Assembly (NCBI GenBank): GCA_030647485.1
Contig: JAUSJT010000003.1
Coordinates: 9,092-73,091, forward strand
Direction of reading: 5' to 3'
Length of the DNA stretch: 64,000 nt
Origin: a bacterium
Lineage (GTDB): Bacteria; Patescibacteriota; Minisyncoccia; Minisyncoccales; UBA10102
In this document: piece after piece, positions 1-64,000 of the stretch
How the letters are laid out: each line of letters opens with the position of its first letter
How positions within the stretch are numbered: the stretch's first letter is position 1
Program-made: the position numbers and the translations under genes
Notes under the pieces: model-generated
What the model was told of the DNA's origin: nothing
Seen by the model: only the letters and a program-made list of their open reading frames with translations
Databases searched by the model: none

Positions 1-953
1 CACAGGCGCAAGAGATAACTACGACAACCGTGGCATTGCCCGCAGAAGACATGAAGGGCAAAATCATAGGGAAAGAAGGAAGAAACATCAGGGCATTGGA
101 GCGTGCTACCGGAGTTGAGGTTATTGTGGACGAAACCCCTGAAGCCGTGGTTATCTCTGGGTTTGACCCATTGCGAAGGCACATTGCAAAGGTTGCCCTA
201 GAGCGCCTTATCAAAGACGGCAGGATTCATCCTGCCCGTGTGGAAGAAGAGGTGGCAAAGGTGCAAGCGGAGATTGAGCAGCAGATGAAAGAGGCAGGAG
301 AAACTGCGGTGTTTGACGCTGGCATAGTGGGGCTAGACCCCAAGCTCATTCAGATTTTGGGGCGCTTGAAGTTTAGAACTTCGTATGGCCAGAACGTGCT
401 TATGCATTCTATTGAGGTTGCGCATTTGGCTTCTGCATTAGCTTCAGAGATCGGGGCCAACGCTACAATAGCCAAGAAGGCAGGTTTGTTCCATGACATT
501 GGGAAAGCACTGGACTATCAAGTGGAAGGATCTCATGTGGATATTGGCGTGAGAATTCTAGAGAAGTTCGGAGTTGAGCAGGCAGTGATTATTGGCATGA
601 AGTCTCACCACGAACAGTATCCGTATGAGTCCATTGAAGCAATTCTCGTTCAGGCAGCAGACGCAATTTCAGCTTCCAGGCCAGGGGCAAGAAAGGATTC
701 CCTGGAGAATTATCTAAAGCGCATTGGAGAATTGGAAAACGTAGCCAATTCCTTTGAAGGCGTGGAAAAGACCTATGCCATTCAGGCAGGAAGAGAAATA
801 CGGGTGTTTGTGAAACCCGAGGTTATTTCAGACCTACAGGCGCAGACACTTGCTAAAGACATTGCAAACCGTATTGAAGAAGATCTGCGCTATCCTGGAG
901 AGATCAAGGTCACTCTTATCCGGGAGAATAGATTCGTAGAATTTGCACGCTAA
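1..953 (+). CDS. rny: Ribonuclease Y, C-terminal part (KH + HD domains); 5' end lies outside the window
   Basis: KH motif IGKEGRNIRALE and HD motif HSIEVAHLA...FHDIGK in the translation. The reading frame is already open at the window start. Confidence 0.85.
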   Translation, partial: QAQEITTTTVALPAEDMKGKIIGKEGRNIRALERATGVEVIVDETPEAVVISGFDPLRRHIAKVALERLIKDGRIHPARVEEEVAKVQAEIEQQMKEAGETAVFDAGIVGLDPKLIQILGRLKFRTSYGQNVLMHSIEVAHLASALASEIGANATIAKKAGLFHDIGKALDYQVEGSHVDIGVRILEKFGVEQAVIIGMKSHHEQYPYESIEAILVQAADAISASRPGARKDSLENYLKRIGELENVANSFEGVEKTYAIQAGREIRVFVKPEVISDLQAQTLAKDIANRIEEDLRYPGEIKVTLIRENRFVEFAR

Positions 954-960
954 AAGAAAG

Positions 961-996
961 CCGTCCTGAGTTTATCGAAGGACGGTTTTCTGTTTG
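961..996 (+). terminator. Rho-independent terminator after rny
   Basis: Hairpin ccgtcctgag...aggacgg followed by ttttctgttt. Confidence 0.7.
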
Positions 997-1067
997 AGCG
1001 GGTGAGGGGAATCGGACCCCTGGCTTTAGCTTGGAAAGCTAAGGTATTGCCATTATACGACACCCGC
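997..1067 (-). tRNA. tRNA-Gly(TCC)
   Basis: Manual cloverleaf: acceptor GCGGGTG/CACCCGC, anticodon loop TTTCCAA, T-loop GGTCCGATTCC, discriminator U. Confidence 0.85.
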
Positions 1068-1090
1068 ACTTCTGCCCTCTGGCCTCAGTG

Positions 1091-1161
1091 TCGGGGTACT
1101 CAGATTCGAACTGAGACTACATCCTCCCAAAGGATGCGTGCTGCCGTTGCACTATACCCCG
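1091..1161 (-). tRNA. tRNA-Pro(TGG)
   Basis: Manual cloverleaf: acceptor CGGGGTA/TACCCCG, D-arm GTGC-AACGGCA-GCAC, anticodon loop TTTGGGA, T-arm CTCAG-TTCGAAT-CTGAG. Confidence 0.85.
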
Positions 1162-1400
1162 AATTGTATGTTCGCCTTAGGCGAACCCCGGGGAGACCTT
1201 CGATATGCCGTCCTTCGGCAAGCTCAGGACATGGCATATTAAGGTAGGTCTCCCGCAAAGACTCAAGTAGTTGAGTCTTTGCCCCAAAGCACGTGTATCC
1301 CGATCCCGACTGCTGTCGCGGATCGTGGATCCTCGGTCACGATAGCAATCGGACCGGGACTGCCGGTATACGACACCCCGTTTTGCATCTTCTTGTGTAT
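1162..1400 (-). ncRNA. Structured ~240-nt region 5' of the tRNA-Pro/Gly pair. Candidate leader or unclassified ncRNA. It contains a duplicated tRNA-Gly 5' fragment.
   Basis: Several extended hairpins on the minus strand, including a perfect 12-bp one (GCAAAGACTCAA/TTGAGTCTTTGC) and a ~65-nt imperfect one (GGGAGACC...GGTCTCCC). The 12-mer GGGTGTCGTATA repeats the 5' end of tRNA-Gly. Confidence 0.3.
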
Positions 1401-1443
1401 CATTTTTGGTGACTCTGGTCAATGCGTATGATATAGTACATGA

Positions 1444-2436
1444 ATGGTGATTCGAGAGATTGTATCTGAGTTTAATATTATTGAACAAGCCAAGAAATAC
1501 GGCATTCCCTGGTGGCAGCATCCCCAGTTTCTGTTCTTGGTCTTAGGGTCTATCATCGCGTTTTCCAGCATCCTCTCGTATGTGTTAGGAAGGCGGTACA
1601 TTGAAGATCCCCAGGTAGTAGCTCTTCTCATCATTATCTTCACTGGGATTTCTCTTGTCGTGTCTTTTCTTATCACACGGAGCTTTGAACGGCTTGCCCA
1701 GGCAGCAAGAATCAAGTCAGAGTTCGTGAGTATTGTATCCCATCAGCTCCGTTCTCCCCTTTCAAACCTTGTGTGGGGGTTGGAGTTCTTAATGTCAGGC
1801 AGGGCAGGAGAGGTCAAAGAAGCCCAGCTAGAGTATTTCCAGATTTTGAAAGAAAACTCAAGTCGCATGCAAGAATTGGTGAACGACCTTCTTGTGGTGT
1901 CCCGCATTGACGAGGGAAGCCTACCCTGGGAGCAGCAAGAGTTTTCTTTTGAGGAATTGCTGAACACTGTTCTCGTAGAGTATGAGCCGTATATGAAGGC
2001 TTCCAATATTCAGTTCCAGGTGCAGGGGCAAAAGGATCTCCCGAGGGTTCTGGGAGATGCTTCCCAACTTCGCCATGTGATTTCCAATCTTTTGGAAAAC
2101 GCAGTACGATATTCCGGGAAAGAGCATGCGAGCGGGGTTCTGATACAAAAGAAAGAAAACAGGATTCAGATTCGCTATCAGAAAAAAGGGAAGAATCTAT
2201 TTTTTGAAATCACAGATAATGGAGTAGGAATCCCCAAGGAGGATCAGCGGTACATATTTCAGAAGTTCTTCCGTTCCTCCAATATCTTGAGGCACGAAAC
2301 CCAAGGGTCAGGCTTGGGCCTGTACATCGCCAAATCCATTATTGAACGGGGAAAGGGATCTATTGGGTTCCATTCCCAAGAACACGCAGGGTCGACATTT
2401 TGGTTTACTATGCCATGTAGAACACGTACGCAGTAA
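1444..2436 (+). CDS. Sensor histidine kinase (membrane; HisKA + HATPase_c)
   Basis: H-box SHQLRSPL, N-box NLLENAVRYS, G-boxes DNGVGI and GSGLGL, two N-terminal TM segments. Confidence 0.85.
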   Translation: MVIREIVSEFNIIEQAKKYGIPWWQHPQFLFLVLGSIIAFSSILSYVLGRRYIEDPQVVALLIIIFTGISLVVSFLITRSFERLAQAARIKSEFVSIVSHQLRSPLSNLVWGLEFLMSGRAGEVKEAQLEYFQILKENSSRMQELVNDLLVVSRIDEGSLPWEQQEFSFEELLNTVLVEYEPYMKASNIQFQVQGQKDLPRVLGDASQLRHVISNLLENAVRYSGKEHASGVLIQKKENRIQIRYQKKGKNLFFEITDNGVGIPKEDQRYIFQKFFRSSNILRHETQGSGLGLYIAKSIIERGKGSIGFHSQEHAGSTFWFTMPCRTRTQ

Positions 2437-2445
2437 CGCATTATT

Positions 2446-2808
2446 ATGAAAACTATTTTACTCATTGAAGACGAGTCTGCTCTCCAAAAAACCATTGGAG
2501 ACGCGTTGAGCCAGGAGGGATTCTCTATTGCTTCAGCGCTTGACGGAGAAACAGGATTACGACTTGCGAAAGAAAAGCGCCCAGACGTCATTCTTTTAGA
2601 CCTCATATTGCCCAAGGCAAACGGGTTTGATGTGTTAAAATCCCTCAAAGAGCAGGAAGAAACAAAGGACATTCCAGTTGTGGTGCTCACAAATCTAGAG
2701 AGCATGGAAGACATTCAAAAAGCCCTGGATCTGGGAGCCATGACCTATCTTGTGAAGTCAAACTACACGCTTGAAGAAGTCGTGGAAAAAGTGAAACAAG
2801 CATTATGA
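2446..2808 (+). CDS. Stand-alone response regulator receiver domain (CheY-like)
   Basis: Receiver signature LLIEDE...DVILLDLILP...VVLT...K in a 120-aa protein. Confidence 0.85.
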   Translation: MKTILLIEDESALQKTIGDALSQEGFSIASALDGETGLRLAKEKRPDVILLDLILPKANGFDVLKSLKEQEETKDIPVVVLTNLESMEDIQKALDLGAMTYLVKSNYTLEEVVEKVKQAL

Positions 2809-4559
2809 GGGTTGAAGACCAACAATTAATGGCGTTTCTGCTGGATGCGGGGCTCGTGGGCATGCAGGAATTGCGGGACGCAGAGAAAAAATCCAAGAAG
2901 CTGCAAAAGCGCTTGGCAGATGTGCTGGTTGCAGATAATCTCTTATCCCAAGAAGAGCTTATTAAAATGGAGGCGTACATTCTGGGCATTCCGTTTGTCA
3001 ATCTGGAAAAAGAGACCCTAGATCCCGAAGTGTTAAAAATAGTCCCAGAGCCGATTGCCAGGTCTCACAATATTGTGGCATTCCGGAAAAAGGGCCAGGA
3101 TTTGGAAGTTGCCATGCTGGATCCAGAAGACCTTGCCACCATCGATTTTATAAAAAAGAAGTCAGATTTAAAAATTCTCCCCCGGCTTACTACTCCTGCA
3201 AGTATGACTCAGGTGCTGCGTCAGTACTCCAAGACCCTGGAGGCAGAATTCGGAGACATTATCCAACAAGAGGTGGGAGGAATAAAGACTCGAAAGGAAA
3301 GCGACGGAACAGAAAAGAATGCGAAAGAAGAGCTTGAAAAGGCCGCAGAAGAGCTTCCTATCATACGAATAGTAGATACCCTGCTCAAGCACGCAATTCT
3401 GCAGCGTTCGTCCGATATTCACATTGAGCCCACGGAAAAAGAAGTGATTGTGCGCTATCGTATTGACGGAGTGCTCCGTGACGCTATGGTTCTTCCCAGG
3501 GCCGCTACCTCTGGTATTGTTGCAAGGATTAAGGTACTTTCAAATTTACAGCTTGATGAGCACCGCCTGCCTCAAGATGGGCGCTTTAAGGTAGAAACAG
3601 ATGAGTATAAATATTCTATCAGGGTTTCTATACTCCCCGTGTTTGACGGAGAAAAGATCGTTATGCGCTTGCTGGCTGAAACCGCAAAGGCGTTTACCCT
3701 AGAACAGATAGGGTTGCGGGGAGAGGCGCTAGAAGACGTGCAACGAGCATTGAAAAAACCAGTTGGCATGCTCTTGGTCACGGGTCCTACGGGGTCTGGG
3801 AAAACCACAACCTTGTATGCCATGATGGAGATACTTTCCACTCCCCAGGTGAATATCTCTACCGTAGAAGATCCCATAGAGTACCGCATGCCCAGGGTGA
3901 ACCAGACTCAGGTGAATCCTAAAATAGGGTTTACCTTTGCAACGGGATTGCGCTCTTTGGTGAGGCAGGACCCAGACATCCTTATGGTAGGAGAGATTCG
4001 AGACGAGGAAACCGCTTCCCTGGCTATAAACGCTGCTTTGACGGGACATCTTGTGCTTTCCACTTTGCATACCAATAGCGCGGCTGGCGCCATACCCCGC
4101 TTGATTGATATGGGAGCCGAACCGTTTCTCATTTCCTCAACGTTGAATGTCATAGTTGCCCAGCGTCTGATACGCCGTCTCTCTGAAGAAAAAGGTGCGT
4201 ATAATCTTTCTGACAAAGAAATCGCAGACCTCTCTTCATACTGCAACGTAGAGAAGGTCACAAGCATTCTGAAAGATGAGAAGCTCTTAAAGCCAAAACA
4301 AAACCTTGGAGATATTTCTTTCTGGCGGCCGAAAGCCACCAAGGAAAATCCTGACGGGTATAAGGGAAGGATGGGAATTTACGAAGTGCTGCCCGTGACA
4401 GAAACGATCAAGAACCTCATCATCCAGCGCACGGACGCAGACGCAATCGGAGAGCAAGCGCAGAAAGAAGGCATGAGAACCATGGTGGAAGACGGATTTA
4501 TAAAAGCTGCCCAAGGCATTACTTCCATTGAAGAGGTGCTCCGCGTCATCACTGAATGA
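2805..4559 (+). CDS. pilB: Type IV pilus assembly ATPase PilB/GspE (locus 1)
   Basis: Walker A GPTGSGKTTT, Asp box, His box, N-terminal GspII domain. Confidence 0.9.
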   Translation: MRVEDQQLMAFLLDAGLVGMQELRDAEKKSKKLQKRLADVLVADNLLSQEELIKMEAYILGIPFVNLEKETLDPEVLKIVPEPIARSHNIVAFRKKGQDLEVAMLDPEDLATIDFIKKKSDLKILPRLTTPASMTQVLRQYSKTLEAEFGDIIQQEVGGIKTRKESDGTEKNAKEELEKAAEELPIIRIVDTLLKHAILQRSSDIHIEPTEKEVIVRYRIDGVLRDAMVLPRAATSGIVARIKVLSNLQLDEHRLPQDGRFKVETDEYKYSIRVSILPVFDGEKIVMRLLAETAKAFTLEQIGLRGEALEDVQRALKKPVGMLLVTGPTGSGKTTTLYAMMEILSTPQVNISTVEDPIEYRMPRVNQTQVNPKIGFTFATGLRSLVRQDPDILMVGEIRDEETASLAINAALTGHLVLSTLHTNSAAGAIPRLIDMGAEPFLISSTLNVIVAQRLIRRLSEEKGAYNLSDKEIADLSSYCNVEKVTSILKDEKLLKPKQNLGDISFWRPKATKENPDGYKGRMGIYEVLPVTETIKNLIIQRTDADAIGEQAQKEGMRTMVEDGFIKAAQGITSIEEVLRVITE

Positions 4560-4603
4560 CGCGAAATCCGAAGCACGAAGCACGAAATCCGAAACAAATT
4601 CAA

Positions 4604-5935
4604 ATGGCTGAAATTCAAATCTCTCAAATAAATACGAGAATCAATCAGTCAAGAGTTCTTTATTTTGAGAGTAATATTATTGCATTGTTTAATGGTATTA
4701 AGGTTGATCCCTCATGGTCTTTTTCTGATAAAACAAGAAAAGACACGGCGTACATTACTCATGGTTATCATCGATACCCTGCAAAGTTTATTCCTCAAAT
4801 CGTTTCCCGCTTAGCTGATAAATATACAAGCGAGGGCGATTTAATTGTTGATCCATTCGGTGGGTGCGGGACAACACTTGTTGAATCAAAAGTAATGGGG
4901 CGGTTATCAGTGGGCGTTGATATAAACCCCGTTGCTGTGCTTATCACAAAAGCTAAAATTACGCCGCTTGACCCAGCAAAAATTGAAGAAGTATTTACAG
5001 CACTGGAAGAGAAATTAGGCAGTTATAGTAAGAATACAAAAGTGAAAGCTCCAGAACACGAACGGATTGATTATTGGTTTAAGCAGGAAGAAAAGAGGAA
5101 ACTTGCTTTCATCTTTGCCGAGATTTCAAAAATAAAAGATCGGGATGTGAAAGATTTCCTTTATTGCGGGTTTTCAAACATTCTAAAAAATTGCTCTATT
5201 TGGCTGCAGAAAAGCAACAAACCAACAAGGGATTTTGCGAAAAAGCCGTCTGACCCGATACCAACATTTTTCAGACAAGTAAAAATGATGATGAGGGGCA
5301 ACGCAAGATTTTATGAGTTGTTAAAGCAGAAAAATCACCTTGAAGTGCCAAGCCAAGTTTACTGTACCGACGCAAGGACGATTCCTGTCAAAAATAATTC
5401 TGTTAGCTTAATTGTTACTTCGCCGCCATATGTTACTTCCTACGAATACGCCGATTTGCACCAGCTCACCGCTCTGTGGTTAGAATACACAAAAGATTTA
5501 AGTGATTTTCGCAAGCGTTTTATTGGTACTTCTTATCACAACAAAAAAGATTTGACTCTCAATAGCACACTCGCAGAAAATATCAGAAAATACTTGCTAG
5601 AAAAGGACAAGAAAACCGCCGAGGAGGTTTCTACATATTTTAGCGAGATGAACCAAGTATTTATTGAAATGAAAAGAATGCTAAAAAAAGGTGGTAAAAC
5701 TTGTATTGTTATCGGTAATACGAGCCTGAAAGGCGTTGAGATACTCAATGCGGAAGTTTTTGCTGAACAATTGCAAAACTTGGGGTTAAAGATCGCCGAT
5801 ATTGTTAAAAGAGAAATACCATCAAAAAATTTACCGTCTGTTAGAGATGAAAAAACTGGCAAGTTTGCAAGTATAACCGACAAAAACAGAGTTTCTGCTT
5901 ATCCGACAGAATATATTTTAGTAATGGAAAAATAA
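4604..5935 (+). CDS. DNA methyltransferase (N6-adenine or N4-cytosine, alpha-like motif order). The ORF could start at 4556.
   Basis: Motif I DPFGGCGTT and motif IV TSPPY. The 4556-4603 extension is coded by the flanking repeat and looks non-native. Confidence 0.8.
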   Translation: MAEIQISQINTRINQSRVLYFESNIIALFNGIKVDPSWSFSDKTRKDTAYITHGYHRYPAKFIPQIVSRLADKYTSEGDLIVDPFGGCGTTLVESKVMGRLSVGVDINPVAVLITKAKITPLDPAKIEEVFTALEEKLGSYSKNTKVKAPEHERIDYWFKQEEKRKLAFIFAEISKIKDRDVKDFLYCGFSNILKNCSIWLQKSNKPTRDFAKKPSDPIPTFFRQVKMMMRGNARFYELLKQKNHLEVPSQVYCTDARTIPVKNNSVSLIVTSPPYVTSYEYADLHQLTALWLEYTKDLSDFRKRFIGTSYHNKKDLTLNSTLAENIRKYLLEKDKKTAEEVSTYFSEMNQVFIEMKRMLKKGGKTCIVIGNTSLKGVEILNAEVFAEQLQNLGLKIADIVKREIPSKNLPSVRDEKTGKFASITDKNRVSAYPTEYILVMEK

Positions 5936-5939
5936 AACT

Positions 5940-6608
5940 ATGACAATTAAAGATCTTATTAAAATTTACGAGACGAAAAAGAAAAAACACGGTGTACAAG
6001 CATACCGACATATTTCAAATGTTCTAAAAGAAGCAAAGGAACAACACGAAAAAGATTTTAAGGGAGATGACCACGAGCAATCTTGGCGAGCGTTCAAAGG
6101 TAAAAACCTGGAGAAGTTGATTGAATATATTATCACGGATGAAGTTAATGCTTTAGGCTTGCAAGTGGTAAATGGGAATATTCTTGAAAGAACAAATGGA
6201 TCAAATCTTTCAAAGGAGTTGAGTTTGGTAAAAAGAAATTTGATTATTGATTATGGCGAATTTGGTTCACATTTGCCAGATGTTGACTTGATTATTTATG
6301 ATCCCAAAACCAGCAAGGTTGTCGCTGTATTGTCTAGTAAAGTCACCCTGCGGGAAAGAATCGCCCAAACTGGTTATTGGAAAATCAAACTTGCTTCTGA
6401 TGAGGCGACAAAACACATTAAAGTTTATTTTGTAACCCCGGACGAGGATGGAACACTTACAATCAAAACCCCAACGAAGAAAGGACGTGCAATTGTAGAG
6501 GTGGATACGGATGGTAGTTATGTTCTAAGTGAGACGGACATTGAAGAAAGCGACAAGGTAAAAATGTTTGATAAGTTTATTGATGATCTGAAAAAACTTT
6601 TAAAGTAA
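5940..6608 (+). CDS. Putative type II restriction endonuclease (PD-(D/E)xK-like)
   Basis: Sits between two methyltransferases with short gaps. DVDLIIYD...VLSSKVTLRER resembles a PD-(D/E)xK core. Assigned from context. Confidence 0.4.
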   Translation: MTIKDLIKIYETKKKKHGVQAYRHISNVLKEAKEQHEKDFKGDDHEQSWRAFKGKNLEKLIEYIITDEVNALGLQVVNGNILERTNGSNLSKELSLVKRNLIIDYGEFGSHLPDVDLIIYDPKTSKVVAVLSSKVTLRERIAQTGYWKIKLASDEATKHIKVYFVTPDEDGTLTIKTPTKKGRAIVEVDTDGSYVLSETDIEESDKVKMFDKFIDDLKKLLK

Positions 6609-6620
6609 TTTTAAAAACAT

Positions 6621-8132
6621 ATGAAAAAACAAGATATGCAAAAATACGCAAAAGCATTAAAAAGAGGTCATTTAGCAAGCCTTTCAGTTGATGATATTGT
6701 TGAACTCATAAAAAGAGCGGATGGGAAATGTTATTTGTGTGAGGAAAAAATAGACCTTGACAATATCGGGAAGATTGATGGTGACAAGAAAAATTCAAAC
6801 GGTCCTCTTAGTGTTGAAAACTTATATCTGACACATAAAAAGTGTAATATTCAAAAAAGCAACGAACCCGTTTCGATAGTTAAAGCTAAATTAGCTTTCT
6901 CTAGGTTTTACGAAAAGAAAGATTCTGTTTCATTTAATGACTTTTTAGATGAGTATGTTCCGAATAATAGAAAAACCGTAAGATTTAAAATCACCAACGA
7001 TATCGCATATTTAAAGTTTGGAGAAGACGAAAAAAATACACCTATATTTACTGACCCTGCTACTAAAATACAGTATTTCTTTTATGAATTACCGATGGAT
7101 TACATATATAATGATGATGAGGTGCAACCAAGACCAATCGATAAATCTCACCTGTTTAAAATGATGGCCGATTTTCAAATCCATCCCGTACATGAGCCAT
7201 CAGATTGTCGTATTGTTGATAATAGTAGAATAGATGGTAATTATAAAGAAGCTAAGTTACTACAGTTTGATGGTCAACATAAAAGTGCTGCTCAGATATT
7301 AATAGGTCGGACGAAGTTACAATTTAAAATCTACATTGCACCATCTATAAAATTGATAAGAGAATTGGTTATTATCATTCAGAATGAAATTAAGAAAAAA
7401 GCTGTTTTGGAATCAATTGTGATAAAACGCATGAGCGCATCTTATATGGACAGATGGAATGAGTATATTGAATCGCCAGGAGAACATTCAGAGGCAGGCC
7501 TAATTGAATCTTTACCTAATCAAGAGAAAAAACTAGCTAAAAAAGAGCTAATGAATGCAGTTTATAGTAATATAATAGACAATAAAGAATTAGAGTTAAA
7601 GGAATTTGTTACCACGGGGCAAACTAGAAGTGAAAAAAATAGACCCATTTCTATTAATTTACTAAAGCAAATAATAAATAATTTTGTTTATAGTAAACCT
7701 AACGATGTTCCTGTTGGGGAAAAAGACTCAAGAGAAATTGAAGCAGAAAACACCACTAAGTTTTTAAACATTATCTCAGAGGCAATTTTTGGGGAACTTA
7801 CCCCAATCCAAAGGAATCGCCAAGATTTACCAGAAAAGATATTGAGGATTTGGAAATCTGGTTCTGTAAAATTTTGGGCAAATATATTAAAGAACCTAAT
7901 CAGTCACAGGTTGAATATTATTGCTGAAGATGACAAAGAAAGAATTTTTCAGCGTAAATTGACTGCAAATGATTGGGACGGAATCGGGAAAACCGTAAAT
8001 AGACTTTTTTCTCATTCGGTTTGGGGTAAAATTGATCAAAATTTAGACAAAATACTAAATTCAAACGATCTTAAGGCTGCAACAAGAGAGTTGGCTAAAA
8101 AAGGATTGGACACCGATTTCTTGATTAAATAA
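6621..8132 (+). CDS. 503-aa protein with N-terminal degenerate HNH-like motif; putative nuclease or specificity component of the R-M island
   Basis: CYLCEEK...IDGDKKNSNG...NLYLTHKKCNIQK matches the HNH CxxC...DH...N...CN pattern, but the catalytic His is replaced (DGD). Tightly packed in the operon. Confidence 0.4.
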   Translation: MKKQDMQKYAKALKRGHLASLSVDDIVELIKRADGKCYLCEEKIDLDNIGKIDGDKKNSNGPLSVENLYLTHKKCNIQKSNEPVSIVKAKLAFSRFYEKKDSVSFNDFLDEYVPNNRKTVRFKITNDIAYLKFGEDEKNTPIFTDPATKIQYFFYELPMDYIYNDDEVQPRPIDKSHLFKMMADFQIHPVHEPSDCRIVDNSRIDGNYKEAKLLQFDGQHKSAAQILIGRTKLQFKIYIAPSIKLIRELVIIIQNEIKKKAVLESIVIKRMSASYMDRWNEYIESPGEHSEAGLIESLPNQEKKLAKKELMNAVYSNIIDNKELELKEFVTTGQTRSEKNRPISINLLKQIINNFVYSKPNDVPVGEKDSREIEAENTTKFLNIISEAIFGELTPIQRNRQDLPEKILRIWKSGSVKFWANILKNLISHRLNIIAEDDKERIFQRKLTANDWDGIGKTVNRLFSHSVWGKIDQNLDKILNSNDLKAATRELAKKGLDTDFLIK

Positions 8133-8801
8133 ATGCAGATTGAATCAACAACGCTTTGGGATTTTCCGAGGCAGAATTATGGAGACAAGCCACACGGAGA
8201 TAATAAATATAGCGGCGTTACGCCGGCTTTTGTTATTTGGAATTTACTCCAACGATATACAAAAGAAGGCGATTTGGTAGTTGACCCAATGTGCGGGAGT
8301 GGAACTACTATTGATGTAGCAAACGAACTGAACCGAAAAGTGATTGGCTATGACTTAAACATTGTTCGCCCCGATGTAATCAAGAATGACTCTCGGAAGA
8401 TCCCGCTTCAAGACAATAGCATTGATTTCGTCTTTATTGATTCCCCTTATTCAGACAACATCAAGTATTCTGATGACGAAAAGTGTATTGGAAAAATATC
8501 TTGTGAGAAAACAGAGTTTTACGATGAATTAGAAAAAGTCGCCTCTGAAATCGCTCGGATTTTGAAACCTGAAAAAGCGATGGGTTGGGTTATTGCCGAT
8601 CAATGGATCAAAAGGAAATTCACTCCCGTTGCATTTTTGCTTTGGCAGAGATTAGAAAAGTATTTTAAGCCGATTGATATTGTGTGTCTTAGTCGACACA
8701 ACCAGACATCGAACACGCAAATTTGGCATAATAGAGCAAGACAGTTTAATTTTTATTTGAGAGGTTTCAAATATTTGTTTATTATGAGAAAATCAACGTA
8801 G
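8133..8801 (+). CDS. Small DNA methyltransferase (N4/N6 family)
   Basis: Motif I DPMCGSGTT and motif IV FIDSPY. Confidence 0.8.
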   Translation: MQIESTTLWDFPRQNYGDKPHGDNKYSGVTPAFVIWNLLQRYTKEGDLVVDPMCGSGTTIDVANELNRKVIGYDLNIVRPDVIKNDSRKIPLQDNSIDFVFIDSPYSDNIKYSDDEKCIGKISCEKTEFYDELEKVASEIARILKPEKAMGWVIADQWIKRKFTPVAFLLWQRLEKYFKPIDIVCLSRHNQTSNTQIWHNRARQFNFYLRGFKYLFIMRKST

Positions 8802-8882
8802 AATCCGATTTAAGTAATTTTTGAATTTGGATATTAAATATTGTTTCGAATTTCGATATTCGAATTTCGGATTTAAATACTG
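8801..8882. repeat. AT-rich repeat block at the right edge of the R-M island (gaatttcg/ttcggattt units), inverted relative to cgaaatccgaa repeats at 4562-4596
   Basis: Read directly: gaatttcgatattcgaatttcggattt here versus cgaaatccgaagcacgaagcacgaaatccgaaac at the left edge. Confidence 0.5.
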
Positions 8883-10106
8883 ATGCCCACGTACTTTTAT
8901 ACCGCAGCAACTATTCAGGGGGAGAAAGTCACGGGAAGTGAGAACGCAAAAAGCGAGCGGGACCTTGCGCGCTCTTTGCATGAAAAGGGGTATGTCCTTT
9001 TGAAGGTAGCTTCCGGAGAGCACGCAGATGCCAAGCGTACATTTGTACAAATGCTTGAGGGCCTGTTTTCCGTCCCCCTCTCAGAAAAACTGCTGTTTAT
9101 GAGAAATCTGAAGGTTATGGTGCAGGCCGGAGTGCCGCTCCCTAAAGCTCTTGAAATTCTTTCTTTGCAAACAGGATCAAAGCAATTAAAGAGTGCGATA
9201 GACGACATGCGAGAGAAGGTGATGCAGGGAGAAATGCTGTCTGTCGCTATGTCTCGGCATCCCGCAGTATTCTCTGATTTGTTCATAAATATGATCAGGG
9301 CGGGAGAGGAGTCCGGGACTATGGAGGGAGTCCTTTCTCACTTAACCCTGCAGTTAGAACGCGAGCATGATTTGAGGTCTAAGATCCAGAGCGCCTTGAT
9401 GTATCCTAGCGTTGTGGTGGTTGCGATGATCGGGGTTGGCACCATCATGTTGGTGAGCGTAGTTCCCAATCTGGCGAAAACCTTTAAGGAATTAGGAGTG
9501 GAATTGCCTCCGACTACCCGCTTTGTGATAGGTCTGGGGGAGTTTCTCTCGCATCAATGGTACATAGCTCTTCTTGTATTCTTAGCGGCTGGGTTTGCGC
9601 TGTATCGGGCCTTGAAAAGCAAGAAGGGAAAGTGGATTGTCGACGGACTCGTGCTGCGGCTTCCCCTATTTTCCTCCCTTATCCAGAAGATCAACTCCGC
9701 CTTTTTTGCTCGTACCCTTAGTTCTCTTATAGGGGCTGGTATCCCTATCGTGAAATCTCTTGAGATCACGAGCACGGTGTTGAACAACGGGCGTTTTCGA
9801 AAGGCCCTGGAGGATGCGGCAGAACAGGTGCGCAAGGGATCAAAGCTTTCCCAAAGCTTGAAGAGTTCTGGTAAGCTATATCCCTTGGTTGTACTCCAGA
9901 TGCTGGAAGTCGGAGAAGAAACAGGGAAAACAGGAGAAATCTTGGCCAAGCTTGCCGATTTCTTTGAGGAGGAGGTGAACGCCATCACCAAGAATTTCGC
10001 CTCTGTTATTGAGCCCGTGCTCATGCTGTTCATGGGGGCCATGGTTGGATTCTTTGCGGTATCCATGATCCAGCCCATGTACAGCGTGCTGGGGTCTATC
10101 AAATGA
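8883..10106 (+). CDS. pilC: Type IV pilus inner-membrane platform protein PilC/GspF (locus 1)
   Basis: Two T2SF repeats, three TM segments, 407 aa. Confidence 0.9.
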   Translation: MPTYFYTAATIQGEKVTGSENAKSERDLARSLHEKGYVLLKVASGEHADAKRTFVQMLEGLFSVPLSEKLLFMRNLKVMVQAGVPLPKALEILSLQTGSKQLKSAIDDMREKVMQGEMLSVAMSRHPAVFSDLFINMIRAGEESGTMEGVLSHLTLQLEREHDLRSKIQSALMYPSVVVVAMIGVGTIMLVSVVPNLAKTFKELGVELPPTTRFVIGLGEFLSHQWYIALLVFLAAGFALYRALKSKKGKWIVDGLVLRLPLFSSLIQKINSAFFARTLSSLIGAGIPIVKSLEITSTVLNNGRFRKALEDAAEQVRKGSKLSQSLKSSGKLYPLVVLQMLEVGEETGKTGEILAKLADFFEEEVNAITKNFASVIEPVLMLFMGAMVGFFAVSMIQPMYSVLGSIK

Positions 10107-10145
10107 AAGAGCTATGCTAAGTCAGGTGACCGAGGTACACGGCAC

Positions 10146-10174
10146 TTGACAGAGCTTGTTGGTATGTATATACT
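10146..10174 (+). promoter_or_regulatory. Consensus sigma70 promoter (TTGACA-17-TATACT) upstream of the antitoxin gene
   Basis: cTTGACAgagcttgttggtatgtaTATACT. Confidence 0.6.
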
Positions 10175-10204
10175 AAATGTATATACGTTAATCCGCCCTG
10201 CTTC

Positions 10205-10462
10205 ATGACCACAAAAATACAAAAATGGGGGAATAGTTTGGCAGTACGCCTGCCAAAGAAACTCATAACCCGTCTTGGATTGAGAGCGGGAAGTGAAGTT
10301 ATGGTAGACGAGCGCGAGCAGACCGTGCTGATAAAACAGGTGGTTTTGCCAGTAAAGACAATGGGGAAAAGAGGATGGAAGCAGTTTTGCATACCAACGA
10401 ACAACAAAAAAGAGAATATAAGTGGGAAGATAGATGAGATTCTCTATGGCAAGTCTTATTGA
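10205..10462 (+). CDS. AbrB/MazE/SpoVT-family antitoxin
   Basis: KWGNSLAVRLPKKL swapped-hairpin motif. Confidence 0.8.
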   Translation: MTTKIQKWGNSLAVRLPKKLITRLGLRAGSEVMVDEREQTVLIKQVVLPVKTMGKRGWKQFCIPTNNKKENISGKIDEILYGKSY

Positions 10463-10820
10463 TAGTTCAGTATGGGTGGCCCTGTTCCTTGATTTTGATA
10501 CTCAGCATACAAAAGCGGAGCGTCTTTTTTCAAAACTCAAGGGGAAAATCTATCTTCCGTACTGTGTGCTTAATGAAGTAGCAACGGTTCTTGCGTACAA
10601 ACACTCAAAAAAACAAGCCAACCAGTTTTTGAGTTTTATCGAGGAAAACCACGATATTAACCTTCTGGAAGACAGCTCCACCGAAGAGGTATCATTTTAC
10701 AAGTCGCAAAGCGCAAGAATCTCTTTTAGCGATGCCGCGCTTCTCTTGTTCGCGAGAAAATTAAGTGTACGTTTTATTACGTTTGATAAACAACTTGAGC
10801 GTCTCGCACGAGAGATTTGA
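10434..10820 (+). CDS. PIN-domain toxin (VapC-like)
   Basis: LIDSSVWVALF...D at the N-terminus and FSDAALLLFARKL...FITFD at the C-terminus. Overlaps the antitoxin. Confidence 0.75.
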   Translation: MRFSMASLIDSSVWVALFLDFDTQHTKAERLFSKLKGKIYLPYCVLNEVATVLAYKHSKKQANQFLSFIEENHDINLLEDSSTEEVSFYKSQSARISFSDAALLLFARKLSVRFITFDKQLERLAREI

Positions 10821-11684
10821 ATGAAAGGGTTCACTCTTACAGAACTTATAGTCGTCATAGCGCTTGCAGTGCTTTTAGGAGGATTGGCACTGCCCGCGCT
10901 CCGCATTGCGCAGAAAAATTCAGAGCTTCAAGCCACTGTTGAATCGTTGGTTAGCGTACTGCGTCTTGCGCAAAACAGAACATTGGGATCCGAAGGGGCA
11001 TCGCAGTACGGAGTGTTCTTTGATACTGCAGCTTCTCCTGACCAGTATATTTTGTTTAAGGGAGCTACATATGCGACCAGGAATGTTGCGGCAGATGAGC
11101 CGCATGTCCTTCCCCAAAGCGTGGAAATGTCCACAGTCACCATACCGGGAAGCGCCGTCGTATTCGCACGTGTGACGGGAGCTGTCTTGAATGCAGGTGG
11201 AGTAACCCTTAGGCTTGTTGCGGATCCCGCGAAGGAAGAGTCAGTGTACGTGTCTACTTCAGGGAGTATTCAAAAGACAAGCGCATTCGTGGCTTCAGAC
11301 CAGAACCGCCAGAAAGATTCTAGGCACGTTCATGCAGACTATGCGGGGAGAACCATTGCTACCGAGACAGAGAGCGTGCGCCTCGTTTTCCTCTCCACGA
11401 CGTATGACATTCCTATCGCAAGCAATATGAAAGACGGGCAGATATTTTGGGAAGGAGATATTCTCGTGGACGGCGCGACCCAGACATTGCAAGTTCAAAC
11501 CCATCGTCTGAATGATCCTGCGCTAGGCACCCAATTCTCTATTGTTCGAGACAAGAGCAAAAATACAAAGGCGTTGAATATTGAGATAAGCGGAGATGGT
11601 ACTGGAGATATCGTGCGATATGATGTTCAAGGTCAAACAACCAAAGGGAGTTCTCTCTATGTTTCTCTCCCCCTCTGGCAGTAA
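10821..11684 (+). CDS. Prepilin-type minor pilin/pseudopilin (GspH/FimT-like)
   Basis: N-terminal KGFTLTELIVVIAL prepilin peptidase site. Confidence 0.75.
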   Translation: MKGFTLTELIVVIALAVLLGGLALPALRIAQKNSELQATVESLVSVLRLAQNRTLGSEGASQYGVFFDTAASPDQYILFKGATYATRNVAADEPHVLPQSVEMSTVTIPGSAVVFARVTGAVLNAGGVTLRLVADPAKEESVYVSTSGSIQKTSAFVASDQNRQKDSRHVHADYAGRTIATETESVRLVFLSTTYDIPIASNMKDGQIFWEGDILVDGATQTLQVQTHRLNDPALGTQFSIVRDKSKNTKALNIEISGDGTGDIVRYDVQGQTTKGSSLYVSLPLWQ

Positions 11685-12180
11685 CAAAGGAATCTCTATT
11701 ATAGAGCTTCTTGTGGGAGCGGGGATTTTAACGTTGAGTTTAAGCGCATTGCTTGGATTTTTGGCGTTTACCCTTACAACCTCTTCTTTTCTTAAGCAGC
11801 AGGCAGAAGCTACGGCATTGGCAGAGGAAGCGCTAGAGGCGGTTCGCAGTTTTAGAGATGGGACAAGTTGGAACGTTGACGACCCGCAGAATCAGTATGA
11901 CGGACTGGGGCAGGTGCAAACAGGAGTCCCCTATCACTTGGGATTGTCTCTTGATGTTCCTCCTAGATGGCAGCTACTCCGTGAGGCAGAGACCATAGGC
12001 ATTTTTGCAAGAACCATAGTGTTTGAGAATGTGCAGCGGGACGTAAATAGCAATATCGTGGCAAGCGGCGGGGTACAAGACCCCGACACGAGAAAGGTGA
12101 CAGTGACGGTATCATGGACAGCTAGAACAAAGGCGCATGAAGTTGTTGTCGTCAGCTACCTTACTAACTGGAAACAATGA
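11659..12180 (+). CDS. Prepilin-type minor pilin (PilV/GspI-like); ORF extends to 11596
   Basis: GISIIELLVGAGIL N-terminus; later start chosen to keep the prepilin leader short. Confidence 0.65.
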   Translation: MFLSPSGSNKGISIIELLVGAGILTLSLSALLGFLAFTLTTSSFLKQQAEATALAEEALEAVRSFRDGTSWNVDDPQNQYDGLGQVQTGVPYHLGLSLDVPPRWQLLREAETIGIFARTIVFENVQRDVNSNIVASGGVQDPDTRKVTVTVSWTARTKAHEVVVVSYLTNWKQ

Positions 12181-12686
12181 AAAAAGGATTCACTGTCATT
12201 GAGATTATAGCGTACGTGGCGGTACTGGGGATTATTGGAACCTCGTTCTCCGCGGTGTTGCTGTGGAGTATGAAAACGTACACAAAATCCCAGATTATGC
12301 AGGAAACCGCATGGAACGCGCAGCGGGCGATGGACATCATGGTGCAAGAAATACGGGAATCAAAACGCGTCTATACTCCCACAGCTTTAACCTCCCAGCT
12401 TTCTCTCGCAACTGCAAAGTACGCGCCCACAGGGCACATGGAGTCATTCATTGATTTCTTTGTATGCCAAGAGAAGCTCTGCCTGAAAAAAGAATCGCAG
12501 GATCCTGTGGCGTTGACTCTTGATAACGTACGCGTGACCTCGCTTTCTTTCTTGCGGGTTCAGAGTTCTCCTGCTACTGAATCGGTACGCATAACCCTGC
12601 AGGTTGAATATAAAAATCCGAATAACAGGCCAGAACTTATTTCATCCGTGGAGTTGAGCTCTGCCGCATCGGTGAGGAAACCATGA
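12177..12686 (+). CDS. Prepilin-type minor pilin (PilW/GspJ-like)
   Basis: MKKGFTVIEIIAYVAVL leader. Confidence 0.75.
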   Translation: MKKGFTVIEIIAYVAVLGIIGTSFSAVLLWSMKTYTKSQIMQETAWNAQRAMDIMVQEIRESKRVYTPTALTSQLSLATAKYAPTGHMESFIDFFVCQEKLCLKKESQDPVALTLDNVRVTSLSFLRVQSSPATESVRITLQVEYKNPNNRPELISSVELSSAASVRKP

Positions 12687-14074
12687 ACCCCGTTAGAAAT
12701 TTACAAAGGTATATACATGCGAAGCGCGAGTGGCGAATAGCCACATCTTTTCATGGGCGCAGCGCTTCGCCAATGACAGTATGCACCTATTCGGTGCGCG
12801 CACTGCGCTCTGTAATACACGGTAAATTTCTAAACGGGGTGAACCGCAACACTCAAAAAGGTTTTGCAACATTGTATTTCGTGCTTCTCGCGCTTTTTCT
12901 TGTTGTTTCTATAGCAGGAAGTTCGTTTCTCCTTGTATCCTGGCAGCAGCGCGTTGGGAGGAATACCCAGAATTCTGTCCAGGCGTATTGGGCAGCAGAG
13001 GCAGGGATAGAGGACGCACTCTTGCGTCTGAAAAAGGGAATGTCCTGGGTAAATCCCATTTCCTTTGCTGCGGGAGAAGGAGTGACAACCACTACCATTA
13101 TGGAAACTGCGCCTGGAACAAATCTTGTGGTAGCGCAAGGAGACGACTCATCCCGTGTTCGAAAGATCCAGGCGCTCCTTGAACTCTCTGGCATCACCCC
13201 CGTCTTTTTCTATGGCGCCCATATAGGAAGCGGAGGTCTGCAAATGGATAATCTGAGCAAGGTGATAGGAAACGTGTTTTCCAACGGGAATATTGCGGTT
13301 ACGTCAGGGCAGGCGGAGATTACCGAAACAGCTACGGTTGCGGGACTTGGAGGAAGCATATCGAGAGTAATTTCAAAGCATGCGTTCGCGGACATGTGTA
13401 CGGGTTCTAATATTGCGCAGGAGCTTCACGCAAATAACAAGGGAAACTGCACCTACGGCTCTTATATCCCTCTTGGAACTCCTCCAGCTCCCGTTCCTCT
13501 TCCCATCAGCGACGAGGGAATACAGCAATGGAAGGATGCCGCGCAGGCCGGAGGCGTGCACCCAGGGAATTATGAGCTTAGCGGAAGCAGCATTGCAACG
13601 CTTGGCCCCAAGAAAATTACAGGGAATCTCGAAGTTGAAGACAGCGCCATACTCACCCTCACGGGAACCTTGTGGGTTGCAGGAAACGTGGTAGTGCAGA
13701 ACAGCGCGCGGGTAAAACTTGCCAGCTCTTATGGGGCAACCAGTGGAGTCATTGTGGTAGACGGCACGATTACCCTGGGGAACAGCAGCATTTCTGAAGG
13801 GTCGGGCAACCCAGACAGTTATCTTATCTATCTTTCAACAAACTCTTCAAACCCTGCGCTCATCATTAAAAACAACGCCATAGCAGACATCCTGTATACT
13901 TCCCAAGGATGGATAGTAGTGGAAAATAACGCTCAGCTTGTTGAAGCAACAGGATATGGCATCCATTTAAAGAATAACGCCGTTATCCAGTATGAGACCG
14001 GCCTTCAGGATGCCAGATTTACTTCAGGTCCTGGAGCTTCGTGGGAGCTTTCTTCGTGGCAAGAAATTGAATAG
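12683..14074 (+). CDS. PilX-like minor pilin with beta-helix-like C-terminal region; start uncertain (possible GTG at 12839)
   Basis: QKGFATLYFVLLALFLV PilX-type N-terminus. Ser/Thr/Asn/Gly-rich repetitive C-terminal half. Confidence 0.6.
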   Translation: MNPVRNLQRYIHAKREWRIATSFHGRSASPMTVCTYSVRALRSVIHGKFLNGVNRNTQKGFATLYFVLLALFLVVSIAGSSFLLVSWQQRVGRNTQNSVQAYWAAEAGIEDALLRLKKGMSWVNPISFAAGEGVTTTTIMETAPGTNLVVAQGDDSSRVRKIQALLELSGITPVFFYGAHIGSGGLQMDNLSKVIGNVFSNGNIAVTSGQAEITETATVAGLGGSISRVISKHAFADMCTGSNIAQELHANNKGNCTYGSYIPLGTPPAPVPLPISDEGIQQWKDAAQAGGVHPGNYELSGSSIATLGPKKITGNLEVEDSAILTLTGTLWVAGNVVVQNSARVKLASSYGATSGVIVVDGTITLGNSSISEGSGNPDSYLIYLSTNSSNPALIIKNNAIADILYTSQGWIVVENNAQLVEATGYGIHLKNNAVIQYETGLQDARFTSGPGASWELSSWQEIE

Positions 14075-14093
14075 GGGGGTATAATGAAGCATT

Positions 14094-15215
14094 ATGCTTG
14101 AGTTTCTCAATATACATCCTTTGGCATTTGGGCTTGATATTTCAGACTTGTCTGTCAAAGTGGCTCAGCTCAAAAGGGGCAAGGGAGGATTTTTCTTGTC
14201 TTCGTTCGGAGAATTCCAAATTCCTGTGGGTGTTATAGAGCATGGGCAGATTAAAAAGGAAAAAGAATTAACAGAAATTCTAAAAGGGGTCAGAACCCAA
14301 GTTCAAGGGGAGAAGATCAAAACCCCATACGTGATTGCTTCCTTGCCGGAAGAGCAGGCATTCTTGCAGATTATTCAGCTTCCACGCATGAGTAAAGAAG
14401 ATCTTGAGAGCGCGGTGCGCTTTGAAGCGGAGAATTACGTCCCCTATTCCTTAGATACCATGGAGATAGATTTTGAACAGGTTGTCCCTGTTGTTGATCA
14501 TTTAAATCATGCTGACGTTCTTCTCGCCGCGCTTCCAAAAGCAACAGTAAGCTCGTATGTTGCCGTGCTGAAAGAGGCAGACTTTATTCCCCTTGCCTTG
14601 GAGATTGAATCTTCAGCGGTAACGAGGGCATTGATTCAGCAAGAGACGGCCCCGGTTCCCATCCTTGTAGTGGATTTGGGAGCGACGAGAACGAGTTTTA
14701 TCGTGTTTGCGGGGTATAGCTTGCGCTTCACGGCCTCTATTGCTGTTTCTTCCTCTCGATTCACGCAGTCCATTGCCGAGTTTTTGCATATAGGGTTCCA
14801 AGAGGCGGAATCCTTGAAAATCCAGTATGGGCTGGAAGATCAAACCTCCGCTTCCGGCAAGAAAGTGTTTGAAGCGCTTGTCCCTCCTCTCACTGATTTG
14901 ATTGAGCAGATTAAAAAGCACATTAATTACTATGAATCTCATGCTGGGCATGAGCATCTACAGCGCCCGATTTCAACCATACAAAAAATTATTCTGTGTG
15001 GAGGGGGAGCGAACCTGAAAGGCATTGCCCAGTTTCTTGTGGGAGAATTGCAAAAAGAGGTCAGCATTGGAAACCCGTGGGTGAATATCCTGCCCACTTC
15101 CCTCAAGGAACTTCCTCCCCTGTCTTTTGCAGAATCATTGAGGTACACCACTGCGTTTGGACTAGCCCTCAGGGCTGCACAATTATATGATCAATCTCCT
15201 TCCCCAAAAGGCTAA
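14094..15215 (+). CDS. pilM: Type IV pilus assembly protein PilM (actin-like ATPase fold)
   Basis: 373-aa PilM-like N-terminus; first gene of a pilMNO operon. Confidence 0.85.
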   Translation: MLEFLNIHPLAFGLDISDLSVKVAQLKRGKGGFFLSSFGEFQIPVGVIEHGQIKKEKELTEILKGVRTQVQGEKIKTPYVIASLPEEQAFLQIIQLPRMSKEDLESAVRFEAENYVPYSLDTMEIDFEQVVPVVDHLNHADVLLAALPKATVSSYVAVLKEADFIPLALEIESSAVTRALIQQETAPVPILVVDLGATRTSFIVFAGYSLRFTASIAVSSSRFTQSIAEFLHIGFQEAESLKIQYGLEDQTSASGKKVFEALVPPLTDLIEQIKKHINYYESHAGHEHLQRPISTIQKIILCGGGANLKGIAQFLVGELQKEVSIGNPWVNILPTSLKELPPLSFAESLRYTTAFGLALRAAQLYDQSPSPKG

Positions 15216-15750
15216 ACAAGAACTGCAGCAGGAAGAGAGATTCCGTCTCCTCTTAATTCTTCTGTTCATGTTCACGGTCGCTCTCGTGTGTTTTGCGTTG
15301 ATGCTTGGAGTTATCAAAGCGTATGTTATGGGGTCTCTCTTTGCGCAAGAATCCAAGATCGCGCTTCTTCAAGAGCGCTTTTCCAAGGATAATCCCGTGC
15401 TGACCGAAATCCAGGCGTTTAATGAAACAACCGCCCAGATTTCCCGCTCTATAAAGAGCAGTCGCTCAATTTCTTTGGTTCTAGAGTCGTTAGAGGATAT
15501 GCTTCCTGCCGGCATTCACCTCACTGCTTTTGATTATGATCCTCCTGGGGTTCAGGTGAAGGGTGGAGAAACGCAGCAGGTGCAGGCCCGGATTTCTGTG
15601 GCAGGGTTCGCGAAAACACGGGAGATTCTGTTTGCGTTTAGAGAGGGTCTTGAAAAGCACTCTCTCTTTTCCGAGCTTTCTTTCCCGGCTTCCAACTGGG
15701 TTCTGCCCCAGGATATCCGTTTTTCTTTTCAAATAAGCATTGCCCAATGA
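15187..15750 (+). CDS. pilN: PilN
   Basis: MINLLPQKAK...single TM; operon position. Confidence 0.75.
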   Translation: MINLLPQKAKQELQQEERFRLLLILLFMFTVALVCFALMLGVIKAYVMGSLFAQESKIALLQERFSKDNPVLTEIQAFNETTAQISRSIKSSRSISLVLESLEDMLPAGIHLTAFDYDPPGVQVKGGETQQVQARISVAGFAKTREILFAFREGLEKHSLFSELSFPASNWVLPQDIRFSFQISIAQ

Positions 15751-16268
15751 CATCGCATCAAAAAACAATTGCCGTACTAGCGGCTTCTGCAACCATTCTG
15801 TTGGTATTCGTTGCATTTATCCTCTTTCCTCTTATCCGAAGCATACAAGCCGACTCTGTAAGGGTGTTTGCCGCGCGGCAGGAATTAAACCAAATCAGCT
15901 TGTATGAGGAACAGATCCAGAAATTTGAGGATTTATCAAAAACGAGAGAGGGAGATGTAACTTTATTCCGTAATCTTTTCGTAGACCGCCATACGCCGAT
16001 TGCATTCATTGAGTTCTTGGAGAAGTACTCTCAGGATTCCCAGATTTCCCTGAAGATTACACCAGTCGAGTCTCTAAAAAAGGAGGAAGACATGTGGGAC
16101 TCCATAGATTTTGAACTTACTGGTAAAGGAACGTTTCCCCATGCATTGTCTTTTATAAAACAGTTGGAATATTCTCCGTATCTTCTTGAATTCAAAAACG
16201 TTATACTACAACGGTTGGCAACCGGCGAAGTCGACTTCTCATTTCTTATAAAGGTGTACACGAAATGA
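15747..16268 (+). CDS. pilO: PilO
   Basis: Single TM plus coiled coil; operon position. Confidence 0.65.
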   Translation: MTSHQKTIAVLAASATILLVFVAFILFPLIRSIQADSVRVFAARQELNQISLYEEQIQKFEDLSKTREGDVTLFRNLFVDRHTPIAFIEFLEKYSQDSQISLKITPVESLKKEEDMWDSIDFELTGKGTFPHALSFIKQLEYSPYLLEFKNVILQRLATGEVDFSFLIKVYTK

Positions 16269-16311
16269 CCCATTCGATTTCACTCAGGGTCATGGTGAAT
16301 AACATTGAACC

Positions 16312-16605
16312 ATGAAAAGAATCTCTTGGGGTACCATACAAAAAAGAGTCATGCGTCTTCCCTTGCTTGCCGCAGAGCATGCGTTCCCATTCACGTTGCT
16401 GTTGATGGGTATTGCCGGCATATTCTCTTTGATTATCTTTTTGTATGGGTTTTCCGTACAGACAAAACATGTGGAGCAGGGGGTATCCCTGTATGATGTT
16501 AAAGAGGAGCTCTTTTCGGATATGCTCGGATTATTAAAGGAACGCGAGCGCAATCTTGAGAGTGTAGACCAAAATACGTTTATAGATATTTTCAATCCAG
16601 ATTGA
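16312..16605 (+). CDS. Small membrane protein, hypothetical
   Basis: 97-aa ORF with one TM segment. Confidence 0.4.
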   Translation: MKRISWGTIQKRVMRLPLLAAEHAFPFTLLLMGIAGIFSLIIFLYGFSVQTKHVEQGVSLYDVKEELFSDMLGLLKERERNLESVDQNTFIDIFNPD

Positions 16606-16786
16606 AGAAAACGCACTTTTATGCTACAACACGCAGGTAGTTAGTTTAATCAGTTTACAATGATATCTGCTTTGAGAAAACGATGTGCGTTCCGCAGTTT
16701 TCTAAAGCAGACCCTGGGTTTGCAGTATTCGCCCCTCGGGGACTCGGGGCGCGCAAACCCGCAAAAAGCAAAGCAGTTTGCTTTTT

Positions 16787-16858
16787 GCCCCTGTAGCTTA
16801 ATGGATAAAGTAGCGCTCTTCTAAGGCGTTGATGTGGGTTCGATTCCTACCAGGGGCA
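16787..16858 (+). tRNA. tRNA-Arg(TCT)
   Basis: Acceptor GCCCCTG/CAGGGGC, anticodon loop CTTCTAA. Confidence 0.85.
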
Positions 16859-16878
16859 CAAGGTATGAACGTATGGAT

Positions 16879-16953
16879 GGAGGCTATGGTGTAATGGCAG
16901 CACAACACCCTGTGGAGGTGTCAGTACGGGTTCAAATCCCGTTAGTCTCCCCA
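16879..16953 (+). tRNA. tRNA-His(GTG) with encoded G-1 and CCA
   Basis: G-1:C73, anticodon loop CTGTGGA, 3' CCCA. Confidence 0.85.
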
Positions 16954-16959
16954 ATAAAT

Positions 16960-17466
16960 ATGGAACAAGAATTTATCACAATCGCAGAGGCAGTGCGCTT
17001 AACCGGACAGAGCGATGTTGATTTGATGCGCCTCTTGAAAGATCGCATGGAATCTAGTGGCCTTAGTATAGAAAGCATCACAAGAAAAGAGCAGAGGGGA
17101 AGCCGCATGATGTATTTAATAAGCAGGGAATTTCTATTGAGGGAGCTTGATATAGCGCAAAACCTTAAAGTGGATATTCCCCAAGAAGTCGTGAAAGAGC
17201 CAGAGCAAGAACAGCAAGTCCCTTCCACTGTTTTGCTTGCAGCAAAAGACGAGATGATTGGAACGTTGCAAAAGATTGTTGAAACGAAAGACAGGCAAAT
17301 GGATGACCTTTCAAAGAAAATAGATGAGCTTATAGAACGGGACCGCGAGACTAACTTTCTTTTACGGGGGCTTCAAGAGAAGATCTTTGCCCTAGAGGAG
17401 CCCAAAAGAGACATGCCTTCTGCAGAGAAGGATGAGGCAGTAAAAACAGAAAAGAGTAAAAAATAA
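16960..17466 (+). CDS. HTH (excisionase/MerR-like) DNA-binding protein with coiled-coil tail; ORF extends to 16834 over the tRNA
   Basis: ITIAEAVRLTGQS helix-turn-helix; charged coiled-coil C-terminus. Confidence 0.5.
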   Translation: MEQEFITIAEAVRLTGQSDVDLMRLLKDRMESSGLSIESITRKEQRGSRMMYLISREFLLRELDIAQNLKVDIPQEVVKEPEQEQQVPSTVLLAAKDEMIGTLQKIVETKDRQMDDLSKKIDELIERDRETNFLLRGLQEKIFALEEPKRDMPSAEKDEAVKTEKSKK

Positions 17467-17468
17467 AA

Positions 17469-17497
17469 ACCCCGGCTGTAGCCGGAGGTTTTTATTC
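17469..17497 (+). terminator. Rho-independent terminator
   Basis: ccggctgtagccgg hairpin followed by aggtttttatt. Confidence 0.65.
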
Positions 17498-17507
17498 TCT
17501 GCCTCCT

Positions 17508-17750
17508 CTACTTTTCTTCTTCTATTCCGAAATCATCGTCGAGGTCTTTGTCATCATCAGATTCTTTGGTTTCGTCTCCCTCGAGCTCGTCATCTTCAAG
17601 AGGATCTGACTCTTCTTCTCCTAGCTCCCTTCCCTCGTCTTCTTGAAAAGAAGGGAATAAAATCTCGTCTTCAAGTGCCATAGCCATTCTTTCGCATAAA
17701 AAGATCCAATAAGGACCGACCTTTTTAAGTACAAAACCTATTATAGACAC
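17508..17750 (-). CDS. Small highly acidic protein (possible start at 17687, MAMALEDE)
   Basis: C-terminus rich in D and E (EEESDPLEDDELEGDETKESDDDKDLDDDFG). Confidence 0.45.
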   Translation of the reverse strand: MSIIGFVLKKVGPYWIFLCERMAMALEDEILFPSFQEDEGRELGEEESDPLEDDELEGDETKESDDDKDLDDDFGIEEEK

Positions 17751-17994
17751 AAAGATTATCTTGTCAACCCCTTCTGGGGAAGTTCTCCACAGGCCTGCCT
17801 CGCCGAAGCTTTAGCGAAGGCGGGAGTTGAAGTGGGGGTGTTTTTGTGATATTCTTGAACGGTAGTTCTTTCTAGCTTTTTAGTGTATTCGCCTTTGGCG
17901 AACCCGGGCCGAGCCCTTGTATGTCGTTCCGTCTCATCGGCGGAACATGACAATTAAGGTTGCTCGGCCGACAAAAACCAAGCAGTTGGTTTTT

Positions 17995-18066
17995 GTCCCC
18001 GTAGCTTAACGGATAAAGCAATTTTCTCCTAAGAAATTGATAGGGGTTCGATTCCTCTCGGGGACA
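17995..18066 (+). tRNA. tRNA-Arg(CCT)
   Basis: Acceptor GTCCCCG/CGGGGAC, anticodon loop CTCCTAA. Near-identical D and T arms to tRNA-Arg(TCT). Confidence 0.85.
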
Positions 18067-18092
18067 CATGTTCAGTTGTACATTGAAATGAT

Positions 18093-18794
18093 TTGTGGTA
18101 CAATTATGTAATGTATTCACGGTATTATACGTTTAAACCCAAAGCTGTTAGGTTGCGTAAGGCTGGGAAAACATACGGAGAGATTAAGAAGATACTTAGA
18201 GAATCAATCTCAAAGAGTACCTTATCGCATTGGTTTCGGGATATTATACTTACTAAGATTCAGCAAGGACGGCTGCAGAAGCGAGTTTCCATAAACATAA
18301 AAAGGGCACAGATCAAGGCTTGGGCGGTTAATAAAAAAAGAAGAGAGGAATATATTCAGAATGTCCGAGATCGTGTGAGACATTTTCCGAATGAATTGCG
18401 TAGGAAAAAGAGTGCGAAGATTGCACTTGCGATGCTCTATCTAGGGGAGGGGGCAAAGACCAACGGTGGATCTTTAATGTTTGGTAATTCAGATCCCTCT
18501 GTTATATGCCTGTTTCTTCATTTATTACGGTATTGCTATGATATTGATGAAAAGAAATTTCGCTGTACGCTTCAGTGTCGTTCCGATCAAAATATTGAAA
18601 AGTTAGAGAAATTTTGGTCACGCATGACACAAATTCCTCCATCGCAATTTTATAAAGCAAGAGTTGATCCAAGAACAATTGGGAAACCGTCACGAAACCT
18701 TGAATACAAAGGGGTTTGCAGAATAGACTATTTTTCCGGTGAGATTTTTATAGAGTTGCAACAGATTGTAGAAGTGCTTTATACGGGCCGTTAG
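18093..18794 (+). CDS. Putative single-motif LAGLIDADG-type homing endonuclease
   Basis: ALAMLYLGEGAK LAGLIDADG-like motif, basic N-terminal region. Stop codon lies inside the tRNA-Ala 5' end. Confidence 0.5.
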   Translation: MWYNYVMYSRYYTFKPKAVRLRKAGKTYGEIKKILRESISKSTLSHWFRDIILTKIQQGRLQKRVSINIKRAQIKAWAVNKKRREEYIQNVRDRVRHFPNELRRKKSAKIALAMLYLGEGAKTNGGSLMFGNSDPSVICLFLHLLRYCYDIDEKKFRCTLQCRSDQNIEKLEKFWSRMTQIPPSQFYKARVDPRTIGKPSRNLEYKGVCRIDYFSGEIFIELQQIVEVLYTGR

Positions 18795-18856
18795 CGCAGT
18801 GGTAGCGCACCTCGCTGGCAGCGAGGGGGTCGGGGGTTCGAATCCCCCACGGTCCA
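18785..18856 (+). tRNA. tRNA-Ala(GGC)
   Basis: G3:U70 identity pair, anticodon loop CTGGCAG. Confidence 0.85.
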
Positions 18857-18867
18857 CATTGGCAAAG

Positions 18868-18955
18868 GGAGGGGTACCGAAGTGGTCATAACGGGACGGT
18901 CTCGAAAACCGTTTGCCCCGCAAGGGGCCCGTGAGTTCGAATCTCACCCCCTCCG
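18868..18955 (+). tRNA. tRNA-Ser(CGA)
   Basis: Long variable arm, anticodon loop CTCGAAA. Confidence 0.85.
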
Positions 18956-19021
18956 CACTTCGTCGCTTCCGCTCCTCAGTGCCTTCGGCCCATAATAGAG
19001 GCGACGAAGTCGCTGAGCGCA

Positions 19022-19417
19022 GTGAAGCGCTACATTAAATTTGCAAAGAATATGATTTCTTTTTTTAATCAAAACAAAAAAAGCCCGTCTGCCCTTTCAA
19101 AAGAATCTCAAAAGCGCGTTGAGCAGCTAGAGAAGAGGGTTGGGGAGCTTTCAAAAAGCCTTGAAGAGTTGAAACAAGGCATGAAAAAAGCGCTTGTGAA
19201 AGTGGGCGTGGTGAGGTTTAACCCGTTTCATGAGACCGGAGGCGACCAAAGCTTTGCCATTGCTTTGCTTGATGAGTACAACACAGGGTTTGTGATTATG
19301 AGCCATTATATGAAAGATTATAACCGTGTGTACGCGAAACCCATCATCAAGGGAGTTTCAGAGTATATGTTGTCTGAAGAAGAAAAGGAAGCAATGGAAA
19401 AAGCAATGAATCCATGA
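19022..19417 (+). CDS. Hypothetical protein upstream of infB (possible start at 19052)
   Basis: ORF with a coiled-coil N-terminus; no motif recognised. Confidence 0.4.
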   Translation: MKRYIKFAKNMISFFNQNKKSPSALSKESQKRVEQLEKRVGELSKSLEELKQGMKKALVKVGVVRFNPFHETGGDQSFAIALLDEYNTGFVIMSHYMKDYNRVYAKPIIKGVSEYMLSEEEKEAMEKAMNP

Positions 19418-20916
19418 ACAAAGAATCTGCGGTACAACAAAAAGTTCAGGTAAGACCCCCTGTGGTAGTGGTGCTGGGCCATGTTGATCACGGTAAGTCC
19501 TCTCTCCTAGAAGCCATACGAGAAGATTTTAAGATTACCTCAAAAGAATCAGGGGGCATAACGCAACATATGGGGGCGTACGTCGTTGAGTATCAGGGTA
19601 AATCAATTACTTTTCTTGATACTCCCGGCCATGAGGCTTTTTCTGCAATGCGGGCTCGCGGGGCAAATGTGGCAGACATAGCAGTGCTTGTGGTTGCGGC
19701 AGACGAGGGCGTGAAACTTCAAACCAAGGAAGCCATAGAGCAGGCAAAGAAGGCCGGTCTTCCCTTGATTGTTGCGCTGAATAAAATAGACAAGCTGGAA
19801 GCGAACCCAGAGCGCGTGAAGCAAGAGCTTGGCCAGGAGGAGATTTTTGTAGAGTCGTTTGGAGGGAAGGTCCCCTGCATAGAAACATCAGCCACAACCA
19901 AGAAAGGCATTTCAGAACTCCTTGAGATGATCCTGTTGATGGCAGACCTTGAACACAAGAACATAGATCCGGATAAAGCAGGAGAGGGAGTCGTGATTGA
20001 ATCGTCCATGGATTCAAGGCGCGGCCCTCTAGCAACCCTTTTAGTGCAGAATGGAAGCGTGAGGGCAGGAGATGTTATAGCAACCAAGTCAGCCGTGGGA
20101 AAAGTGAGGACGCTGCAGGATTTTCAGGGGGCGTCTGTGTCCTCGGGCCTTCCTGCAATGCCAGTATTAATAGTTGGGTTTGAGGCATGCCCTCAAGTCG
20201 GAGAAACTTTCCAGGTGTTTGAGAGTGAAGAAGTAGCACGGGCGCAGCTTGTAGTTTCTCCTTTGGGGCGGCCTGTGCAGGCCATTGCTATTCCCCAAGG
20301 AGCTAAGACACTTGACCTTGTATTAAAGGTAGACATGGCAGGATCTTTGGAAGTGCTCTCGCATGCGCTTCTTTCTTTACCTCAAGAAAATGTGTTTGTG
20401 CGTCTTGTTGACGCAGGAGTAGGGGTTATAGGGGACAAAGACGTGAGGTTAGCTCAAGGCACGCATGCCCGCATTATTGGATTCCGTACGCAGGTAGACC
20501 CTACCGCAGGAGATCTTGCGCAGCGAGAAGGTATTGTTATTGAAACATTTGACGTTATCTATGACTTGATTCAAAGGGTGCGAACGTGGATGGAACAAGA
20601 AATAGTGCAAGAGCTCGTCACCGTGGAGATAGGGGCTCTTTCTGTGCTTGCGGTATTCCTTACGGAGAAGAATAGGCAAATCATTGGCGGCAAGGTTACG
20701 GATGGCGAGGTTCGCAAAAAGAGCCAGATGAAGATTTTTCGTGGGGAAGCAGAATTAGGAACTGGGAAAATCATTAATCTTCAGAAAGATAAGAAAGACA
20801 CGGAGGTTGCGGTCAGAGGAGAGGAATGCGGTATTCTCTACGAGGGTTCCGTGAAGATTCAGCAAGGCGATATTCTTAAGTTTTCAATTCAGGAATTGCA
20901 AAATAAAGTATTGTGA
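19414..20916 (+). CDS. infB: Translation initiation factor IF-2 (compact form)
   Basis: G-domain [25 protein letters not shown]. Confidence 0.9.
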
Positions 20917-21254
20917 ATCCTCGTATCCCAAAGGTTAATCAACTTCTGCAAGAAGAGTTAGGAGAGATCCTTTTAAGGGAGCTCGATCTTCCAGACGGAG
21001 TGTTGGTTACGATTACTCGCGTGGATGCTTCGGGCAACTTGCAAGAAGCTAGGGTATATATTAGTGTAATGCCAGAGGCAAGGAGTGAAGAGGTAATGCT
21101 GGGCCTTGAGAGAGATATTTTTAGTATTCAGCAAGCGTTGAACAAGAGATTGCGCATGCGGCCAGTGCCCCGCATTAAATGGACTGTTGAAACAAAAACT
21201 TCTGAAGCCCAGAGGATAGAAGAGTTATTGGAAAAGACGAAGGAAGAAAAATAG
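20913..21254 (+). CDS. rbfA: Ribosome-binding factor A
   Basis: Size, position after infB, KH-like fold sequence. Confidence 0.8.
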   Translation: MNPRIPKVNQLLQEELGEILLRELDLPDGVLVTITRVDASGNLQEARVYISVMPEARSEEVMLGLERDIFSIQQALNKRLRMRPVPRIKWTVETKTSEAQRIEELLEKTKEEK

Positions 21255-21256
21255 CT

Positions 21257-21328
21257 GGCCGCGTAGTCAAGTGGTAAGACAAGGGACTGCAAATCCCTTA
21301 TACGGGAGTTCGATTCTCCCCGCGGCCT
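21257..21328 (+). tRNA. tRNA-Cys(GCA)
   Basis: Anticodon loop CTGCAAA, discriminator U. Confidence 0.85.
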
Positions 21329-21372
21329 CTAAAACTTAATGAGATTAAGTTTAACTTAGTTAAACTAAGTTT

Positions 21373-21455
21373 GCCGCGGTGATGGAAAGGTAGACATGAG
21401 GGGCTTAAAACCCCTTGCTCGAAAGGGCGTGTGGGTTCGATTCCCGCCCGCGGCA
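21373..21455 (+). tRNA. tRNA-Leu(TAA)
   Basis: Anticodon loop CTTAAAA, long variable arm. Confidence 0.85.
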
Positions 21456-21471
21456 CAACTATAGATACAAT

Positions 21472-22212
21472 ATGAAGAGGCATATCGACAAAGATTTTTT
21501 TAAGATCTGGACCGGAGAGATGAGCTATGTTCTAGGGTATATTGTTGCGGATGGCTGTATTTATAAAAGGAAAGATAGAAAGGATAGTTATATTTTAAAC
21601 ATCACATCTAAGGATCGAGACCACTTAGTGAGCATAAACAAAAGTTTACATTCTGACTACCCAATAAGCATAAAATATAATTCTCAGCGGATGCCCCATT
21701 CTCAAATCCAAATCTCCAACTTAGAGATTTGCAAAGATCTCATGAATTTGGGGATATTACCCAGAAAAACAATTCATCTAGAGCCCATTAGTGCCCCAGA
21801 TAAATACTTTTTCGATTTTGTACGTGGATTTTTTGATGGCGACGGTAGCGTTTATATCTATATAGTAAATGGAGTCTCACAAATTAAGGTAAATTTTGTC
21901 AGTACTAGCTATTCTTTTCTAGATAATTTTAATTCACATCTTTGCAGGGATCTGGGTATTTCTCAAAAATCTATACACAGATTATTACCAAAAGATGATC
22001 GAAGACTCATCAAATATTCTATTGATTTTTATATTAGTGATTGTGAAAAATTAGCAAAGTATCTCTACGAGAATGATCCAGCCCTCTATCTTACTCGTAA
22101 ACGAAGAATCTTTGAAGATTGGAAGTCAAAACCGCGTCGCCAGTATATTAAGAAAAATTATCCTTCAAAAGTTGGTTGGCATCTGAATCAACAAGTTTCT
22201 GTACTTAATTAA
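21472..22212 (+). CDS. Double-motif LAGLIDADG homing endonuclease
   Basis: LGYIVADGC and VRGFFDGDGSV motifs. Confidence 0.8.
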   Translation: MKRHIDKDFFKIWTGEMSYVLGYIVADGCIYKRKDRKDSYILNITSKDRDHLVSINKSLHSDYPISIKYNSQRMPHSQIQISNLEICKDLMNLGILPRKTIHLEPISAPDKYFFDFVRGFFDGDGSVYIYIVNGVSQIKVNFVSTSYSFLDNFNSHLCRDLGISQKSIHRLLPKDDRRLIKYSIDFYISDCEKLAKYLYENDPALYLTRKRRIFEDWKSKPRRQYIKKNYPSKVGWHLNQQVSVLN

Positions 22213-22223
22213 CAAACTTGTAG

Positions 22224-22257
22224 CAAGGCCATGCGAGTTCGACTCTCGCCTTGGGCA
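22224..22257 (+). other. tRNA 3'-half fragment (T-arm + acceptor 3' strand) right after the homing-endonuclease gene
   Basis: GCGAGTTCGACTCTCGC T-arm followed by CCTTGGGCA. No matching 5' half was found. Confidence 0.5.
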
Positions 22258-22265
22258 CTAAAACA

Positions 22266-22292
22266 AAAAGCGGGCTTGAGCCCGTCTTTTGT
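22266..22292. terminator. Bidirectional rho-independent terminator
   Basis: aaaagcgggcttgagcccgtctttt. Confidence 0.7.
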
Positions 22293-22306
22293 TTGTCCTA
22301 ATTGTC

Positions 22307-22795
22307 CTACCCTTCAATGACTTGGATATTGGTGTACTTTGCGCCAAAGTTTAATGCTTCAGAATAGCTGGGAAACCAAATGTCTACCACATATTTCTGC
22401 CTTGGGTGCATTCGGTCCTCTACTACAAAGATTTTGTCTCCGTATAAGTCAGGAAGCTTGATCCTGGTTCCTATAGGCAAGAAGTTTGCGGCAACCACTC
22501 CTTCTCGCACGGTAGTGCCTGAAGCTGTGATAAAGGGGCTATCGTCTGTCTGCCACGTTGTGGAAGAGTATGCTGTGACTACCACAGAAACGGTGCGCAA
22601 GACGTAGTCTGGGCCTTTGGGAGCGGCAATAGGGAGAAGGGCAGACCCTTGAGAAACCGCAAGCTCTTCAAAATCTGGAGCTTGGGTAAGGAAAGACCCT
22701 TGTTTCCCGTAGCTTTCATGGGCAAGATCAGGGAAAAGGCTGAATGTCAGTATGCCCAGGGTTAGGACAAGCAATGTTTTGTTTGGTGTTTTCAT
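22307..22795 (-). CDS. Secreted 3D-domain (MltA/RlpA-like) protein
   Basis: Signal peptide plus the three conserved Asp of the 3D domain. Confidence 0.6.
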   Translation of the reverse strand: MKTPNKTLLVLTLGILTFSLFPDLAHESYGKQGSFLTQAPDFEELAVSQGSALLPIAAPKGPDYVLRTVSVVVTAYSSTTWQTDDSPFITASGTTVREGVVAANFLPIGTRIKLPDLYGDKIFVVEDRMHPRQKYVVDIWFPSYSEALNFGAKYTNIQVIEG

Positions 22796-22995
22796 AAAAA
22801 GCCCCTTTTGAGGGCGCCTATAGTATATGCTAAAGGAGGGGAAAAGTCAAGGGGTTGCAGGCAAGGCACAATCAAGGAGTGGTATGGAGGAGGGGTACTT
22901 TTCCACAGATGGCTATTTGACAGCGTATGTTGCAGTGGTAGAATTCAATGTGCGATTGGGCTTTTTTTATTGTACAGTACTCTTGACATAGTATA

Positions 22996-23005
22996 CAATA
23001 TATTG
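22996..23005. promoter_or_regulatory. NrdR-box-like palindrome CAATATATTG in the nrdR-nrdJ promoter region
   Basis: Perfect 10-bp palindrome matching the core of the NrdR box consensus, ~15 bp upstream of nrdR. Confidence 0.4.
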
Positions 23006-23017
23006 ACTAGTTGAGGC

Positions 23018-23470
23018 ATGAAATGTCCTGTTTGTCAAAGTTCCACAAAAGTAACAAATTCAAGGGGGGCAGACCACGGAAGGGCCATTAAAAGAAGGCG
23101 CGTATGCCTGCAGTGCAAGAGACGCTTCACCTCCTATGAGCGCATTGAGCTGGTAGGGTTAACCGTGATAAAGCGCAACAGGTCAAAAGAGCCGTATCTG
23201 CGCCATAAGATAGAGTTAGGGCTTCGGAAAGCCCTAGAGAAGCGATCCGTCATAGAAGATCAGTTCCAGAAGCTTGTTTCTGCCATAGAAAATGACATTT
23301 TCAGCCTTGAAAAGGACACGGTTTCTTCCGAGCAGATAGGGCACATTGTACTTTCGCATCTCAAGGATTTTGATCAAGTTGCGTACCTTCGTTTTGCTTC
23401 CGTGCATAGGCATTTTAAGAGCGCACGGGCGTTTGAAAAAGAGATACAAAAATTAGAAAAGGCAAAATGA
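23018..23470 (+). CDS. nrdR: Transcriptional repressor NrdR
   Basis: N-terminal Zn ribbon CPVC...CLQC plus ATP-cone. Confidence 0.9.
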   Translation: MKCPVCQSSTKVTNSRGADHGRAIKRRRVCLQCKRRFTSYERIELVGLTVIKRNRSKEPYLRHKIELGLRKALEKRSVIEDQFQKLVSAIENDIFSLEKDTVSSEQIGHIVLSHLKDFDQVAYLRFASVHRHFKSARAFEKEIQKLEKAK

Positions 23471-26400
23471 TAACACTCACCAAAAAGGAGAAAGGGAGTA
23501 TCAATGGCAGATTTTCGGACAATGCGTTGCGCATGATGAAGAAGCGTTATCTCGCAGTAGACGAGAAAGGCAATCAGGAAACTCCGGCAGATATGTTCTT
23601 GCGCGTTGCAGCTTCTTTAGGTGAGGTGGAGAAAGAATACAAGAAAAGCCAAGCAGTCCAAGACAAGGTGACGCGGGATTTTTTTGACATCATGGCATCA
23701 AAAGAGTACACGCCAGCCGGCCGCACACTCACGAATTCCGGAGGGGATACTGCTTTGATTGCAAACTGCATTGTGCTTCCTATTCACGATTCCATGGAGA
23801 GCATCTTTCAGACACTGAAGGATGCTGCTTTGCTGCAGCAGGCAGGGTGCGGCTTGGGGTTTGACCTTTCTGAAATGCGGCCCGCCGACTTTGTCACCAA
23901 AAAATCACGAGGGCGGGCATCAGGTCCCGTCTCGTTTCTTAGGGTATATGACGCCGCATTCGCCACCATAAAACAGCAGGGCAGGCATGGGGCAAATATG
24001 GCCATGATGAGGGTGGATCATCCAGACGTTCTGGACTTTATTCATTCCAAGAAAAAGGAGGGAGAGATGCGAAATTTCAATATTTCCGTCACCATCACAG
24101 ACGAGTTTATGAAGGCCTTAGAGAAAACTCCCAATGCCCAGTGGATGTGCGAGTTTGGAGGTAAGAAGTATAAGCCCCACAACGTATTCCGCCATCCCAA
24201 CGGAGCTGTGTTTGGTTCGGAAGAAGTGGATATCACGGTAAAGCAGCTTTTTGACGAGCTGGTAGACTACGCGTGGTTGAACGGGGAGCCTGGCATTGCG
24301 TTTATTGATACGGTAAATAAAACTAATCCCCTGCCGGGCTTGGGCAAGATTGCGTCTTCTAACCCATGCGTGACGGGTGATACCCTTGTATCAACTAGTC
24401 ATGGCTTTCTTTCTATGGAGCGATTAGCTAAAGAATACGCTTCAGGCGGTCTTTACCTTGCCCAGGATTCTCGTACTCCTCGTGCGAGGTTTGTTCAAGT
24501 AGCAAAACTTGTTGCGGCGGGCGTATCCCAAGAAGATGTTGAGTACCAAAATATTCTTTCTTTTGAGAGGAGCGAGGAAGCGGTTCCAGGAACGCTGGTA
24601 AGGGCTTGGGAGACAGGGGTAAAGCCAGTGTATCGGCTTATTACTAATTCCGGGTATGAACTTGAGCTTACCAAAGATCACAAGGTGTTTACTCCTCAGG
24701 GGAAAACTCAACTTAAGGATCTTAAGCAAGGAGACAAGATTCTTCTTCAGTCTCAAGAAGGACTCTGGAGCAGTAAACACGAACTTTCCTTTGTTTCGCA
24801 GAATACCGTCAGAGGAAAGAATGGACATACCTACTCTTATAATTTTCCTTCTCGGTGGAGTCAGGAACTCGGTCAGGTACTTGGTTGGCTTATTGGAGAC
24901 GGCTGGATACGGGATATTCCAAAACAGTATATGGTTGGCTTTACTTTTGCACAGGAAGATAAGGAAGTTATGGAGTATCTCAAGCCAATCCTCAATGCGT
25001 GGTATAAAAACTCTGTTCGCAAGGAGATAAAGCGGGGGAACGGGGTGTATCATCTTGACTATGGCGCAAAGGAGTTTGTTCAATTTTTCAAAACACTCGG
25101 AGTAAAAGCAGTCAAGGCAGAAAACAAGGAAGTTCCTCTTGCTCTATGGACGGCTCCTCGAGAAGCGGTTACCGGTTTCCTGCAGGGTTTGTTTAGCGCC
25201 GACGGGACTATTAACATCTACGAAAAAAACCAGACGCGATACATCCGGCTTACTTCGAAATCAGAGAAGCTTTTGAAACAGACGCAAATTTTGCTTCTTA
25301 ATCTTGGTATTCGCTCCACTATTTACAATAGAAGCAGAAAGCCATCCGTGAAAATGGGGTACCAGAATGACGGTATCTGTTTTGAGTTGCAGATTGCGAG
25401 AACAAATATAGGGACATTTTTTGAAAAGATTGGATTTCTTGGCAATCACTATACACGAAAAGCAGAAACCCTCAAAGAGAAGAGATATTATGGAGAGTAT
25501 TTTGAGGACGAAGTGAAAGAAATAGAGTATGTAGGAATAAAAAAGGTGTATGATCTTACCGAGTCACTCACCCATTCTTTTATTGCTAATGGTATTGTTG
25601 TATCAAATTGCGGAGAACAATTCCTGCATGCGTATGACGAATGTAATCTAGGGTCTATTAACCTTGCAATGTTCGTGAAAGACAAGAAGATTGATTTCAA
25701 GAGACTGGGATTTGTGACGAGAACAGCAACCCGCCTCATGGACAACGTTATAGACCGCTTTGACTTCCCCGTTCCCCAGGTTACCCAAATGGCAAAGAGT
25801 AACAGAAGGATTGGTCTTGGCATTATGGGATTTGCCGACATGCTTTATCAATTGGGAGTTCAGTATAATTCCAAGGAAGGATTTGCAATGGGAGAAAGAG
25901 TCATGGGGTGTATCACAGACGAATCCCACAAAATGTCAGAAGTTCTTGCAAAAGAGAAAGGTGTGTTCCCCAATTGGAAAAAGAGCGTGTTTGCAAAAAA
26001 GAAAGTGAAGATGCGCAACGCGGCATTAACCACAGTTGCTCCCACGGGGTCTATTTCCATGATGTTTGACATTTCCTCCGGGATTGAGCCTAACTTTGCT
26101 TTAGCGTACATTAAGCAGGACAAAGACGGCCAGCAATACCGGTATCTCAACGCGCATTTTGAAAAAGCGCTGAATCAGCTGAAGATCGCAAAAGAAGAAA
26201 AGGAGAGGATTATGAAAGAGATTATAGAAAAAGGTACTATTCAGCATTTAACCACCTTGCCTCAAAAATTAAGAAATACCTTTGTGGTATCTATGGATAT
26301 CCCAGGGTTAGACCATATGGAAATGCAGGCTGCGTTCCAGCGGCACGTGGACAACTCTATTTCAAAGACCATTAACTTTGCAAACTCCGCAACAAAAGAG

Positions 26401-27102
26401 GAAATAGCCCAGAGTTTTGTGGCAGCGTGGAAGCTAGGATGCAAGAGCTGTACCGTGTATCGAGACGGAAGCAGGGTTATTCAAATACTCAATGTTGGGT
26501 CAGGAGAGAATATTATTGCTCCCACAGAGGCTCCGGTAAGAGAAGAAAAGAGAGAATTGCAGATAGCAAGCGCTGGGGGCATAGTGCCTCGCCGCAGGCC
26601 AGAGGTTATGGCAGGCAAGACCTATCGCGTGAAAACCGGCTACGGGAAACTTTACGTTACCATTAACAACGATGAAAAGGGCATGCCCTTTGAAGTATTC
26701 GCAACAATTGGGAGGAGCGGAGGGTTCTTCCAGGAGCAGTCAGAAGCAATATGCCGTTTAATGTCCCTTGCTTTGCGCGCAGGAGTAAAGGTGGAAGAAA
26801 TTTCAGACGAATTAAAAGGAATACGGGGGCCTATGCCAACCTTTACCGATAAGGGTACCATTCTTTCTCTTCCTGATGCGTTAGGGAAGATTCTAGAACA
26901 GCATGTTACCACAGCACTACAGATTGAAGATGTTATCGCTCGTCCAGAAAAACAAGAGGTGCTGCCCTTTGTCCCCAAGATAAAAGAAAAGTCTGTTGCG
27001 GACTTTGGATTTATGCCAGGATGCCCAGACTGCGGAGCGCCGCTTCTCATGCAAGAGGGATGTATTTCTTGTCAGGCGTGCGGATTCAGCAGGTGTTCTT
27101 AA
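23467..27102 (+). CDS. nrdJ: Class II (adenosylcobalamin-dependent) ribonucleotide reductase NrdJ, interrupted by an intein
   Basis: Extein motifs ...ASSNP|CGEQFL... and a C-terminal Cys cluster. 797-aa extein plus 414-aa intein. Confidence 0.85.
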   Translation: MITLTKKEKGSINGRFSDNALRMMKKRYLAVDEKGNQETPADMFLRVAASLGEVEKEYKKSQAVQDKVTRDFFDIMASKEYTPAGRTLTNSGGDTALIANCIVLPIHDSMESIFQTLKDAALLQQAGCGLGFDLSEMRPADFVTKKSRGRASGPVSFLRVYDAAFATIKQQGRHGANMAMMRVDHPDVLDFIHSKKKEGEMRNFNISVTITDEFMKALEKTPNAQWMCEFGGKKYKPHNVFRHPNGAVFGSEEVDITVKQLFDELVDYAWLNGEPGIAFIDTVNKTNPLPGLGKIASSNPCVTGDTLVSTSHGFLSMERLAKEYASGGLYLAQDSRTPRARFVQVAKLVAAGVSQEDVEYQNILSFERSEEAVPGTLVRAWETGVKPVYRLITNSGYELELTKDHKVFTPQGKTQLKDLKQGDKILLQSQEGLWSSKHELSFVSQNTVRGKNGHTYSYNFPSRWSQELGQVLGWLIGDGWIRDIPKQYMVGFTFAQEDKEVMEYLKPILNAWYKNSVRKEIKRGNGVYHLDYGAKEFVQFFKTLGVKAVKAENKEVPLALWTAPREAVTGFLQGLFSADGTINIYEKNQTRYIRLTSKSEKLLKQTQILLLNLGIRSTIYNRSRKPSVKMGYQNDGICFELQIARTNIGTFFEKIGFLGNHYTRKAETLKEKRYYGEYFEDEVKEIEYVGIKKVYDLTESLTHSFIANGIVVSNCGEQFLHAYDECNLGSINLAMFVKDKKIDFKRLGFVTRTATRLMDNVIDRFDFPVPQVTQMAKSNRRIGLGIMGFADMLYQLGVQYNSKEGFAMGERVMGCITDESHKMSEVLAKEKGVFPNWKKSVFAKKKVKMRNAALTTVAPTGSISMMFDISSGIEPNFALAYIKQDKDGQQYRYLNAHFEKALNQLKIAKEEKERIMKEIIEKGTIQHLTTLPQKLRNTFVVSMDIPGLDHMEMQAAFQRHVDNSISKTINFANSATKEEIAQSFVAAWKLGCKSCTVYRDGSRVIQILNVGSGENIIAPTEAPVREEKRELQIASAGGIVPRRRPEVMAGKTYRVKTGYGKLYVTINNDEKGMPFEVFATIGRSGGFFQEQSEAICRLMSLALRAGVKVEEISDELKGIRGPMPTFTDKGTILSLPDALGKILEQHVTTALQIEDVIARPEKQEVLPFVPKIKEKSVADFGFMPGCPDCGAPLLMQEGCISCQACGFSRCS
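24367..25608 (+). mobile_element. Intein (Hint domain + LAGLIDADG endonuclease) in NrdJ
   Basis: Begins CVTGDTLV after SSNP and ends IVVSN before C+1 of CGEQFL. Internal LGWLIGDGW and LQGLFSADGT motifs. Confidence 0.85.
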
Positions 27103-27111
27103 CCATCCTTC

Positions 27112-27654
27112 ATGGGACTCTTTTTTACTGGCAAGGGAGACAAAGGGTCTTCGCATATAGGGGGAAAAAAATATCCTAAAGATTCTCCCATTGTGGAAGC
27201 ACTGGGTGATTTAGATGAGCTGAATTCCCTGCTCGGAGTGGTAAAAACGCAAATACGAAAGCCCAGCCTTGCAAAAAAACTAGAGGACGTACAAGAGAAC
27301 CTGTTCATTATCCAGGCAAGAATTGCCTGGCTTATGTACCCAAAGTTTCCTTCTCCTCAAATGACGAAAGATAAGATTAAAGCGATGGAGCAGGAAATTG
27401 AAGCGATTGAGAAAAAAATAAAGCCAGAGCGCGGCTTTGTTATTTCAGGCTCTGATATTGTTGCGTCTTGGTTGGATATGCTTCGCGCAGTTTCAAGAAG
27501 GGTAGAAAGAAGGGTTGTGAAGCTTCATAAGACCCGCTTTTTTCCGCAAGAGATTATCACGTATCTCAACCGGCTCTCTTCATATTTGTACGCATTGGCT
27601 CGAGCAGAGGCTGCAGCAAAAAAGATTAAAGAATCTCGCCCCACCTATTTATGA
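27112..27654 (+). CDS. PduO-type ATP:cob(I)alamin adenosyltransferase
   Basis: N-terminal FTGKGDKGSSHIGG...PIVEALGDLDELNSLLG signature. Confidence 0.8.
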   Translation: MGLFFTGKGDKGSSHIGGKKYPKDSPIVEALGDLDELNSLLGVVKTQIRKPSLAKKLEDVQENLFIIQARIAWLMYPKFPSPQMTKDKIKAMEQEIEAIEKKIKPERGFVISGSDIVASWLDMLRAVSRRVERRVVKLHKTRFFPQEIITYLNRLSSYLYALARAEAAAKKIKESRPTYL

Positions 27655-28202
27655 ACACTCGTTTTCTCATCGGGTTCACATTCATTGCTTTGCTTGCTGC
27701 CGTGGCAATAAGGATTCTTCCGCATATCCCCAACTTTACTCCCCTAGGAGCTTTTGCGTTGTTTGTGGGGGTGTTTGTGGCAAGAAAACACTGGTGGGGA
27801 TTATTACTTCCTCTTTTCGCAATGTTCCTTTCTGATCTGTTTATTGGATTTTACGACTTGAAGTTAATGGCTGTGGTGTATGGAAGTTTTTTGGCGTATA
27901 CCGGCTTTGGCATGCTGGTTGCGAAAAGAAAGAGCATTGCCATGGTCTTTCTGGGAAGTATGGGGGGAGCAGTGCTATTCTATCTGACAACAAATTTTGC
28001 AGTATGGGCATTCTCTAGCTGGTATCCCCATACGGTTTCGGGCTTGCTGCTTTCTTATACGCTTGCGCTTCCTTTTTTTAAGTATACGATTCTGGGAGAT
28101 CTCTTTTTCACAAGTGTATTGTTCGGGGTATACGAGCTTGCCGCTCATCTTTTGCTTCAACGTCAGTTGAAACTTAGCCTGTCTAAGTTACAAAATAGAT
28201 AA
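27651..28202 (+). CDS. Polytopic membrane protein, possible vitamin (cobalamin) uptake component
   Basis: About six TM segments; function inferred only from the nrdJ-pduO context. Confidence 0.3.
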   Translation: MNTRFLIGFTFIALLAAVAIRILPHIPNFTPLGAFALFVGVFVARKHWWGLLLPLFAMFLSDLFIGFYDLKLMAVVYGSFLAYTGFGMLVAKRKSIAMVFLGSMGGAVLFYLTTNFAVWAFSSWYPHTVSGLLLSYTLALPFFKYTILGDLFFTSVLFGVYELAAHLLLQRQLKLSLSKLQNR

Positions 28203-28235
28203 CAAAAACCGCCGACGAGGCGGAGTTTTGTTTTA
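28203..28235 (+). terminator. Rho-independent terminator
   Basis: ccgccgacgaggcgg hairpin followed by agttttgtttt. Confidence 0.65.
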
Positions 28236-28249
28236 TACGCTTTTAGCAG

Positions 28250-28321
28250 AGCGGGCGAAGGGAGTCGGACCCTCATCTCGTCCTTGGCAAGGACGCATAA
28301 TAGCCGCTATACGACGCCCGC
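28250..28321 (-). tRNA. tRNA-Gly(GCC)
   Basis: Acceptor GCGGGCG, anticodon loop TTGCCAA, discriminator U. Confidence 0.85.
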
Positions 28322-28416
28322 AGCGTAATAATTCACTATCAGTGAATTAAACGCTGCTGGAACGTTGAACGTAAAATTTGCAGAGCAGATTAACGTTCTT
28401 ACGTTCCGCAACGCTG
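28322..28416 (+). repeat. tRNA-associated structured repeat, family B, copy 1
   Basis: gcgtaataa-[palindrome]-aaacgctg hairpin, then ggaacgtt...ttacgttccgc hairpin. Same architecture as the copies at 53204 and 53833. Confidence 0.55.
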
Positions 28417-28426
28417 TGCCGCGGGT

Positions 28427-28498
28427 CAGAATCGGACTGACGACCAATGGTTCTTCAGACCAATGCTCTACCACTGAGCTACCGCGGCATTATATTTT
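28427..28498 (-). tRNA. tRNA-Phe(GAA)
   Basis: Anticodon loop CTGAAGA, D-arm TAGCTCAGTGGTAGAGCA. Confidence 0.85.
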
Positions 28499-28891
28499 GT
28501 TGTTGTCGAGAAGCTCCTTGAAATATATATCTAAATCTTCAATATTTTTCAACTCCTCTTTTGTGAACCAGCGAAACTCGGTGTGGTCGTTGTCGAGCTT
28601 CGGTTCTCCTGCAATCGTGCCGACATAGGTCAATCGTACCACATGTTTTCCTGGTGCGCGAAGAATGTCTTGGGCGGCAACAAGCACTGGTTCTTCAGTT
28701 AGCTCAAGGGAAACTTCCTCCATGATTTCCCGCTTGAGATTCTCAAGAAGCGGGGAACCTGGTTCAATGCGTCCTCCAACAATGTCCCATTTTGCGCCGA
28801 CCTCTGGATACTTCTCAGAAGATCGCCGGACTAACAGGTATTTACCCCCATTATTTTTTAGGAAAGCTTTTACTCCAACTTGTAATTCCAT
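28490..28891 (-). CDS. NUDIX hydrolase
   Basis: Nudix box GGRIEPGSPLLENLKREIMEEVSLEL. Confidence 0.85.
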   Translation of the reverse strand: MELQVGVKAFLKNNGGKYLLVRRSSEKYPEVGAKWDIVGGRIEPGSPLLENLKREIMEEVSLELTEEPVLVAAQDILRAPGKHVVRLTYVGTIAGEPKLDNDHTEFRWFTKEELKNIEDLDIYFKELLDNNKI

Positions 28892-28895
28892 ATTT

Positions 28896-28972
28896 TGGTG
28901 GGCGGTATAGGATTCAAACCTATGGCCTACGCAGTGTAAATGCGTCGCTCTAATCAGCTGAGCTAACCGCCC
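28896..28972 (-). tRNA. tRNA-Val(TAC) with encoded CCA
   Basis: Acceptor GGGCGGT/ACCGCCC, anticodon loop TTTACAC. Confidence 0.85.
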
Positions 28973-28975
28973 GCG

Positions 28976-29090
28976 CTCACACGGTTCCCCCCGACCCCCC
29001 CTCTTTTAGAAACCCACGGTTTCTAACGTTCGCTTCGCTTACTGTTTTCCTTCACGGGGAGAACCGAATTTTGCTTTCGCAAAATTTCTC
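28976..29090 (-). repeat. ~105-nt structured inter-tRNA element, family A, copy 1
   Basis: Conserved hairpins ttagaaacc-cac-ggtttctaa and aattttgc-tttc-gcaaaatt, long-range pairing cggttcccc/ggggagaaccg. Similar to the copies at 30444 and 39494. Confidence 0.55.
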
Positions 29091-29091
29091 T

Positions 29092-29176
29092 TGGTGGGCA
29101 AGGAGGGATTTGAACCCTCAAGCCTTGCGGCATGCGCCCCTCAAACGCACGCGTCTGCCAGTTGCGCCACTTGCCC
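29092..29176 (-). tRNA. tRNA-Leu(GAG) with encoded CCA
   Basis: Class II tRNA, anticodon loop TTGAGGG, variable arm GCCGCAAGGC. Confidence 0.8.
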
Positions 29177-29180
29177 AGAT

Positions 29181-29630
29181 TTACTTTGTAGGTTCTGTTC
29201 TGGTGACCTCTTCTTTTATCTGATCCTCTTTTAATGGCTCTTCTGGCACCTCCAGGGAGAATTCCTTTGCCTTCAATCGGGCTTTCTTTCCCTTCAAAGA
29301 TCTTAAGTAATAGAGTTTGCTATGGCGGACTTTAGTTTTTCTTGCTACCTCTATTTTCTCAACCAGAGGAGAATGTAGGGGGAATACCCGTTCCACTCCA
29401 ATACCTTGGCTTATCTTGCGCACCGTAATGGTGCCACTCACCCCTTTCCCGTGCTTCTTGGCAAGCAAAACGCCCTCAAAGACCTGGATTCTTTCTTTGA
29501 CCTGCCCCGACTTCGCGGAAAGGTCCTGTTCTTTTACCTTCTGGTATACTCTCACAATATCTCCTGCCTGAAAATCAGGGGTCTTAGCCTTTAGATATTG
29601 TTTATTGAATGTCTCCATTTTTGTTTCCAT
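29181..29630 (-). CDS. rplS: 50S ribosomal protein L19
   Basis: GDIVRVYQKV...KLYYLR L19 signature. Confidence 0.85.
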   Translation of the reverse strand: METKMETFNKQYLKAKTPDFQAGDIVRVYQKVKEQDLSAKSGQVKERIQVFEGVLLAKKHGKGVSGTITVRKISQGIGVERVFPLHSPLVEKIEVARKTKVRHSKLYYLRSLKGKKARLKAKEFSLEVPEEPLKEDQIKEEVTRTEPTK

Positions 29631-30366
29631 GATCTTGAAGGTTATGTAGTATGCCTTTTAAATCTTCTGGGAGTTCTGAAGTAAATTCTTGTACGATGCC
29701 GTCAGGATATCCTATTTTTATAAAGCTTGCGTGGAGAAAGTGTCTTTGAAGCCCTGCCAGAGTTTTCTGGTTCTTAAACCCGTAGAGCTTATCTCCCACA
29801 ATAGGATGCCCCAGGGATGCAAGCTGTACTCTTAGCTGGTGCTTTCTTCCTGTTTTGGGGAACATTTCTAATAACGTGTATCTCTTCGAGTCTGAAGACT
29901 CATTAGAGTCTGAACGACCGGAATATCTTTCTCGCACCTGATATTCCGTAATCGCCTCCCTTTTTCCTGCAGATCCTGGTTCTCCTGGAAGATAAATCCT
30001 TTGTTTTCTCTTGTCGCCAGAAGACCTTCCAAGTAATGTTTCTATTCTTCCCTTCTCCTCTTTTACGTTTCCCTCTACGAGGCAGAGATACTTTTTCTGA
30101 ACGGTGCGGTCTTGGAATTGTTTTTGGGAAAAGGAGAATGCTTCGGCATTTTTTGCCACAAGCAGGATTCCAGACGTATCTTTGTCTAGCCTATGGAGTA
30201 TGCCGTATCTCCGTTCTTCCCCTAGGGCAAGTTGGGCAGGAAACTGCTCTGCAATGGCGTCTCCAACCGTCTTTCCTTCTCCCGGTCCTTCTTTCCATAC
30301 GGCCATTCCTGCAGGTTTTTCTACAACGAGCAGTGTATCATCTTCGTGGATAATGTTCAAGTTCAT
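29602..30366 (-). CDS. RluA-family pseudouridine synthase
   Basis: HRLDKDTSGILLVAK catalytic motif. Confidence 0.85.
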   Translation of the reverse strand: MNLNIIHEDDTLLVVEKPAGMAVWKEGPGEGKTVGDAIAEQFPAQLALGEERRYGILHRLDKDTSGILLVAKNAEAFSFSQKQFQDRTVQKKYLCLVEGNVKEEKGRIETLLGRSSGDKRKQRIYLPGEPGSAGKREAITEYQVRERYSGRSDSNESSDSKRYTLLEMFPKTGRKHQLRVQLASLGHPIVGDKLYGFKNQKTLAGLQRHFLHASFIKIGYPDGIVQEFTSELPEDLKGILHNLQDHGNKNGDIQ

Positions 30367-30371
30367 AATAG

Positions 30372-30443
30372 TGGGCCCAGTAGGAATCGAACCTACTGCC
30401 TCTTCGATGTCAACGAAGCGTTCTACCAGTGAACTATGAGCCC
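30372..30443 (-). tRNA. tRNA-Val(GAC)
   Basis: Anticodon loop TTGACAT. Confidence 0.85.
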
Positions 30444-30547
30444 ACGAGTCACACAGTTTCCCCCGACCCCCCTTCTTTTAACAACCTTCGGTTTTTAATA
30501 TTTTTCCACCACGGGGGAAACTGGAAATTTTGCTCGCACAAAATTTC
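30444..30547 (-). repeat. Family A inter-tRNA element, copy 2
   Basis: acacagtttcccccgacccccc...ttttaacaacc-ttc-ggtttttaa...cacgggggaaactgg...aaattttgctcgcacaaaattt. Collinear with copy 1. Confidence 0.55.
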
Positions 30548-30624
30548 TGGTGGGCGTGGATGGACTCGAACCATCGACCCTGGCTTTATAAGAGCCATGC
30601 TCTAACCAGCTGAGCTACACGCCC
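30548..30624 (-). tRNA. tRNA-Ile(TAT) with encoded CCA, an unusual UAU anticodon
   Basis: Anticodon stem TGGCT/AGCCA, loop CTTATAA. Otherwise a canonical cloverleaf. Confidence 0.75.
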
Positions 30625-32447
30625 TTCTTCTTCCCTATCAATTTCTCAAATTCTTCTCTTTCAATAGTTTCTTTCTCTATTAACACCTTGGCTATCTTTT
30701 CAAGGAGTTTTCTCTTTTGTTTTAAGATCTTTTCCGCAGTTTTCTGCGCACCAAATAGAAGCTGGGCAACCTCTTTGTCTATTTGTGCGGCAACCGCATC
30801 AGAGTAGTTTTGGTATTCTGCTCCTCCTTGATTCAGAAACATAAATTCTTCCCTTGTCCCAAACGTTACCGGGCCCAATTTTTCTGACATGCCGTATTCT
30901 TTCACAATGGCCCTGGCAATTTCAGATGCTTTTTCCAGATCGTTTGAGGCTCCTGTGGTGATATCCTTGAACACCAGTCGTTCTGCGCTGTATCCTCCCA
31001 AAAGCACCGCCATTTCATCAACAAACTCCTTGCGGGTTTTCAGGTGCTTGTCTTCGGTGGGAAGCTTTAGGGTGTATCCTCCTGCTCTTCCCCGAGAGAT
31101 AATAGATACCTTGCGAACGGGGTCTGTATGAGAAAGGGAAGCTGAAACCAAGGCGTGCCCTGCTTCATGGTATGCGGTGATCTCCTTTTCTTTCTTTGAG
31201 AGCAAATGGCTCTTTCGTTCAGGGCCCAGAAGAACCTTATCAATGGATTCTAGTAGTTCTTCTTGGGTGATGACAGTTTTGTTCTTGCGCGCCGCAAGTA
31301 TAGCTCCTTCGTTCATAAGGCTTTCTAGATCAGCTCCGGAAAACCCAGGGGTTCGCTCTGCGATCTCTCGCAGCCGCACCGCTTGAGTTAAGGGTTTTCC
31401 CCTTCCATGGATTTTCAGGATTTCTTCTCGGTCATTTACATCAGGAAGATCTAACACAATCCTTCTATCAAACCTACCGGGTCTCAAGAGCGCAGAATCA
31501 AGAACATCCGGTCTGTTTGTTGCGGCGCATACAATAACTGTTGAGTCTCTCTCAAATCCGTCCATTTCTACCAAGATTTGGTTCAGTGTTTGTTCTCGCT
31601 CTTCGTGGCCTCCTGTAAAGGCAAGACCGCGCGCCCTGCCAATTGCGTCAAGCTCATCAATGAAAATGATGCTCCGTTCAGCCTTCTTTGCGGTTGCAAA
31701 CAGGTCTTTAACCCTGGCTGACCCTACTCCCACAAACAGTTCTACGAATTCAGACCCCGAAGCAGAGAAGAATGGAACTCCTGCTTCTGAAGCAACAGCT
31801 CTTGCAAGCAAGGTCTTTCCACATCCAGGAGGCCCTACAAGCAATACTCCTCTGGGAATCTTTGCTCCCATTTGGAGATATTTTTTTGGGTTCTTTAAAA
31901 AGTCTACGACTTCTTCAAGTTCTTCCTTTGCTTCCTTGAGGCCTGCAACATCTTTGAAGGTAACAGTTTGCTTTGGATGTCCTTCTGCTCCGAATAGCTT
32001 GGCCTTTGCTTTCGTGAAGTCAAATGCTTGCCCAAGACCGGCTCGTGCCTGGCGGAACATAAGGAAAAAGAAGAAGACGAAAAAGAGCAAAGGGAAGATA
32101 ATAAAAGAAAGTGGGCCCAGCCAAGACATAATACCTGTTTCTTCTTTTGTTTCGATGTCTACTTTTGCTAACTTGTCTTTTTCTACCCCGTAGTTTACAA
32201 GCGATTCCCCAAGAGAAGTTTCAGGTTCTTTCCTGGATTGCCTCTCGCCATTCTCCCGATACAGAATCATGAGGTTGTTTCCTGAAACGGTAATCTTCTG
32301 CACCGTCCCCTCGTTAATATCCTGTACAAGCTTTGAGAGTGTGACCCTTTCAACCTGCTTGAAGGGTTCTGCAAACATCGAAAACAGGACCGATACGGCC
32401 AATAGGATGAGCACCACAGCTATAAAGTTCTTGGAAAGATTCTTCAT
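30615..32447 (-). CDS. ftsH: ATP-dependent zinc metalloprotease FtsH
   Basis: Walker A GPPGCGKT, SRH, HEAGH zinc site. Confidence 0.9.
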   Translation of the reverse strand: MKNLSKNFIAVVLILLAVSVLFSMFAEPFKQVERVTLSKLVQDINEGTVQKITVSGNNLMILYRENGERQSRKEPETSLGESLVNYGVEKDKLAKVDIETKEETGIMSWLGPLSFIIFPLLFFVFFFFLMFRQARAGLGQAFDFTKAKAKLFGAEGHPKQTVTFKDVAGLKEAKEELEEVVDFLKNPKKYLQMGAKIPRGVLLVGPPGCGKTLLARAVASEAGVPFFSASGSEFVELFVGVGSARVKDLFATAKKAERSIIFIDELDAIGRARGLAFTGGHEEREQTLNQILVEMDGFERDSTVIVCAATNRPDVLDSALLRPGRFDRRIVLDLPDVNDREEILKIHGRGKPLTQAVRLREIAERTPGFSGADLESLMNEGAILAARKNKTVITQEELLESIDKVLLGPERKSHLLSKKEKEITAYHEAGHALVSASLSHTDPVRKVSIISRGRAGGYTLKLPTEDKHLKTRKEFVDEMAVLLGGYSAERLVFKDITTGASNDLEKASEIARAIVKEYGMSEKLGPVTFGTREEFMFLNQGGAEYQNYSDAVAAQIDKEVAQLLFGAQKTAEKILKQKRKLLEKIAKVLIEKETIEREEFEKLIGKKKGV

Positions 32448-32584
32448 GGTGAGTTATTTATATCAGAATTTCAGAAAAAATCAATGGAAATGATAAGCGC
32501 CCTCTGGTGTGAACCTTGAGGGCGCCTTAGCAGTAGACAGGAACGAGTGAATCTCCGGCATCTTTTAGGTGGCCGGTACCACCA

Positions 32585-33706
32585 CTATGGATTGGTGCTT
32601 GCTGGCGGAAGTAATGCAGGTTGTCGAGGCCTGTTTTCCTGGGTGACACGCCACTGGATCAGGTGTTCTATACGCATCATGGCTTGATGCGTTTCCCGGT
32701 CCATGCGTGAGAGCCTTCCAAATGTGGCTCGGAGACCGCCGTCCCCCTTTGGTTCAAGGAAGATAGGTGGAATCTCATAGCAGTCGTCACCTTCTGCTGC
32801 TGTTGTTATGGCCTCAGGAAGTGGCGTATCTGCAATGACGCCCATGAGCACGATGGGCATGCTTGGGTCTGGAACGAACCTTCCTAGTAGCACCGCCAGG
32901 AAGCCCGTGTCTTGACCCCCGAACCTTGAGGCGTAGTCCGAGATGACGATAGTCCCCACAACCTCTCCCTGGAGCAGGCGAGTGAGCCCCCGCTCTTGAA
33001 GGTCTGTGGGAAGCGTGCCTTGCTCCAGCAAGGGTTCCAGGCGCGAGAGAAGCTCTTCCTCTTTGCGGCTCTGGTTGCGTACCCTGGAGATCGCCCTGAT
33101 CACAGATGGCCACCCCAGCATGCTTACCTGTAGGTTGCGTTTGGGGTAGTAGTAGGCGTTCTCCCAGTTGATGGCCCTCCATCTCGGCGAGATCCTGCTT
33201 CTCTCTATGTACCCAGTCGTCACAAGACGATCAAGGTACGGGCCCACCACGCTCTTGGTGCGCAGGAATCTGCAGGGCCGTTCAAACATGAACAGCACTT
33301 CCTTCAGCTGCATGGACAGCAGCTGATTTTCCTGGCAGACACCAATAATGTCCAGGATATGCTGGGCGATCGGAGCAACCCTTGCGTCTTGCTGTTTGGC
33401 AAGAGAGCTGATTTTCCCAGACCAGAACTCCCACGCCGCGCTAAAGGTTGCACCATATTGGAGCCACGGAGCAAACCATGCTCTCGTAGCCTCGGCCCTG
33501 CTTTTCAGGGCGATGGCAAGGAACTCAATGCCGAGAGCGTCTCCTTGGCGCACCGCGTCAAAGAACACGTCCGCCTGCCCGAGCGCCTCATCTGCCTCGG
33601 CAAACACCTCGGCTACCTTCGCGGCGACCCCGTTGGAGCTGCCGAGAGCGGCAAGCCTGTTGCCAAGACTGAACCCGGTCTTCTTAGGATCTGTCGACGA
33701 TGTCAT
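32585..33706 (-). CDS. Hypothetical protein, GC-rich (~60% versus ~45% background)
   Basis: Long ORF with normal amino-acid composition. The opposite-strand ORFs are Arg/Gly/Pro-rich, consistent with antisense artefacts. Confidence 0.55.
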   Translation of the reverse strand: MTSSTDPKKTGFSLGNRLAALGSSNGVAAKVAEVFAEADEALGQADVFFDAVRQGDALGIEFLAIALKSRAEATRAWFAPWLQYGATFSAAWEFWSGKISSLAKQQDARVAPIAQHILDIIGVCQENQLLSMQLKEVLFMFERPCRFLRTKSVVGPYLDRLVTTGYIERSRISPRWRAINWENAYYYPKRNLQVSMLGWPSVIRAISRVRNQSRKEEELLSRLEPLLEQGTLPTDLQERGLTRLLQGEVVGTIVISDYASRFGGQDTGFLAVLLGRFVPDPSMPIVLMGVIADTPLPEAITTAAEGDDCYEIPPIFLEPKGDGGLRATFGRLSRMDRETHQAMMRIEHLIQWRVTQENRPRQPALLPPASTNP

Positions 33707-33790
33707 GATTCTCCCTCCTGTATTTTCTGTGTCCTGTCTACTGCCCTACTGCCATTTTCTTTCTAGCATAAACCTCTTATTTTGTCAACC

Positions 33791-33819
33791 TTGACATTTT
33801 CTCTATTCTATTCTATAAT
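33791..33819 (+). promoter_or_regulatory. Perfect consensus sigma70 promoter TTGACA-17-TATAAT
   Basis: ccTTGACAttttctctattctattcTATAATtc, then SD GGAGGG and ATG at 33863. Confidence 0.65.
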
Positions 33820-33862
33820 TCATCTTAGCAAAATCGGCAAAGTCTGAATGGAGGGTAACTCT

Positions 33863-34345
33863 ATGTCTCGAACGTTCGTGTTTGGATACGGAAGTTTGTT
33901 GAATGAGTTGGAGGTTCAGCGAACCCTGCCCGGAAAAGCCATCTTCGGGCACGCTACTCTGATTGGATGGCGGAGGAAGTTCAACAAGGGAGGCCTTGAT
34001 CACCGATACCTCAATCTGGTGCCTGCCAATTCCGAGGTACGTCAGGTAGAAGGAACGTTAATAGAGGTTACGCCAGCGGAATTGGCGGCGTTGGCAAGGC
34101 GGGAACCAGGGTACGAGATGGTGGATGTCACGAGCCAGGTCGTAGCGCCGCCAGAAGACTCCGTAGTCCTCGCTTTCATAGCTCCCTCGTTTGAGAAGCT
34201 CCTCGTCCGCAGGAGCTATCTGGAAAGGATCCGTCCTGGCGTTCCTCCAGAAGAATGGGAACAGTGGCTCCAAGAAACGGATTTTTCTGGGATCTCGACA
34301 GAAGTAGTAGGCATAGAAAACGCCTCCATGGATGAGGAGGGTTAG
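33863..34345 (+). CDS. Gamma-glutamylcyclotransferase-like (GGCT/AIG2 fold) protein, GC-rich copy
   Basis: FVFGYGSL N-terminal motif. About 45% identical to the convergent neighbour at 34433-34891. Confidence 0.7.
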   Translation: MSRTFVFGYGSLLNELEVQRTLPGKAIFGHATLIGWRRKFNKGGLDHRYLNLVPANSEVRQVEGTLIEVTPAELAALARREPGYEMVDVTSQVVAPPEDSVVLAFIAPSFEKLLVRRSYLERIRPGVPPEEWEQWLQETDFSGISTEVVGIENASMDEEG

Positions 34346-34432
34346 TCTAGAACAGGAGCGTATGCTCAATGCCCTTGGATTGTTCTGGTATATCCAGAAT
34401 GCGTCCAAGGGTTTTAATTTATGAAGCGATGG

Positions 34433-34891
34433 TTATGCGTCTTCATCTATTTGAGCTCCTTCAAAATCGGTTTCTTGGATCCATTGCGCTTGTTTCTCAG
34501 GGGGTAGAGCCGCAAGCACAGTATCAAGGTATTTCCTGCTTACTTTTAACCCTCCAAGAGAAGATGCGGCGGCAGCAAAGGCATATACAGCCGTATTGCC
34601 CAAAGGCTTGCTTTCGAGTTTGTTTGTTACATCAATAGCGTTATATCCATGCTCTCTTTTTTTAAGTTCTTCAAATTCTTCTTGCGTGACCTCTACAAGA
34701 ACGCCCTCTACTTTTGAATTGGGTTCTTGCTTAATATTGAGATATCTGTGGTTTTTCCTCCCTGCCTTATTGAACGCGCGCTTGTATCCATTCAGAATGG
34801 CCCAGCTAGTACTATGTTTGCCAGGGAGAGTCTTTTGAAGACTTTCTTCGTTCATGAGGCTTCCATATCCAAATACGTATGTATGATCCAT
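34433..34891 (-). CDS. Gamma-glutamylcyclotransferase-like (GGCT/AIG2 fold) protein, low-GC copy
   Basis: YVFGYGSLMNE...HRYLN...QETDFEG, collinear with the GC-rich paralog. Confidence 0.7.
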   Translation of the reverse strand: MDHTYVFGYGSLMNEESLQKTLPGKHSTSWAILNGYKRAFNKAGRKNHRYLNIKQEPNSKVEGVLVEVTQEEFEELKKREHGYNAIDVTNKLESKPLGNTAVYAFAAAASSLGGLKVSRKYLDTVLAALPPEKQAQWIQETDFEGAQIDEDA

Positions 34892-34895
34892 ATGG

Positions 34896-36419
34896 TTAGA
34901 CCTCTTGTGCTTGCGGACCGAGTTCTTGATCTTGGGGAGACGTCTGGCCCTTCCTTAATGCGTTAGAGAGGTTGGTTATCAACTCTCCGATTTCTGGCTG
35001 TATCGCAAAAGAAGAGGTTGCAATTGACCGTGGAAAGATAAGTTTGAAAAGTCTTGGCACGTTCTGGATTATTCTTCCTCCGATTCGTGGAACGGAATCG
35101 ATGATAAGAAACTCAGAATCATCTTGAAGTTCCCATAAAAATGCTCCCTGCCGCTTATAAGTTAAGGCCTTCTTTGCAGGAGAATAAGAATAGATGCCGG
35201 GAACCAGGGGCAGTTTCATTTCGTAGGCGCCCTTTGGAGTGAGGGAGATATGGGAAACAGGAAGTCGTTGTTTCAATCCTTCATTTACTTTCTCAAAATC
35301 AAAGTTTTCTTTAATCCCAAGATGGGCCATAAGGTGGAAAAACTCCATAGGAGGCACTGTATTCTGTTGAAGAATCATAAAGGAATACACCGGAAGCGCC
35401 CCTGTAAATCTTGGGTTGCATTCTAAGGGTAAGACTTCTTCCGTTTTTGCATCGTACATGAAATCAATCCCAAAAATTCCAAGGAATCCTTTTTGAGCGA
35501 GAAACTCTCCCACTTTTTCTACAATAATTTGCGCTTCTTTTTGCTTCTTTTCTTCCCAAGGGTGAAATCCCCAGTCGTGCCCCAGAAAGACTCCTGTAGG
35601 AAGCTGGCCATGGAGCGCCTCTGGCACGTCAATGAGTTGGAGTTGTAGGGGAGACGTGAGAACACCCATATGCGTAATACAGCCGAGCATTGAAACAGAA
35701 TCCCCTTCTATAAAAGGAGACATCTGTATTTCTGTAAATCGTGTGTCGTTGGAAAGAATATTATGCATCGCTTCCCAATCCCCCTGAGTTTTTATAAAGA
35801 AAGTTCCTTGTTCTCCTGAAACATCAAAATCTGCCCGTTGCACCACCACAGGACGGTTCCAATGACTCAGGAGTTCTTCACATGTTTTTGAAAGAAATTC
35901 TTCCCGTCCTATGCGCCAATCTTCAAGATGCGGCAACCCCAGTTTTTTGATGACTTCGCGAAAGCTTCCCTTGAGGAATACTTCTTGAAAGCTCTCTGGC
36001 CTATTTCCAATCCACTCGAGATGTTGTTCCTCTAGCTTTTTTACAATGGGTGGAGTGGTTTGGTAGAACATAAGCTTGAAAGGGCTGCGCCGAGACTTTA
36101 AAAATGCCTGGAACGCATAGTTGCCAAGAAGATAATTCGTTGCGTGAATTTTAGGAGCTACTTTGGGGAATTTCTCCTCCAGACAAAAGATGGTTGCGTA
36201 TTTTCTAAGCACGTCAAGATCCGCAGTATCTTTTACAGAGTAGATTTGGTAGTTTTGCAGAAAAAGAGAAGGGATGATTCGGGTATATGGCGCAATTCCG
36301 ATGGCAATAATAGTCTTTTCCTGCATTCTTTTTAGGATTTCTTTTATTCCCGGGACCACTTTTTGCCAGGATTGTATAAAATTTGGTCTCATTTGGTTTA
36401 GTATAGGATAAAAATACAA
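34896..36419 (-). CDS. ATP-grasp domain ligase with ~200-aa N-terminal extension
   Basis: C-terminal half carries FGIDFMYDAKTEEVLPLECNPR (ATP-grasp ExN motif). Confidence 0.7.
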   Translation of the reverse strand: MYFYPILNQMRPNFIQSWQKVVPGIKEILKRMQEKTIIAIGIAPYTRIIPSLFLQNYQIYSVKDTADLDVLRKYATIFCLEEKFPKVAPKIHATNYLLGNYAFQAFLKSRRSPFKLMFYQTTPPIVKKLEEQHLEWIGNRPESFQEVFLKGSFREVIKKLGLPHLEDWRIGREEFLSKTCEELLSHWNRPVVVQRADFDVSGEQGTFFIKTQGDWEAMHNILSNDTRFTEIQMSPFIEGDSVSMLGCITHMGVLTSPLQLQLIDVPEALHGQLPTGVFLGHDWGFHPWEEKKQKEAQIIVEKVGEFLAQKGFLGIFGIDFMYDAKTEEVLPLECNPRFTGALPVYSFMILQQNTVPPMEFFHLMAHLGIKENFDFEKVNEGLKQRLPVSHISLTPKGAYEMKLPLVPGIYSYSPAKKALTYKRQGAFLWELQDDSEFLIIDSVPRIGGRIIQNVPRLFKLIFPRSIATSSFAIQPEIGELITNLSNALRKGQTSPQDQELGPQAQEV

Positions 36420-36510
36420 AAAGCGGAAACGAAGAAGAGCTCGGGGGAGTATGGCTTTTGGTTATTATGCCAACTCCCTCCGAGCTCTTTTTGCCCTAGC
36501 TTTTCGCCGT

Positions 36511-37278
36511 TTACTCCGTGGCGACGGGCTTGCAGCTACTCACCGAGATCCTGTGTGTCTTGGGGTCTTCCGTGAACCCCACCTCCACGGCGCTCATGGG
36601 CACGAGAACCTTCATGGGTCCTGGCCCCTCAATGACCGAGAAATGCACGAAGTATCTACTCTCGTGTACCCAGATGCTACCCGTCCCGGTGATCATATTG
36701 AAGTACAGGACGGTTGGTGTCCAAATTGGACGCCAGATGGCAGGATGCACATCGCCTGGGCCTTCTCCAAGGTCTTTGATGAGGGACCAGACAAAGGTCA
36801 TGACCTGGCCCATGCCACGCCAAATGCTGGCGTAGTCGGCGCCCGGATACGCGTGTTCCGGGGCAGATGGGATGAACTGGATCTCCTCAATGGAAGACCC
36901 CACGATCCATCCTTGCCAGATCTTCTGGGCGGTCAGGAAGAACTTTCCCCCTCGCACGACCACCCCAACCTGGATGTCCAGGAAGTGGCGGGTGTTGGGG
37001 TCCAGCAGGATGATGTCGACGTTATCGACACCTTTCTGCCGGGTCATGGGACCGTTGTCGGTCCACCTAACAGGCACCGAAAGGGTGAACCCATCCTGTC
37101 CCATGGTGTGGGGTCTGGACTCGAAGATGGCGAAGGCCTCCTCTCCAGCCGTAACCACAAGCTTAATGGGATCCCCTTGCTTTGGGGCAGAAATCCTCGC
37201 CCAGCTGGCGAATCCAGCTCCTTCCTGCGGACTCTCATTGAGTCCCTCGACCGTGACAGACACTCCCATGAATTCCAT
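36511..37278 (-). CDS. Hypothetical protein, GC-rich
   Basis: 255-aa ORF with balanced composition. The overlapping plus-strand ORF 36451-37305 is Arg/His/Gly/Pro-rich and is rejected. Confidence 0.55.
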   Translation of the reverse strand: MEFMGVSVTVEGLNESPQEGAGFASWARISAPKQGDPIKLVVTAGEEAFAIFESRPHTMGQDGFTLSVPVRWTDNGPMTRQKGVDNVDIILLDPNTRHFLDIQVGVVVRGGKFFLTAQKIWQGWIVGSSIEEIQFIPSAPEHAYPGADYASIWRGMGQVMTFVWSLIKDLGEGPGDVHPAIWRPIWTPTVLYFNMITGTGSIWVHESRYFVHFSVIEGPGPMKVLVPMSAVEVGFTEDPKTHRISVSSCKPVATE

Positions 37279-37340
37279 TGTGTCCTCCTCCCGCTTTTGC
37301 GGTGAATGCTGGGAGAGCTTCTGCTCTCTCGCTGAGCAAG

Positions 37341-37369
37341 ATTATAGCATCTTACCATTCTTTTGTCAA
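37341..37369 (-). promoter_or_regulatory. Perfect consensus sigma70 promoter TTGACA-17-TATAAT on the minus strand for 36511-37278
   Basis: Reverse complement reads TTGACAaaagaatggtaagatgcTATAAT, then SD GGAGGAGG and ATG. Confidence 0.65.
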
Positions 37370-37420
37370 TACCCTCGTAATGGTTCAATATCTTGTGATC
37401 ATTCCGTGATATACTAAAAT

Positions 37421-38323
37421 ATGAGAATACTTTTAGTGCTTGTGTTTCTCTTTCTTCCTCTTTCAGTATTTGCGCAGATTGCCATCATCAATGAAATCGC
37501 CTGGCCCGTAGAGTCTGCCTATGCGGCAGACCACGGGCTAAAGATGGGAACTGTGATTATTAATGAGGTTGCATGGATGGGGAGTCCAGTTGAAGGTGTG
37601 GACGCAAAGCAGTGGTGGAGATACGAATGGCTTGAGCTTTTCAATGCAAAGGACCAACCCTTGCAGATTGATGGGTGGGCTGTGGATCTGTATAGAGGTG
37701 AGGAACTTTACTTTAAAATTCCCTTAGTAGGGATAGTCCCTGCTTTTGGGTATTTTTTGGTTGGTGCTTCAGATAAGATTCTCCCGCTTCGCGGGATCTC
37801 GCGTAGCGAGACAGGAGTTGATGTGAACTACTCAAACCTCGGAGGTAAATTTTTGAATACTGGCCAGAGGGTTGTTCTATCCAATGCTTCAGGCGTGGTT
37901 GTTGATGAAGTTGATGCAACTTCGGGTTGGCCCGCAGGAGACAACAAAACCAAGCAAACTATGGAGAGGGCCGCAGGTTCTGAGGGCGTATCTGAAGAAT
38001 GGCAGACATCGGCTAAACCAGGGGGAACTCCAAAAGCTCAGAATAGCTCAGGGGTTACTAGAGAAACTGTCAGAGAAATTACAGGTCAAACTAAACCGAG
38101 TTTAGTTAAGGATGAAGTAAAACTTAGTCTGACTAAGGATGAAACAGAAAAAGACCTCTCGCGGTCTTTTCAGTCACGTGTCCCCCTTGTGAATCCTATT
38201 ACCCTTCTTGCGGGGCTTCTGGCTCTGGGGTTTTCTGGGGTTCTGCTGTTGGTGAAGCGCTCTCTGGCGTCTCGGCAGGAGCGTCAGAAGTTGAAACATC
38301 CCGAGAGGAATCTAAGGACTTAA
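37421..38323 (+). CDS. Secreted lamin-tail-domain (LTD) protein with C-terminal TM anchor
   Basis: Signal peptide; INEIAW...EWLELFN LTD signatures in duplicate; C-terminal hydrophobic helix. Confidence 0.65.
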   Translation: MRILLVLVFLFLPLSVFAQIAIINEIAWPVESAYAADHGLKMGTVIINEVAWMGSPVEGVDAKQWWRYEWLELFNAKDQPLQIDGWAVDLYRGEELYFKIPLVGIVPAFGYFLVGASDKILPLRGISRSETGVDVNYSNLGGKFLNTGQRVVLSNASGVVVDEVDATSGWPAGDNKTKQTMERAAGSEGVSEEWQTSAKPGGTPKAQNSSGVTRETVREITGQTKPSLVKDEVKLSLTKDETEKDLSRSFQSRVPLVNPITLLAGLLALGFSGVLLLVKRSLASRQERQKLKHPERNLRT

Positions 38324-39422
38324 GCCGTAAGCTCATGCGGTGTTCTATTGCGTTTATCTCTAAAACCTGGAAAGCGTAGGTTTCTCCTTGTTTTAACACT
38401 TCTTCCATTCTTTTTCTGGTGCCAAACTCGGAGATATGGCAGAGGCCCTGGATCTTAGGTTCAATCTCTATAAATGCTCCAAAAGGATTCAGTTTGGTTA
38501 CTTTTCCCTGCACCTCGTCAAGCTTTTTCCATCTCTTTTCTATTTCTTTCCATGGGTCTTCTTTCAGAGCCTTCAAAGACAAGGAAGCTCTTCCGTTAGA
38601 AAGGTCAATTATTTTGGCCTGCACCTTGTCTCCTATTTTCACAAAGTCTCCAGGATTCTCAATTATTTGCCAGTCTATCTCTGAAATATGGATAAGACCT
38701 TCAATCTCCTCTCCTTCTTTTCCAAACTTCACAAAAGCGCCAAAGTCCACAACGCCTGTAATTTCTCCTTCTACCATGTCTCCTATTTTGTACTGCCCGA
38801 GTATTTCCTTGATTTTCTTTCGTTCCTTGGAGCGCTCGGAAAGAATAATTTTCTGGTCTGTGGGGTCCAAGTCAAAGATCTGCACCTCCAGCTCTTTGCC
38901 CATGAATTTCTGCAAAGCCAAGAGTATTTTAGTTGAATCTCCGTCTTCTATCTTGGGATAATGCTCCTGGGAAAGCTGGGAAACAGGAAGAAACGCAGGA
39001 ACGCCCAATATCTCGGCAAGTAACCCCCCTTTGTTAGCTCCAATGACTGTCACCGACAGGAGTTCTTCGTTATCTTTCTTCTCTTGGAGTTTATCCCATG
39101 TGAGTTCTTTTCCTGCTTCTTTCAGGGATAGTTCTATATATCCTTCGTCATTCTCAAGTTCAATAATTTTGCCTGCTATGCGGTCTCCTATCTTTAGGGG
39201 CTTGAGGGTTCTTTTCTCATCTAAAAATTCCCTTCCATAGATAATGCCTGTTCCTTGGGGGCCCAAATCCAAATACACGGCAGACCTTCCAGTTCCAATG
39301 ACCGTGCCCTCAACAATATCCCCCATTTTAAGGGGTTTTTGAGTATCTGTTTTTTGCGTAGTGTCTTCTAACAGGGCTACTGGCATATCTTGCACTATAT
39401 GCTTGAACGTTGTGTGTGTCAA
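38199..39422 (-). CDS. rpsA: 30S ribosomal protein S1 (four S1 domains)
   Basis: Repeated S1 OB-fold motifs (GDxVxGxV...GLxHISE). Low-complexity P/E/A-rich tail. Confidence 0.85.
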   Translation of the reverse strand: MTHTTFKHIVQDMPVALLEDTTQKTDTQKPLKMGDIVEGTVIGTGRSAVYLDLGPQGTGIIYGREFLDEKRTLKPLKIGDRIAGKIIELENDEGYIELSLKEAGKELTWDKLQEKKDNEELLSVTVIGANKGGLLAEILGVPAFLPVSQLSQEHYPKIEDGDSTKILLALQKFMGKELEVQIFDLDPTDQKIILSERSKERKKIKEILGQYKIGDMVEGEITGVVDFGAFVKFGKEGEEIEGLIHISEIDWQIIENPGDFVKIGDKVQAKIIDLSNGRASLSLKALKEDPWKEIEKRWKKLDEVQGKVTKLNPFGAFIEIEPKIQGLCHISEFGTRKRMEEVLKQGETYAFQVLEINAIEHRMSLRLKSLDSSRDVSTSDAPAETPESASPTAEPQKTPEPEAPQEG

Positions 39423-39493
39423 CCCTTCACCTTAAGTTTAAGGTGAAGGGTCAATGGACTTTCCTTCTGTTTTGAGATATAATGGATACGATC

Positions 39494-39585
39494 ACACGGT
39501 TCCTCCCGACCCCACTCTTTTAGAACCTTGCGGTTCTAATATTTCCACCACGGGAAGAACCGAAATTTTATGTAATAAAATTTTA
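39494..39585. repeat. Family A structured element, copy 3 (not flanked by tRNAs)
   Basis: cacacggttcctcccgacccc...ttagaacc-ttgc-ggttctaa...cacgggaagaaccgaaattttatgtaataaaatttt. Confidence 0.5.
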
Positions 39586-39587
39586 TT

Positions 39588-40247
39588 ATGCAAATCTCTT
39601 GGAAGGGTCAAGCTTGTTTTTATATGGTTGTTTCTCGGGGAAAAGATTCCCAGGTAAAACTGGTGATTGACCCTTATGGGGAAGCAACGGGTTTGTCATT
39701 GCCTAGTATGGAAGCAGACGTGGTTTTGATTACGCATGACCATGAAGACCACAACAACAAGAAAGGGATAAAAGGAGAACCCTTTATTATCTCCAACCCG
39801 GGAGAATACGAGGTAAAGGGAGTATTTGTACAGGGTATACCCTCGTTCCATGATGATGCGTTAGGAAAAGAACGGGGCCAAAATACCATATATACCCTTA
39901 AGGGAGAGGGGATCAGGGTATGCCACCTTGGGGATTTCGGCCAAAAAGAGCTCACGCCCTTGCAGTTAGAGAGCATTGGGGATGTTGATATTCTCTTGAT
40001 TCCCGTTGGAGGAGTGTATACCATTAATGGGAAAGAGGCGCAGAAAGTCATAAGTCAGTTAGAACCCAAAATAGTAATTCCCATGCATTATGCTTTGCCA
40101 AAGTTAAAGTACAAGTTAAATCCGGTAGAAGACTTCTTGCGCACCATGGGAGCAAAGAAGGTAGAGGCCTTGGAAAAGCTTGTGATCAAGGAAAAGGATT
40201 TGTCAGCCGAGCGGGAAGAAACAGAAATTATGGTATTACAATCCTAA
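39588..40247 (+). CDS. MBL-fold metal-dependent hydrolase
   Basis: LITHDHEDH metal-binding motif. Confidence 0.8.
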   Translation: MQISWKGQACFYMVVSRGKDSQVKLVIDPYGEATGLSLPSMEADVVLITHDHEDHNNKKGIKGEPFIISNPGEYEVKGVFVQGIPSFHDDALGKERGQNTIYTLKGEGIRVCHLGDFGQKELTPLQLESIGDVDILLIPVGGVYTINGKEAQKVISQLEPKIVIPMHYALPKLKYKLNPVEDFLRTMGAKKVEALEKLVIKEKDLSAEREETEIMVLQS

Positions 40248-40378
40248 CGTGTGGATTCATAAACTTCAGCAACTGCCAGAAAAAAAGCGCAAGATTATCT
40301 TGTGGGGTATTCTCGTAGTGATTGCCCTTGTGATGATTGTGTGGTGGATAGATAACATCAGAGAAACATTTATTCGTT

Positions 40379-42886
40379 ATGGCGGACAGTAAAAAGGAAC
40401 AAGCGCTATCTCCCATAGGAAAGATAGAGGGCAGAGAAATCGTGGAGGAAATGAAGGCTTCCTACATTGACTACGCCATGTCTGTTATTGTTGCGCGGGC
40501 TCTCCCTGACGTGAGAGACGGTCTAAAGCCTGTACATCGGAGGATACTCTTTGTCATGCACGAAGAGGGGCTTACTCACGGAGCGAAATTCAGAAAATCA
40601 GCAACAGTCGTTGGAAATACATTAGGACGCTATCATCCGCACGGCGACATTTCTGTGTATGACGCTTTAGTGCGCATGGCGCAGGACTTTTCCATGCGCT
40701 ACCCCTTAATTGACGGTCAAGGAAATTTTGGAAGCGTTGACGGAGATCCTGCTGCGAGTATGCGCTACTCTGAAGCTCGCATGTCCCACATAGGAGAAAT
40801 AATGTTACAGGATATTGAGAGAGAAACAGTAGATCTCGTAGACAACTACGACGGCACAAGAAAAGAGCCTAGTGTGCTTCCTTCTCCCGTTCCCCAGCTC
40901 TTGCTAAATGGAACCCTGGGTATTGCGGTTGGCATGATGACCAACATTCCTCCCCATAACATGGGAGAGGTGCTTGACGCCCTTTTGTATATTATAGAAA
41001 ACCCGAGAGCAACCGTAGAAGACCTTTTTCAGTTTATCAAGGGGCCCGACTTTCCTACAGGAGGCATCATTTACAACAAGCAAGACATTATTGCCGCGTA
41101 TTCTCAAGGCAAGGGTCCTATTGTTATGCGCGGGAAGGCAGACGTTGTAGAAACCGAAAAGCACAACCAGATTATAATCACCGAGATTCCATACGAGGTG
41201 AACAAGTCCACGCTCGTGGAACAGTTTGCAAATCTTGTGCAAGAAAAGAAAATAGACGGTATTCGAGATATCAGAGACGAGTCTGACAAAGACGGATTGC
41301 GTATTGTCTTTGATTTGCAGAGAGACGCCCAGCCCCAGAAGATTCTCAATAGATTGTATAAGTTTTCAGATCTGCAAAAGACCTTCCATTTGAACATGCT
41401 TGCCCTGGTGGACGGCATACAGCCCAAGGTCTTGGCGTTAACCGAAGTACTCCTGTATTTTATAGAGCACAGGAGAAAGGTGGTGGGACGGAGAACGGCA
41501 TATGACTTAAAGAAGGCAAAGGAACGGGAGCACATCTTAGAAGGTCTGTACAAGTGCTTAGCCAAGATTGACGAAGTTATCAAAATAATCAGAGCTTCCC
41601 AGGACCGGGAAGATGCTCTGCGCAATTTGATAAAGCGTTTCAAGCTTACCGAGATTCAGACGAACGCCATATTGGATATGAGGTTGGCGCAGTTGGCAAA
41701 GCTTGAGCGAAAGAAGATAGAAGACGAGTTAAAAGAAATACAGGCAAAGATAAAAGAGCTCTCTGCTATTCTATCTTCTCCAAAGAGAATTGATGGGGTT
41801 ATTAAGAAAGAGTTTGCAGAAACCCGACAGTCATTTGGAGACGAAAGAAAAACCAAGGTTCAAATGCAGGGCATTGGAGAAATCGCGGAAGAAGACCTTG
41901 TCCCCCAAGAAGAGACTATTCTTACGCTTACGCAAGGTGGGTATATTAAGCGCATTAACCCTGCAACGTACAAGCTGCAAAAGCGCGGAGGCAAGGGCAT
42001 AATGGGAATGAAGACGGTTTCAGACGATATTGTGGAGCACTTCCTCTCTTGCAATACTCACGACTCTTTAATGGTGTTCACCGATTCTGGCAAGGTGTTT
42101 CAAACGCCAGTGTATGAAATCCCAGAGGGCACAAGAGTGGCAAAGGGCAGGGGGCTGTTGAACTTTATTGAGTTAAGCAGCCAAGACAAGGTTCTCTCTT
42201 TGTTTGCCTTTGGGAAGTCCGCCAAAGGCGGATCCGCCTTGGGCGGAAAAGACGCGGTACAATACCTAGTCATGATTACAAAAGACGGAATTATCAAGAA
42301 GACTCCCCTAGAGGATTTCAAGAACGCGAGAAAATCAGGACTCATTGCAATGTCTCTCAAAAAAGGAGATGTCTTGCGTTCTGTTCAAAAGAGCACTGGA
42401 GAAGATGAGTTAATAATCACCACAAGAAAGGGGCAGTCCATACATTTTAAGGAGAAAGACGTGAGGTCTATGGGAAGGCCTGCTGCCGGTACTCATGCCA
42501 TGCGTTTAAAGAAGGGAGACGAGGTGGTAGGCATGGACGTGGTGCAAGCTACAAGCTACAAGCTACAAGCTACAAAGTCAGCGTCCTTGTACCTTTTTAT
42601 TCTCATGGAGAATGGGTATGGCAAGAGAACGGACGTGAAGGAATATCGTCTTCAAACCAGGGGAGGGTCTGGGATTAAGACCGCCAACGTCACCCCAAAG
42701 ACTGGAAACCTTGTCTATGCCAAGGTGCTTGGAGGGGTTGAAGAGGATCTTATCGTAATCTCAAGAAAGGGCCAGGTTATACGCACTCCTGTGGACTCCA
42801 TACCCAAGATAAGCCGTTCAACGCAAGGAGTTCGTATCATGCGGCTTGACGAGGGCGATAAAGTTGTTTCTGCCGCATGCCTGTGA
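40379..42886 (+). CDS. gyrA: DNA gyrase subunit A
   Basis: [23 protein letters not shown] active-site region; GyrA box; C-terminal beta-pinwheel repeats. Confidence 0.9.
42545..42577 (+). repeat. Heptanucleotide tandem repeat (caagcta x4 + caaag) inserted in-frame in the gyrA C-terminal domain
   Basis: Encodes [11 protein letters not shown]. The same ctacaagcta motif flanks the gene at 61071-61436. Confidence 0.7.
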
Positions 42887-42900
42887 TACGATAGGTTAAG

Positions 42901-43347
42901 ATGAAAAAGATCCTTTGCGCAGTGTTCTTAGTAGGAGGGATAGCTTTCCTCGGATTTTCGTTTTCTCCTGTGTTTGCCGAACCAAAGGAAGCAGAAGATT
43001 GCCTGGATTATTGTACTTTTCTGGGGAAGAAAGAGATGAAAGAAGGTAAAGAGGTTGAGCTTTCGAAGGCACAGCCGAAAGATAAAACCTGCATTTGCAA
43101 CCCCTTGGGGCAGGGCACAAAGTTTACCGATGTGGTAGACAGAATTCTTAATATTCTCTTCTTTATTGCCATAGCCGTGGCCCCTGTCATGATCATTGTG
43201 GCAGGGTTTAAGTTTCTTACAGGAGGAGGAAACCCAGAAACTCTCCAGGGAGCGCGCCAAATGCTTATATGGACTGCGGTGGGGTTTGGTATTATACTGT
43301 TATCAAAGGGCATTGTGATGATCTTGAGGAGTATTATAGGGTTTTAG
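42901..43347 (+). CDS. TrbC/VirB2-like pilin-family small membrane protein (paralog 1 of 3)
   Basis: Signal peptide, two TM helices, conserved FLTGGGNPE...ARQMLIWTAVG. Confidence 0.45.
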   Translation: MKKILCAVFLVGGIAFLGFSFSPVFAEPKEAEDCLDYCTFLGKKEMKEGKEVELSKAQPKDKTCICNPLGQGTKFTDVVDRILNILFFIAIAVAPVMIIVAGFKFLTGGGNPETLQGARQMLIWTAVGFGIILLSKGIVMILRSIIGF

Positions 43348-43441
43348 TGTTTTGACACCATGATTAGCTTGTGGAACAATCAAGAAAGGTCGAATCTTTC
43401 AAAGTCGCATAACTAAATCAAAATATAAAGAATAACAACAT

Positions 43442-43816
43442 ATGAAAAAGTTTTTTGCAGTATTCCTTATGGCATCGGTTTTGGCGGTTCTTGCACTTCC
43501 CGTATTGGCGGCGGTAGATACCCCAGTAGGTCCCGGTGCAGGATATAGCTTGCCTGTCACCGCACCCATAAGTAGTACCGGAGGACTTATAAAGCTCTTC
43601 GAAGTTCTCACGAACTGGGTTTTTGCTCTCTTTACCTTTCTAGCCGTTATCTTCCTAGTTCTCGCAGCGCTCCAGTTTGTCACAGCAGGCGGAGATGCAG
43701 TAAAGGTTGGAGAAGCGCGCATGAAGCTCATCTGGGCTGCTGTAGGTATTATGGTAGCCTTGGCTTCAAAAGGGTTCATTCCTATAATAGAAAGTCTCCT
43801 TGGAGTAGTAGATTAG
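43442..43816 (+). CDS. TrbC/VirB2-like pilin-family small membrane protein (paralog 2)
   Basis: AALQFVTAGGDAVKVGEARMKLIWAAVGI. Confidence 0.45.
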   Translation: MKKFFAVFLMASVLAVLALPVLAAVDTPVGPGAGYSLPVTAPISSTGGLIKLFEVLTNWVFALFTFLAVIFLVLAALQFVTAGGDAVKVGEARMKLIWAAVGIMVALASKGFIPIIESLLGVVD

Positions 43817-43835
43817 TATAGAAGAATAAAGATGT

Positions 43836-44114
43836 ATGGAAGAAGCATTACCTGAGTTGCCTCTCATTGGCGAGACTCCCGAGAAATTGATGGCGATTAT
43901 CAATACCGTCACCGACTGGATTTTTGCCGGATTTGTTGTGGCTGCAGTCATCATGGTGATTCTTGCAGCCCTTCAGTTTGTAAGAGAAGGAGGTAATCCA
44001 GAGAAGATGTCTGAAGCACGAATGAAGCTCATCTGGGCTGCAGTGGGGATAGGAATAGCATTAATGGCAGAGGGATTTGTTCCGGTGGTTCGGAACATAT
44101 TGGGCGCCGACTAA
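43836..44114 (+). CDS. TrbC/VirB2-like pilin-family small membrane protein (paralog 3)
   Basis: AALQFVREGGNPEKMSEARMKLIWAAVGI. Confidence 0.45.
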   Translation: MEEALPELPLIGETPEKLMAIINTVTDWIFAGFVVAAVIMVILAALQFVREGGNPEKMSEARMKLIWAAVGIGIALMAEGFVPVVRNILGAD

Positions 44115-44141
44115 GTCTCGCTAAAGATTTCTGCTCAAACA

Positions 44142-44180
44142 CAGCCCCGCCTATGATTCATAGGCGGGGCTGTTGTTTTT
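44142..44180 (+). terminator. Strong rho-independent terminator
   Basis: cagccccgcctatgattcataggcggggctg followed by ttgttttt. Confidence 0.8.
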
Positions 44181-44209
44181 GAGGAAATTTATTGCTAAAC
44201 TTGTCGCAT

Positions 44210-44290
44210 GTCGGAGTGGCGGAATGGCAGACGCGCTGGCCCTAGGAGCCAGTGGGGCAACCCGTGAGAGTTCGACTCTCTCCTCCGACA
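44210..44290 (+). tRNA. tRNA-Leu(TAG)
   Basis: Class II tRNA, anticodon loop CCTAGGA. Confidence 0.8.
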
Positions 44291-44325
44291 CAAATAAAAA
44301 CTGCCCCTTCTGGGGCAGTTCTGTT

Positions 44326-44829
44326 TTAACTTCTAACTTTTATCTTTCGTAGTTTCTTGCGTTCTACCTTGGGAATCTTCAAGGTAAATATGCCATTTTT
44401 CATTGAGGCCTCTGCCCTGCCTCCGTCAACCTCCGAGGGGAGGACTATTTGCCGTGAAAAAGCTCCCCAATAGCACTCTTGGTAAAAGTAGTTCTTTCCT
44501 TCTTCCTCTTCGGTATTTTGTCGTTCCCCGGTAATAGTCACCACGTCATTCTCAATAGACACGTTAAGATCATCTGGGTTAACTCCTGCTATGGTTGCCT
44601 GTACGGTGATGTCGTCTCCTGTTTCATACACGTCTACCGCAAGCTCTCCTTCCGGCTCAAACCAATCATCTGGTTTCTCCTGCGTGACATGCGCTTCTTG
44701 TTTTGGGCTAGCCCCCTTCACAGGAATTTTGTTTACCTGTTTGCTTTCGGGATTCTTAGCGGAGGTTGGCTTCTCTTCCTTCATTTCAACGCCCATGCTG
44801 TTCTTTAACTTTTCGAAAAAGGATGCCAT
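44326..44829 (-). CDS. Hsp20/alpha-crystallin small heat-shock protein
   Basis: ACD motifs ...AVDVYETGD...GVNPDDLNVS...GIFTLKIPK. Confidence 0.85.
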   Translation of the reverse strand: MASFFEKLKNSMGVEMKEEKPTSAKNPESKQVNKIPVKGASPKQEAHVTQEKPDDWFEPEGELAVDVYETGDDITVQATIAGVNPDDLNVSIENDVVTITGERQNTEEEEGKNYFYQECYWGAFSRQIVLPSEVDGGRAEASMKNGIFTLKIPKVERKKLRKIKVRS

Positions 44830-45539
44830 CGTCTGTTAAATGTAAGTTTTTTTAATTTCTCAAAGAAGAAAGAAACAATTACTGCTAGACCCGCGAGCAA
44901 CGCAAGCGGGAAAAGAATTCTTGCCGTTCCTTCTAACTCCAGTATAGCGAAATTGAAAAGGGCGTGCAAGAGAGAAGAGGTAAGAAGGCCTATGGCAAAA
45001 TACTTGAATCTCTTTTGGGGTTCCAGGAGAGAGCGCGCAAGAAAGTATCCAAAGAGTCCAGAAGCTAACGCATGCAGGAGCGTTGCGCCCACAAGCCGCA
45101 CCGCGCTCAACGCTACAATGTTTGATACGGGCGAAAACGGGCCTAGGCCAGATAAGAGAAAGATGTTCTCCAGCGCGGCAAACCCCAGGCCGGAAACTAT
45201 CATATATATCATGACATCAACTGCTTCGTTGAGCTGGGGCTTGTAGAGAATAAAGGCCCGGACCACAATGTACTTTAACCATTCTTCCACAAGCGCAACT
45301 CCAAAGAAGAAGTAAAGGATAATTCTAAATTCGTCTTGGATGGGGATGTTGAGAATGAACGATTTTGCAGAGAGCTCAATGGCAATGGCAGGAATAGTGA
45401 TAAGCATGCCCCACAGAAATATCTTTCCTAAGATCCGTTTTGGTTCAGGGTGGCTGTCTTTGTGCAGGTAAAATAAAAGCCACAGGATGCTGGGCGCCAA
45501 GCCAAAGAAAAGAAACAAAGGATAGTTCATACTGGCCAT
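44805..45539 (-). CDS. PrsW-family intramembrane metalloprotease
   Basis: EEWLKY, FAALEN and HALFN motifs across several TM segments. Confidence 0.75.
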   Translation of the reverse strand: MASMNYPLFLFFGLAPSILWLLFYLHKDSHPEPKRILGKIFLWGMLITIPAIAIELSAKSFILNIPIQDEFRIILYFFFGVALVEEWLKYIVVRAFILYKPQLNEAVDVMIYMIVSGLGFAALENIFLLSGLGPFSPVSNIVALSAVRLVGATLLHALASGLFGYFLARSLLEPQKRFKYFAIGLLTSSLLHALFNFAILELEGTARILFPLALLAGLAVIVSFFFEKLKKLTFNRRWHPFSKS

Positions 45540-48046
45540 TGTTCAATCATTAACGATTCCTTTCTATTTTTTACGGGAAGCTGTTGGTAAAGTTCTTCTG
45601 TGACAAATGGGACAAAAGGATGGAGAAGCTTGAGGAGGTCGGCAAAGATTGTAAGTAAGACATACTGCCTTGAAGCTCTTGTTTTTTGGTTTTCAAGAAG
45701 TTTCTTGGATTCCTCTATAATCTTATCTGCAAAGGTATGCCAGGTGTAGTGGTAGAGCGTTTCTGCAGCTTGCGAGAGGCGAAAGAACCCTATGTTTTTG
45801 GTGACTTCTTTTGTGAGCTTTGAGAAGTCGTTGAGGAGTTTTTTGTCGCTGGCGCTCAATACTGGTTTTCTCTTTGAGGTAAAGTCCTGCGTATTCATTG
45901 CAAGGAACCTGGAGATATTCCATACTTTGTTCACAAAGTTTCGGTATCCCCGCACTTTGTCTTCTGAAATTTTAATGTCGTTTCCAGGAGCAGCCCCAAT
46001 AATTAAGGAAAGGCGGGTTGCGTCAGCCCCGTATTTTGTGATCATATCCAAGGGGTCAATGATATTGCCCAGGGATTTTGACATCTTTCTTCCTTTGTCA
46101 TCTCGCACAAGCCCGTGGAGGTATACCGTCTTGAAAGGTACTTGCCCTACAAGATACGTGGTCATTAAAATCATACGGGCAATCCAGAAGAACAGGATGT
46201 CATACCCTGTTTCAAGAACAGAGGTGGGATGAAAGGTTTTAAGGTCTTTGGTTTTCTCTGGCCATCCCAACGTGGAGAATGTCCAGAGCCCGGAAGAGAA
46301 CCAGGTATCCAAAGTGTCAGTATCTTGCGTCCATCTCTCCCCCTTAGGAGTCTCTGTCCCTACAAAGAGTTCTTGTCCATCTTTACCTGCAATCAAGCGA
46401 TAGGTGTAAACAAAAACCTCGGTTTTTGAGGTAACCTTTCTTTCCGGATAATGCCGTTTGAATGCAGCGATTAGCTCATCCTGTCGTTTATAGGTAGTAC
46501 CATGTAAGGGGTCTTTGAGATCGATTTTCTCAACCGTAGTAATCTGGATGTTTGTAATTTCTCCTCCGCCAAAGATTTCCCGTTGCTGGCTATTCTCAAA
46601 AAGGACTTTGTCGCCTATCTCGAATTCGTGGTCTCGGAGACGATAGGTTTTTGTCTTACCAGCAAAAACCTGGGGTACAACGTTTTCATGAAACCCAATC
46701 TTTTTTTCTGTTTTGAGTTCTCGATACCATACAGGGATTTGATGGCCAAACCAGATTTGGCGCGAAATACACCAATCCCGCAGGTTGTCTATCCAGTGGA
46801 AATAGGTTTTCTCAAAGCGTTTGGGGAGAATTTCTATCTCTTTCTTTTTTACGACCCTGGCCATAAGGTCTTTCAAAGAGATGAGTTCTCCTTTTTTAAC
46901 GGACTTGAATCCCGCATGAGGAAAAGTGAAAGGCTTGTTGACGTCAACAAACCATTGGCGCATTATTTGGGGCTCTATAATTCCCCCTCCTCTGGAGTTG
47001 GTGGCAATGCGATGGACATAGTTCTCGTCTATTTTTTTCACCAGTCCTTTCTCTTGGAGCTTTTGGATGATGAGGGGGCGGGCTTTGGTAATATGCATGC
47101 CCGCAAATTCTTTGGCAATAGGGAGGAGTTTTCCTTTCAGATCTATAATCTGCTCTTTGTCTAGATTGTGGCGCTCTGCAATCTCAAAGTCTGTGGTGTC
47201 GTGCCATGGCGTGATGGTCATGACTCCTGTTCCAAACTCCATATCTATTGCCTCGTCTTTAATGACGGTGGCTGTTACAGGACCGGTTATCCACTCTAGC
47301 TCTATCTTTTGTCCGTGGGTGTATTGTTTGTATCGTTTGTCTTTAGGATGCATGACCACGTATTTATCCCCAAACTTTGTTTCAGGCCGCGCAGTGCTTA
47401 TAACAAACGGCCCGTACTGGAGATAATAGAAAGATGCTTTTTCCTCTTTCCACTCTATTTCGTCGTCAGATACCGTGGTCTGCATTTTGGGGTCCCAGTT
47501 CACAATGCGGTTTCCTCGGTAAATGAGTCCCCCTTCGTGCATTCTTTTAAATGCCGTGCGTACGCTAAGGTTCCTTTCTTCGTCTAGGGTGTACGCTTCG
47601 CGACTCCAATCTAAAGAAGCCCCCATCTTTTTTATCTGGTGCAGGATGGCGTCATGAGATTCTTTGGCAAATTGCTCCACGCGCTCCAAGAACTCGGGGC
47701 GCCCAAGGTCATGCCGCGTTTTCCCTTCTGTTTTGTAGAGCGTTTGCTCTACCTTGGATTCCGTGGCAATGGCAGCGTGATCGGTGCCAGGGAGCCACAG
47801 AGTTTTGTAGCCCTGCATGCGATGGAAGCGAATAAGAATGTCTTCAATGGCGAGCATGGCAGCGTGCCCCATGTGCAGAGTTCCCGTTACGTTGGGCGGA
47901 GGAAGAACAATGGAAAAGGGCTTTGCGTCTTCCTTTGTGACTCCTTTTTTAACGCAGGTATCAGGATTAGCAAAATCACTCTTTCTCCATAAGGCCAAAA
48001 TCTTGTCTTCTGCCTCTTTAGGGCTATACGCTTTCGGGATTTCCAT
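45527..48046 (-). CDS. valS: Valyl-tRNA synthetase
   Basis: HMGHA and KMSKSLGN class I motifs; editing domain. Confidence 0.9.
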   Translation of the reverse strand: MEIPKAYSPKEAEDKILALWRKSDFANPDTCVKKGVTKEDAKPFSIVLPPPNVTGTLHMGHAAMLAIEDILIRFHRMQGYKTLWLPGTDHAAIATESKVEQTLYKTEGKTRHDLGRPEFLERVEQFAKESHDAILHQIKKMGASLDWSREAYTLDEERNLSVRTAFKRMHEGGLIYRGNRIVNWDPKMQTTVSDDEIEWKEEKASFYYLQYGPFVISTARPETKFGDKYVVMHPKDKRYKQYTHGQKIELEWITGPVTATVIKDEAIDMEFGTGVMTITPWHDTTDFEIAERHNLDKEQIIDLKGKLLPIAKEFAGMHITKARPLIIQKLQEKGLVKKIDENYVHRIATNSRGGGIIEPQIMRQWFVDVNKPFTFPHAGFKSVKKGELISLKDLMARVVKKKEIEILPKRFEKTYFHWIDNLRDWCISRQIWFGHQIPVWYRELKTEKKIGFHENVVPQVFAGKTKTYRLRDHEFEIGDKVLFENSQQREIFGGGEITNIQITTVEKIDLKDPLHGTTYKRQDELIAAFKRHYPERKVTSKTEVFVYTYRLIAGKDGQELFVGTETPKGERWTQDTDTLDTWFSSGLWTFSTLGWPEKTKDLKTFHPTSVLETGYDILFFWIARMILMTTYLVGQVPFKTVYLHGLVRDDKGRKMSKSLGNIIDPLDMITKYGADATRLSLIIGAAPGNDIKISEDKVRGYRNFVNKVWNISRFLAMNTQDFTSKRKPVLSASDKKLLNDFSKLTKEVTKNIGFFRLSQAAETLYHYTWHTFADKIIEESKKLLENQKTRASRQYVLLTIFADLLKLLHPFVPFVTEELYQQLPVKNRKESLMIEQWPV

Positions 48047-48053
48047 ATATGTA

Positions 48054-49130
48054 TTATAAGCTCAAATTGGGTTGAGCTTCAATGTGCTTGTGTTTTTTGA
48101 ACCCAGAACGCAGCCATGTTGCATATCCCGCAACCGCGATCATTGCCCCGTTGTCTGTGCAGAACTCCGGTGGCGCTACAAGAAAACGCATCCCAAACTT
48201 CTTTGTTTCCTTCAGGAGCGTGTTCCGCAACAGCTTATTTGCTCCCACACCTCCCCCAAGAATAATTGCTTTTGCAGAATATCTGTGCGCCGCTTTCAGT
48301 GTTTTTTGAACAAGCACTTCAATAATTGCTTTCTGGATTTCTTTTGCCATTTCTTGTGTATACACTGTCGATTCTCGTACTTTTTTTGATCTGGACTTCC
48401 AGTCATAGAGCACCGCCGTCTTTAATCCAGAAAAGCTAAAGTCATAATCTTTCGTGGAGATCATTGGCCGGGGAAGCCGGAGTTTATATATGTTTGTTTC
48501 GCATAATTGTGCTTGCTGGGATATGGCAGGACCGCCAGGATATGGAAGACCCAAAACCCTCGCTGTCTTGTCAAAGCATTCTCCTGCCGCGTCGTCTCGT
48601 GTTTCTCCCAAGAGTTTGTATTTTCCGAGCGCGGATACAAAAATAAGCTGAGTATGTCCTCCTGATACCAAAAGCGCTAAGGCAGGCAAGATGTTTCCTA
48701 AGCGAGGCTTAGGAATTCCTAAGCCTCGCTTAGGCGAACCCAAGAACAGGCTGATGAGGAGGTGCCCTTCCATGTGGTTTGTGGGAATAAGGGGAACGTT
48801 CCATTGTTTTGTAAGTTCTTGAGCTTTATTGAGACCTGCCCATAAGCACGGGGAAAGTCCAGGACCGTAGGTTATGGCAAGAGCATCTAGTGCAGGATGC
48901 AAAGGGTCTAGCTTTGCTTTTTTTAGTGCCTTGGAGACAACAATGGGCAGGTTAGTTTCGTGCTCTCTTTTTGCCATATTCGGGTACACTCCCCCATACT
49001 TTTGATGAATTTCAATTTGGGAAGCTATGTTGTTGGCGAGAATACGAAAAGAAGGGCTTTTTCTTCCCTTGGCTTCTATAATGCTTATCCCTGTGTCATC
49101 GCAGGATGTTTCAATGCCCATAATGATCAT
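48054..49130 (-). CDS. tsaD: tRNA N6-adenosine threonylcarbamoyltransferase TsaD (ORF extends to 49181)
   Basis: MIIMGIETSCDDTGISI N-terminus and the HxxxH/GGVxxN Kae1/TsaD family motifs. Confidence 0.85.
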   Translation of the reverse strand: MIIMGIETSCDDTGISIIEAKGRKSPSFRILANNIASQIEIHQKYGGVYPNMAKREHETNLPIVVSKALKKAKLDPLHPALDALAITYGPGLSPCLWAGLNKAQELTKQWNVPLIPTNHMEGHLLISLFLGSPKRGLGIPKPRLGNILPALALLVSGGHTQLIFVSALGKYKLLGETRDDAAGECFDKTARVLGLPYPGGPAISQQAQLCETNIYKLRLPRPMISTKDYDFSFSGLKTAVLYDWKSRSKKVRESTVYTQEMAKEIQKAIIEVLVQKTLKAAHRYSAKAIILGGGVGANKLLRNTLLKETKKFGMRFLVAPPEFCTDNGAMIAVAGYATWLRSGFKKHKHIEAQPNLSL

Positions 49131-49190
49131 GTGATTACTGTAGTCGAAGCATTGATTTTTTGCAATTTGTGGGGTATACAAAGGAGAGTT

Positions 49191-49266
49191 GGCCCTATCG
49201 TCTAGTTTGGTCTAGGACGTCGGGTTTTCATCCCGAAAATCAGGGGTTCAAATCCCCTTGGGGCCG
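49191..49266 (+). tRNA. tRNA-Glu(TTC)
   Basis: Anticodon loop TTTTCAT. Confidence 0.85.
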
Positions 49267-49270
49267 CCTC

Positions 49271-50818
49271 ATGTCTCAAGCATATTACGTGAATGTTTCT
49301 CGAGCTTCAGATCTTCAAGATCCGAAAGAGCGTTTCCTCTATCGGTTTTTTGAAATGCTTCCAGGATTGCTGTCTTTCGGCAGTCTGGGGATTATAGTAT
49401 TGTTCTCATGGCTTTTTCCCATGCTGGTTGCCTTTTTTGTCTTTGGATTCATCATGTACTGGTTGCTTCGCACCGTTTATTTCTCGTTCCATCTGCGTTC
49501 AGGGTACAAGAAGATGAGGGAGCATGAAAAGACAGATTGGATGAAAAAGCTCCTAGACATTCCAAACTGGCAGGATATTTGGCATCTTGTTGTGGTTGTT
49601 GCGTATAAGGAACCTTTCGAAATGGTGCAAGAGTCTCTCCGTGCGGTAGCGAGTTCAGAATATCCTGCAGACAAGCTTTTAGTGGTGCTTGCCCTAGAAG
49701 AGCGCGCAGGAGTTTTAGCAAGAGAAATGGGGGTCGCTCTTGAAAAAGAATTCAAGGATTCTTTCTTTAGATTTTTAGTGACCTCGCATCCTGCCAACCT
49801 TTCAGGAGAAATCGCGGGGAAAGGGTCAAACGAGGCATGGGCAACAAAGGAGGCAAAAGAAAAGATTATTGACCCTTTGAGAATTCCATATGCCCGCATT
49901 ATTGAAACCTCTTTGGACGCAGACACTATAATCTCTCCAGGATATTTGAGCTGTCTTGCGTATCACTATGGTACCGTGCCCAATGCTTCAAAAGCCTCAT
50001 TCCAACCAATCCCATTATTCATCAACAATGCATGGCAGGCAGGAGCCCTGTCTCGCATCTTTTCTTTTTCTGCAACCTTTTGGCAGACCATGAACCAAGA
50101 GCGTCCAGAAAAGCTTATTACTTTTTCCTCGCACTCTATGAGTTTTCAGGCATTGGTTGACGTAGGATTCAAACAGCGGAACGTGGTTGCCGACGATTCC
50201 CACATTTTCTGGCAGTGTTTTCTGCACTATAACGGAGATTACCGAGTGTACCCTCTGTATTACTCAATTCGCATGGATGCAAACGTGGGCAAGAATTTCT
50301 TGGAAACCATGAAAAATATGTACAAACAGCAGCGGAGATGGGCATACGGAGTGAGCGAGATACCCTATTTTTTATTTGGGTTTTTGAAAAACAAGAATAT
50401 ACCTCTTTCACGGAAGATGTCTCTGGCTTTTGAGTTTATTGAAGGGCACTGGTCGTGGGCAACAGCGCCCATTCTTATATTCTTGTCAGGATGGCTTCCC
50501 TTGCTGTTGGGCGGTCAGGCATTCTCTGCAACCCTGGTTTCGTACAACCTTCCCATTTTTACATCCCGTTTGTTAACCCTTGCCATGCTTGGGCTGGTGC
50601 TGTCCGCGTTCATTAGTATTCAGATACTCTCCCCCACAAGGCCGGAGTATAGGAAGTGGCGCTTCGCGGCCACCGCATTCCAATGGGCGCTGTTTCCATT
50701 TACCATGGTTTTCTTTACCGCATTTCCCGCGTTAGACGCCCAAATGCGTTTGCTCTTGGGCAAATACATGGGTTTTTGGACAACCCCAAAGTTCCGGCGT
50801 CCAATCGATTCTGCTTAA
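49271..50818 (+). CDS. Membrane GT2 family processive glycosyltransferase (cellulose/PNAG-synthase-like); ORF extends to 49160 over the tRNA
   Basis: D,D,D and QQRRW motifs; several TM segments. Confidence 0.75.
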   Translation: MSQAYYVNVSRASDLQDPKERFLYRFFEMLPGLLSFGSLGIIVLFSWLFPMLVAFFVFGFIMYWLLRTVYFSFHLRSGYKKMREHEKTDWMKKLLDIPNWQDIWHLVVVVAYKEPFEMVQESLRAVASSEYPADKLLVVLALEERAGVLAREMGVALEKEFKDSFFRFLVTSHPANLSGEIAGKGSNEAWATKEAKEKIIDPLRIPYARIIETSLDADTIISPGYLSCLAYHYGTVPNASKASFQPIPLFINNAWQAGALSRIFSFSATFWQTMNQERPEKLITFSSHSMSFQALVDVGFKQRNVVADDSHIFWQCFLHYNGDYRVYPLYYSIRMDANVGKNFLETMKNMYKQQRRWAYGVSEIPYFLFGFLKNKNIPLSRKMSLAFEFIEGHWSWATAPILIFLSGWLPLLLGGQAFSATLVSYNLPIFTSRLLTLAMLGLVLSAFISIQILSPTRPEYRKWRFAATAFQWALFPFTMVFFTAFPALDAQMRLLLGKYMGFWTTPKFRRPIDSA

Positions 50819-50858
50819 ACTCGGTTTAGGAGTGAAAACTAAACCGAGTTTAAGCAGA

Positions 50859-52976
50859 CTACTCGAGGTGGAGCTTTTCTCTTAGTTCTTGAACCCGTGC
50901 CCTTAATAGCGGGTATTGTTTTAATGCAATATCTTTTTCTAGGATTTCCTGCGCAGTGTTTCTTGCTTCTTGGACTAAGGCAAGGTTGGTGAGCTGCTCC
51001 ATGGCAAAGTCTGGAATGCCCCATTGCTTGGTGCCTGCAAAGTCCCCGGGACCGCGGAGTTTCAGATCTCGCTCTGCCAACAAAAATCCGCTGTCCAATT
51101 CCAATAAGGCGCGAAGGCGCTGGTTTGTCCCATGGGAATTTGATTCGGAAAAAAGAAAGCAGTACGACTGCACATCCGATCTCCCAACCCTTCCTCTGAA
51201 TTGATGGAGCTGGGCTAATCCAAAACGGTCTGCTCCCTCAATCATCATGACTGTTGCGTTAGGAATATCTACTCCAACTTCCACAACAGAAGTGGACACT
51301 AGGACATCTATTTTCTTGAACTTAAACTTTCTCATAACCTCTTCTTTTTCCTTCTGCGCCATTTTCCCGTGAAGCATGCCCACCTTGAGTTTTGGAAATA
51401 TTTCTTTTGAGAGCTTCTCATACTCTTCTTTTACCGCTTTTACTTCCGTTCCTTCGGGAGAATTCTCTGTTTTTTCAATCCTGGGGCAGATGACAAATAC
51501 CTGTTTGCCTTTTTCTACTTCCTTTTTTATAACGCCATAGGTTTGCGCTCGTTCTTGGGGCGCGACTATTTTGGTGATTATCTTTTTGCGCCCCTTGGGG
51601 AGTTCGTCAATGAGAGAGAGGTCAAGGTCTCCATATATAGTCATGGCTAATGTTCGAGGGATAGGGGTTGCAGACATAGATAAGAGATGCGGAATTAGCG
51701 CAGTGCGGTGCAGAAGTTTTGCGCGCTGTTTTACGCCAAAGCGGTGCTGTTCGTCTAATATAACAAGGGCGAGATTCCCGAATTTCACCTTGTCTTGTAT
51801 GAGTGCATGAGTACCAATAAGAATGTCTATGTGTCCTTCCCTTGTTTTCTCTAAAAGCTTTGCCCTTGAGATTTCAATAAAGTCATTGGGAAGTTTGGGG
51901 GAAGAAAAACGGTCTGTCTTTCCCGTCAGCAGCCCAATGGTAACCTTGAATGGAGCTAGCAAGGGCCCCATGGTTTTAAAGTGCTGTTGGACAAGGATTT
52001 CCGTGGGAGCCATACACGCTACCTGATACCCTGCTTTTACCACGGACAAGGCTGCCATTGTTGCCACCACTGTTTTTCCAGAACCTACGTCCCCTTGCAG
52101 CATCCTATTCATGGGACGGGGATTTTCCAGGTCTTTGAGAATATTCCACGCAGACTTCTTCTGGGCAGGCGTCAAAGTAAAAGGAAGCTTGTCAGTGAAT
52201 CTCTTCATAAGTTCTGTGCTTAAGGGAATAGGCGGAGCCTTCACTGACGCTATTTTTCTTCTTTCAGACAGGACAAAAAGCGAGATGAAGAGAAGCTCTT
52301 CAAATGCAAAGCGCTTTTGGGCAAGTTTTGCTGCATTCATGGAATCTGGAAAGTGGACTTGCCACAATGCCTGGGAAAGCGCGGGAAGCTTCTTTGCCTT
52401 TACAAGATCTTCTGGCAAGGAGTCTTTGATATCTTTTAAGCTTGCCAGTACCATTTTAATAATAGACCGCAGCCACCTAGAAGAAACTCCTGCGGTTTCA
52501 GCATATGTGGGAATGATTCTCCCTACGTGAGTGAACTGCCATGACGAAGAATTCGCGTCCTGCACCTTTTCATGCACAGGGCTTGCAAAATATATGCCGT
52601 CTTTGTCTCGGAGAACCTTGCCTGCAACGCATATGTGGTCTCCGGCTTTGAGCGAATCTGCAAGATAGGGTTGCTGGAACCACACGACTTTTATAGCTCC
52701 CGTGCTGTCTTGCAAAAGGGCTTCTGTTACTGAAAACCGTTTCTTAAAGGTTGTTTTTTGCTTTAAGTCTAAGAGCTTGCCTGAAGCGCAGTACGTATTC
52801 CCCTCCTGTATGGTTTTAATAGGGGTGATAACGGAAAGATCCTCGTAAGAACGGGGGAAATGGAAAAGGAGGTCACGTACTGTTGTGATCCCGAGGATTT
52901 GCAATCGTTTCTGATACACTGGTCCTACCCGGGGAACTTCGGAGAGAGGAGTCGTGAAATTCATCTTGGTTTGCAC
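50859..52976 (-). CDS. recG: ATP-dependent DNA helicase RecG
   Basis: Wedge domain plus DEQH helicase motifs. Confidence 0.9.
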   Translation of the reverse strand: MQTKMNFTTPLSEVPRVGPVYQKRLQILGITTVRDLLFHFPRSYEDLSVITPIKTIQEGNTYCASGKLLDLKQKTTFKKRFSVTEALLQDSTGAIKVVWFQQPYLADSLKAGDHICVAGKVLRDKDGIYFASPVHEKVQDANSSSWQFTHVGRIIPTYAETAGVSSRWLRSIIKMVLASLKDIKDSLPEDLVKAKKLPALSQALWQVHFPDSMNAAKLAQKRFAFEELLFISLFVLSERRKIASVKAPPIPLSTELMKRFTDKLPFTLTPAQKKSAWNILKDLENPRPMNRMLQGDVGSGKTVVATMAALSVVKAGYQVACMAPTEILVQQHFKTMGPLLAPFKVTIGLLTGKTDRFSSPKLPNDFIEISRAKLLEKTREGHIDILIGTHALIQDKVKFGNLALVILDEQHRFGVKQRAKLLHRTALIPHLLSMSATPIPRTLAMTIYGDLDLSLIDELPKGRKKIITKIVAPQERAQTYGVIKKEVEKGKQVFVICPRIEKTENSPEGTEVKAVKEEYEKLSKEIFPKLKVGMLHGKMAQKEKEEVMRKFKFKKIDVLVSTSVVEVGVDIPNATVMMIEGADRFGLAQLHQFRGRVGRSDVQSYCFLFSESNSHGTNQRLRALLELDSGFLLAERDLKLRGPGDFAGTKQWGIPDFAMEQLTNLALVQEARNTAQEILEKDIALKQYPLLRARVQELREKLHLE

Positions 52977-52992
52977 TGAGTTTATTGAAGTG

Positions 52993-53064
52993 TGTCCCCA
53001 TCCAGATTCGAACTGGAATTTCAGCCTTCGCAGGGCTGCGCTCTATCCATTGAGCTATGGAGAC
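52993..53064 (-). tRNA. tRNA-Arg(GCG), an unusual anticodon (ACG expected)
   Basis: Anticodon stem CAGCC/GGCTG, loop CTGCGAA. Confidence 0.75.
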
Positions 53065-53114
53065 GAGTAACCTACCTTGTATTTTACTCAAAACGAGATA
53101 TAATTCAAGTCATT

Positions 53115-53203
53115 GGAGAGGTGGCTGAGTGGTTGAAAGCGATACACCGCTAACGTATTAGGGGCTTTAAAACCCCTCGAGGGTTCGAATCCCTCCCTCT
53201 CCG
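53115..53203 (+). tRNA. tRNA-Ser(GCT)
   Basis: Class II tRNA; anticodon loop CCGCTAA (C33 is unusual). Confidence 0.7.
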
Positions 53204-53290
53204 CAACGTAATAAATTTGCTTTGCAAATTTAAACGTTGCTGGGACGTTTAATCTCTGAAAGAAATTATTACGTCCCGCCAATTAGGAAA
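53204..53290 (+). repeat. Family B tRNA-associated repeat, copy 2
   Basis: acgtaataaatttgctttgcaaatttaaacgttgctgggacgtt...ttacgtcccgcc. Confidence 0.55.
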
Positions 53291-53310
53291 AGATACTCTG
53301 CATAACGTAT

Positions 53311-53745
53311 ATGCCAGAAGAACAAGTCAATATTTTCAAGAGAGTCGCAGGGCCTATCATTCATAGATTTCAGATTAAGGATATGCTCCAAGTTATCATT
53401 GGAGCCACAATCCTTTCTATTCCGGTTGCATATACCGGAGAGGTTTGGCAACTGGCAGAGACACTGCCCATGCGCAATATTCTTGGTTTTCTTGGACTTT
53501 CGCTTGTATTCATTTCTCTCTTTGTATATCATCACTATCACCGCGAAGAAACGGAGATGAGGTGGGGAGAGTTTGCAAAGCGAGTACTCTCAACCTATAT
53601 CCTCTCTTTTTTGGTTGTAGCACTCATCTTAACTATGATTGAGCGAGCTCCCTGGGGCGCAGATTGGCTGCTTGCGGTAAAAAGAACAATTCTCGTAGCC
53701 TTTCCCGCTTCAATGAGCGCCGTGGTTGCAGACGTGTTGAAATAA
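53311..53745 (+). CDS. Small polytopic membrane protein, hypothetical
   Basis: 144 aa, three or four TM segments. Confidence 0.5.
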   Translation: MPEEQVNIFKRVAGPIIHRFQIKDMLQVIIGATILSIPVAYTGEVWQLAETLPMRNILGFLGLSLVFISLFVYHHYHREETEMRWGEFAKRVLSTYILSFLVVALILTMIERAPWGADWLLAVKRTILVAFPASMSAVVADVLK

Positions 53746-53748
53746 CGA

Positions 53749-53832
53749 GGAGGGGTCGGATAGTGGTTTATTCCACCAGTTTTGAAAACTGGCGTCCGCA
53801 AGGACTCGTGAGTTCGAATCTCACCCCCTCCG
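53749..53832 (+). tRNA. tRNA-Ser(TGA)
   Basis: Anticodon loop TTTGAAA, long variable arm. Acceptor and T arms identical to tRNA-Ser(CGA). Confidence 0.8.
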
Positions 53833-53990
53833 CAGCGTAATAAATTTTGCTTTAGCAAAATTTAAACGCTGTTGGAACGTTGAAATTTCAAGAGGAAATT
53901 TCTTACGTTCCGCCTTCAGATGATACGTTCAACGCTACTGAGACGTTTAAATTTTCACAGAAAATTTATTACGTCTCGCCTTCTTATGTT
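53833..53990 (+). repeat. Family B repeat, copy 3, with the second hairpin unit duplicated
   Basis: gcgtaataaattttgctttagcaaaatttaaacgctgttggaacgtt...ttacgttccgcc, then a second gagacgtt...ttacgtctcgcc unit. Confidence 0.55.
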
Positions 53991-54246
53991 TTATTACGTT
54001 TATATCATTGAAAGTTTGAAAAATAAATCATTGTATATCGGATATACTGTTGACTTGAAGAAAAGATTCAAAGAACATAACGATGGCAAAAGCTTGGCAA
54101 CAAAACCATTCAGACCATATAAACTTATCTTCTATGAAGCGTTTATTGATAGAAAAGATGCCAAGGCGCGGGAAGTATATTTAAAAAGCGGCTGGGGATT
54201 TAGGAGCATTAAGAAAATGATGGAAAATTATTTCAACGTAAGATAA
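53986..54246 (+). CDS. Small stand-alone GIY-YIG nuclease-domain protein (ORF extends to 53920)
   Basis: YVYIIES...LYIGYT...R..EHN GIY-YIG motif. Confidence 0.6.
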   Translation: MFYYVYIIESLKNKSLYIGYTVDLKKRFKEHNDGKSLATKPFRPYKLIFYEAFIDRKDAKAREVYLKSGWGFRSIKKMMENYFNVR

Positions 54247-54381
54247 GGGCAAAAGAAATTTTTTCATTCTGATTTTTTGACAATAGAAACTCGAAAGGAT
54301 TTCTGTTCCGCTTCAAGTTGACCACGCTTGATTTTCATGGTAGTTTTCCCTTAGCACTACTCAAAAGATGGAGGATTCGCT

Positions 54382-55227
54382 ATGAAGTTCATTCCGCTTG
54401 ATAAGTCGTGGATCATCCGCATGGGTGTGTTGGATCTAATCCACGGCTACTCCGACATTGTTCTTTTCCTTAACACCCAGACAACTTTGTCCGATGACCT
54501 GCTCGCGTTGAAACGAGCCTGCAACGCATGGAATACCGACAGCTCGATTGAAGTCGGCGAGTCTGGTACTCTCTACCGTTTTCTCCAATTTGCCTCTTGG
54601 AAACTCAATCTCAAAAAGAGATTCGTGACCGAAGGCACTTTGAGAGAAAGAAGAATTGGGCAAGACTCATCGATTGTTAACTTGACCCAGCGAGAACTGC
54701 TCGAGTTACCAGATGAGCCGACCTCTCAATGGGCGAGTGCTGCCGTGCTTCTTGGAGACGAGGAGCGCTTGATAGACGCACCCTACAAACTTCGAGTGAC
54801 CTACGAAGCTGTCGACCACTGGCGAAGCCGACGAAGTGAAGGAAAGACCTGGCAGCCAAGAGAAGACCCGACGATCCGTGTCCAAGCTGAAACCTTCGTG
54901 GAGTTGCTTCGAGGTGAAAGGCCGGACTTTGTTCCGCTTCAAGCCGAGGACTACTGCTTTGCACGCATATTCGGTTACATCAGCAGAGAAGAAGGTGCGC
55001 GAAAGTGGCCTAACCTCTCTGGCCACGAGAGCAACCGACTCGAGGAAATGGAGAAGGTGCTAGTAGATGCTTTAGCTGGGCAGGAGATCGCCTCCAGGGA
55101 TCATCGTGTCATCCACGCGATTGTCATGTGGGGATTGGTGAACAAAATCGTGATTAAAGTTCGCTATCCTGACGTGGTGCGTAAGAGCTGGCCGGAATTT
55201 TGGCAGTTCATCGACACGACGAACTAG
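54382..55227 (+). CDS. Hypothetical protein, GC-rich
   Basis: 281-aa ORF with balanced composition; strong SD AGGAGG. Confidence 0.5.
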   Translation: MKFIPLDKSWIIRMGVLDLIHGYSDIVLFLNTQTTLSDDLLALKRACNAWNTDSSIEVGESGTLYRFLQFASWKLNLKKRFVTEGTLRERRIGQDSSIVNLTQRELLELPDEPTSQWASAAVLLGDEERLIDAPYKLRVTYEAVDHWRSRRSEGKTWQPREDPTIRVQAETFVELLRGERPDFVPLQAEDYCFARIFGYISREEGARKWPNLSGHESNRLEEMEKVLVDALAGQEIASRDHRVIHAIVMWGLVNKIVIKVRYPDVVRKSWPEFWQFIDTTN

Positions 55228-55252
55228 CATTGAGCCCAATCGGTAACTTCGT

Positions 55253-55289
55253 GAGCCTCGCACTTCGTTTAGTGAGAGGCTCTTTTTCT
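55253..55289 (+). terminator. Rho-independent terminator
   Basis: gagcctcgcacttcgtttagtgagaggctc followed by tttttct. Confidence 0.7.
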
Positions 55290-55441
55290 AAAATTGAAAT
55301 TTTCATACCTTGCCACAATGTATTGCCTCCCAGTTACAATCTGTGCAAACCCCTTGCTCTAGACTGCTTTTTGTTTGGGTTTTTCAGTCATTTGGGGTAG
55401 TATAATAGTAACGCATTCTATTAATTTCTTGACATGATATA

Positions 55442-56503
55442 ATGAAACTACTTGGTTCTTTTAAATTCCTGCCTCGTAATTCCGTGGGCATTGACATTGG
55501 CACCTCTTCTTTAAAGGTAGTGGAGCTTTCACGATGGGGTTCAAGAAGAACTCTGAAGAATTATGGGGAGATTCAGGCATCTCGCCTCTATGATAAACCA
55601 TTTAGGACGTTTGAGAAAAACACCCTCATGCTTTCCAGTCAAGACATTGCGAGAGGGGTGCGCGCCATTTGTCAGGAAGCAAAGATAGAAACAAAAGAGG
55701 CGGTATTCTCCATCCCTGATTTTTCTTCCTTCTTCACCTACTTTGAGCTTCCTGCGATGAGTAAAGAAGAGCTTCCTCAGGCAGTGCAGTACGAGGCGAG
55801 AAAGCATGTGCCGCTCCCTTTTGCCGAAGTGACCTTTGACTGGCAAGTTATTGAGAAGCCTTCCCCTGGCGCAAAAACACCGCTCAAGATCCTTCTAGTT
55901 GCGGTGCCCAACGAAGTGATAAACCAGTACCAGGAGATTGCGCAGGGTTCGGGACTTCGGCTGTCCGCGCTTGAAGCAGAAGTATTCGGCTTGATACGGT
56001 CTTTTTTCAGAGAGGAGAAATCCCCTGCTGCCGTGCTGGATATCGGGGCGCAGACAACCACCATCAACGTTGTATGGAAAGGACAGCTGCGCAACTCCCA
56101 CGGCATAGATATTGCAGGAAACGGTTTCACAGAACGGATTTCCCAATCGTTGCTCATTGATTTTTCCAAAGCGCAGGAATTAAAAAGCCAAAAGGGGCTT
56201 TTGAGCCCCGATATCGTGAGCATCCTGTCTCCTCTTATTGATATGATTGTGATGGAGGTACAGAACATTGCGCAGAGCTTTGAAGAGCGGGAAGGAGCAA
56301 GGATAGAGAAGATTGTTCTAGGAGGAGGATCGGCAAGAATGCCAGGGTTGAAAGAATACTTTGAAAAAAATCTTGCAAAGGAGATTGAGATCCTAGATCC
56401 CTTCCGAAGCCTATTTGTTCCCCCTATCTTAGAGCAAACCTTAAAAGAGATGGGGCCTTCGTATGCCGTAGCAGTAGGTATGGCATTACGGGGATTAGAG
56501 TAG
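55442..56503 (+). CDS. pilM: PilM (locus 2)
   Basis: Actin-like PilM; homologous to 14094-15215. Confidence 0.85.
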   Translation: MKLLGSFKFLPRNSVGIDIGTSSLKVVELSRWGSRRTLKNYGEIQASRLYDKPFRTFEKNTLMLSSQDIARGVRAICQEAKIETKEAVFSIPDFSSFFTYFELPAMSKEELPQAVQYEARKHVPLPFAEVTFDWQVIEKPSPGAKTPLKILLVAVPNEVINQYQEIAQGSGLRLSALEAEVFGLIRSFFREEKSPAAVLDIGAQTTTINVVWKGQLRNSHGIDIAGNGFTERISQSLLIDFSKAQELKSQKGLLSPDIVSILSPLIDMIVMEVQNIAQSFEEREGARIEKIVLGGGSARMPGLKEYFEKNLAKEIEILDPFRSLFVPPILEQTLKEMGPSYAVAVGMALRGLE

Positions 56504-56507
56504 TTCT

Positions 56508-57050
56508 ATGGTAGAAATTATTCCAAAGCAAAAATTAGAGTATCCCGTCTGGACTCAAGCTCTCTTTTTTGGGTCCATGCTTTTCCTGTTGGTCGCGATA
56601 GGAGGGTTTTTCCTTACTCTCCAGCTCCAAGGCAGGGCGCAGAAAGAATTGGAAAGGATCCAGGGAGTTTTGGCGCAAGGAAAAACGCCAGAGGAGGTGC
56701 TCCAAGAGCAATCCATATTCCGCTACAAAGATAAGTTCAATGATTTTGCATCACTTGCGGCAGAGAGAAATGACGTGCGCCCCGTGTTTGAGTTTTTGGA
56801 AGCATACACGCATTACAGGGTTGTGTTCACGACGATTAATCTAGAACCAAAGCTTCGCACGCTCAAACTCGTAGGCGCCACCCAGGATTTCAGAACATTG
56901 CAAGAGCAGATGGCCATTTTCCAAAACAGGGAAGAACTTACGGGGCTGACCCTTTCCAATATCGTGCTGGGAGAAAAGGGGCAGGTCGTATTCCAGCTGG
57001 GAATGGGGCTTGCCTCAAGTCTTTTGACTTCCTCAATCTCAAACCCATGA
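56508..57050 (+). CDS. pilN: PilN-like (locus 2)
   Basis: Single TM; position in operon. Confidence 0.65.
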   Translation: MVEIIPKQKLEYPVWTQALFFGSMLFLLVAIGGFFLTLQLQGRAQKELERIQGVLAQGKTPEEVLQEQSIFRYKDKFNDFASLAAERNDVRPVFEFLEAYTHYRVVFTTINLEPKLRTLKLVGATQDFRTLQEQMAIFQNREELTGLTLSNIVLGEKGQVVFQLGMGLASSLLTSSISNP

Positions 57051-57559
57051 ACAGATTCTTTTTAAGTATTGTTCTTATCGGAAGCTCTCTCATCTTTGGG
57101 GTCTTTGTGGCTTTGCCGCGCTTTCAGGAATTTTCCGCGGTCTCCAAAGAGCTGAACGTGAAACGGGCAGAATTGGAAAGCAGAGAAAGCTATTTTGCCC
57201 ATCTCAAAGATCTTCAAGATCGCATCAATTCAGAAGAATTGGTTGCAAAGATTGACGCTGCAATACCTAACGACCCCCAGCTTCCCGCGCTCCACGATTT
57301 TCTGCAGTCTACAGCTGCAGGGTCTGGTTTGTCGTTGCGCTCTATTACGGCTTCACAGGGCGCTTTACCCCAGGGGGCACGCCTGCAGCGCGTTAGCGCG
57401 TCTTTGCAGCTCGGAGGATCATATGAAGGGTTAAAAGTGTTTCTTTCCAGCTTATTGCGCGCTTCCCGCATGACCGATGTAGAGTCTATCAATTTTTCCA
57501 GTCCCCAAGCAGGAACGGGATTCGTGTTTAACATTCGCACAAGCTCATATTCGTATTAA
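57047..57559 (+). CDS. pilO: PilO-like (locus 2)
   Basis: Single TM; position in operon. Confidence 0.6.
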   Translation: MNRFFLSIVLIGSSLIFGVFVALPRFQEFSAVSKELNVKRAELESRESYFAHLKDLQDRINSEELVAKIDAAIPNDPQLPALHDFLQSTAAGSGLSLRSITASQGALPQGARLQRVSASLQLGGSYEGLKVFLSSLLRASRMTDVESINFSSPQAGTGFVFNIRTSSYSY

Positions 57560-57564
57560 ATCAC

Positions 57565-57843
57565 ATGGCGTTCACCCTATTACAAAGAAAAAAAATGCAG
57601 CAGGGGCTTATCCTAGTCCTTATCGCAGTTCTCTTTATCACGGCTACCGTGCTTTGGTTAGGGTTCTTTCAGAAGGGGCCATCTCTTGCAGGGCCTCAGG
57701 GCACCATGAGACCCGCGCTCCAGCAAATTGAGATAAACTTTAATGTGCTGTCTCTTCCTCTGTTGCAAGAGTTGAACGCTCCTGCAGAACCGGTGCTGGA
57801 ACCTTTGATCAAGGGGAGAAATAATCCGTTCCTTCCTTTCTAG
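57565..57843 (+). CDS. Small membrane protein in the PilP position
   Basis: 92 aa, one TM; position in operon. Confidence 0.4.
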   Translation: MAFTLLQRKKMQQGLILVLIAVLFITATVLWLGFFQKGPSLAGPQGTMRPALQQIEINFNVLSLPLLQELNAPAEPVLEPLIKGRNNPFLPF

Positions 57844-57846
57844 CCC

Positions 57847-59598
57847 ATGAATATTATCCAGATATTAGTACAAAAGAATATTATCGATAAAGAAAAGGCT
57901 GGCCTTTTGCAGGAGGAAGCTCGGTCTTCTGGATTAAAGCCAGAAGAGGTTATCTTAAAAGAAAAGATTGTCGCAGAGGATTTTCTGTTTCAGCTTAAGG
58001 GCGAAGCGTTGAAGATGCCTCTGGTGCAAGTGGCGCCCAAGGATATTCCTTTAAAGGTGTTGGAGCTTATCCCTGAGGATTCTGCAAAGTACTACCGCAT
58101 GATTCCCTTTGCAAAGCAGGATGGTACCTTGGATATTGGCATGGTATATCCTGAAGACCCCAAGGCCCAGGAAGCCTTAAAGTTTCTTGCGAGGCAAGGG
58201 AATTTTTCTTCCAGGGTGTCTTTGATTTTGCCTTCTACCCTTGATTCTTTGCTCCGCCAGTACCGAACGCTCAAAGAGGGAGGCACTCAAGCCTTGCAGG
58301 AACTTGAAGAAGAGATCAAAAGGGGGTGGGAAGACCGTGCTCCTTCGGGACTGGCCGAGCTTCAGCGTTTGGTAGAGGAGGCGCCCATTACAAAAATGGT
58401 TGCGGTGATTCTTAGGAACGCGGTGGAAGGGAAGGCGTCCGATATCCATATCGAGCCCACAAAAGATAGCTTGAGGGTGCGCTTTCGTTTGCTCGGCGAG
58501 CTGTATTCTTCCCTTCTTTTGCCAAAGCGTATTCATGGCGCAATTATTTCTCGAGTTAAGATTCTAGCAAATCTGAAGATTGATGAGGCGAGGATTCCTC
58601 AAGACGGGAGATTCTCAACAACGATAGACGAGAAAGCTATTGACTTTCGCGTTTCAACCTTCCCGACTGCTTTGGGAGAGAAGGTTGCCATACGCGTTCT
58701 GGATCCTGACGTAGGATTGAAGAGTTTTGAGAAGTTAGGCCTGGAAGGAACAAACTTGTCATTGGTGAAGGAGGCCATACAAAGGGCGTTCGGCCTCATT
58801 CTTGTAACCGGCCCCACTGGTTCTGGGAAAACGACAACCCTGTATGCCATTTTGCGCGTGCTGAATAAAGAGGGGACGAACATTGTGAGCCTGGAAGATC
58901 CGGTAGAATACCTCATTGAGGGCATTAATCAATCTCAGGTAAGGCCGGAAATTGGGTATGATTTTCCTCAGGGACTGCGCCAGATCTTAAGGCAGGATCC
59001 AGACGTCATCATGGTAGGAGAGGTAAGGGACGAGGAAACCGCTTCCTTGGTTATTCACTCCGCGCTTACTGGGCATATCGTGTTTTCCACCCTGCATACG
59101 AATAATGTCATTGGGGTGATCCCAAGGTTGCTGGATATGGGGGTGGACAGGTACCTTATCTCTCCTTCTCTGGCTCTTGCCATATCCCAGCGATTGGTTC
59201 GGCGCCTGTGCGACCGGTGCAAAGAAAAGCAAGACCCCGCAAAAGGAATTGCAGATCTTATTGAGAAAGAAATGGAGAGGGCTCCCCTGAACGTTCAGAA
59301 GAGAGCGGCGCTTGTTCTTGGAGCTAAGGAAAAGGGAGTATCTATCTTTATTCCAAAAGGGTGCAAGGAGTGCGGAGGGTCTGGGTTCTCGGGACGCATT
59401 GGAATCTTTGAAATTTTGAAGATGACCCCAGAACTGCAGGAGATTGTCCTGAAAGATCCTTCGGAGACAAACATTGCAAAAGAAGCTAAAAGGCAGGGCA
59501 TGGCAACCATGCGCCAAGATGGCATTGTGAAGGTCTTGGACGGGGTCACCACCATAGAAGAGGTATTACGAGAAACAAGAGAAGAGCATAACCTATGA
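57847..59598 (+). CDS. pilB: Type IV pilus assembly ATPase PilB/GspE (locus 2)
   Basis: Walker A GPTGSGKTTT; C-terminal CxxC...CxxC zinc site. Confidence 0.9.
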   Translation: MNIIQILVQKNIIDKEKAGLLQEEARSSGLKPEEVILKEKIVAEDFLFQLKGEALKMPLVQVAPKDIPLKVLELIPEDSAKYYRMIPFAKQDGTLDIGMVYPEDPKAQEALKFLARQGNFSSRVSLILPSTLDSLLRQYRTLKEGGTQALQELEEEIKRGWEDRAPSGLAELQRLVEEAPITKMVAVILRNAVEGKASDIHIEPTKDSLRVRFRLLGELYSSLLLPKRIHGAIISRVKILANLKIDEARIPQDGRFSTTIDEKAIDFRVSTFPTALGEKVAIRVLDPDVGLKSFEKLGLEGTNLSLVKEAIQRAFGLILVTGPTGSGKTTTLYAILRVLNKEGTNIVSLEDPVEYLIEGINQSQVRPEIGYDFPQGLRQILRQDPDVIMVGEVRDEETASLVIHSALTGHIVFSTLHTNNVIGVIPRLLDMGVDRYLISPSLALAISQRLVRRLCDRCKEKQDPAKGIADLIEKEMERAPLNVQKRAALVLGAKEKGVSIFIPKGCKECGGSGFSGRIGIFEILKMTPELQEIVLKDPSETNIAKEAKRQGMATMRQDGIVKVLDGVTTIEEVLRETREEHNL

Positions 59599-59975
59599 GA
59601 ACAAAGATTGTGTTAGTTGAAGACGATCCGCTATTGATAGATATTTATTCCACCAAGTTCAAAGAGGCGGGCTTTGAGGTTTCAGTGGTAGACCGGGGAG
59701 ACGCGGCTCCGTCGTTCGTAGCAAAAGAAAAGCCGGATCTCGTGGTCTTGGATATTGTGCTTCCCCAGAAGGACGGTTGGGATATTTTGAGAATCGTAAA
59801 GTCCAATGAGAAGACAAAAAACGTCAAGGTTGTCATCCTGTCAAATCTTGGCCAGAAAGAGGAGATTGAAAAAGGCATGGCGCTGGGAGCCGCAGGGTAT
59901 CTTATCAAGGCGCATCACACGCCAAGCGAGGTCGTCAGGGAAATTAAGAAAATTCTTGCAGGACCCCAAGCATAA
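59595..59975 (+). CDS. Stand-alone response regulator receiver domain (paralog of 2446-2808)
   Basis: VLVEDD...DLVVLDIVLP...K receiver motifs. Confidence 0.85.
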   Translation: MRTKIVLVEDDPLLIDIYSTKFKEAGFEVSVVDRGDAAPSFVAKEKPDLVVLDIVLPQKDGWDILRIVKSNEKTKNVKVVILSNLGQKEEIEKGMALGAAGYLIKAHHTPSEVVREIKKILAGPQA

Positions 59976-61045
59976 TGGCAACCGCAACAACACCCATTCA
60001 AGAGCTTCTTGAGCTTTCTCTAAAAGAAAAAGCCTCGGATCTTCATTTGTCGGTAGGGCATCCGCCGGTCTTGCGCATTGCGGGACGCTTGGTGCCTTTG
60101 ATCAAGAAAGCCGTGTTCTCCCCGGAAGATATCCAGCAGTTAGTGTTCTCTTTGATGACCGAGGATCAGAAAGACCGTCTGGTACGGGAAAAGGAAGTTG
60201 ATTTTTCCTATAACTTTGACGAAAGGGCGCGCTTTCGCATCAACGTATTCTACCAGAAGGGAGTGTTGAGTGCTGCGCTCCGCCTGATTCCAGCCCAAAT
60301 AAAGACCATAGATGAGTTGAATCTTCCCCCAATACTGCATCAGTTCGCAAACGCAACCCAGGGATTCATTTTAATCACGGGTCCCTCGTCCCACGGCAAA
60401 TCCACTACCTTGGCTGCCATCATAGACGAGATAAACCATACGAGAGCCGACCACATCATTACGATAGAGGACCCCATTGAGTACGTGTTCACGGACGACA
60501 AAGCGATCATTGATCAGCGTGAAGTGCGCCAGGACGCCTTGAGTTTTCCAACAGCGCTCCGCGCAACGTTCCGCCAGGACCCGGATGTGATTATGGTGGG
60601 AGAAATGAGGGACGCTGAAACCATTGCTACGGCCATTACAGCGGCAGAAACAGGGCATCTCGTGTTTGCAACCCTTCATACTAACTCTGCCTCTCAGACC
60701 GTTCACCGAATAGTAGATTCTTTTGCCCCAGAACAGCAGGCGCAGGTGCGTTCACAGCTTTCAGGGTCTTTGCTGGGCGTGGTGTCTCAGCGTTTGGTGC
60801 CGCGCATCAAAGGAGGGCTTATCCCGGCAGCCGAGATCATGATTTCAAATCCTGCGGTAGCCAACCTTATCCGGGAAAACAAGATTCACGAGCTTCCCTT
60901 AGTTATTGAGACTTCAGCTGAGATAGGCATGATCTCGTTGAACAGGGCGCTGGCAAATTTGGTGCGCGCCAGGGAGGTTACCCTAGAGAACGCGCTCACC
61001 TATTCTTTGAACCCCGCAGAGCTTCGCGCGCTAGCGAGGAGTTAG
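59975..61045 (+). CDS. pilT: Twitching-motility retraction ATPase PilT
   Basis: Walker A GPSSHGKSTT; 356 aa with no N-terminal GspII domain. Confidence 0.85.
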   Translation: MATATTPIQELLELSLKEKASDLHLSVGHPPVLRIAGRLVPLIKKAVFSPEDIQQLVFSLMTEDQKDRLVREKEVDFSYNFDERARFRINVFYQKGVLSAALRLIPAQIKTIDELNLPPILHQFANATQGFILITGPSSHGKSTTLAAIIDEINHTRADHIITIEDPIEYVFTDDKAIIDQREVRQDALSFPTALRATFRQDPDVIMVGEMRDAETIATAITAAETGHLVFATLHTNSASQTVHRIVDSFAPEQQAQVRSQLSGSLLGVVSQRLVPRIKGGLIPAAEIMISNPAVANLIRENKIHELPLVIETSAEIGMISLNRALANLVRAREVTLENALTYSLNPAELRALARS

Positions 61046-61067
61046 GTTGTAGGTTGTAGCTTGTAGG
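61044..61067. repeat. Left tacaagcta-type repeat flanking the four-helix-bundle gene
   Basis: gttgtaggttgtagcttgtagg; the inverted copy lies at 61427-61460. Confidence 0.6.
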
Positions 61068-61070
61068 AAC

Positions 61071-61436
61071 ATGGGAATACAGAGCCACAGAGATTTAATA
61101 GTTTGGCAAAAAGCAATGGAGTTAGTGACTTTTGTATATGAAGCGACGAATGCATTTCCTAAATCAGAATTATATGGACTTACATCACAGATGAGGAGAT
61201 CGGCAGTCTCCATACCTTCTAATATTGCAGAAGGCAGAAGAAGAGGTTCTCGAAAAGATTTTCGAAACTTTCTCATAAATGCGTATGGATCTGGCGCAGA
61301 ACTTGAAACCCAAATTGAAATAGCAAAACGGATTCAGATTGCTCCAGATGCCGATTACAGGCATATTGATGAACTTCTTATGGAGTGTATGCGTATGCTG
61401 AATAAGATGATTTCAAACCTACAACCTACAAGCTAA
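61071..61436 (+). CDS. Four-helix-bundle protein (23S-rRNA-IVS/Avd-like family)
   Basis: 121-aa basic protein; LIVWQKAMELV...IAEG motif typical of this family. Confidence 0.6.
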   Translation: MGIQSHRDLIVWQKAMELVTFVYEATNAFPKSELYGLTSQMRRSAVSIPSNIAEGRRRGSRKDFRNFLINAYGSGAELETQIEIAKRIQIAPDADYRHIDELLMECMRMLNKMISNLQPTS

Positions 61437-61460
61437 TTCCTACAAGCTAGAATGAAGTTT
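61427..61460. repeat. Right tacaagcta-type repeat flanking the four-helix-bundle gene
   Basis: acctacaacctacaagctaattcctacaagctag. Confidence 0.6.
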
Positions 61461-62657
61461 AATTATCAGGCACGAAACAAAAAAGGAGAGACCCAGACAG
61501 GGGTTATTGAGGCTTCTTCAAGAGATGCTGCGGCCCAGCTTCTTTCTCGCCACGACTTATACGTGACGCTTTTAGACGAGGAAAGGGCAGCTCCCGTGTA
61601 CTCAAGGCGCCTGGCGTTTCTTGATCGGGTTGCGGTGCGGGACATCATGCTGTTTTCCCGCCAATTGTCCATTATGTTCCAATCAAGGGTTTCTCTGGTA
61701 GAGGCGCTGCAGGTGCTAGGGTCTCAGATGAAGAACGCGAATTTTAAAGAGAAAATCTTTGAAATCTCAGAGAGCGTGGAAGGGGGCACTGCGTTTTCTC
61801 AGGCCATTGAAAAGTATCCCTCTATTTTCTCTCTTTTTTATGTGAATATGGTGAAATCTGGAGAGGCTTCGGGAACTCTTTCCGGGGTTCTTGACTATTT
61901 GGCAGACCATTTGGAGCGTGAGTATTACCTGGCGAGCAAAATCAAGGGGGCGCTTGTGTACCCCATGTTCATTGTGTTTCTTGCGGTAGCCGTGCTGTTT
62001 CTTATGATGTATTTTGTTATTCCGAACCTGAGCCGTGTGTTAGAATCAACGGGAGCAGAGCTCCCTGGGATTACCAAGATGGTGCTGTGGCTTGCAGGAT
62101 TTACAAGAGCATGGGGGTGGCTATTGTTTCTTTTCTCTGGAGTCGCAGCATTCATGGTGTTTAGATATAGCAAGACCAAGGAAGGAAAAAGGTTTTTTAG
62201 TATATTGTCTTTGCAGACCCCTGCTTTAAAGCAGTTTCTCTCCATGGTTTATCTTTCCCGTTTTGCAGAGAACCTGTCTACTTTAATAGCCGGAGGCCTT
62301 CCTATTGTTCAGTGTTTGGACATCACGGCAAACATCATTGGAAACGATGTATACAAGGACATCATAGAAGAGGCCAGGGAAGAGGTGAAGAAGGGGAGCC
62401 GAATTAGCCAGGTGCTCCAAAAGTATCCTTCCAAGTTTCCTCCCGTGTTTACGCAAATGGTATTCGTAGGAGAGAAATCTGGAACTTTAGACAAGAGCTT
62501 GATGAGTATCGTGCGGTTTTACCAGAAGGAAGTAGAAGGGGCCGTAGAGAGATTATTGAGCGTTCTGGAGCCAGCCCTTATCGTGGTGTTGGGACTGCTT
62601 GTGGGAGGAATGATGGCTGCGGTCATGCTGCCCCTATATAACATGGCTTCATTTTAG
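61452..62657 (+). CDS. pilC: PilC/GspF platform protein (locus 2)
   Basis: Two T2SF repeats, three TM segments. Confidence 0.9.
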   Translation: MKFNYQARNKKGETQTGVIEASSRDAAAQLLSRHDLYVTLLDEERAAPVYSRRLAFLDRVAVRDIMLFSRQLSIMFQSRVSLVEALQVLGSQMKNANFKEKIFEISESVEGGTAFSQAIEKYPSIFSLFYVNMVKSGEASGTLSGVLDYLADHLEREYYLASKIKGALVYPMFIVFLAVAVLFLMMYFVIPNLSRVLESTGAELPGITKMVLWLAGFTRAWGWLLFLFSGVAAFMVFRYSKTKEGKRFFSILSLQTPALKQFLSMVYLSRFAENLSTLIAGGLPIVQCLDITANIIGNDVYKDIIEEAREEVKKGSRISQVLQKYPSKFPPVFTQMVFVGEKSGTLDKSLMSIVRFYQKEVEGAVERLLSVLEPALIVVLGLLVGGMMAAVMLPLYNMASF

Positions 62658-62677
62658 TTTTCCACATTGTACTTGAC

Positions 62678-63163
62678 ATGGGTTCATTGTATACTATGAA
62701 AATGCACGCTTCACGAGGTTTTACCCTGATTGAGCTTCTGGTTGTCATTGCGATTATCGGGATTTTGTCTTCTACCATATTGGTATCTTTGGGAGGAGCG
62801 CGCCAGAAGGCAAGGGATGCAAGGCGTCAGGCAGATTTGAGCCAGATTGTTCTTGCCATGGAGCTTGATTATTCAGACGATGAAAAATATTCCCAATATA
62901 CCGTTGATGAATGGAAAGTAGCAGAGATTCCTAAGGGCACGGGGACATATCTAGATCCCGCTCCCCAGGATCCTTTAGGTGTTCCGTATACCTGGATTAA
63001 TAATTCAATTGGAGCCACCACGGAATGTGGAGATCAGCGATATTGCGTGTATGCGGATCTGGAAGAGGCTGGATATTTTGCCGCGTCACCCAAGGGGGCA
63101 AGAAAGCTAGATTATAATCCTGCGACAGGAGGGCCAAACCCAGGCAAGTGTCCGTGCTGGTAA
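62678..63163 (+). CDS. Type IV pilin (prepilin leader + N-terminal hydrophobic helix)
   Basis: [17 protein letters not shown] leader. Confidence 0.8.
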   Translation: MGSLYTMKMHASRGFTLIELLVVIAIIGILSSTILVSLGGARQKARDARRQADLSQIVLAMELDYSDDEKYSQYTVDEWKVAEIPKGTGTYLDPAPQDPLGVPYTWINNSIGATTECGDQRYCVYADLEEAGYFAASPKGARKLDYNPATGGPNPGKCPCW

Positions 63164-63238
63164 TAACAAGAAAAACGTCGTAGAATATATATAGATACAT
63201 AATTCAAGGTCGATACATATAGTAGGAGATATAACGTT

Positions 63239-63739
63239 ATGGAACACATTTTTTTATCAAAATCAAAACAGAAGGGTTTTACGCTCATTGAGCTGTTGGT
63301 GGTTATTGCTGTTATTGGCATGCTGGCCTCCATTGTGTTGGTTTCTCTTGGGCCAGCAAGAGCAAAAGCAAGAGACGCAAAACGAATCGCTGATGTTAGT
63401 AGTTTAAAGCTTTCTATGGAAATGGAGGCAGCAAGCGGACTTTCAACGGCGATGACTGGATGTACTGCAGCAAACGCCAATATAAACTTATGTACTGGCT
63501 CCGCATTCACAATATTTGCCAATGTTAAAGATCCTTCTATTGCAGCAACTCCAGTTATGTGTGCTTCCGGTGGGGCCGCAGGCTGTCAGTACAGTATTTC
63601 AAAAGCTGATGGAACTCTTGGGGCAACGATTGATAACTACAGGATTTGCTTTTTCTTGGAGCAATCAACATCAGCACAGTTTACCGCTGGATTGAACAAA
63701 GTTATAAACGGAGGCGTATTTTCAGCTGGCTGTCCGTAA
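63239..63739 (+). CDS. Type IV pilin
   Basis: [18 protein letters not shown] leader. Confidence 0.8.
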
Positions 63740-63811
63740 TGAAAGAAGGGTAGGGAGAGATTGAATCACCACCTTTAAAGGTCGGGTAAACATATCTTGA
63801 ATCTTTAATAT

Positions 63812-64000
63812 ATGTTCCAAACAAAACAAAAAGGATTTACGTTGATTGAATTATTGGTGGTTATTGCCATTATTGGTATCTTGGCAGGCATTGTGCTTGT
63901 TTCTCTGGGAGGAGCAAGGGCAAACGCGAGGGATGCAAGGAGAAACGCAGACATGCGCCAGTTTAGCACGGCAATGGAGCTGTGCTATGACGACCAGATC
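63812..64000 (+). CDS. Type IV pilin, 5' part (runs off the window)
   Basis: [24 protein letters not shown] leader. Confidence 0.75.

Follow-up and report, generated by a model that had tools for sequence, protein, structure and literature searches.

Patescibacteria have among the most streamlined of all bacterial genomes and are usually called poor in mobile DNA. In the current study, we describe a folded element of about 100 bases (family A) that occurs in three collinear copies within a 64,000-nt stretch of patescibacterial DNA (the window), twice between tRNA genes and once before a hydrolase gene. A search of the literature accessible to us returned no description of such elements in Patescibacteria.

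The closest described systems are found among the short repeats of other bacteria. Like family A, the Correia elements (NEMIS) of Neisseria and the ERIC, RUP, and BOX repeats are about 100 to 150 bp long, noncoding, multicopy, and hairpin forming. These repeats also share with family A a location in short spacers near gene starts, cotranscription, a presence that varies between close relatives, and the capacity to alter promoters or RNA processing. However, Correia elements are bounded by 26-bp terminal inverted repeats and create a TA target duplication, whereas family A has neither terminal repeats nor a duplication, its sole long inverted repeat (helix P1) being internal; it is also most conserved in noncomplementary loop strands and has a separate variable 3′ hairpin. 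The Rickettsia palindromic elements (RPE) are likewise small palindromic invaders of a reduced, host-dependent genome, including its RNA genes, and have no known autonomous partner. RPEs often insert in frame within protein genes; family A has no sequence similarity to them, and no copy was seen in coding sequence. REP/REPIN-RAYT and IS200/IS605-derived elements resemble family A in lacking terminal inverted repeats and target duplications, in the coexistence of several families per genome, and in having hairpins with compensatory changes, which are expected if a single-strand HUH/Y1 enzyme reads folded DNA. Unlike these systems, family A has no pair of similar end hairpins and no left-flank target motif, nor was a Y1 transposase seen near its copies.

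Two further likenesses are to RNAs. rRNA intervening sequences (IVS) are sporadic stem-loops in stable-RNA operons that are removed during processing (compare locus L009, below), but they lie inside rRNA helices, while family A occupies spacers and sites beside protein genes. C-rich small RNAs of the RsaE/RoxS type and riboswitch-like leaders also present an unpaired C/U-rich loop on covarying helices, with a closing helix and a variable hairpin followed by a start codon. These, however, are single or few copy, fixed in orientation, and coherent in their targets, whereas family A is multicopy, orientation free, insertion polymorphic, and without an Rfam match.

Results

The original prediction placed three copies in the window, and both of our approaches bear this out. 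A pattern scan for the 21-nt 5′ block gave 3 matches with ≤3 mismatches (0 expected), and a covariance model (R1) scored the copies at 89.5, 87.1, and 78.5 bits; the next-highest window match, at 18 bits, was the antisense strand of an element itself. A repeat at 7603 had suggested a fourth copy, but the covariance model did not support it. The blocks named earlier were all recovered as well, namely, the 5′ block, the two strands of P1, hairpin P2, and a terminal A/T hairpin, P3. Each copy is thus made up of a 5-nt box (ACGNT), a 12-bp helix (P1) around a conserved asymmetric internal loop, P2, and the variable P3. The 5′ block and P1 5′ strand read CGGTTCCCCCCG, CAGTTTCCCCCG, and CGGTTCCTCCCG in copies 1 to 3, respectively, and the P1 3′ strand reads CGGGGAGAACCG, CGGGGGAAACTG, and CGGGAAGAACCG; P2 has 9 bp, 9 bp with one mismatch, and 8 bp. 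The elements and their neighbors are as follows.

28973..29091, + strand: copy 1, subtype a (long), in the spacer between tRNA-Val(UAC) and tRNA-Leu(GAG)
28973-28977: copy 1 box, GCGCT
28982-28993 with 29055-29066: copy 1 P1
29006-29014 with 29018-29026: copy 1 P2
29027-29044: copy 1 extra 18-nt segment
29067-29087: copy 1 P3
28896-28972, - strand: tRNA-Val(UAC), one partner of the pair split by copy 1
29092-29176, - strand: tRNA-Leu(GAG), the other partner of the pair split by copy 1
30444..30547, + strand: copy 2, subtype b, in the spacer between tRNA-Val(GAC) and tRNA-Ile(UAU)
30444-30449: copy 2 box, ACGAGT
30454-30465 with 30512-30523: copy 2 P1
30478-30486 with 30490-30498: copy 2 P2, with one C.T mismatch
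30524-30547: copy 2 P3
30371-30443, - strand: tRNA-Val(GAC), one partner of the pair split by copy 2
30548-30624, - strand: tRNA-Ile(UAU), the other partner of the pair split by copy 2
39486..39583, + strand: copy 3, subtype c, between the -10 box of the MBL-hydrolase promoter and the hydrolase ATG
39488-39492: copy 3 box, ACGAT
39497-39508 with 39551-39562: copy 3 P1
39520-39527 with 39532-39539: copy 3 P2
39563-39571 with 39575-39583: copy 3 P3
39455..39483, + strand: MBL-hydrolase promoter (TGGACT-17-TATAAT), preexisting and kept in the element-free relatives L042 and L043
39394..39422, - strand: divergent rpsA promoter (TTGACA-17-TATAGT), 7 nt before the rpsA ATG (39386); context, outside the element

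The boundaries first proposed were refined by means of the empty sites described below, giving 28973-29087 (plus CTCT), 30444-30547, and 39486-39583 (±3); the CTCT at 29088-29091, beside copy 1, is probably a leftover of the original spacer. It had also been proposed that the element starts directly after the CCA of the upstream tRNA. An element end does lie there, but it is not the "acacgg" end that was named: because the tRNAs on either side of copies 1 and 2 are all encoded on the minus strand, it is the P3 end that follows CCA, and the 5′ end of tRNA-Val adjoins the ACGNT/CACAC end. Read on the tRNA strand, the order at copy 1 is tRNA-Leu(GAG)-CCA, 4 nt, P3, the P1/P2 core, the box, and tRNA-Val(UAC); at copy 2, it is tRNA-Ile(UAU)-CCA, P3, core, box, and tRNA-Val(GAC). 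Copy 3 begins 3 to 5 nt downstream of the -10 box of the hydrolase promoter (ATG at 39588) and therefore would be transcribed as a leader of ca. 100 nt, on an mRNA that would formerly have been near-leaderless.

All three copies are missing at the orthologous sites of six related contigs with the same gene and tRNA order (L041, L042, L043, L044, L045, and L033). The L19 proteins of L041 to L045 are 60 to 85% identical to that of the window, and the flanks in L041 to L043 are mostly about 78 to 88% identical at the nucleotide level. At the copy 1 site, the Leu(gag)/Val(tac) spacer is 3 to 8 nt long and element free in L041 to L045 and L033. At the copy 2 site, the Ile(tat)/Val(gac) spacer is 1 to 5 nt in L041 to L043 and L045, and in L033 it consists of 79 nt of unrelated sequence. 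The copy 3 site is empty in L042 and L043, where TATAATGGTTG runs directly into TATTATG and the TATAAT-9 nt-ATG arrangement is intact. Because the relatives are empty at these same sites, we regard the three copies as lineage-specific insertions of the whole unit.

These comparisons of tRNA array boundaries, which the original prediction had called for and which show the same tRNA pairs 1 to 8 nt apart without the element, also bear on two other explanations. The first is that the element is a noncoding RNA or processing signal of tRNA operons, needed for the maturation or expression of tRNA-Val. Two window copies do precede tRNA-Val genes, and 10 of the 36 copies known to us have a tRNA gene at a distance of about 110 nt or less, among them those in the rRNA-operon spacer of L009. 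However, the element-free pairs in relatives already contradict this idea, most copies adjoin protein genes, and the tRNA-linked copies occur in both orientations (one in L010, L032, and L037 and the opposite one in the window, L009, L015, and L021); we consider it very improbable. What survives of the earlier suggestion of a processed, cotranscribed noncoding RNA is a possible by-product that would be set free when the flanking tRNAs are processed by RNase P and at their 3′ ends; tRNA maturation cannot depend on it, and members of the family lie beside protein genes too. The second explanation, also part of the original prediction in its first half, is that the element is a recombination site that built the tRNA array, or else an intrinsic terminator or insulator. 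It does sit between genes, and its P3 hairpin ends in a T run. The recombination-site version is unsupported because element-free relatives have identical arrays, with the same Ile(tat)-Val(gac) and Leu(gag)-Val(tac)-Phe-Gly orders, and integron attC core sites are absent on reading of the sequence. As for a terminator, scans found none in the copies, and the P3 stems consist nearly entirely of A/T, with an ATG or a tRNA in need of cotranscription immediately after them. We give this second explanation almost no credence in either form.

Presence and absence are also seen in the reverse direction: one copy stands upstream of valS in L008 and another between tRNA-Ala(ggc) and tRNA-Ser(cga) in L032, both places where the window is empty. 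At the dnaG-rpoD junction, copies of different subtypes occur in L006 (fixed in 6 samples) and L011, while dnaG and rpoD abut or overlap, with no copy, in four related RpoD lineages. We rejected a conserved rpoD leader on the basis of these four lineages, which have no copy within 10 kb of rpoD.

Judged from the empty sites, the inserted unit starts with ACGATCACA and ends with ATAAAATTT. There are no terminal inverted repeats at its ends; P1 begins 9 to 10 nt inside the left end and 21 to 24 nt inside the right. Site 3 offers the cleanest junction (TATAATGGAT, insert, TATTATG when filled), and here there is no target duplication of ≥3 bp, although one of 1 to 2 bp is possible. The ACGNT box, absent from empty sites, belongs to the insert; the flanks share no motif, and no conserved target motif was found.

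Beyond the window, a search with the pattern scan and the covariance model found 33 further copies spread over 27 loci; about 13 Patescibacteria MAGs are represented, one of which holds at least 12 copies. The family comprises four subtypes that coexist within genomes. The three window copies represent three of these, each with near-identical counterparts in genomes that have genes only about 68 to 75% identical to those of the window; the copy 3 core matches that of the L019 copy at 75 of 75 positions. The copies fill spacers between tRNA genes, from stop to start codon, or from -10 box to ATG, close to gene starts. Two lie in the rRNA-operon spacer of L009, and those that adjoin protein genes do so in either orientation. 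The genes downstream are unrelated in function (rpoD, valS, clpP, murA, corA, a protease, and an MBL hydrolase). About half of the copies are antisense to flanking co-directional genes or tRNAs, with no space for a promoter of their own. The distribution is patchy, with zero copies in 875 kb around L19 homologues and in 169 kb around rpoD homologues. Viral contigs scanned with three patterns matched only the loosest, at chance level, and exact-protein look-ups of the window RluA and L19 returned no record.

The compensatory changes hoped for in the helices were found, both among the window copies and across the family. In P1, pair 2 changes from G-C to A-T in copy 2, and a C-G pair becomes T-A in copy 3, whose P2 also shows a paired 1-bp deletion; family-wide, there are compensatory changes at 5 pairs, in P1 and P2. 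In the family alignment, 93.5% of cells are paired, versus 29 to 60% when the partners are slid, and both strands of the copies are more stable than shuffled sequences (z, -2.5 to -5.2). Such changes do not tell RNA from single-stranded DNA structure, and wobble pairs gave no strand signal (8 cells with G.U on the plus strand versus 13 with A.C, equivalent to G.U on the minus strand; 19 cells were pyrimidine-pyrimidine).

Within subtypes, the core is 92 to 93% identical, versus 65 to 72% for P3 and about 50% for the flanks, and orthologous copies are 95 to 96% identical versus 71 to 81% for adjacent coding sequence. The loops are better conserved than the stems, while P3 retains structure and not sequence. 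CACA separates the box from P1, P3 follows P1 directly, and the internal loop is pyrimidine rich, with GACCCCCC-UCUUUU on one strand and AAUAAUUUCCNACAC on the other. In one more subtype, the outer part of P1 differs (AAATTACCCCG/CGGGGTAATTT). We also found circularly permuted versions and one variant with a multihairpin insertion of ca. 170 nt, all of which keep the loop sequences; constant loops in permuted or expanded variants are seen more typically in functional structured RNAs than in MITEs. Three genomes share four identical type-c cores whose P3 hairpins are unrelated, a combination not predicted by simple recent transposition of the whole unit. Single copies look selected rather than decaying, an observation that speaks against mobility.

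These features invite the explanation that family A is a functional RNA, read from the plus strand (CACACGG first) as a multicopy small RNA gene or 5′ leader module, with mobility secondary. The exposed C/U-rich loop (CCCCCCUCUUUU; CCUCC in permuted forms) would then act like the C-rich, anti-Shine-Dalgarno-like motifs known from small RNAs of Gram-positive bacteria or bind a protein, and P3 would be the 3′ hairpin. Loops more conserved than the covarying stems, a P3 kept in structure alone, conservation of orthologous copies beyond that of coding sequence, and loop sequences retained in the variants all agree with this. In many copies, moreover, a host -10 box lies 4 to 12 nt upstream of TCACAC, such that transcription would start at the box, and the box itself, as read from sequence, has the A2/T6 pattern of a -10 hexamer. 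However, only about one copy in three has the first T of that putative -10, and there is neither a -35 box nor an extended -10 TG. The copies antisense to their co-directional neighbors, the absence of any G.U versus A.C asymmetry, the functional disparity of the downstream genes, and the fact that close relatives manage without the element argue against it further, and we think this explanation unlikely.

Discussion

Of the three origins first suggested for the element, a miniature mobile element is the one that our data support: the orthologous sites are empty, and the family is multicopy and patchy. We therefore lean toward the view that the window elements are members of a family of small insertion elements, not catalogued before, in the ultra-small Patescibacteria. 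Family A is, on balance, probably a small (95- to 120-bp) nonautonomous insertion element that spreads within and between these genomes, and the window copies, missing from close relatives at the same sites, are best explained as recent insertions, outside the tRNA machinery. In line with mobility, the whole unit is gained at once in tiny spacers and in either orientation between co-directional genes.

How might such an element move and persist? One possibility is that an enzyme acting in trans would move it by recognizing the folded single-stranded core; the loops would then be conserved and the stems would covary because the mobilizing enzyme reads that core. Copies would survive since the element, once transcribed, closes into a self-contained fold, leaving neighboring tRNA ends or the start codon free. 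In tRNA arrays, the element would be cotranscribed and then become a by-product of RNase P cleavage and 3′ trimming; before protein genes, it would become a structured leader in an organism whose starts are mostly leaderless or lack a Shine-Dalgarno (SD) sequence. Pfam scans of 30 window ORFs detected no transposase, integrase, or reverse transcriptase. Among 535 ORFs in about 190 kb around the copies, there were no repeated ORFs as transposase candidates, and neither that 190 kb nor the window ORFs scanned revealed a longer, autonomous form sharing these ends; such absences count against mobility.

The insertion-element reading does not place family A in a described class. Like MITEs, it is small, noncoding, multicopy, and variably present at orthologous sites, but the terminal inverted repeats and target duplication of MITEs are lacking. 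There is no 5′ GT[AG]G tetranucleotide as in REP/REPIN sequences, and neither half of the element is an inverted copy of the other, because the loop strands ACCCCCCTCTTT and TGTCGGAAATTA are unrelated. IS200/IS605-derived elements are set apart by a preexisting fixed tetra- or pentanucleotide in the target, which was not found here, and P2 and P3 are dissimilar. For a cis-regulatory leader or riboswitch, the occurrence in both orientations, before unrelated genes, and not at the orthologous sites of relatives is out of keeping. The G+C-rich stem and U tract of an intrinsic terminator are absent (the scans were negative and the P3 stems are A/T), and in place of the RYYYAAC ... GTTRRRY of attC sites, the base of P1 reads CGGTTTCC...GGAAACCG, with housekeeping genes and tRNAs as neighbors. 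The Rfam search suggested in the original prediction likewise matched no family to the element; at gathering score, Rfam 15 returned only tRNAs (and one 16S rRNA) in the window and 8 related loci, and a permissive scan of 28850-30700 gave chance-level matches only.

The conservation of individual copies would find an explanation if family A were an intervening sequence, i.e., an inserted RNA that catalyzes its own removal or is excised by RNase III at the stacked P1 and P3 helices, so that the neighbor regains its proper end. Each copy of a selfish insertion would then be under purifying selection because the host gene has to remain functional. Both ends of the element abut tRNA ends and start codons tightly (expected in any case, given spacers of 1 to 10 nt before insertion), insertions precede essential genes with leaderless or coupled starts in relatives (rpoD, rpsD, rplJ, nusA, tig, and valS), and permuted topologies exist. 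Patescibacteria are reported to keep RNase III, RNase J, and PNPase (PMC12641178), and the retention of RNase III is consistent with such a route. On the other hand, there is no match to an Rfam ribozyme family, the element works in both orientations, unlike a single catalytic strand, and P1 (12 bp) with P3 (8 to 9 bp) is only marginally long enough for RNase III. We find excision of this kind highly doubtful. The conserved loops, covarying helices, and permuted topologies are indirect hints that might also fit a putative self-cleaving ribozyme of a new class.

A related and more speculative possibility, which we hold to be improbable, is that family A represents a mobile structured RNA of a new class, with an active, invariant internal-loop core. 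The activity of this core may be self-processing, recruitment of RNase or ribosomes, or SD-mimic binding; it would make the element harmless before essential leaderless genes and inside tRNA and rRNA operons, with movement by a mechanism needing no terminal repeats or target duplication. If this were true, family A would be the bacterial counterpart of a harmless intron for spacers.

To return to the insertion-element reading, it would mean that the genomes of Patescibacteria are still being invaded, by 100-bp elements that wedge into the 1- to 10-nt spacers of tRNA arrays, rRNA operons, and essential gene starts. Family A is almost sequence invariant over distant lineages, and its mix of features (no terminal repeats or duplication, conserved loops, covarying helices, and permuted relatives) fits no standard MITE, REP, or IS200/IS605 scheme, pointing either to an undescribed mobilization mechanism or to a structured RNA with its own function.

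Several other features of the sequence deserve mention. A pyrimidine mirror repeat (TTTCCCCC-GA-CCCCCCTCTTTT) raised the question of a triplex (H-DNA), which we rejected, as subtype c lacks the covariation that a triplex would require. A small ORF was rejected on inspection since the box contains ATG only in ATGAT variants, as were the ORFs that overlap the copies (29071-29223, 30429-30605, and 39454-39657), which run antisense through tRNAs or across the promoter. UCUUUUAACAA/UCUUUUCAAAAC bears what we take to be a resemblance to the rrn boxA, and GAUCAC...CCUCUUU presumably resembles the 16S 3′ end, each in one orientation only. Finally, a Logan contig from the same strain ends inside copy 3. 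Such repeats break metagenome assemblies and can pass for conserved regulatory RNAs, and the covariance model provides a handle with which to survey the family.

Results

Family A is an element of about 100 nt whose 5' end is a box of five conserved bases (ACGNT) followed by CACA. Behind this lies the core, in which a 12-bp helix (P1; e.g., CGGTTCCCCCCG paired with CGGGGAGAACCG) closes a large asymmetric internal loop containing a hairpin of 8 to 9 bp (P2), and directly after P1 comes an A/T-rich hairpin (P3). Three collinear copies are present in the window:

28973-29091, plus strand: copy 1; transcribed-strand order tRNA-Leu(GAG)-CCA, P3, core, box, tRNA-Val(UAC)
30444-30547, plus strand: copy 2; transcribed-strand order tRNA-Ile(UAU)-CCA, P3, core, box, tRNA-Val(GAC)
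39486-39583, plus strand: copy 3; between the divergent rpsA promoter (TTGACA-17-TATAGT, 7 nt before the rpsA ATG) and MBL-hydrolase promoter (TGGACT-17-TATAAT, -10 box ending 3-5 nt ahead of the copy)

Alignment of the copies showed every block listed in the original prediction, and a pattern search of the window found the 21-nt 5' block three times at up to three mismatches, with none expected. All three helices form in every copy, and both strands are more stable than shuffled controls (z -2.5 to -5.2); P1 is nearly palindromic and so can form on either strand. The prediction also had the element begin directly after the CCA of the upstream tRNA. Because the four tRNA genes flanking copies 1 and 2 are all on the minus strand, P3 follows the CCA and the box precedes tRNA-Val in transcribed order; the statement is thus correct for the hairpin end and wrong for the acacgg end. 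Short-read assembly of the window's own strain gave a contig that breaks off inside copy 3, as tends to happen at repeats. Between the same divergent promoters lies a perfect 12-bp palindrome (39425-39452; CCCTTCACCTTAAGTTTAAGGTGAAGGG), where the sequence of the related locus L042 differs.

Family A is an uncatalogued family. Searching the window against Rfam 15 at the gathering score returned only tRNAs, a permissive scan of the copy region gave matches at chance level only, and our literature search found no description of such elements in Patescibacteria. Scanning one genome per GTDB species with the pattern CACACNGTTNCNCCCGACCCC yielded 40 loci. The full collinear element is present in 27 of these, from MAGs labelled Parcubacteria, Nealsonbacteria, Wildermuthbacteria, Saccharibacteria or Patescibacteria, or unlabelled; the remaining 13 are missing the 3' blocks and are chance matches in unrelated G+C-rich genomes. 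A covariance model (R1; 77 positions, 21 pairs) was trained on 27 distinct copies. In the window it picks out the three copies and no others (78-90 bits; next best, 18 bits); in the 27 loci it detects 30 strong plus 3 diverged copies, a single MAG accounting for at least 12. Copies group into four sequence subtypes (a to d), which occur side by side in one genome and reappear from genome to genome; subtypes a, b and c are each represented once in the window. Under the predicted structure 93.5% of cells are paired, against 29-60% when the partners are slid. The stems are indeed kept by compensatory change, as double changes occur at five pairs (e.g., P1 pair 2, G-C/A-U, 16:10; P2, A-U/C-G, 12:11). 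In a more distant subtype the loop sequences are unchanged and the outer P1 differs (AAATTACCCCG/CGGGGTAATTT), and in two copies the 3' loop strand carries extra inserted hairpins.

The window copies are insertions. When the neighbouring L19 protein served as the query in a metagenome scan, 80 loci (875 kb) were returned, in none of which R1 found a family A copy. The closest relatives are L041-L044 (L19 80-85% identical; flanks of L041-L043 mostly about 78-88% identical at the nucleotide level), in which genes and tRNAs are ordered as in the window; this is also true of two more distant loci, L045 and the genome-derived L033. In the closest relatives the tRNA-Ile(tat)-tRNA-Val(gac) gap is 1-5 nt, and in relatives the tRNA-Leu(gag)-tRNA-Val(tac) gap is 3-8 nt. 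At the third site, L042 and L043 are empty, TATAATGGTTG running directly into TATTATGCAAATC, while the window is filled, with TATAATGGAT followed by ACGATCACACGG...ATAAAATTT and then TATTATGCAAATC. The inserted unit is therefore the box, core and P3, about 98 nt; it showed neither a terminal inverted repeat nor a target duplication of at least 3 bp. In L033 the Ile(tat)/Val(gac) spacer (3504-3582) holds 79 nt unrelated to family A, so this spacer has been colonised differently in different lineages; within it are two G+C-rich hairpins and a truncated stretch resembling the 3' end of a tRNA.

At other sites it is the window that is empty. In L008 a copy separates valS from a tsaD-like gene (so named by eye only), and the window reads TTATAATACATATATG at this junction; in L032 a copy separates tRNA-Ala(ggc) from tRNA-Ser(cga), two genes that are 10 nt apart in the window. 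At the dnaG/rpoD junction, L006 and L011 each carry a copy, of different subtypes; that of L006 is fixed across six samples of its species. In four related RpoD lineages dnaG and rpoD abut or overlap, with no copy within 10 kb.

Discussion

Of the three readings originally offered, a recombination site used to build the tRNA array is refuted, as relatives keep the gene and tRNA order without the element. That same absence from orthologous sites supports a miniature mobile element, and a processed, cotranscribed noncoding RNA is possible only as a by-product. Family A is probably a mobile, non-autonomous structured element. It works like the Correia, RPE or REP-type small repeats; it did not come out as a classical MITE, a REP/REPIN, an IS200/IS605 derivative, an attC site, a terminator or a riboswitch in the tests that define each of these. 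No transposase-like gene was found near the copies or among the window ORFs scanned, and no family A copy was found in the viral contigs scanned.

Several features are hard to square with a repeat that is simply selfish. Orthologous copies are 94.7% identical in L030/L038, against 71% for the neighbouring coding sequence, and 96% against 81% in L010/L037. Within subtypes, identity is 92-93% in the core, 65-72% in P3 and about 50% in the flanks; four type-c cores are identical across three genomes, and their P3 hairpins are unrelated. L007 and L038 contain a circularly permuted form (CUCCUU-P2-AAUAAUUUCCNACAC-GGGAGGAU-loop-AUCCUCCC-GACCCCUCC), in the L008 version of which about 170 nt of hairpins replace the loop; neither version matched Rfam. 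Core conservation and the permuted versions together suggest that something reads the folded core, be it an enzyme that moves the element or a host factor that acts on the element's RNA. We consider it unlikely that family A is a functional RNA (a small RNA or leader), a reading that is compatible with mobility; wobble-pair counts give no strand signal.

Copies occupy entire intergenic spacers, in both orientations between codirectional genes. In one, a stop codon or -10 box is followed by the box, core, P3 and ATG, with rpoD, valS, clpP, murA, a C-terminal protease, corA or the MBL hydrolase downstream (named by eye except rpoD [Pfam, in homologues] and the MBL hydrolase [Pfam]). In the other, a stop codon or tRNA 3' end is followed by P3, the core, the box and an ATG or tRNA 5' end, with rpsD, rplJ, tig, nusA or tRNA-Val, -Ala or -Trp downstream. 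The tight abutment to gene ends reflects spacers of only 1-10 nt before insertion. A tRNA gene is found no more than about 110 nt away from 10 of the 36 copies, and in a Parcubacteria MAG (L009, 471-805) two sit head to head in the rRNA operon between tRNA-Ile(gat) and tRNA-Ala(tgc). A self- or RNase-processed intervening sequence, likewise compatible with mobility, is a very doubtful account of family A.

In most window genes a TATAAT-like box precedes the ATG by 6-9 nt (e.g., 14074-14093, 18095-18110, 39394-39422 and 48047-48062) and there is no Shine-Dalgarno sequence, so leaderless or near-leaderless mRNAs seem to be the rule here. Insertion of the element in the plus orientation would thus give a near-leaderless mRNA a structured leader of about 100 nt. 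The 3' arm of P3 often contains TAAAAT 4-9 nt ahead of the ATG, which, judging from its sequence, could be a replacement -10 box.

In L010 (5690-5880) and the orthologous L037, the element lacks the A/T hairpin and is flanked by partial copies of the first ca. 16 nt of the next tRNA-Leu(cag), direct upstream and inverted downstream. The whole element therefore lies inside a hairpin of tRNA-derived sequence, which may be the footprint of an insertion mechanism. In the window, the variable-loop/T-stem of tRNA-Ala(GGC) (18826-18845; GAGGGGGTCGGGGG) shares 14 identical nt with the core minus strand (GAGGGGGGTCGGGGG region); this may point to a tRNA-derived origin or, the sequence being G-rich, be a chance match. 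L007 (2440-3020), in a compact genome, has a noncoding island of ca. 600 nt with standard, diverged and permuted members and other G+C-rich hairpins.

A second small structured family (family B; AGCGTTGCGGAACGT..A/T hairpin..AAACGTTCCAGCAGCGTT..A/T hairpin..TTACGCT) was also seen in the window:

28322-28415, minus strand: family B, in the tRNA-Phe/tRNA-Gly spacer
53205-53290 and 53834-53990: family B, after two tRNA-Ser genes
53843-53863: "solo" hairpin, part of family B

It is present in L042/L043 and absent from L041 (7-nt spacer), and so is likewise insertion polymorphic. An AAATTT..AAATTT hairpin module is common to family B and P3 of family A.

A LAGLIDADG homing-endonuclease ORF (21472-22212; region 21373-22267) directly follows tRNA-Leu(UAA) and is itself followed by a second tRNA-3'-end-like stretch (22229-22267); the region may represent an intron or an insertion, either within the tRNA gene or next to it. 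The 16S match of L009 (2808-5230) spans 2.4 kb, so that gene carries large insertions. Two of the six population contigs from the L006 species (L255 and L258) have a split TrkH, and family A is not the cause. Finally, one Nealsonbacteria-like lineage (L247/L248, 7107-10022) has a DnaG intein with a LAGLIDADG domain.

What the first reader, a model, noticed from the sequence alone, without database searches (positions are those of the whole stretch)
33863..36419. ATP-grasp ligase next to two GGCT-like cyclotransferases: candidate gamma-glutamyl add/remove module
A 507-aa ATP-grasp enzyme (ExN motif in FGIDFMYDAKTEEVLPLECNPR) lies immediately beside two gamma-glutamylcyclotransferase-fold genes. 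Pairing an ATP-grasp gamma-glutamyl ligase with a GGCT that later removes the group is the logic of BtrJ/BtrG in butirosin biosynthesis. It could equally represent peptide or amine modification, or a small-molecule pathway. The ATP-grasp also carries a ~200-aa N-terminal domain of unknown function.
Basis: inference. Interest (0 to 1): 0.55.

Follow-up and report, generated by a model that had tools for sequence, protein, structure and literature searches.

The report
ATP-grasp ligase with swappable gamma-glutamyl removers
A previously unstudied amide-forming enzyme of ultra-small (Patescibacteria/CPR) bacteria sits beside two gamma-glutamyl-cleaving enzymes here, is paired with other bond-cleaving enzymes in relatives, and almost always follows an unknown protein with a cold-shock domain, which points to an uncharacterised "add and remove a glutamate" module.

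Summary
The window holds an ATP-grasp gene (34896-36392, minus strand, 498 aa) and two GGCT/AIG2-like genes (34433-34891 minus; 33863-34345 plus).

- **N-terminal domain.** The "unknown 200-aa N-terminal domain" is the ordinary pre-ATP-grasp and lid domains. The AlphaFold model aligns end to end with PurK, PurD and biotin carboxylase.
- **GGCT linkage.** It is real but confined to a subclade: 12 of 63 unique related loci. In the other loci the same slot holds an alpha/beta-hydrolase (25 loci) or a PuuD-like C26 gamma-glutamyl hydrolase (2 loci). No locus carries two kinds, and the kinds interleave on the ligase tree. This swapping supports a ligase that makes a gamma-glutamyl amide which the neighbour undoes.
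- **Missed partner.** It combines a novel beta-rich domain with a divergent cold-shock domain. It has its own consensus promoter and a conserved terminator-like hairpin.
- **Butirosin pathway.** No carrier protein or decarboxylase gene is present, so this is not a butirosin-type pathway.

The amine substrate and the role of the partner protein remain unknown. I rate this a new variant of a known kind, of moderate interest.

The parts
37341..37369 (-). Sigma-70-like promoter (TTGACA-17-TATAAT with TG) upstream of the partner gene P1
   Evidence: 12 of 12 consensus matches, extended -10. It lies 63 nt upstream of the P1 start at 37278.
36511..37278 (-). P1: 255-aa conserved partner protein, a novel beta-rich N-domain (about residues 1-175) plus a divergent C-terminal cold-shock domain (about residues 185-250)
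   Evidence: It lies directly upstream and co-directional in 41 of 45 related loci. The AlphaFold model has pLDDT 93.4 and pTM 0.90. For the cold-shock domain: the family profile matches PDB CspLA at E=2e-9, Foldseek matches CspB at TM 0.81, and Pfam CSD hits 9 of 17 homologues. The N-domain has no Pfam hit, no PDB sequence hit and no significant Foldseek hit. Residues conserved at 90% or more are V68, W72, T79, R80, D85, N86, D88, Q103, R109, Q118, A143, P145, W182 and N194. NCBI lists it as MDO8474182.1, hypothetical. A longer antisense ORF (36451-37305, plus strand) is a shadow ORF.
36416..36507 (-). Strong terminator-like hairpin in the 118-nt P1/ATP-grasp spacer, followed by a U-rich tract
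   Evidence: The minimum free energy is -47.2 kcal/mol and the z-score is -6.5. A hairpin of -22 kcal/mol or stronger follows the P1 stop in 43 of 45 loci. The same holds for 34% of regions after the ATP-grasp stop and 43% of random segments. The stems differ in sequence between clades. A hairpin is also present after the non-homologous partner P2, followed by a TATAAT.
34896..36392 (-). ATP-grasp amide ligase, 498 aa (the ORF extends to TTG 36419), member of an uncharacterised CPR-wide family
   Evidence: It passes Pfam ATP-grasp_3 and carries the ECNPR motif. There are 204 close homologues, essentially all from Patescibacteria, and 919 cluster representatives at E<=1e-3 in the wider family. 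The AlphaFold model has pLDDT 88.6 and pTM 0.89. Foldseek aligns it over its full length to PurK, PurD, biotin carboxylase, PurT and an L-amino-acid ligase at 9-15% identity.
34433..34891 (-). GGCT-B: gamma-glutamylcyclotransferase-fold (AIG2/GGACT-like) protein, 152 aa, starting 4 nt after the ATP-grasp stop
   Evidence: Pfam GGACT scores 34.2 bits against a cut-off of 22.8, and ChaC 23.3 bits against 21. The YGSL motif and the RE.GY Glu are conserved. It is 62% identical to the homologue in the same position in L001.
33863..34345 (+). GGCT-A: second GGCT-fold paralogue, 160 aa, convergent with the operon
   Evidence: Pfam GGACT scores 32.3 bits. It is 46% identical to GGCT-B. The motifs are conserved. 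This window is the only locus with two intact copies.
33791..33819 (+). Sigma-70-like promoter (TTGACA-17-TATAAT) upstream of GGCT-A
   Evidence: 12 of 12 consensus matches. It ends 44 nt before the start at 33863.

Best explanation
This is a Patescibacteria-specific three-part module built around an uncharacterised ATP-grasp amide ligase.

**The ligase (inferred).** It activates a carboxylate as an acyl-phosphate and couples it to an amine. The most likely reaction joins the gamma-carboxyl of free L-glutamate to an unidentified amine, giving a gamma-glutamyl amide with a free alpha-amino group.

**The remover (inferred from family chemistry).** The adjacent enzyme undoes that bond. In this window it is one of two GGCT-fold cyclotransferases, which would release the amine plus 5-oxoproline. 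In relatives it is a PuuD-like C26 gamma-glutamyl hydrolase or an S9/S33-like alpha/beta-hydrolase, which would release the amine plus glutamate.

**The partner protein.** The third and most conserved component is P1, a novel polar-pocket beta domain fused to a divergent cold-shock domain. It has its own consensus promoter and a terminator-like hairpin, which suggests a separate transcript. Its role is unresolved. It could act on or bind the gamma-glutamylated intermediate, deliver the amine, or be the ligase's stoichiometric partner.

**Shown here:** gene content, folds, motifs, neighbourhood statistics and the conserved hairpin.
**Inferred:** glutamate as the substrate, the gamma linkage, reversibility and the role of P1.
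For: 1. **An intact ligase.** It has the canonical three-domain ATP-grasp fold plus a C-terminal domain, and the E-x-N-x-R motif is conserved across the wide family.
2. **Tight GGCT linkage.** A GGCT gene lies within 65 nt of, or overlaps, the ligase gene on the same strand in 9 loci; in L007 the gene is disrupted and its larger fragment begins 142 nt downstream. In 2 loci it has moved upstream of P1 but stays in the cluster.
3. **Non-orthologous displacement.**
   - Across 63 unique loci the neighbour is an alpha/beta-hydrolase in 25, GGCT in 12 and C26 in 2, and never two kinds together.
   - In 30 well-flanked loci the counts are 16, 6 and 1, with 7 having none.
   - The kinds interleave on the ligase tree; for example, L001 (GGCT) is sister to L002 (hydrolase).
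   - The hydrolase keeps adjacency in five different arrangements.
4. **Two gamma-glutamyl-specific families.** Two of the three remover families act on gamma-glutamyl bonds. Both window GGCTs pass Pfam GGACT and keep the YGSL motif and catalytic Glu. The best NCBIfam match of the C26 proteins is gamma-Glu-GABA hydrolase PuuD, at 1e-26 to 6e-31.
5. **The wider family points to amino-acid or peptide ligation, and in part to Glu.**
   - It includes fusions to RimK, cyanophycin synthetase, NAGGN synthetase, Zn_protease and MATCAP.
   - A Desulfobacteraceae clade sits between Opp/Dpp ABC genes and an N-formylglutamate-amidohydrolase-family gene.
6. **P1 conservation.** P1 is present in 41 of 45 loci. 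Its conserved polar residues (T79, R80, D85, N86, D88, Q103, R109, Q118) lie on adjacent long beta-strands, as expected for a binding or active site.
Against: - No biochemical data exist. Glutamate and the gamma linkage are inferred only from the neighbours.
- The commonest neighbour, the alpha/beta-hydrolase, has no gamma-glutamyl-specific signature. It is often on the opposite strand.
- Seven well-flanked loci have no remover nearby.
- GGCT enzymes also serve general gamma-glutamyl or glutathione turnover, so the adjacency could reflect shared regulation rather than a shared substrate.
- A cold-shock domain is unexpected in a small-molecule pathway.
- P1 is replaced by a non-homologous protein (P2) in one subgroup.
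Confidence: 0.5

Rival explanations
1. Reversible protein modification. P1 (or P2 in other lineages) is the abundant protein substrate that the ATP-grasp glutamylates, as RimK does to ribosomal protein S6 or TTL/TTLL enzymes do to tubulin. The neighbouring hydrolase or GGCT removes or trims the modification.
For: - The P1-ligase pair is the most conserved feature, found in 41 of 45 loci.
- The partner gene has its own strong promoter and a conserved terminator hairpin before the ligase gene. This layout is typical of a highly expressed substrate gene followed by its modifying enzyme.
- Non-homologous partners (P1 and P2) occupy the same slot.
- The wider family includes fusions to RimK, MATCAP and Zn_protease, which are protein C-terminal add/remove systems.
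Against: - P1 has no conserved C-terminal residue or tail, no conserved Lys and no conserved N-terminus to serve as acceptor.
- Its conserved residues look like a pocket rather than a tag site.
- From established knowledge of the GGCT mechanism, GGCT-fold enzymes need a free alpha-amino gamma-glutamyl group and are known on small molecules, not on intact proteins.
Confidence: 0.2
2. P1 is a regulator. Its N-domain senses a metabolite, and its cold-shock domain melts the terminator hairpin that follows its own gene. That would control read-through into the ligase gene, as in Csp-type antitermination.
For: - A strong hairpin sits between P1 and the ligase gene in 43 of 45 loci, and its stems differ in sequence between clades.
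- P1 carries a cold-shock domain with the RNP2 motif FVHF retained.
- From my own knowledge, E. coli CspA, CspC and CspE act as antiterminators.
Against: - The RNP1 aromatic residues that stack on bases are replaced (KGFGFI becomes ITGTGxI). In distant homologues little of the cold-shock-domain surface is conserved.
- P2 loci, which lack a cold-shock domain, have the same hairpin followed by a TATAAT, so the ligase probably has its own promoter.
- Terminators after genes are not unusual.
Confidence: 0.1
3. The GGCT genes are functionally unrelated neighbours doing general gamma-glutamyl or 5-oxoproline housekeeping. The ligase and P1 do something else, for example peptide or cell-envelope precursor ligation.
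For: - Only about 20% of loci have a GGCT gene.
- The locus sits in a housekeeping syntenic block of S1, FtsH, RluD and L19.
- GGCT-A has its own promoter and lies on the opposite strand.
- Some members of the wider family weakly hit the archaeal pseudomurein Ddl-like model.
Against: - GGCT-B starts 4 nt after the ligase stop, and several homologues overlap the ligase gene.
- In L003 and L054 the GGCT gene moved to the other side of the cluster but stayed within it.
- The mutually exclusive replacement by C26 and by the alpha/beta-hydrolase in the same slot, interleaved on the tree, is hard to explain by chance synteny.
Confidence: 0.15
4. A butirosin-type (BtrJ/BtrG) thiotemplated pathway, in which the ATP-grasp loads and gamma-glutamyl-protects an amine on a carrier protein and the GGCT deprotects the final natural product.
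For: The pairing of an ATP-grasp with a GGCT-fold enzyme matches the BtrJ/BtrG pair. The ATP-grasp steps of the butirosin pathway are described in PMC7183216.
Against: - Five neighbours (the unknown 373-aa, P1 and lamin-tail proteins and the two GGCTs) were scanned with Pfam and are not ACP/PCP, PLP-decarboxylase or BtrH-like genes. The others between 28 and 42 kb read by eye from their translations as Nudix, L19, RluD, FtsH, S1, MBL-fold and GyrA.
- CPR genomes are small, and the flanks here are housekeeping genes.
- The ligase shows no specific similarity to any characterised ligase.
Confidence: 0.03

Closest known systems
BtrJ/BtrG of butirosin biosynthesis (ATP-grasp gamma-glutamyl ligase plus GGCT-fold deprotecting enzyme)
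   Same: An ATP-grasp ligase is encoded with a GGCT-fold enzyme. The logic is to add a gamma-glutamyl group and later remove it as 5-oxoproline.
   Different: There is no acyl/peptidyl carrier protein, PLP decarboxylase, BtrH transacylase or aminoglycoside genes. The ligase has no detectable specific relationship to a characterised ligase. In most relatives the remover is not a GGCT at all. An extra conserved cold-shock-domain protein is present.
Puu-type gamma-glutamylation pathways (PuuA ligase plus PuuD C26 gamma-Glu-GABA hydrolase) and related gamma-glutamyl-amine catabolic routes
   Same: An amine is gamma-glutamylated by an ATP-dependent ligase and later released by a gamma-glutamyl hydrolase. 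PuuD-like C26 proteins sit directly after the ligase gene in L012 and L078.
   Different: From my own knowledge, PuuA is a glutamine-synthetase-fold ligase, not an ATP-grasp. No oxidase or dehydrogenase genes are present. The C26 proteins score below the PuuD cut-off (93-108 bits against 266).
BC/PurK/PurD/L-amino-acid-ligase branch of the ATP-grasp superfamily, including NCBIfam PRK06524 ('biotin carboxylase'-like, uncharacterised)
   Same: The domain order is the same over the full length (Foldseek TM 0.5-0.56 normalised to the query, E about 1e-16). It carries the E-x-N-x-R motif. PRK06524 is the best NCBIfam match for all 48 sampled family members.
   Different: Identity is only 9-15%. PRK06524 scores 73 bits against a cut-off of 684. 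No BCCP or carboxyltransferase partner is present. The neighbourhoods point to amide ligation, not carboxylation.
Ligase/hydrolase pairs acting on peptide tags or polymers (RimK with its peptidase partners, TTL with MATCAP, cyanophycin synthetase with cyanophycinase, glutathionylspermidine synthetase/amidase)
   Same: A ligase is genetically coupled to an enzyme that reverses its product. Members of the wider family are fused to RimK, MATCAP, Zn_protease and cyanophycin-synthetase modules.
   Different: The window protein itself hits none of these families. No conserved acceptor tail is evident on P1.
Bacterial cold-shock proteins (CspA/CspB)
   Same: The P1 C-terminal domain has the cold-shock-domain fold (TM 0.81 to CspB, 27-31% identity) and keeps the RNP2 motif FVHF.
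   Different: It is fused behind a 175-aa novel domain. The RNP1 aromatic residues are replaced. AlphaFold predicts it packed rigidly against the N-domain (pTM 0.90).

Membership tests
ATP-grasp superfamily | Pre-ATP-grasp, B and C domain fold | tested here: met
   The AlphaFold model (pLDDT 88.6) aligns over 450-490 columns with PurK, PurD, biotin carboxylase, PurT and an L-amino-acid ligase.
ATP-grasp superfamily | Mg-ATP binding E-x-N-x-R motif and a Pfam ATP-grasp model above its cut-off | tested here: met
   ECNPR is present at residues 333-337 (507-aa numbering). E, N and R are at least 90% conserved across 48 wide-family members. PF02655 scores 31 bits against 23.2.
   The window protein gives no such hit in Pfam or NCBIfam at E<=1.
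NCBIfam PRK06524 ('biotin carboxylase'-like) | Whole-protein score above the curated cut-off (684 bits) | tested here: not met
   It scores 73.1 bits, covering residues 190-383 only. All 48 relatives are also far below the cut-off.
GGCT/GGACT (AIG2-like) cyclotransferases | Pfam PF06094 above the gathering score | tested here: met
   The two proteins score 32.3 and 34.2 bits against 22.8.
GGCT/GGACT (AIG2-like) cyclotransferases | YGSL substrate-binding motif and catalytic Glu | tested here: met
   FGYGSL and the Glu of RE.GY are present in both window proteins. The Glu is invariant in the aligned homologues; YGSL is altered in L011 (YGDD) and FGSL in L001. The assignment of these motifs as catalytic rests on established knowledge of GGCT, not on a structural test here.
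GGCT/GGACT (AIG2-like) cyclotransferases | Cyclotransferase activity releasing 5-oxoproline | not testable with these tools
   This needs an enzyme assay.
Butirosin-type BtrJ/BtrG pathway | Acyl/peptidyl carrier protein and PLP decarboxylase encoded with the ligase | tested here: not met
   Pfam was run on five of the neighbours (unknown 373 aa, P1, lamin-tail protein and the two GGCTs) and none is a carrier protein or PLP decarboxylase. The other ORFs between 28 and 42 kb were judged by reading their translations: Nudix, L19, RluD, FtsH, S1, MBL-fold, GyrA.
Butirosin-type BtrJ/BtrG pathway | GGCT-fold enzyme encoded with the ATP-grasp | tested here: met
   There are two copies here, and GGCT genes in 12 of 63 related loci.
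Cold-shock domain (PF00313) | OB-fold five-stranded barrel with similarity to the CSD profile | tested here: met
   The family profile matches CspLA at E=2e-9. Foldseek gives TM 0.81 to CspB. Nine of 17 homologues hit Pfam CSD. The window sequence alone does not reach Pfam significance.
Cold-shock domain (PF00313) | RNP1 (K-G-F-G-F-I) and RNP2 (V-F-V-H-F) nucleic-acid-binding aromatic residues | tested here: inconclusive
   RNP2 FVHF is kept. RNP1 is replaced by I-T-G-T-G-x-I, so both Phe are lost. Nucleic-acid binding is therefore uncertain.
Puu-like gamma-glutamyl-amine pathway | PuuD-type C26 gamma-glutamyl hydrolase linked to the ligase | tested here: inconclusive
   It is absent from this window. 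It is present directly downstream in L012 and L078, where Peptidase_C26 scores 1e-56 and the best NCBIfam match is PuuD, below its cut-off.

The most novel reading that the evidence does not exclude
The P1/ATP-grasp/remover module is a new reversible gamma-glutamylation system specific to Patescibacteria. In it a novel-fold protein carrying a cold-shock domain is either the modified target or carrier, or it couples the ligase to RNA. That would make it a previously unknown post-translational or RNA-linked regulatory cycle in organisms with minimal metabolism.
Probability: 0.15. Interest if true: 0.8.

Novelty: new variant of a known kind. Interest (0 to 1): 0.55.

Why it matters
Patescibacteria (CPR) make up a large share of bacterial diversity. 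They have tiny genomes in which a widely conserved, uncharacterised gene pair is unlikely to be dispensable.

This work converts three generically annotated genes into a defined and testable module:
- a distinct ATP-grasp ligase family;
- a partner protein with a domain that has no sequence or fold match;
- a slot in which three unrelated bond-cleaving enzymes replace each other.

The replacement pattern predicts the chemistry (a gamma-glutamyl amide with a free alpha-amine). It also supplies three independent enzymes with which to verify the ligase product.

If the partner protein turns out to be the target or an RNA-linked adaptor, this would be a new kind of reversible modification. If not, it is still a new small-molecule gamma-glutamyl cycle in organisms thought to have almost no such metabolism.

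Tried and rejected
**Families and systems rejected**
- RimK or Ddl membership: no hits.
- Biotin carboxylase or PRK06524 membership: far below the cut-off, and no BCCP or carboxyltransferase context.
- Butirosin-like thiotemplated pathway: none of the neighbours scanned with Pfam, or read by eye, is a carrier protein or decarboxylase.
- Defence-system or phage origin: no PADLOC hits, and only GGCT hits in PHROGs.
- The N-terminal domain of the ligase as a novel domain: rejected by the model and Foldseek.

**Ideas about P1 rejected**
- P1 as a C-terminal-tail acceptor in the manner of LysW, S6 or tubulin: the C-termini are not conserved and there is no conserved Lys.
- P1 and P2 as distant homologues: hhalign probability 0.8%.
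- The plus-strand ORF 36451-37305 as the real gene: rejected, because the homologues, the cold-shock-domain profile and the pLDDT 93 model all belong to the minus-strand frame.

**Searches that led nowhere**
- Fold of the P1 N-domain: Foldseek against the PDB found only the cold-shock domain and low-probability START/lipocalin-like noise. BFVD gave nothing meaningful.
- Literature searches for this family, for PRK06524, and for ATP-grasp with AIG2, cold-shock domain or Patescibacteria found nothing relevant.
- The Iyer et al. amidoligase paper is not held.


Full report
**1. What is in the sequence**

- The ATP-grasp ORF runs 34896..36419 on the minus strand (507 aa from a TTG).
- Alignment with homologues, inspection of the DNA and the NCBI gene call place the real start at ATG 36392. 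That gives 498 aa (MDO8474181.1).
- It passes Pfam ATP-grasp_3 (31 bits against 23.2) and carries the quoted ECNPR motif.
- GGCT-B (34433-34891, minus, 152 aa) starts 4 nt after the ligase stop.
- GGCT-A (33863-34345, plus, 160 aa) is convergent with it.
- Both pass Pfam GGACT/AIG2-like (34.2 and 32.3 bits against 22.8) and are 46% identical to each other.
- Both keep the YGSL motif and the Glu of RE.GY.

**2. The "unknown N-terminal domain"**

An AlphaFold model built on 18 homologues is confident (pLDDT 88.6, pTM 0.89).
- Residues about 35-135 form a beta-alpha-beta Rossmann-like unit. They are followed by the lid (B) domain, the catalytic C domain and a C-terminal domain.
- Foldseek aligns 450-490 columns with PurK, PurD, biotin carboxylase, PurT and an L-amino-acid ligase (E about 1e-16 to 1e-17, 9-15% identity).
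- The N-terminal 200 residues are thus the ordinary pre-ATP-grasp and B domains.

No characterised family claims the protein.
- It gives no RimK or Ddl hit.
- Its best NCBIfam match, PRK06524 ("biotin carboxylase"-like), scores 73 bits against a cut-off of 684.
- The CPR family profile finds nothing in PDB sequences.
- A profile of the wider family finds only generic ATP-binding-domain similarity.

**3. Distribution**

The close family (204 hits, 42-82% identity, 480-500 aa) is essentially confined to Patescibacteria. The named sources are Wildermuth-, Staskawicz-, Ryan-, Nomura-, Adler- and Doudnabacteria and Paceibacterota.

An exhaustive search finds 919 cluster representatives at E<=1e-3, of which 121 are at E<=1e-30. 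Most keep the same full-length architecture at about 25-35% identity.
- Sampled members all have PRK06524 as their best NCBIfam match, below its cut-off.
- Some are fused to RimK-like, cyanophycin-synthetase-like or NAGGN-synthetase modules, or to Zn_protease, MATCAP or GNAT domains.
- A Desulfobacteraceae clade sits between Opp/Dpp ABC-transporter genes and an N-formylglutamate-amidohydrolase-family gene. One relative lies beside an L-amino-acid ligase and a circularly permuted ATP-grasp.

The wider family therefore looks like amino-acid or peptide amide ligases.

**4. Neighbourhoods: the key result**

I fetched 39 genome loci and 46 metagenome loci. I scanned them with profiles built here and removed duplicates, leaving 63 unique CPR-type loci.

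*The partner protein.* The most conserved neighbour is not a GGCT gene. It is the 255-aa ORF directly upstream of the ligase (window 36511-37278, minus), which I call P1.
- Of 45 loci with at least 1.2 kb of upstream sequence, 41 have P1 immediately upstream on the same strand.
- Two have a non-homologous 222-233-aa protein, P2, in that place.
- Two have neither.

*The remover.*
- A GGCT gene is adjacent in 12 loci. Ten have it directly downstream on the same strand, nine of them overlapping or within 65 nt; the tenth, L007, carries a disrupted copy. Two have it upstream of P1.
- In 25 loci the cluster instead contains an S9/S33-like alpha/beta-hydrolase, in five different arrangements.
- In 2 loci (L012, L078) the gene directly downstream is a Peptidase_C26 protein (Pfam 1e-56). 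Its best NCBIfam match is the gamma-Glu-GABA hydrolase PuuD, at 1e-26 to 6e-31.
- No locus carries two of these kinds.
- In 30 well-flanked loci the counts are 16 hydrolase, 6 GGCT, 1 C26 and 7 none.
- On a neighbour-joining tree of the ligases, the GGCT-linked and hydrolase-linked genes interleave. For example, L001 (GGCT) is sister to L002 (hydrolase), and the C26 locus L012 is sister to the hydrolase locus L040.

This is non-orthologous displacement within a single functional slot.

**5. What the displacement implies (inference)**

Two of the three interchangeable enzymes belong to families that cleave gamma-glutamyl amides.
- From established knowledge, the GGCT mechanism is attack of the free alpha-amine of the glutamyl group on its gamma-amide, releasing 5-oxoproline.
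- The ligase product should therefore be an N-unsubstituted gamma-glutamyl amide: free L-Glu joined through its gamma-carboxyl to an amine.
- The ligase would form a gamma-glutamyl phosphate and pass the group to the amine. The neighbour would then release the amine again.

The specific butirosin analogy does not hold. That pathway needs a carrier protein and a PLP decarboxylase (PMC7183216), and none of the neighbours scanned with Pfam or read by eye is either.

The amine is unknown. Polyamines, amino acids or a protein amine all remain possible.

**6. The partner protein P1**

P1 has no Pfam or NCBIfam hit of its own. An alignment of 17 homologues gives a very confident model (pLDDT 93.4, pTM 0.90).

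*C-terminal domain.* The last about 65 residues form a cold-shock domain.
- The family profile matches Listeria CspLA at E=2e-9.
- Foldseek gives TM 0.81 to CspB.
- Nine of 17 homologues hit Pfam CSD.
- RNP2 (FVHF) is retained. RNP1 (KGFGFI) is replaced by ITGTGxI, which loses both base-stacking Phe residues.

*N-terminal domain.* The first about 175 residues are all-beta followed by two helices.
- There is no significant match in PDB sequences, the Foldseek PDB library or BFVD.

*Conservation.* Across 42 diverse homologues, the residues conserved at 90% or more are V68, W72, T79, R80, D85, N86, D88, Q103, R109, Q118, A143, P145, W182 and N194.
- The polar ones lie on adjacent long strands, as in a binding or catalytic pocket.
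- C-termini, N-termini and lysines are not conserved. This argues against P1 being a tail-type or Lys-type acceptor.

**7. Transcription signals**

- A perfect TTGACA-17-TATAAT promoter with an extended -10 lies at 37369-37341 (minus), upstream of P1.
- Another perfect match lies at 33791-33819 (plus), upstream of GGCT-A.
- The 118-nt spacer between P1 and the ligase gene folds into a hairpin of -47 kcal/mol (z = -6.5), followed by a U-rich tract.
- A hairpin of -22 kcal/mol or stronger follows the P1 stop in 43 of 45 loci. The same holds for 34% of regions after the ligase stop and 43% of random segments. Many of these hairpins have classic T-tails, and the stems differ in sequence between clades.
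- P2 loci show the same hairpin followed by a TATAAT.

The partner gene therefore looks like its own, probably strongly expressed, transcription unit that is nevertheless held next to the ligase gene. This fits a stoichiometric partner or substrate. It could also allow Csp-type antitermination. I rank both below the small-molecule add/remove model, but neither is excluded.

**8. Verdict**

The ligase/remover logic is supported. The unknown N-domain claim is wrong. GGCT linkage is restricted to a clade. The main partner was missed. The butirosin membership test was not met.
- The genes are annotated only generically in GenBank, and I found no literature on the family.
- I classify it as a new variant of a known kind: an ATP-grasp ligase paired with a reversing enzyme. 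The unresolved element is a novel-domain plus cold-shock-domain partner.
- The most valuable product of this analysis is a concrete biochemical prediction, together with three orthogonal enzymes to test it.

Noticed in passing
window 4556-8801: This is a low-GC island (GC 0.34-0.40 against about 0.46). It encodes two DNA-methyltransferase-like proteins (459 and 222 aa), a 222-aa protein and a 503-aa protein. It is inserted between a PilB/GspE-like ATPase gene (2805-4559) and a PilC/GspF-like gene (8883-10106). It looks like a restriction-modification island inside a type IV pilus operon.
   Followed up: no
window 36451-37305 (+): A 284-aa ORF lies antisense to P1 and is longer than P1 itself, so a naive longest-ORF gene caller picks it. 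Homology, the cold-shock-domain profile and the AlphaFold model all support the minus-strand frame. This is a shadow ORF in a locally GC-richer stretch.
   Followed up: yes
window 32585-33706 (-): A 373-aa orphan (NCBI aa, MDO8474178.1, hypothetical) lies between GGCT-A and FtsH. It has no Pfam, NCBIfam, PADLOC or PHROG hit and no homologue in any of the 89 related loci. The local GC is 0.52. It is a lineage-specific insertion into the otherwise conserved ligase-GGCT-FtsH order.
   Followed up: partly
window 37421-38323 (+): A 300-aa lamin-tail-domain protein (Pfam LTD, 6e-11) has an N-terminal signal-like segment and a C-terminal hydrophobic anchor. It lies between the S1 gene and P1. Homologues hold the same position in L001, L011 and L013.
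   Followed up: partly
L011 7537-11485; L058 6028-8929: Two loci carry two ATP-grasp paralogues of this family. In L011 they flank P1. In L058 they are in tandem after P1.
   Followed up: no
L011 11472-11981; L007 7838-8420: Some linked GGCT genes look degenerate. The L011 copy has YGDD in place of YGSL. The L007 copy (and the same locus as L053) is split into two overlapping ORF fragments.
   Followed up: no
L005 6345-9527; L035 2384-5716: The FtsH gene downstream of the module is a single ORF of 1060-1110 aa. Its two FtsH-homologous halves are separated by about 450 aa of extra sequence, possibly an intein or a large insertion.
   Followed up: no
L012 9227-9928; L040 7204-7872: In the Doudnabacteria-like subgroup, P1 is replaced by an unrelated 222-233-aa protein, P2. 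The two P2 proteins are 34% identical to each other, have no Pfam hit and lack a cold-shock domain. P2 is also followed by a terminator-like hairpin.
   Followed up: partly

Follow-up and report, generated by a model that had tools for sequence, protein, structure and literature searches.

The 64-kb window, by which we mean the whole stretch of DNA that was analyzed, belongs to a CPR bacterium, Candidatus Wildermuthbacteria, and the best homologues of its GyrA protein (93% identity) come from Candidatus Wildermuthbacteria/Parcubacteria. The gene gyrA encoding the DNA gyrase subunit A (40379-42886, + strand, 835 aa; Pfam DNA_topoisoIV with E=9e-161 and six DNA_gyraseA_C (GyrA_C) blade repeats) hosts a solo heptamer array at 42545-42577 (+), which is composed of (CAAGCTA)x4 + CAAAG. 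These 33 nt correspond to 4.7 units and were reported by TRF with period 7, 4.4 copies, 100% matches and a score of 62. The copies are perfect, follow head to tail and exceed chance, as is characteristic of simple sequence repeats. The in-frame repeat, initially noticed in a sequence-only reading of the window, is real: it is translated into 11 amino acids without a stop codon, and in its 'CTA' orientation there is no stop in any of the three frames. An inverted partner of the array was not found, and RNA structure is not predicted at this site (z=0.2).

The alignment of 120 homologues places the array in a hypervariable, indel-rich loop between two beta-strands of a blade in the GyrA C-terminal domain (CTD). 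It had been proposed that the repeat adds to the blade itself; the frame is indeed kept, however, the repeat is not part of a compact blade but falls into a loop whose length is large and varies throughout the relatives. Among 121 GyrA proteins (the window's and the 120 homologues), the loop exists in 92 different sequences of 8-32 aa and shows an amino-acid periodicity at lag 7 (0.139 vs 0.05-0.08 at other lags). In the AF2 model, the array forms CTD residues 229-239, a low-confidence excursion between two strands with a block pLDDT of 60 vs >90 on either side. Some heptamer-derived peptide is found in the GyrA loop of most Parcubacteria relatives, and most loop peptides in relatives fit one AAATCNN family.

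On the DNA level, different heptamers are present in the gyrA loops of the related loci L001, L004 and L006, the relatives' gyrA genes with different loop heptamers having 84-86% nucleotide identity. Such variation between relatives at one and the same site is typical for microsatellites. The loop of L006 reads CAACCAA CCAATGG CAAAGAA CAAGTAG, i.e. it has a degenerate CAAnnnn register ending with CAAGTAG; its register is that of the window, with which it also shares homology in the 3' flank. Among the other loci with arrays of the window's unit, the sole gyrA gene present (L060) is without this array. An assembly artefact at the gyrA array was considered and rejected, because the frame is intact and relatives that were assembled independently also have heptamer arrays in this loop.

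The cassette between pilT and pilC

The second site is located 18.5 kb from the gyrA array. Here, a gene for a four-helix-bundle protein (4HB; 61071-61436, +, 121 aa) is wedged, as originally described, between the gene for a pilT-type ATPase (59975-61045, +, Pfam T2SSE) and pilC encoding the T2SSF platform protein (61452-62657, +, Pfam T2SSF, E=3e-62), which follows downstream of the cassette. Inverted repeats flank the 4HB gene as claimed, but their extents had to be revised, since the left arm begins at about 61037 and includes the pilT stop, while the right arm includes the 4HB stop. The 5' arm (61037-61067, +; inverted repeats I1-I5) reads AGGAGT TAGGTTG TAGGTTG TAGCTTG TAGG. The last pilT codon and the TAG stop (61043-61045) fall within this arm, the TAG of the arm units being the pilT stop, and the last unit, TAGGAAC, provides an AGGA 5-8 nt upstream of the 4HB ATG. 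The 3' arm (61416-61451, +), AACCTAC AACCTAC AAGCTA ATTC CTACAAGCTAGA, spans the final 4HB codons together with the TAA stop, and between it and the pilC ATG (61452) there are 0 nt. Comparing the facing arms, TAGGTTG TAGGTTG TAGCTTG TAGG (61043-61067) vs AACCTAC AACCTAC AAGCTA ATTC CTACAAGCTA (61416-61449), the best inverted pair comprises 26 nt with 88% complementarity. When 61025-61470 is folded, the arms pair in the MFE structure as well as in the centroid (z=-4.1), and the predicted stem of ~27 bp encloses the 4HB ORF. No promoter-like or terminator-like site was found in 61037-61452, hence, the cassette is probably read within the pil transcript.

The motif CTACAAGCTA occurs 13 times in the window when up to one mismatch is permitted, vs 2.75 expected, a number reached by none of 100 shuffles; nine of the 13 matches lie in three places, namely the gyrA array and both flanks of the 4HB gene. 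Exact period-7 arrays were observed twice in the window vs 0.00 expected, and exact arrays with other periods from 4 to 12 are not enriched there. The distribution of the motif is non-random and the inserted sequence is not common to the GyrA orthologues, in contrast to what an ordinary stretch of shared sequence would show.

The 4HB protein matches PF05635 with 132.1 bits (cut-off 33.8), its residues 7-112 covering profile positions 1-106 of 106, and TIGR02436 with 129.4 bits (cut-off 24), which assigns it to the '23S rRNA intervening sequence protein' (S23p) family. This part of the earlier family assignment stands, but the parallel naming as Avd does not, because the scores for Avd PF22296 (32.1 bits, E=1.7e-7; cut-off 40 bits) and for the NCBIfam Avd model DivGenRetAVD (28.5 bits; cut-off 80) are below threshold; the PHROG 'Avd protein of DGR' was matched with E=1.9e-8. 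The closest solved structure is 2GSC, the Xanthomonas protein XCC0516 (E=1e-23), and 2RLD was also found (E=5e-4). The relationship to 2GSC is a link by sequence to a solved pentameric four-helix bundle. About half of the 120 best 4HB homologues end with ..LQATS* or ..LQPTS*, which correspond to CTACAAG units. Exact look-ups of the 4HB and PilT proteins of the window yielded no recorded entry. To our knowledge, the PF05635 family (S23p, relatives of the DGR Avd) has no known function outside DGRs.

The Pfam search of all ORFs in 49160-63739 revealed pilus genes, RecG, GIY-YIG and a glycosyltransferase but no RVT domain, in agreement with the initial statement that a reverse transcriptase (RT) is absent nearby, which now holds for about 10 kb around the cassette. 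Likewise, no transposase was found by Pfam scans within 10 kb, no TR/VR-like direct repeat was seen around the cassette, the cassette does not encode an insertion enzyme, and the PADLOC search for defence systems was without match. The Rfam gathering search of the whole window matched 20 tRNAs only, i.e. the window contains no rRNA. As a separate observation, the GIY-YIG ORF (53920-54246) is associated with different, 66-nt hairpin repeats, which are not heptamers.

Distribution of cassettes and solo arrays

The comparison of the pilT-pilC junction in relatives, as suggested by the sequence-only reading, identified three states. At L007 and L008, cassettes with 4HB proteins of 89% and 79% identity, respectively, are located in the same slot. 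At L216 and L218, pilT and pilC abut (TAA-ATG), the pilC ATG directly following the pilT stop, and at L217 the slot contains only a solo array of CTAAAAA/CTACAAA units. Hence, the cassette is insertion-polymorphic. The PilT proteins of cassette-bearing genomes end with ..LARS* or ..LARN*, those of two relatives in which pilT abuts pilC with ..LAR*(TAA) and ..LARN*(TAA). A 70% identical cassette with the same arm type is found between the genes for AhpC and an aminotransferase at L010-L015, so that, as known for transposons, the element exists at different sites and relatives have empty sites. Beyond a possible TAG at both borders, a target-site duplication is not definable. At L007, an ORF-less hairpin of the same arms immediately follows the cassette. 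The 5' arm is kept with turnover of its units in the orthologues L007, L008 and L010; unit number and type vary even between orthologous cassettes. Together with the differing gyrA loops, this quick turnover bears out the earlier idea of a hypermutable repeat.

The architecture is not restricted to the pil operon. At 63 of 79 other 4HB loci the flanking inverted repeats beat all 20 shuffles, and their score has a median of 30 vs 14 for 94 control ORFs, only 1% of which reach 30. The median arm is 31 nt long, the self-matches of the arms at lag 7 are 0.43 and 0.40 vs ~0.27 at other lags, the sequence of the unit varies from locus to locus, and 49% of the right arms start inside the ORF. Up to a distance of 160 nt from 4HB genes, the density of heptamer arrays is raised ~20-fold. 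In left arms TAG was counted 164 times in sense and 24 times in antisense direction, and the upstream ORF of 38 out of 47 4HB cassettes ends with TAG vs 38% background. Complementarity of the arms is only ~82%; since the mismatches show no G:U excess (67 sense-strand G:U types vs 86 A:C types), there is no sign of selection for an RNA stem rather than DNA-level symmetry. Cassettes were also found in unrelated operons (AhpC/aminotransferase, cas6/cas4, cas10/cmr3, PglX-like methylases), and their arms can be wholly different even when the proteins are 50-70% identical. In viral contigs heptamer arrays form inverted arms around the 4HB gene, and in cyanobacterial and Gemmatirosa plasmids they flank it in some cases as inverted, in others as direct or one-sided arrays. 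None of 80 metagenome loci was found inside rRNA, as judged by coding-like flanks: all 80 have a coding-like flank on at least one side, and only L205 has one non-coding-like flank.

A second heptamer family also forms arrays in the window. A solo array (4562-4600, +; CGAAATC CGAAGCA CGAAGCA CGAAATC CGAAACA) is situated at a gene junction, where ORF 2805-4559 has its stop and ORF 4556-5935 its start region, and another array with CGAAAT-type units (8844-8874, -; TRF period 7, 4.4 copies) is oppositely oriented and intergenic, between ORFs 8133-8801 and 8883-10106. When 224 loci were compared, the 18-mer CGAAATCCGAAGCACGAA of this family recurred exactly at a single place, the gyrA loop of the closest relative (L001-L003). 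The presence of such a composite 18-mer at an intergenic site and in a relative's gyrA loop points to copying between sites.

Long arrays of the gyrA unit (CTACAAS) are frequent across many phyla, with no 4HB gene close by. The assumption that an array always marks a cassette was rejected, because a 4HB gene is present within 300 nt of only one of 120 long CTACAAS arrays. Of 126 arrays with this unit, 31 are located inside ORFs of at least 200 aa, and genes with in-frame arrays in several phyla include those for IleRS/ValRS/LeuRS, topoisomerase I, SMC, EngA and GT4. When a match was defined as at least 12 of 14 positions, nine of 33 solo arrays matched the arm unit of the cassette at the same locus vs 1.2 expected by permutation (~7-fold), and 24 of 33 had no match to the local cassette. 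The latter number and the single array near a 4HB gene among 120 indicate that arrays can exist independently of cassettes.

Possible origin of the repeats

We slightly favour the explanation that a single heptanucleotide-repeat system takes two forms at the gyrA and pilT-pilC sites, comprising an IVS-like selfish cassette and dispersed, slippage-prone arrays. The selfish cassette would consist of the PF05635 gene bounded by inverted 7-nt arrays (TAGGTTG/TAGCTTG left, CAACCTA/CAAGCTA right) and would have been inserted exactly at the junction of the pilT stop and the pilC start. It is probably transcribed as part of the pil transcript, in which the arms may pair into the predicted ~27 bp RNA stem closing off the 4HB ORF, and this stem might be cleaved. 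Since a stem-enclosed 4HB ORF is the architecture of S23p-encoding 23S IVSs, we infer an IVS-like element in an mRNA operon spacer. The arrays may grow, shrink and switch their unit by slipped-strand mispairing, and a putative copying step might seed solo arrays of the cassette unit elsewhere in the same genome. The gyrA repeat could then be a solo array of the cassette's unit in the all-frames-open orientation, its perfect homogeneity being consistent with young age. As part of the same, slightly favoured explanation, it would represent a coding microsatellite that lies in a surface loop of the CTD, is tolerated by the protein and does not belong to the cassette. The earlier view of the motif as the end or target of a mobile element thus applies to the cassette ends but not to the gyrA array, which is solo without an inverted partner.

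A clearly less probable, though serious, alternative is coincidence combined with local slippage. In this case the gyrA array would have been born in place from a proto-repeat, in a loop that already resembled heptamers, would have been homogenised by replication slippage and would be unrelated to the cassette 18.5 kb away; the common unit would reflect a generally favoured CTACAAG/CTACAAC heptamer, which arises repeatedly. The gyrA array could indeed have arisen in place, given the already degenerate CAAnnnn register in the L006 loop, which is in the same register and has a 3' flank homologous to the window's. The loop peptides belong mostly to one AAATCNN family, as in-place turnover predicts, and the abundance of CTACAAS arrays without nearby 4HB genes in many phyla as well as the 24 of 33 solo arrays unlike the local cassette point in the same direction. 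However, random local birth does not predict in-frame arrays of one and the same unit in housekeeping genes that are unrelated and come from distant phyla. Moreover, the ~7-fold excess of unit sharing between solo arrays and cassettes over the permutation expectation and the second-family 18-mer common to an intergenic site and a relative's gyrA loop argue against coincidence. It seems rather improbable that the cassette is a MITE-like derivative of a DNA transposon, with the arms as TIRs for a transposase encoded elsewhere, the 4HB gene as cargo and solo arrays as excision footprints. The inverted ends, the precise presence or absence at pilT-pilC, the same cassette in another slot, the ORF-less hairpin after the L007 cassette and the solo array of L217 would fit such an element, but a single transposase would not recognise all cassettes, since arms differ completely at 50-70% protein identity. 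Furthermore, unlike fixed TIRs, the arms are built from 7-nt units in tandem and vary in length, target-site duplication is not definable, a transposase is absent within 10 kb, and the footprint model fails at the essential gyrA, which would be truncated by a full cassette with its TAG-rich arm.

Two further alternatives appear very improbable to us. The 4HB protein might act like Avd in a retroelement with an RT elsewhere, the arrays resulting from slipping reverse transcription and cDNA integration. It is a distant relative of Avd according to the E-values for PF22296 (1.7e-7) and PHROG (1.9e-8). DGRs are abundant in CPR bacteria and cyanobacteria. Against this reading stand scores short of the Avd family thresholds, the absence of an RT within ~10 kb on either side and of a visible TR/VR pair, and the annotated neighbours at L007-L015 and at the plasmid loci, which are ordinary operon genes. 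Equally improbable is a regulatory device of the host, in which the arms would have evolved as a hairpin that serves RNase III or translational coupling in the pil operon, and the 4HB protein would have been domesticated to regulate the pilus. The cassette is kept in the same slot at only 79-89% 4HB identity and its predicted stem juxtaposes the pilT stop and the pilC start, which would fit such a device; however, L216 and L218 couple pilT and pilC directly without cassette, and similar cassettes occur in unrelated operons such as AhpC/aminotransferase, cas6/cas4, cas10/cmr3 and PglX-like methylases.

The explanation by a cassette plus dispersed arrays might be extended in a speculative way, which we consider somewhat less probable than coincidence. 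PF05635 proteins and heptamer arrays could form one unrecognised cross-phylum system, in which the presumably pentameric protein binds arrays of about five units, promotes or maintains them and thereby aids the colonisation of operon junctions and coding loops by the cassette and arrays derived from its arms, with the host genes left intact. About five 7-nt units per pentamer would be comparable to the median arm length of 31 nt. The host might be protected by outward-facing TAG stops, by arrays open in all frames, and by cassettes that are nested in frame in PglX-like genes.

Known elements and implications

The cassette resembles 23S IVSs with an S23p ORF, such as those of Leptospira and Coxiella burnetii, in which a PF05635 ORF likewise lies within stem-forming terminal inverted repeats (PMC4990558). 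The stem comprises 28 bp in the Coxiella IVS (PMC4990558) and a predicted ~27 bp in the pilT-pilC cassette, and complementary termini enclose the ORF here as well (26 nt, 88%; z=-4.1). Both elements are sporadic among relatives and encode no other protein. However, 23S IVSs sit in helix 9, 25 or 45 of the 23S rRNA, whereas the cassette is found in an mRNA operon spacer and not in a 23S rRNA gene, and arms made of 7-nt unit arrays distinguish it from 23S IVSs. The 23S IVS is excised by RNase III without religation, and a similar cleavage may occur at the predicted stem of the cassette. The Avd of DGRs belongs to a distantly related four-helix-bundle fold family (PMC10053308) and the 4HB protein scores below its thresholds; an adjacent RT and a template/variable repeat pair, which define DGRs, are absent at the cassette. 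With neither RT nor rRNA nearby, the cassette is neither a DGR nor a 23S IVS.

Slippage-prone tandem short units are also known from the microsatellites of contingency loci, for example the heptanucleotide repeats of Haemophilus. In contrast to contingency loci, the gyrA array resides in an essential gene, where gain or loss of one unit causes a frameshift and only changes by three units (21 nt) stay in frame, which makes a role in on/off switching implausible. The Rickettsia palindromic elements were reportedly described by Ogata and colleagues in 2000 as selfish in-frame repeats in protein-coding genes. They are palindromes of ~100-150 bp and are not known to be associated with a dedicated gene. 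Like gyrA-type arrays, these elements are dispersed and lie in frame at tolerant surface positions of conserved or essential proteins, but they are palindromes and not tandem heptamers as in the window.

Heptameric repeats have been known since 1990 as cyanobacterial STRR, and their over-representation in many bacteria was reported in 2007 (PMC4692102). A dedicated study, which stated the absence of detailed literature on such repeats, described cyanobacterial STRR, GGGAATC in Xanthomonas and GGGGA(T/C)T in Nostoc (Rehm et al. 2015, PMC4692102). These resemble the window's repeats in the tandem arrangement of 7-nt units, in their location, which is mostly a spacer separating co-directional genes, and in their frequent occurrence as convergent pairs that can form stem-loops, but their unit sequences are different (PMC4692102). 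Rehm et al. (2015) discussed G-quadruplexes, did not find a link to mobile elements and did not mention S23p/PF05635; according to their supplement, GGGAATC repeat #15 overlaps the start of XCC0516 (PMC4692102), whose structure is the solved one closest to the 4HB protein in our window. In the literature we found no link between PF05635/S23p/four-helix-bundle proteins and heptamer repeats, and nothing on heptamer repeats in CPR bacteria.

The present data tie PF05635 genes and heptamer arrays together in CPR bacteria, cyanobacteria, a Gemmatimonadota plasmid, viral contigs and Xanthomonas. The widespread armed cassettes may help to account for the excess of 7-base repeats in bacteria, and, if true, would provide a testable origin for the heptamer repeats of STRR, Xanthomonas and CPR bacteria. 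The concept of the rRNA 'intervening sequence' would then be extended to mRNA operons and even to the interior of protein genes. Moreover, such a system would bring low-complexity insertions in frame into essential proteins such as GyrA, aminoacyl-tRNA synthetases and topoisomerase I, and in-frame insertions of this kind matter for annotation and for the alignment-based phylogeny of CPR bacteria.

The cassette between pilT and pilC

The ORF at 61071-61436 on the forward strand encodes a protein of 121 aa and is a clear member of the four-helix-bundle (4HB) family PF05635 (132 bits)/TIGR02436 (129 bits), i.e. the S23p proteins of 23S rRNA intervening sequences (IVS). This part of the family assignment in the sequence-only reading holds, whereas its second part, membership of the Avd family, the accessory proteins of diversity-generating retroelements (DGR), is not borne out, since the ORF scores below threshold on Avd models. 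The closest solved relative of the protein is Xanthomonas XCC0516 (PDB 2GSC). A PilT-type ATPase is encoded on one side of the gene and PilC on the other, and the inverted heptamer arrays that had been noticed around it are indeed present. The upstream arm (61037-61067) includes TAGGTTG TAGGTTG TAGCTTG TAGG, while the inverted downstream arm (61416-61451) is composed of AACCTAC AACCTAC AAGCTA ATTC CTACAAGCTA. The first left-arm unit supplies pilT with its TAG stop codon, and the last base of the right arm directly precedes the pilC ATG. No promoter-like or terminator-like sites were found inside 61037-61452, and in the predicted fold of 61025-61470 the MFE and centroid structures alike pair the arms (z=-4.1).

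The comparison of the pilT-pilC junction in relatives, which the sequence-only reading had suggested, identifies the cassette as an insertion. Two other assemblies (L007 and L008) carry orthologous 4HB genes in this slot that are 89% and 79% identical, in L216 and L218 (PilT 79-80% identical) the pilC ATG follows directly on the pilT stop (TAA-ATG), and in L217 the slot contains solely a solo array, i.e. a heptamer array without inverted partner (CTAAAAA CTAAAAA CTACAAA CTAAAAA). From these junctions no target-site duplication could be defined. Directly 3' of its orthologous cassette, L007 harbors an ORF-less hairpin made from both arms (4361-4459; ctaggaattaggctgtagctggtagcttgtaggg / tcctacaacctacaagctaattcctacaagctag; -34.3 kcal/mol, z=-5). 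Moreover, a 70%-identical 4HB gene with like arms is located between peroxiredoxin and aminotransferase genes in six other contigs, and among the 120 closest 4HB proteins about one in two has the C-terminus LQATS* or LQPTS*, which is the in-frame reading of CTACAAG/CTACAAC units. Together, these observations indicate that the arms travel with the 4HB gene.

GyrA, PilT and the 4HB protein find their best matches within the Parcubacteria of the Candidate Phyla Radiation (CPR), including Candidatus Wildermuthbacteria. The type IV pilus operon, from pilM to the pilins, spans 55442-63739, and several T4SS-pilin-like ORFs follow downstream of gyrA (42901-43816). The 64-kb window comprises 20 tRNA genes and no rRNA. 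A GIY-YIG nuclease ORF of 108 aa (53920-54246) adjoins tRNA-Ser and is preceded and overlapped by two tandem copies of a 66-nt hairpin-forming repeat (53862-53988); the relative L004 has a similar stand-alone GIY-YIG gene at another location. A partly palindromic insertion of 30 nt (TCCCGCTTCGCGGGATCTCGCGTAGCGAGA, 37782-37811) is missing from L001. Seven is the only period for which exact tandem arrays in the window exceed Markov shuffles.

Heptamer arms around 4HB genes in other genomes

This architecture is not peculiar to the window but general: scanning metagenomes with a 4HB alignment yielded 80 loci with proteins 48-67% identical to that of the window, nearly all of which are flanked by inverted arrays of 7-nt units. 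The arm unit varies between loci, and within each locus both arms are complementary, for example TAGTAGT/ACTACTA, (TAGCGTA)x7/ACGCTA, AGGCAGT/CTGCCTA, GTGATTA/TAATCAC or AGGGGCC/GGCCCCT. Arm complementarity was above all 20 shuffles in 63 of 79 loci, and its score had a median of 30 compared with 14 for 94 control ORFs from the same loci, 1% of which reach 30. In the 4HB flanks, lag-7 self-match amounts to 0.43 on the upstream and 0.40 on the downstream side, versus ~0.27 at other lags. The arms have a median length of 31 nt, the distance from the left arm to the 4HB start codon is ~12 nt, and one right arm in two starts within the 4HB ORF. TAG is found 164 times in sense and 24 times in antisense orientation in left arms, 56% of which have stops in all three frames, a coverage that a 7-nt unit with a stop reaches within three units. 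The ORF 5' of the cassette ends with TAG in 38/47 cases versus 38% of long ORFs at the same loci, and in 37 of 54 the downstream start lies at most 15 nt from where the right arm ends. About 85% of cassettes share the orientation of both neighbours, in genomes where gene co-orientation is generally high.

Among 72,556 plasmids searched by tblastn, only 42 records contain PF05635 relatives, almost all from heterocystous or other cyanobacteria. It is from cyanobacteria that heptameric STRR repeats are classically known. In all six plasmid loci read, heptamer arrays flank the 4HB gene (for example units GGTGACA/CTGTCAC in Anabaena 90, GGAGATA/TATCTCC in Picosynechococcus, CTCCTGC in Gemmatirosa), in some cases as direct or one-sided arrays. 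Three of these genes, in Anabaena sp. 90 (L221), Picosynechococcus PCC 7003 (L223) and Pseudanabaena galeata (L224), are wedged inside CRISPR-Cas operons, at cas6|cas4 or cas10|cmr3. On viral contigs 11 of 16 loci were read, most with the same kind of arms. Rehm et al. 2015 list, in their supplement, a GGGAATC repeat that overlaps the start codon of XCC0516; their paper makes no mention of this protein's family and reports that no association of the repeats with mobile elements was found (PMC4692102). The same supplement places GGGAATC repeat #16 of Xanthomonas campestris between groES and groEL, and a heptamer hairpin is found directly upstream of groEL in the parcubacterial locus L023 (1440-1560), indicating that one operon spacer is used in distant phyla.

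Whole 4HB cassettes were also observed inside large Eco57I/MmeI-type (PglX-like) methyltransferase ORFs at five loci (L225:3-3986, L227:876-3992, L229:79-1617, L162:1414-5367 and L167:1620-3839). The host frame is +2 relative to the 4HB ORF and has zero stops through the entire cassette, compared with 9-14 stops in frame +1 and a mean of 7.6 frame +2 stops across 87 4HB genes; hence, the 4HB gene and its host overlap in two different frames. A single insertion point is common to L225, L227 and L229, which differ in their arms, while L162 and L167 are inserted at another position.

In-frame arrays in gyrA and other genes

The gyrA gene (40379-42886) is a complete ORF of 835 aa with Pfam topoisomerase IV and six GyrA_C domains, and contains in-frame, as initially noted, the solo array CAAGCTA x4 + CAAAG (42545-42577; 4.4 perfect copies by TRF), which is translated into an 11-aa peptide. 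No inverted partner exists within 250 nt and no RNA structure is predicted for it. With at most one mismatch, CTACAAGCTA occurs 13 times in the window versus 2.75 expected, a number reached in 0/100 shuffles, and 9 of the 13 matches fall into the gyrA array and both flanks of the 4HB ORF. In an alignment of 120 GyrA homologues (69-93% identical) the repeat forms a loop between two conserved strands, one of them DEVVGMDVV. As modelled by AlphaFold (C-terminal domain, mean pLDDT 77), the peptide loops out between strands 222-228 and 244-249, with a block pLDDT of 60 versus >90 on either side. The comparison with relatives, also proposed at the outset, revealed that loop length and sequence vary in every lineage. 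Many relatives have peptides with a 7-residue period (NHKSQITNHK, QKSKIKNQN, NPKSEARNPKQ, NVKGQMSNVKS; lag-7 match rate 0.139 versus 0.05-0.08 at other lags), which are heptanucleotide arrays read in-frame. The closest relative, L001, has CGAAATC CGAAGCA CGAAATC CGAAACA at this site and L004 has AAATCTC units. Collectively, the variable loop and the different heptamers identify the site as a long-lived, fast-evolving heptamer microsatellite in an essential gene, of which the perfectly homogeneous array in the window represents a young allele. A second loop of gyrA (42217-42245) is indel-rich, of low complexity and unlike that of L001 and L004. Several close GyrA homologues of 1000-1300 aa (the P0006, P0036, P0078, P0079, P0082 group) contain intein/Hint domains (PF14890, PF14528), and in P0082 a different loop carries GPASPAKRG as an additional insertion; the gyrA of this clade thus hosts several kinds of insertions.

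Such in-frame tolerance is not restricted to gyrA. Scanning genomes for runs of at least three CTACAA[G/C] units gave at least 120 loci; among the matches listed, they span many phyla (Pseudomonas, Alcanivorax, Vibrio, Saprospiraceae, cyanobacteria, Saccharibacteria, Parcubacteria), several genomes contribute many loci each, and 31/126 arrays are contained in ORFs of 200 aa or longer, without exception in CTA orientation. The encoded peptides are LQATSYK or LQPTTYN, and the host genes, from both CPR bacteria and Gammaproteobacteria, are those for IleRS/ValRS/LeuRS, topoisomerase I, an SMC-family ATPase, EngA and glycosyltransferases. The gene after the 4HB cassette in the Uhrbacteria locus L026 (2979-3872), which judged from its N-terminus may encode a putative Lgt-like membrane protein, has three different in-frame arrays (CTACCCA x4, CTACAAG/CTACCAG and CTACAAG x4), and L007 and L008 have in-frame arrays of different units in their prepilin peptidase genes.

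Origin of the arrays and nature of the module

The density of heptamer arrays is ~20-fold higher at distances up to 160 nt from 4HB genes, with 62 arrays there versus 36 elsewhere (98 loci, 418 kb). A link between the gyrA array and the cassette is supported by an enriched sharing of units: of 33 solo arrays at loci with a cassette, 9, the window among them, match the arm unit of the resident cassette (at least 12/14 positions) versus 1.2 by cross-locus permutation, although up to three of these matches may represent remote arms that belong to adjacent cassettes. As a general neighbourhood the link failed, since among the matches listed only 1/120 CTACAA[G/C] loci has a 4HB ORF within 300 nt. 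Most solo arrays do not match the local cassette, which speaks against a strict link, and the gyrA array could also have been born in place from a loop like that of L006, whose degenerate CAAnnnn register, nothing more, is a possible seed. Independent evidence for copying between sites comes from a second heptamer family (CGAAATC/CGAAGCA units) at two gene junctions of the window in opposite orientations (4562-4600 and 8844-8874): a search of 224 loci finds the exact 18-mer CGAAATCCGAAGCACGAA (4562-4579) again solely in the gyrA loop of L001-L003 (L001:12153-12170 in the closest relative). Arm-type arrays might be copied to other sites, and the arrays probably change through slipped-strand mispairing.

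The cassette is probably transcribed together with the pil operon, and its arms would then pair in RNA by analogy to S23p-bearing 23S rRNA IVS, where RNase III cuts within the 28-bp stem (PMC4990558). Arm mismatches comprise 67 G:U and 86 A:C types; this lack of a G:U excess suggests that concerted evolution or a DNA-level process, and not RNA selection, may keep the arms complementary. A DGR does not fit, because Avd thresholds were not reached and, as correctly stated before, no reverse transcriptase is encoded nearby (within ~10 kb of the cassette). A classical transposon is also unlikely given that no transposase lies within ~10 kb, no target-site duplication is definable and the arms differ between related cassettes.

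We found no literature link of PF05635, S23p or four-helix-bundle proteins with heptameric repeats, nor of such repeats with CPR bacteria, in a search that covered subscription papers incompletely, so that an earlier description is possible. The mechanistic claims on the module are tentative, and the descriptive ones, on its anatomy, insertion polymorphism, general architecture, in-frame tolerance and enriched unit sharing, are well supported. The observation is real and represents one instance of a broader, apparently previously undescribed module, the already known relatives of which are the IVS-type S23p elements and heptameric SSRs.
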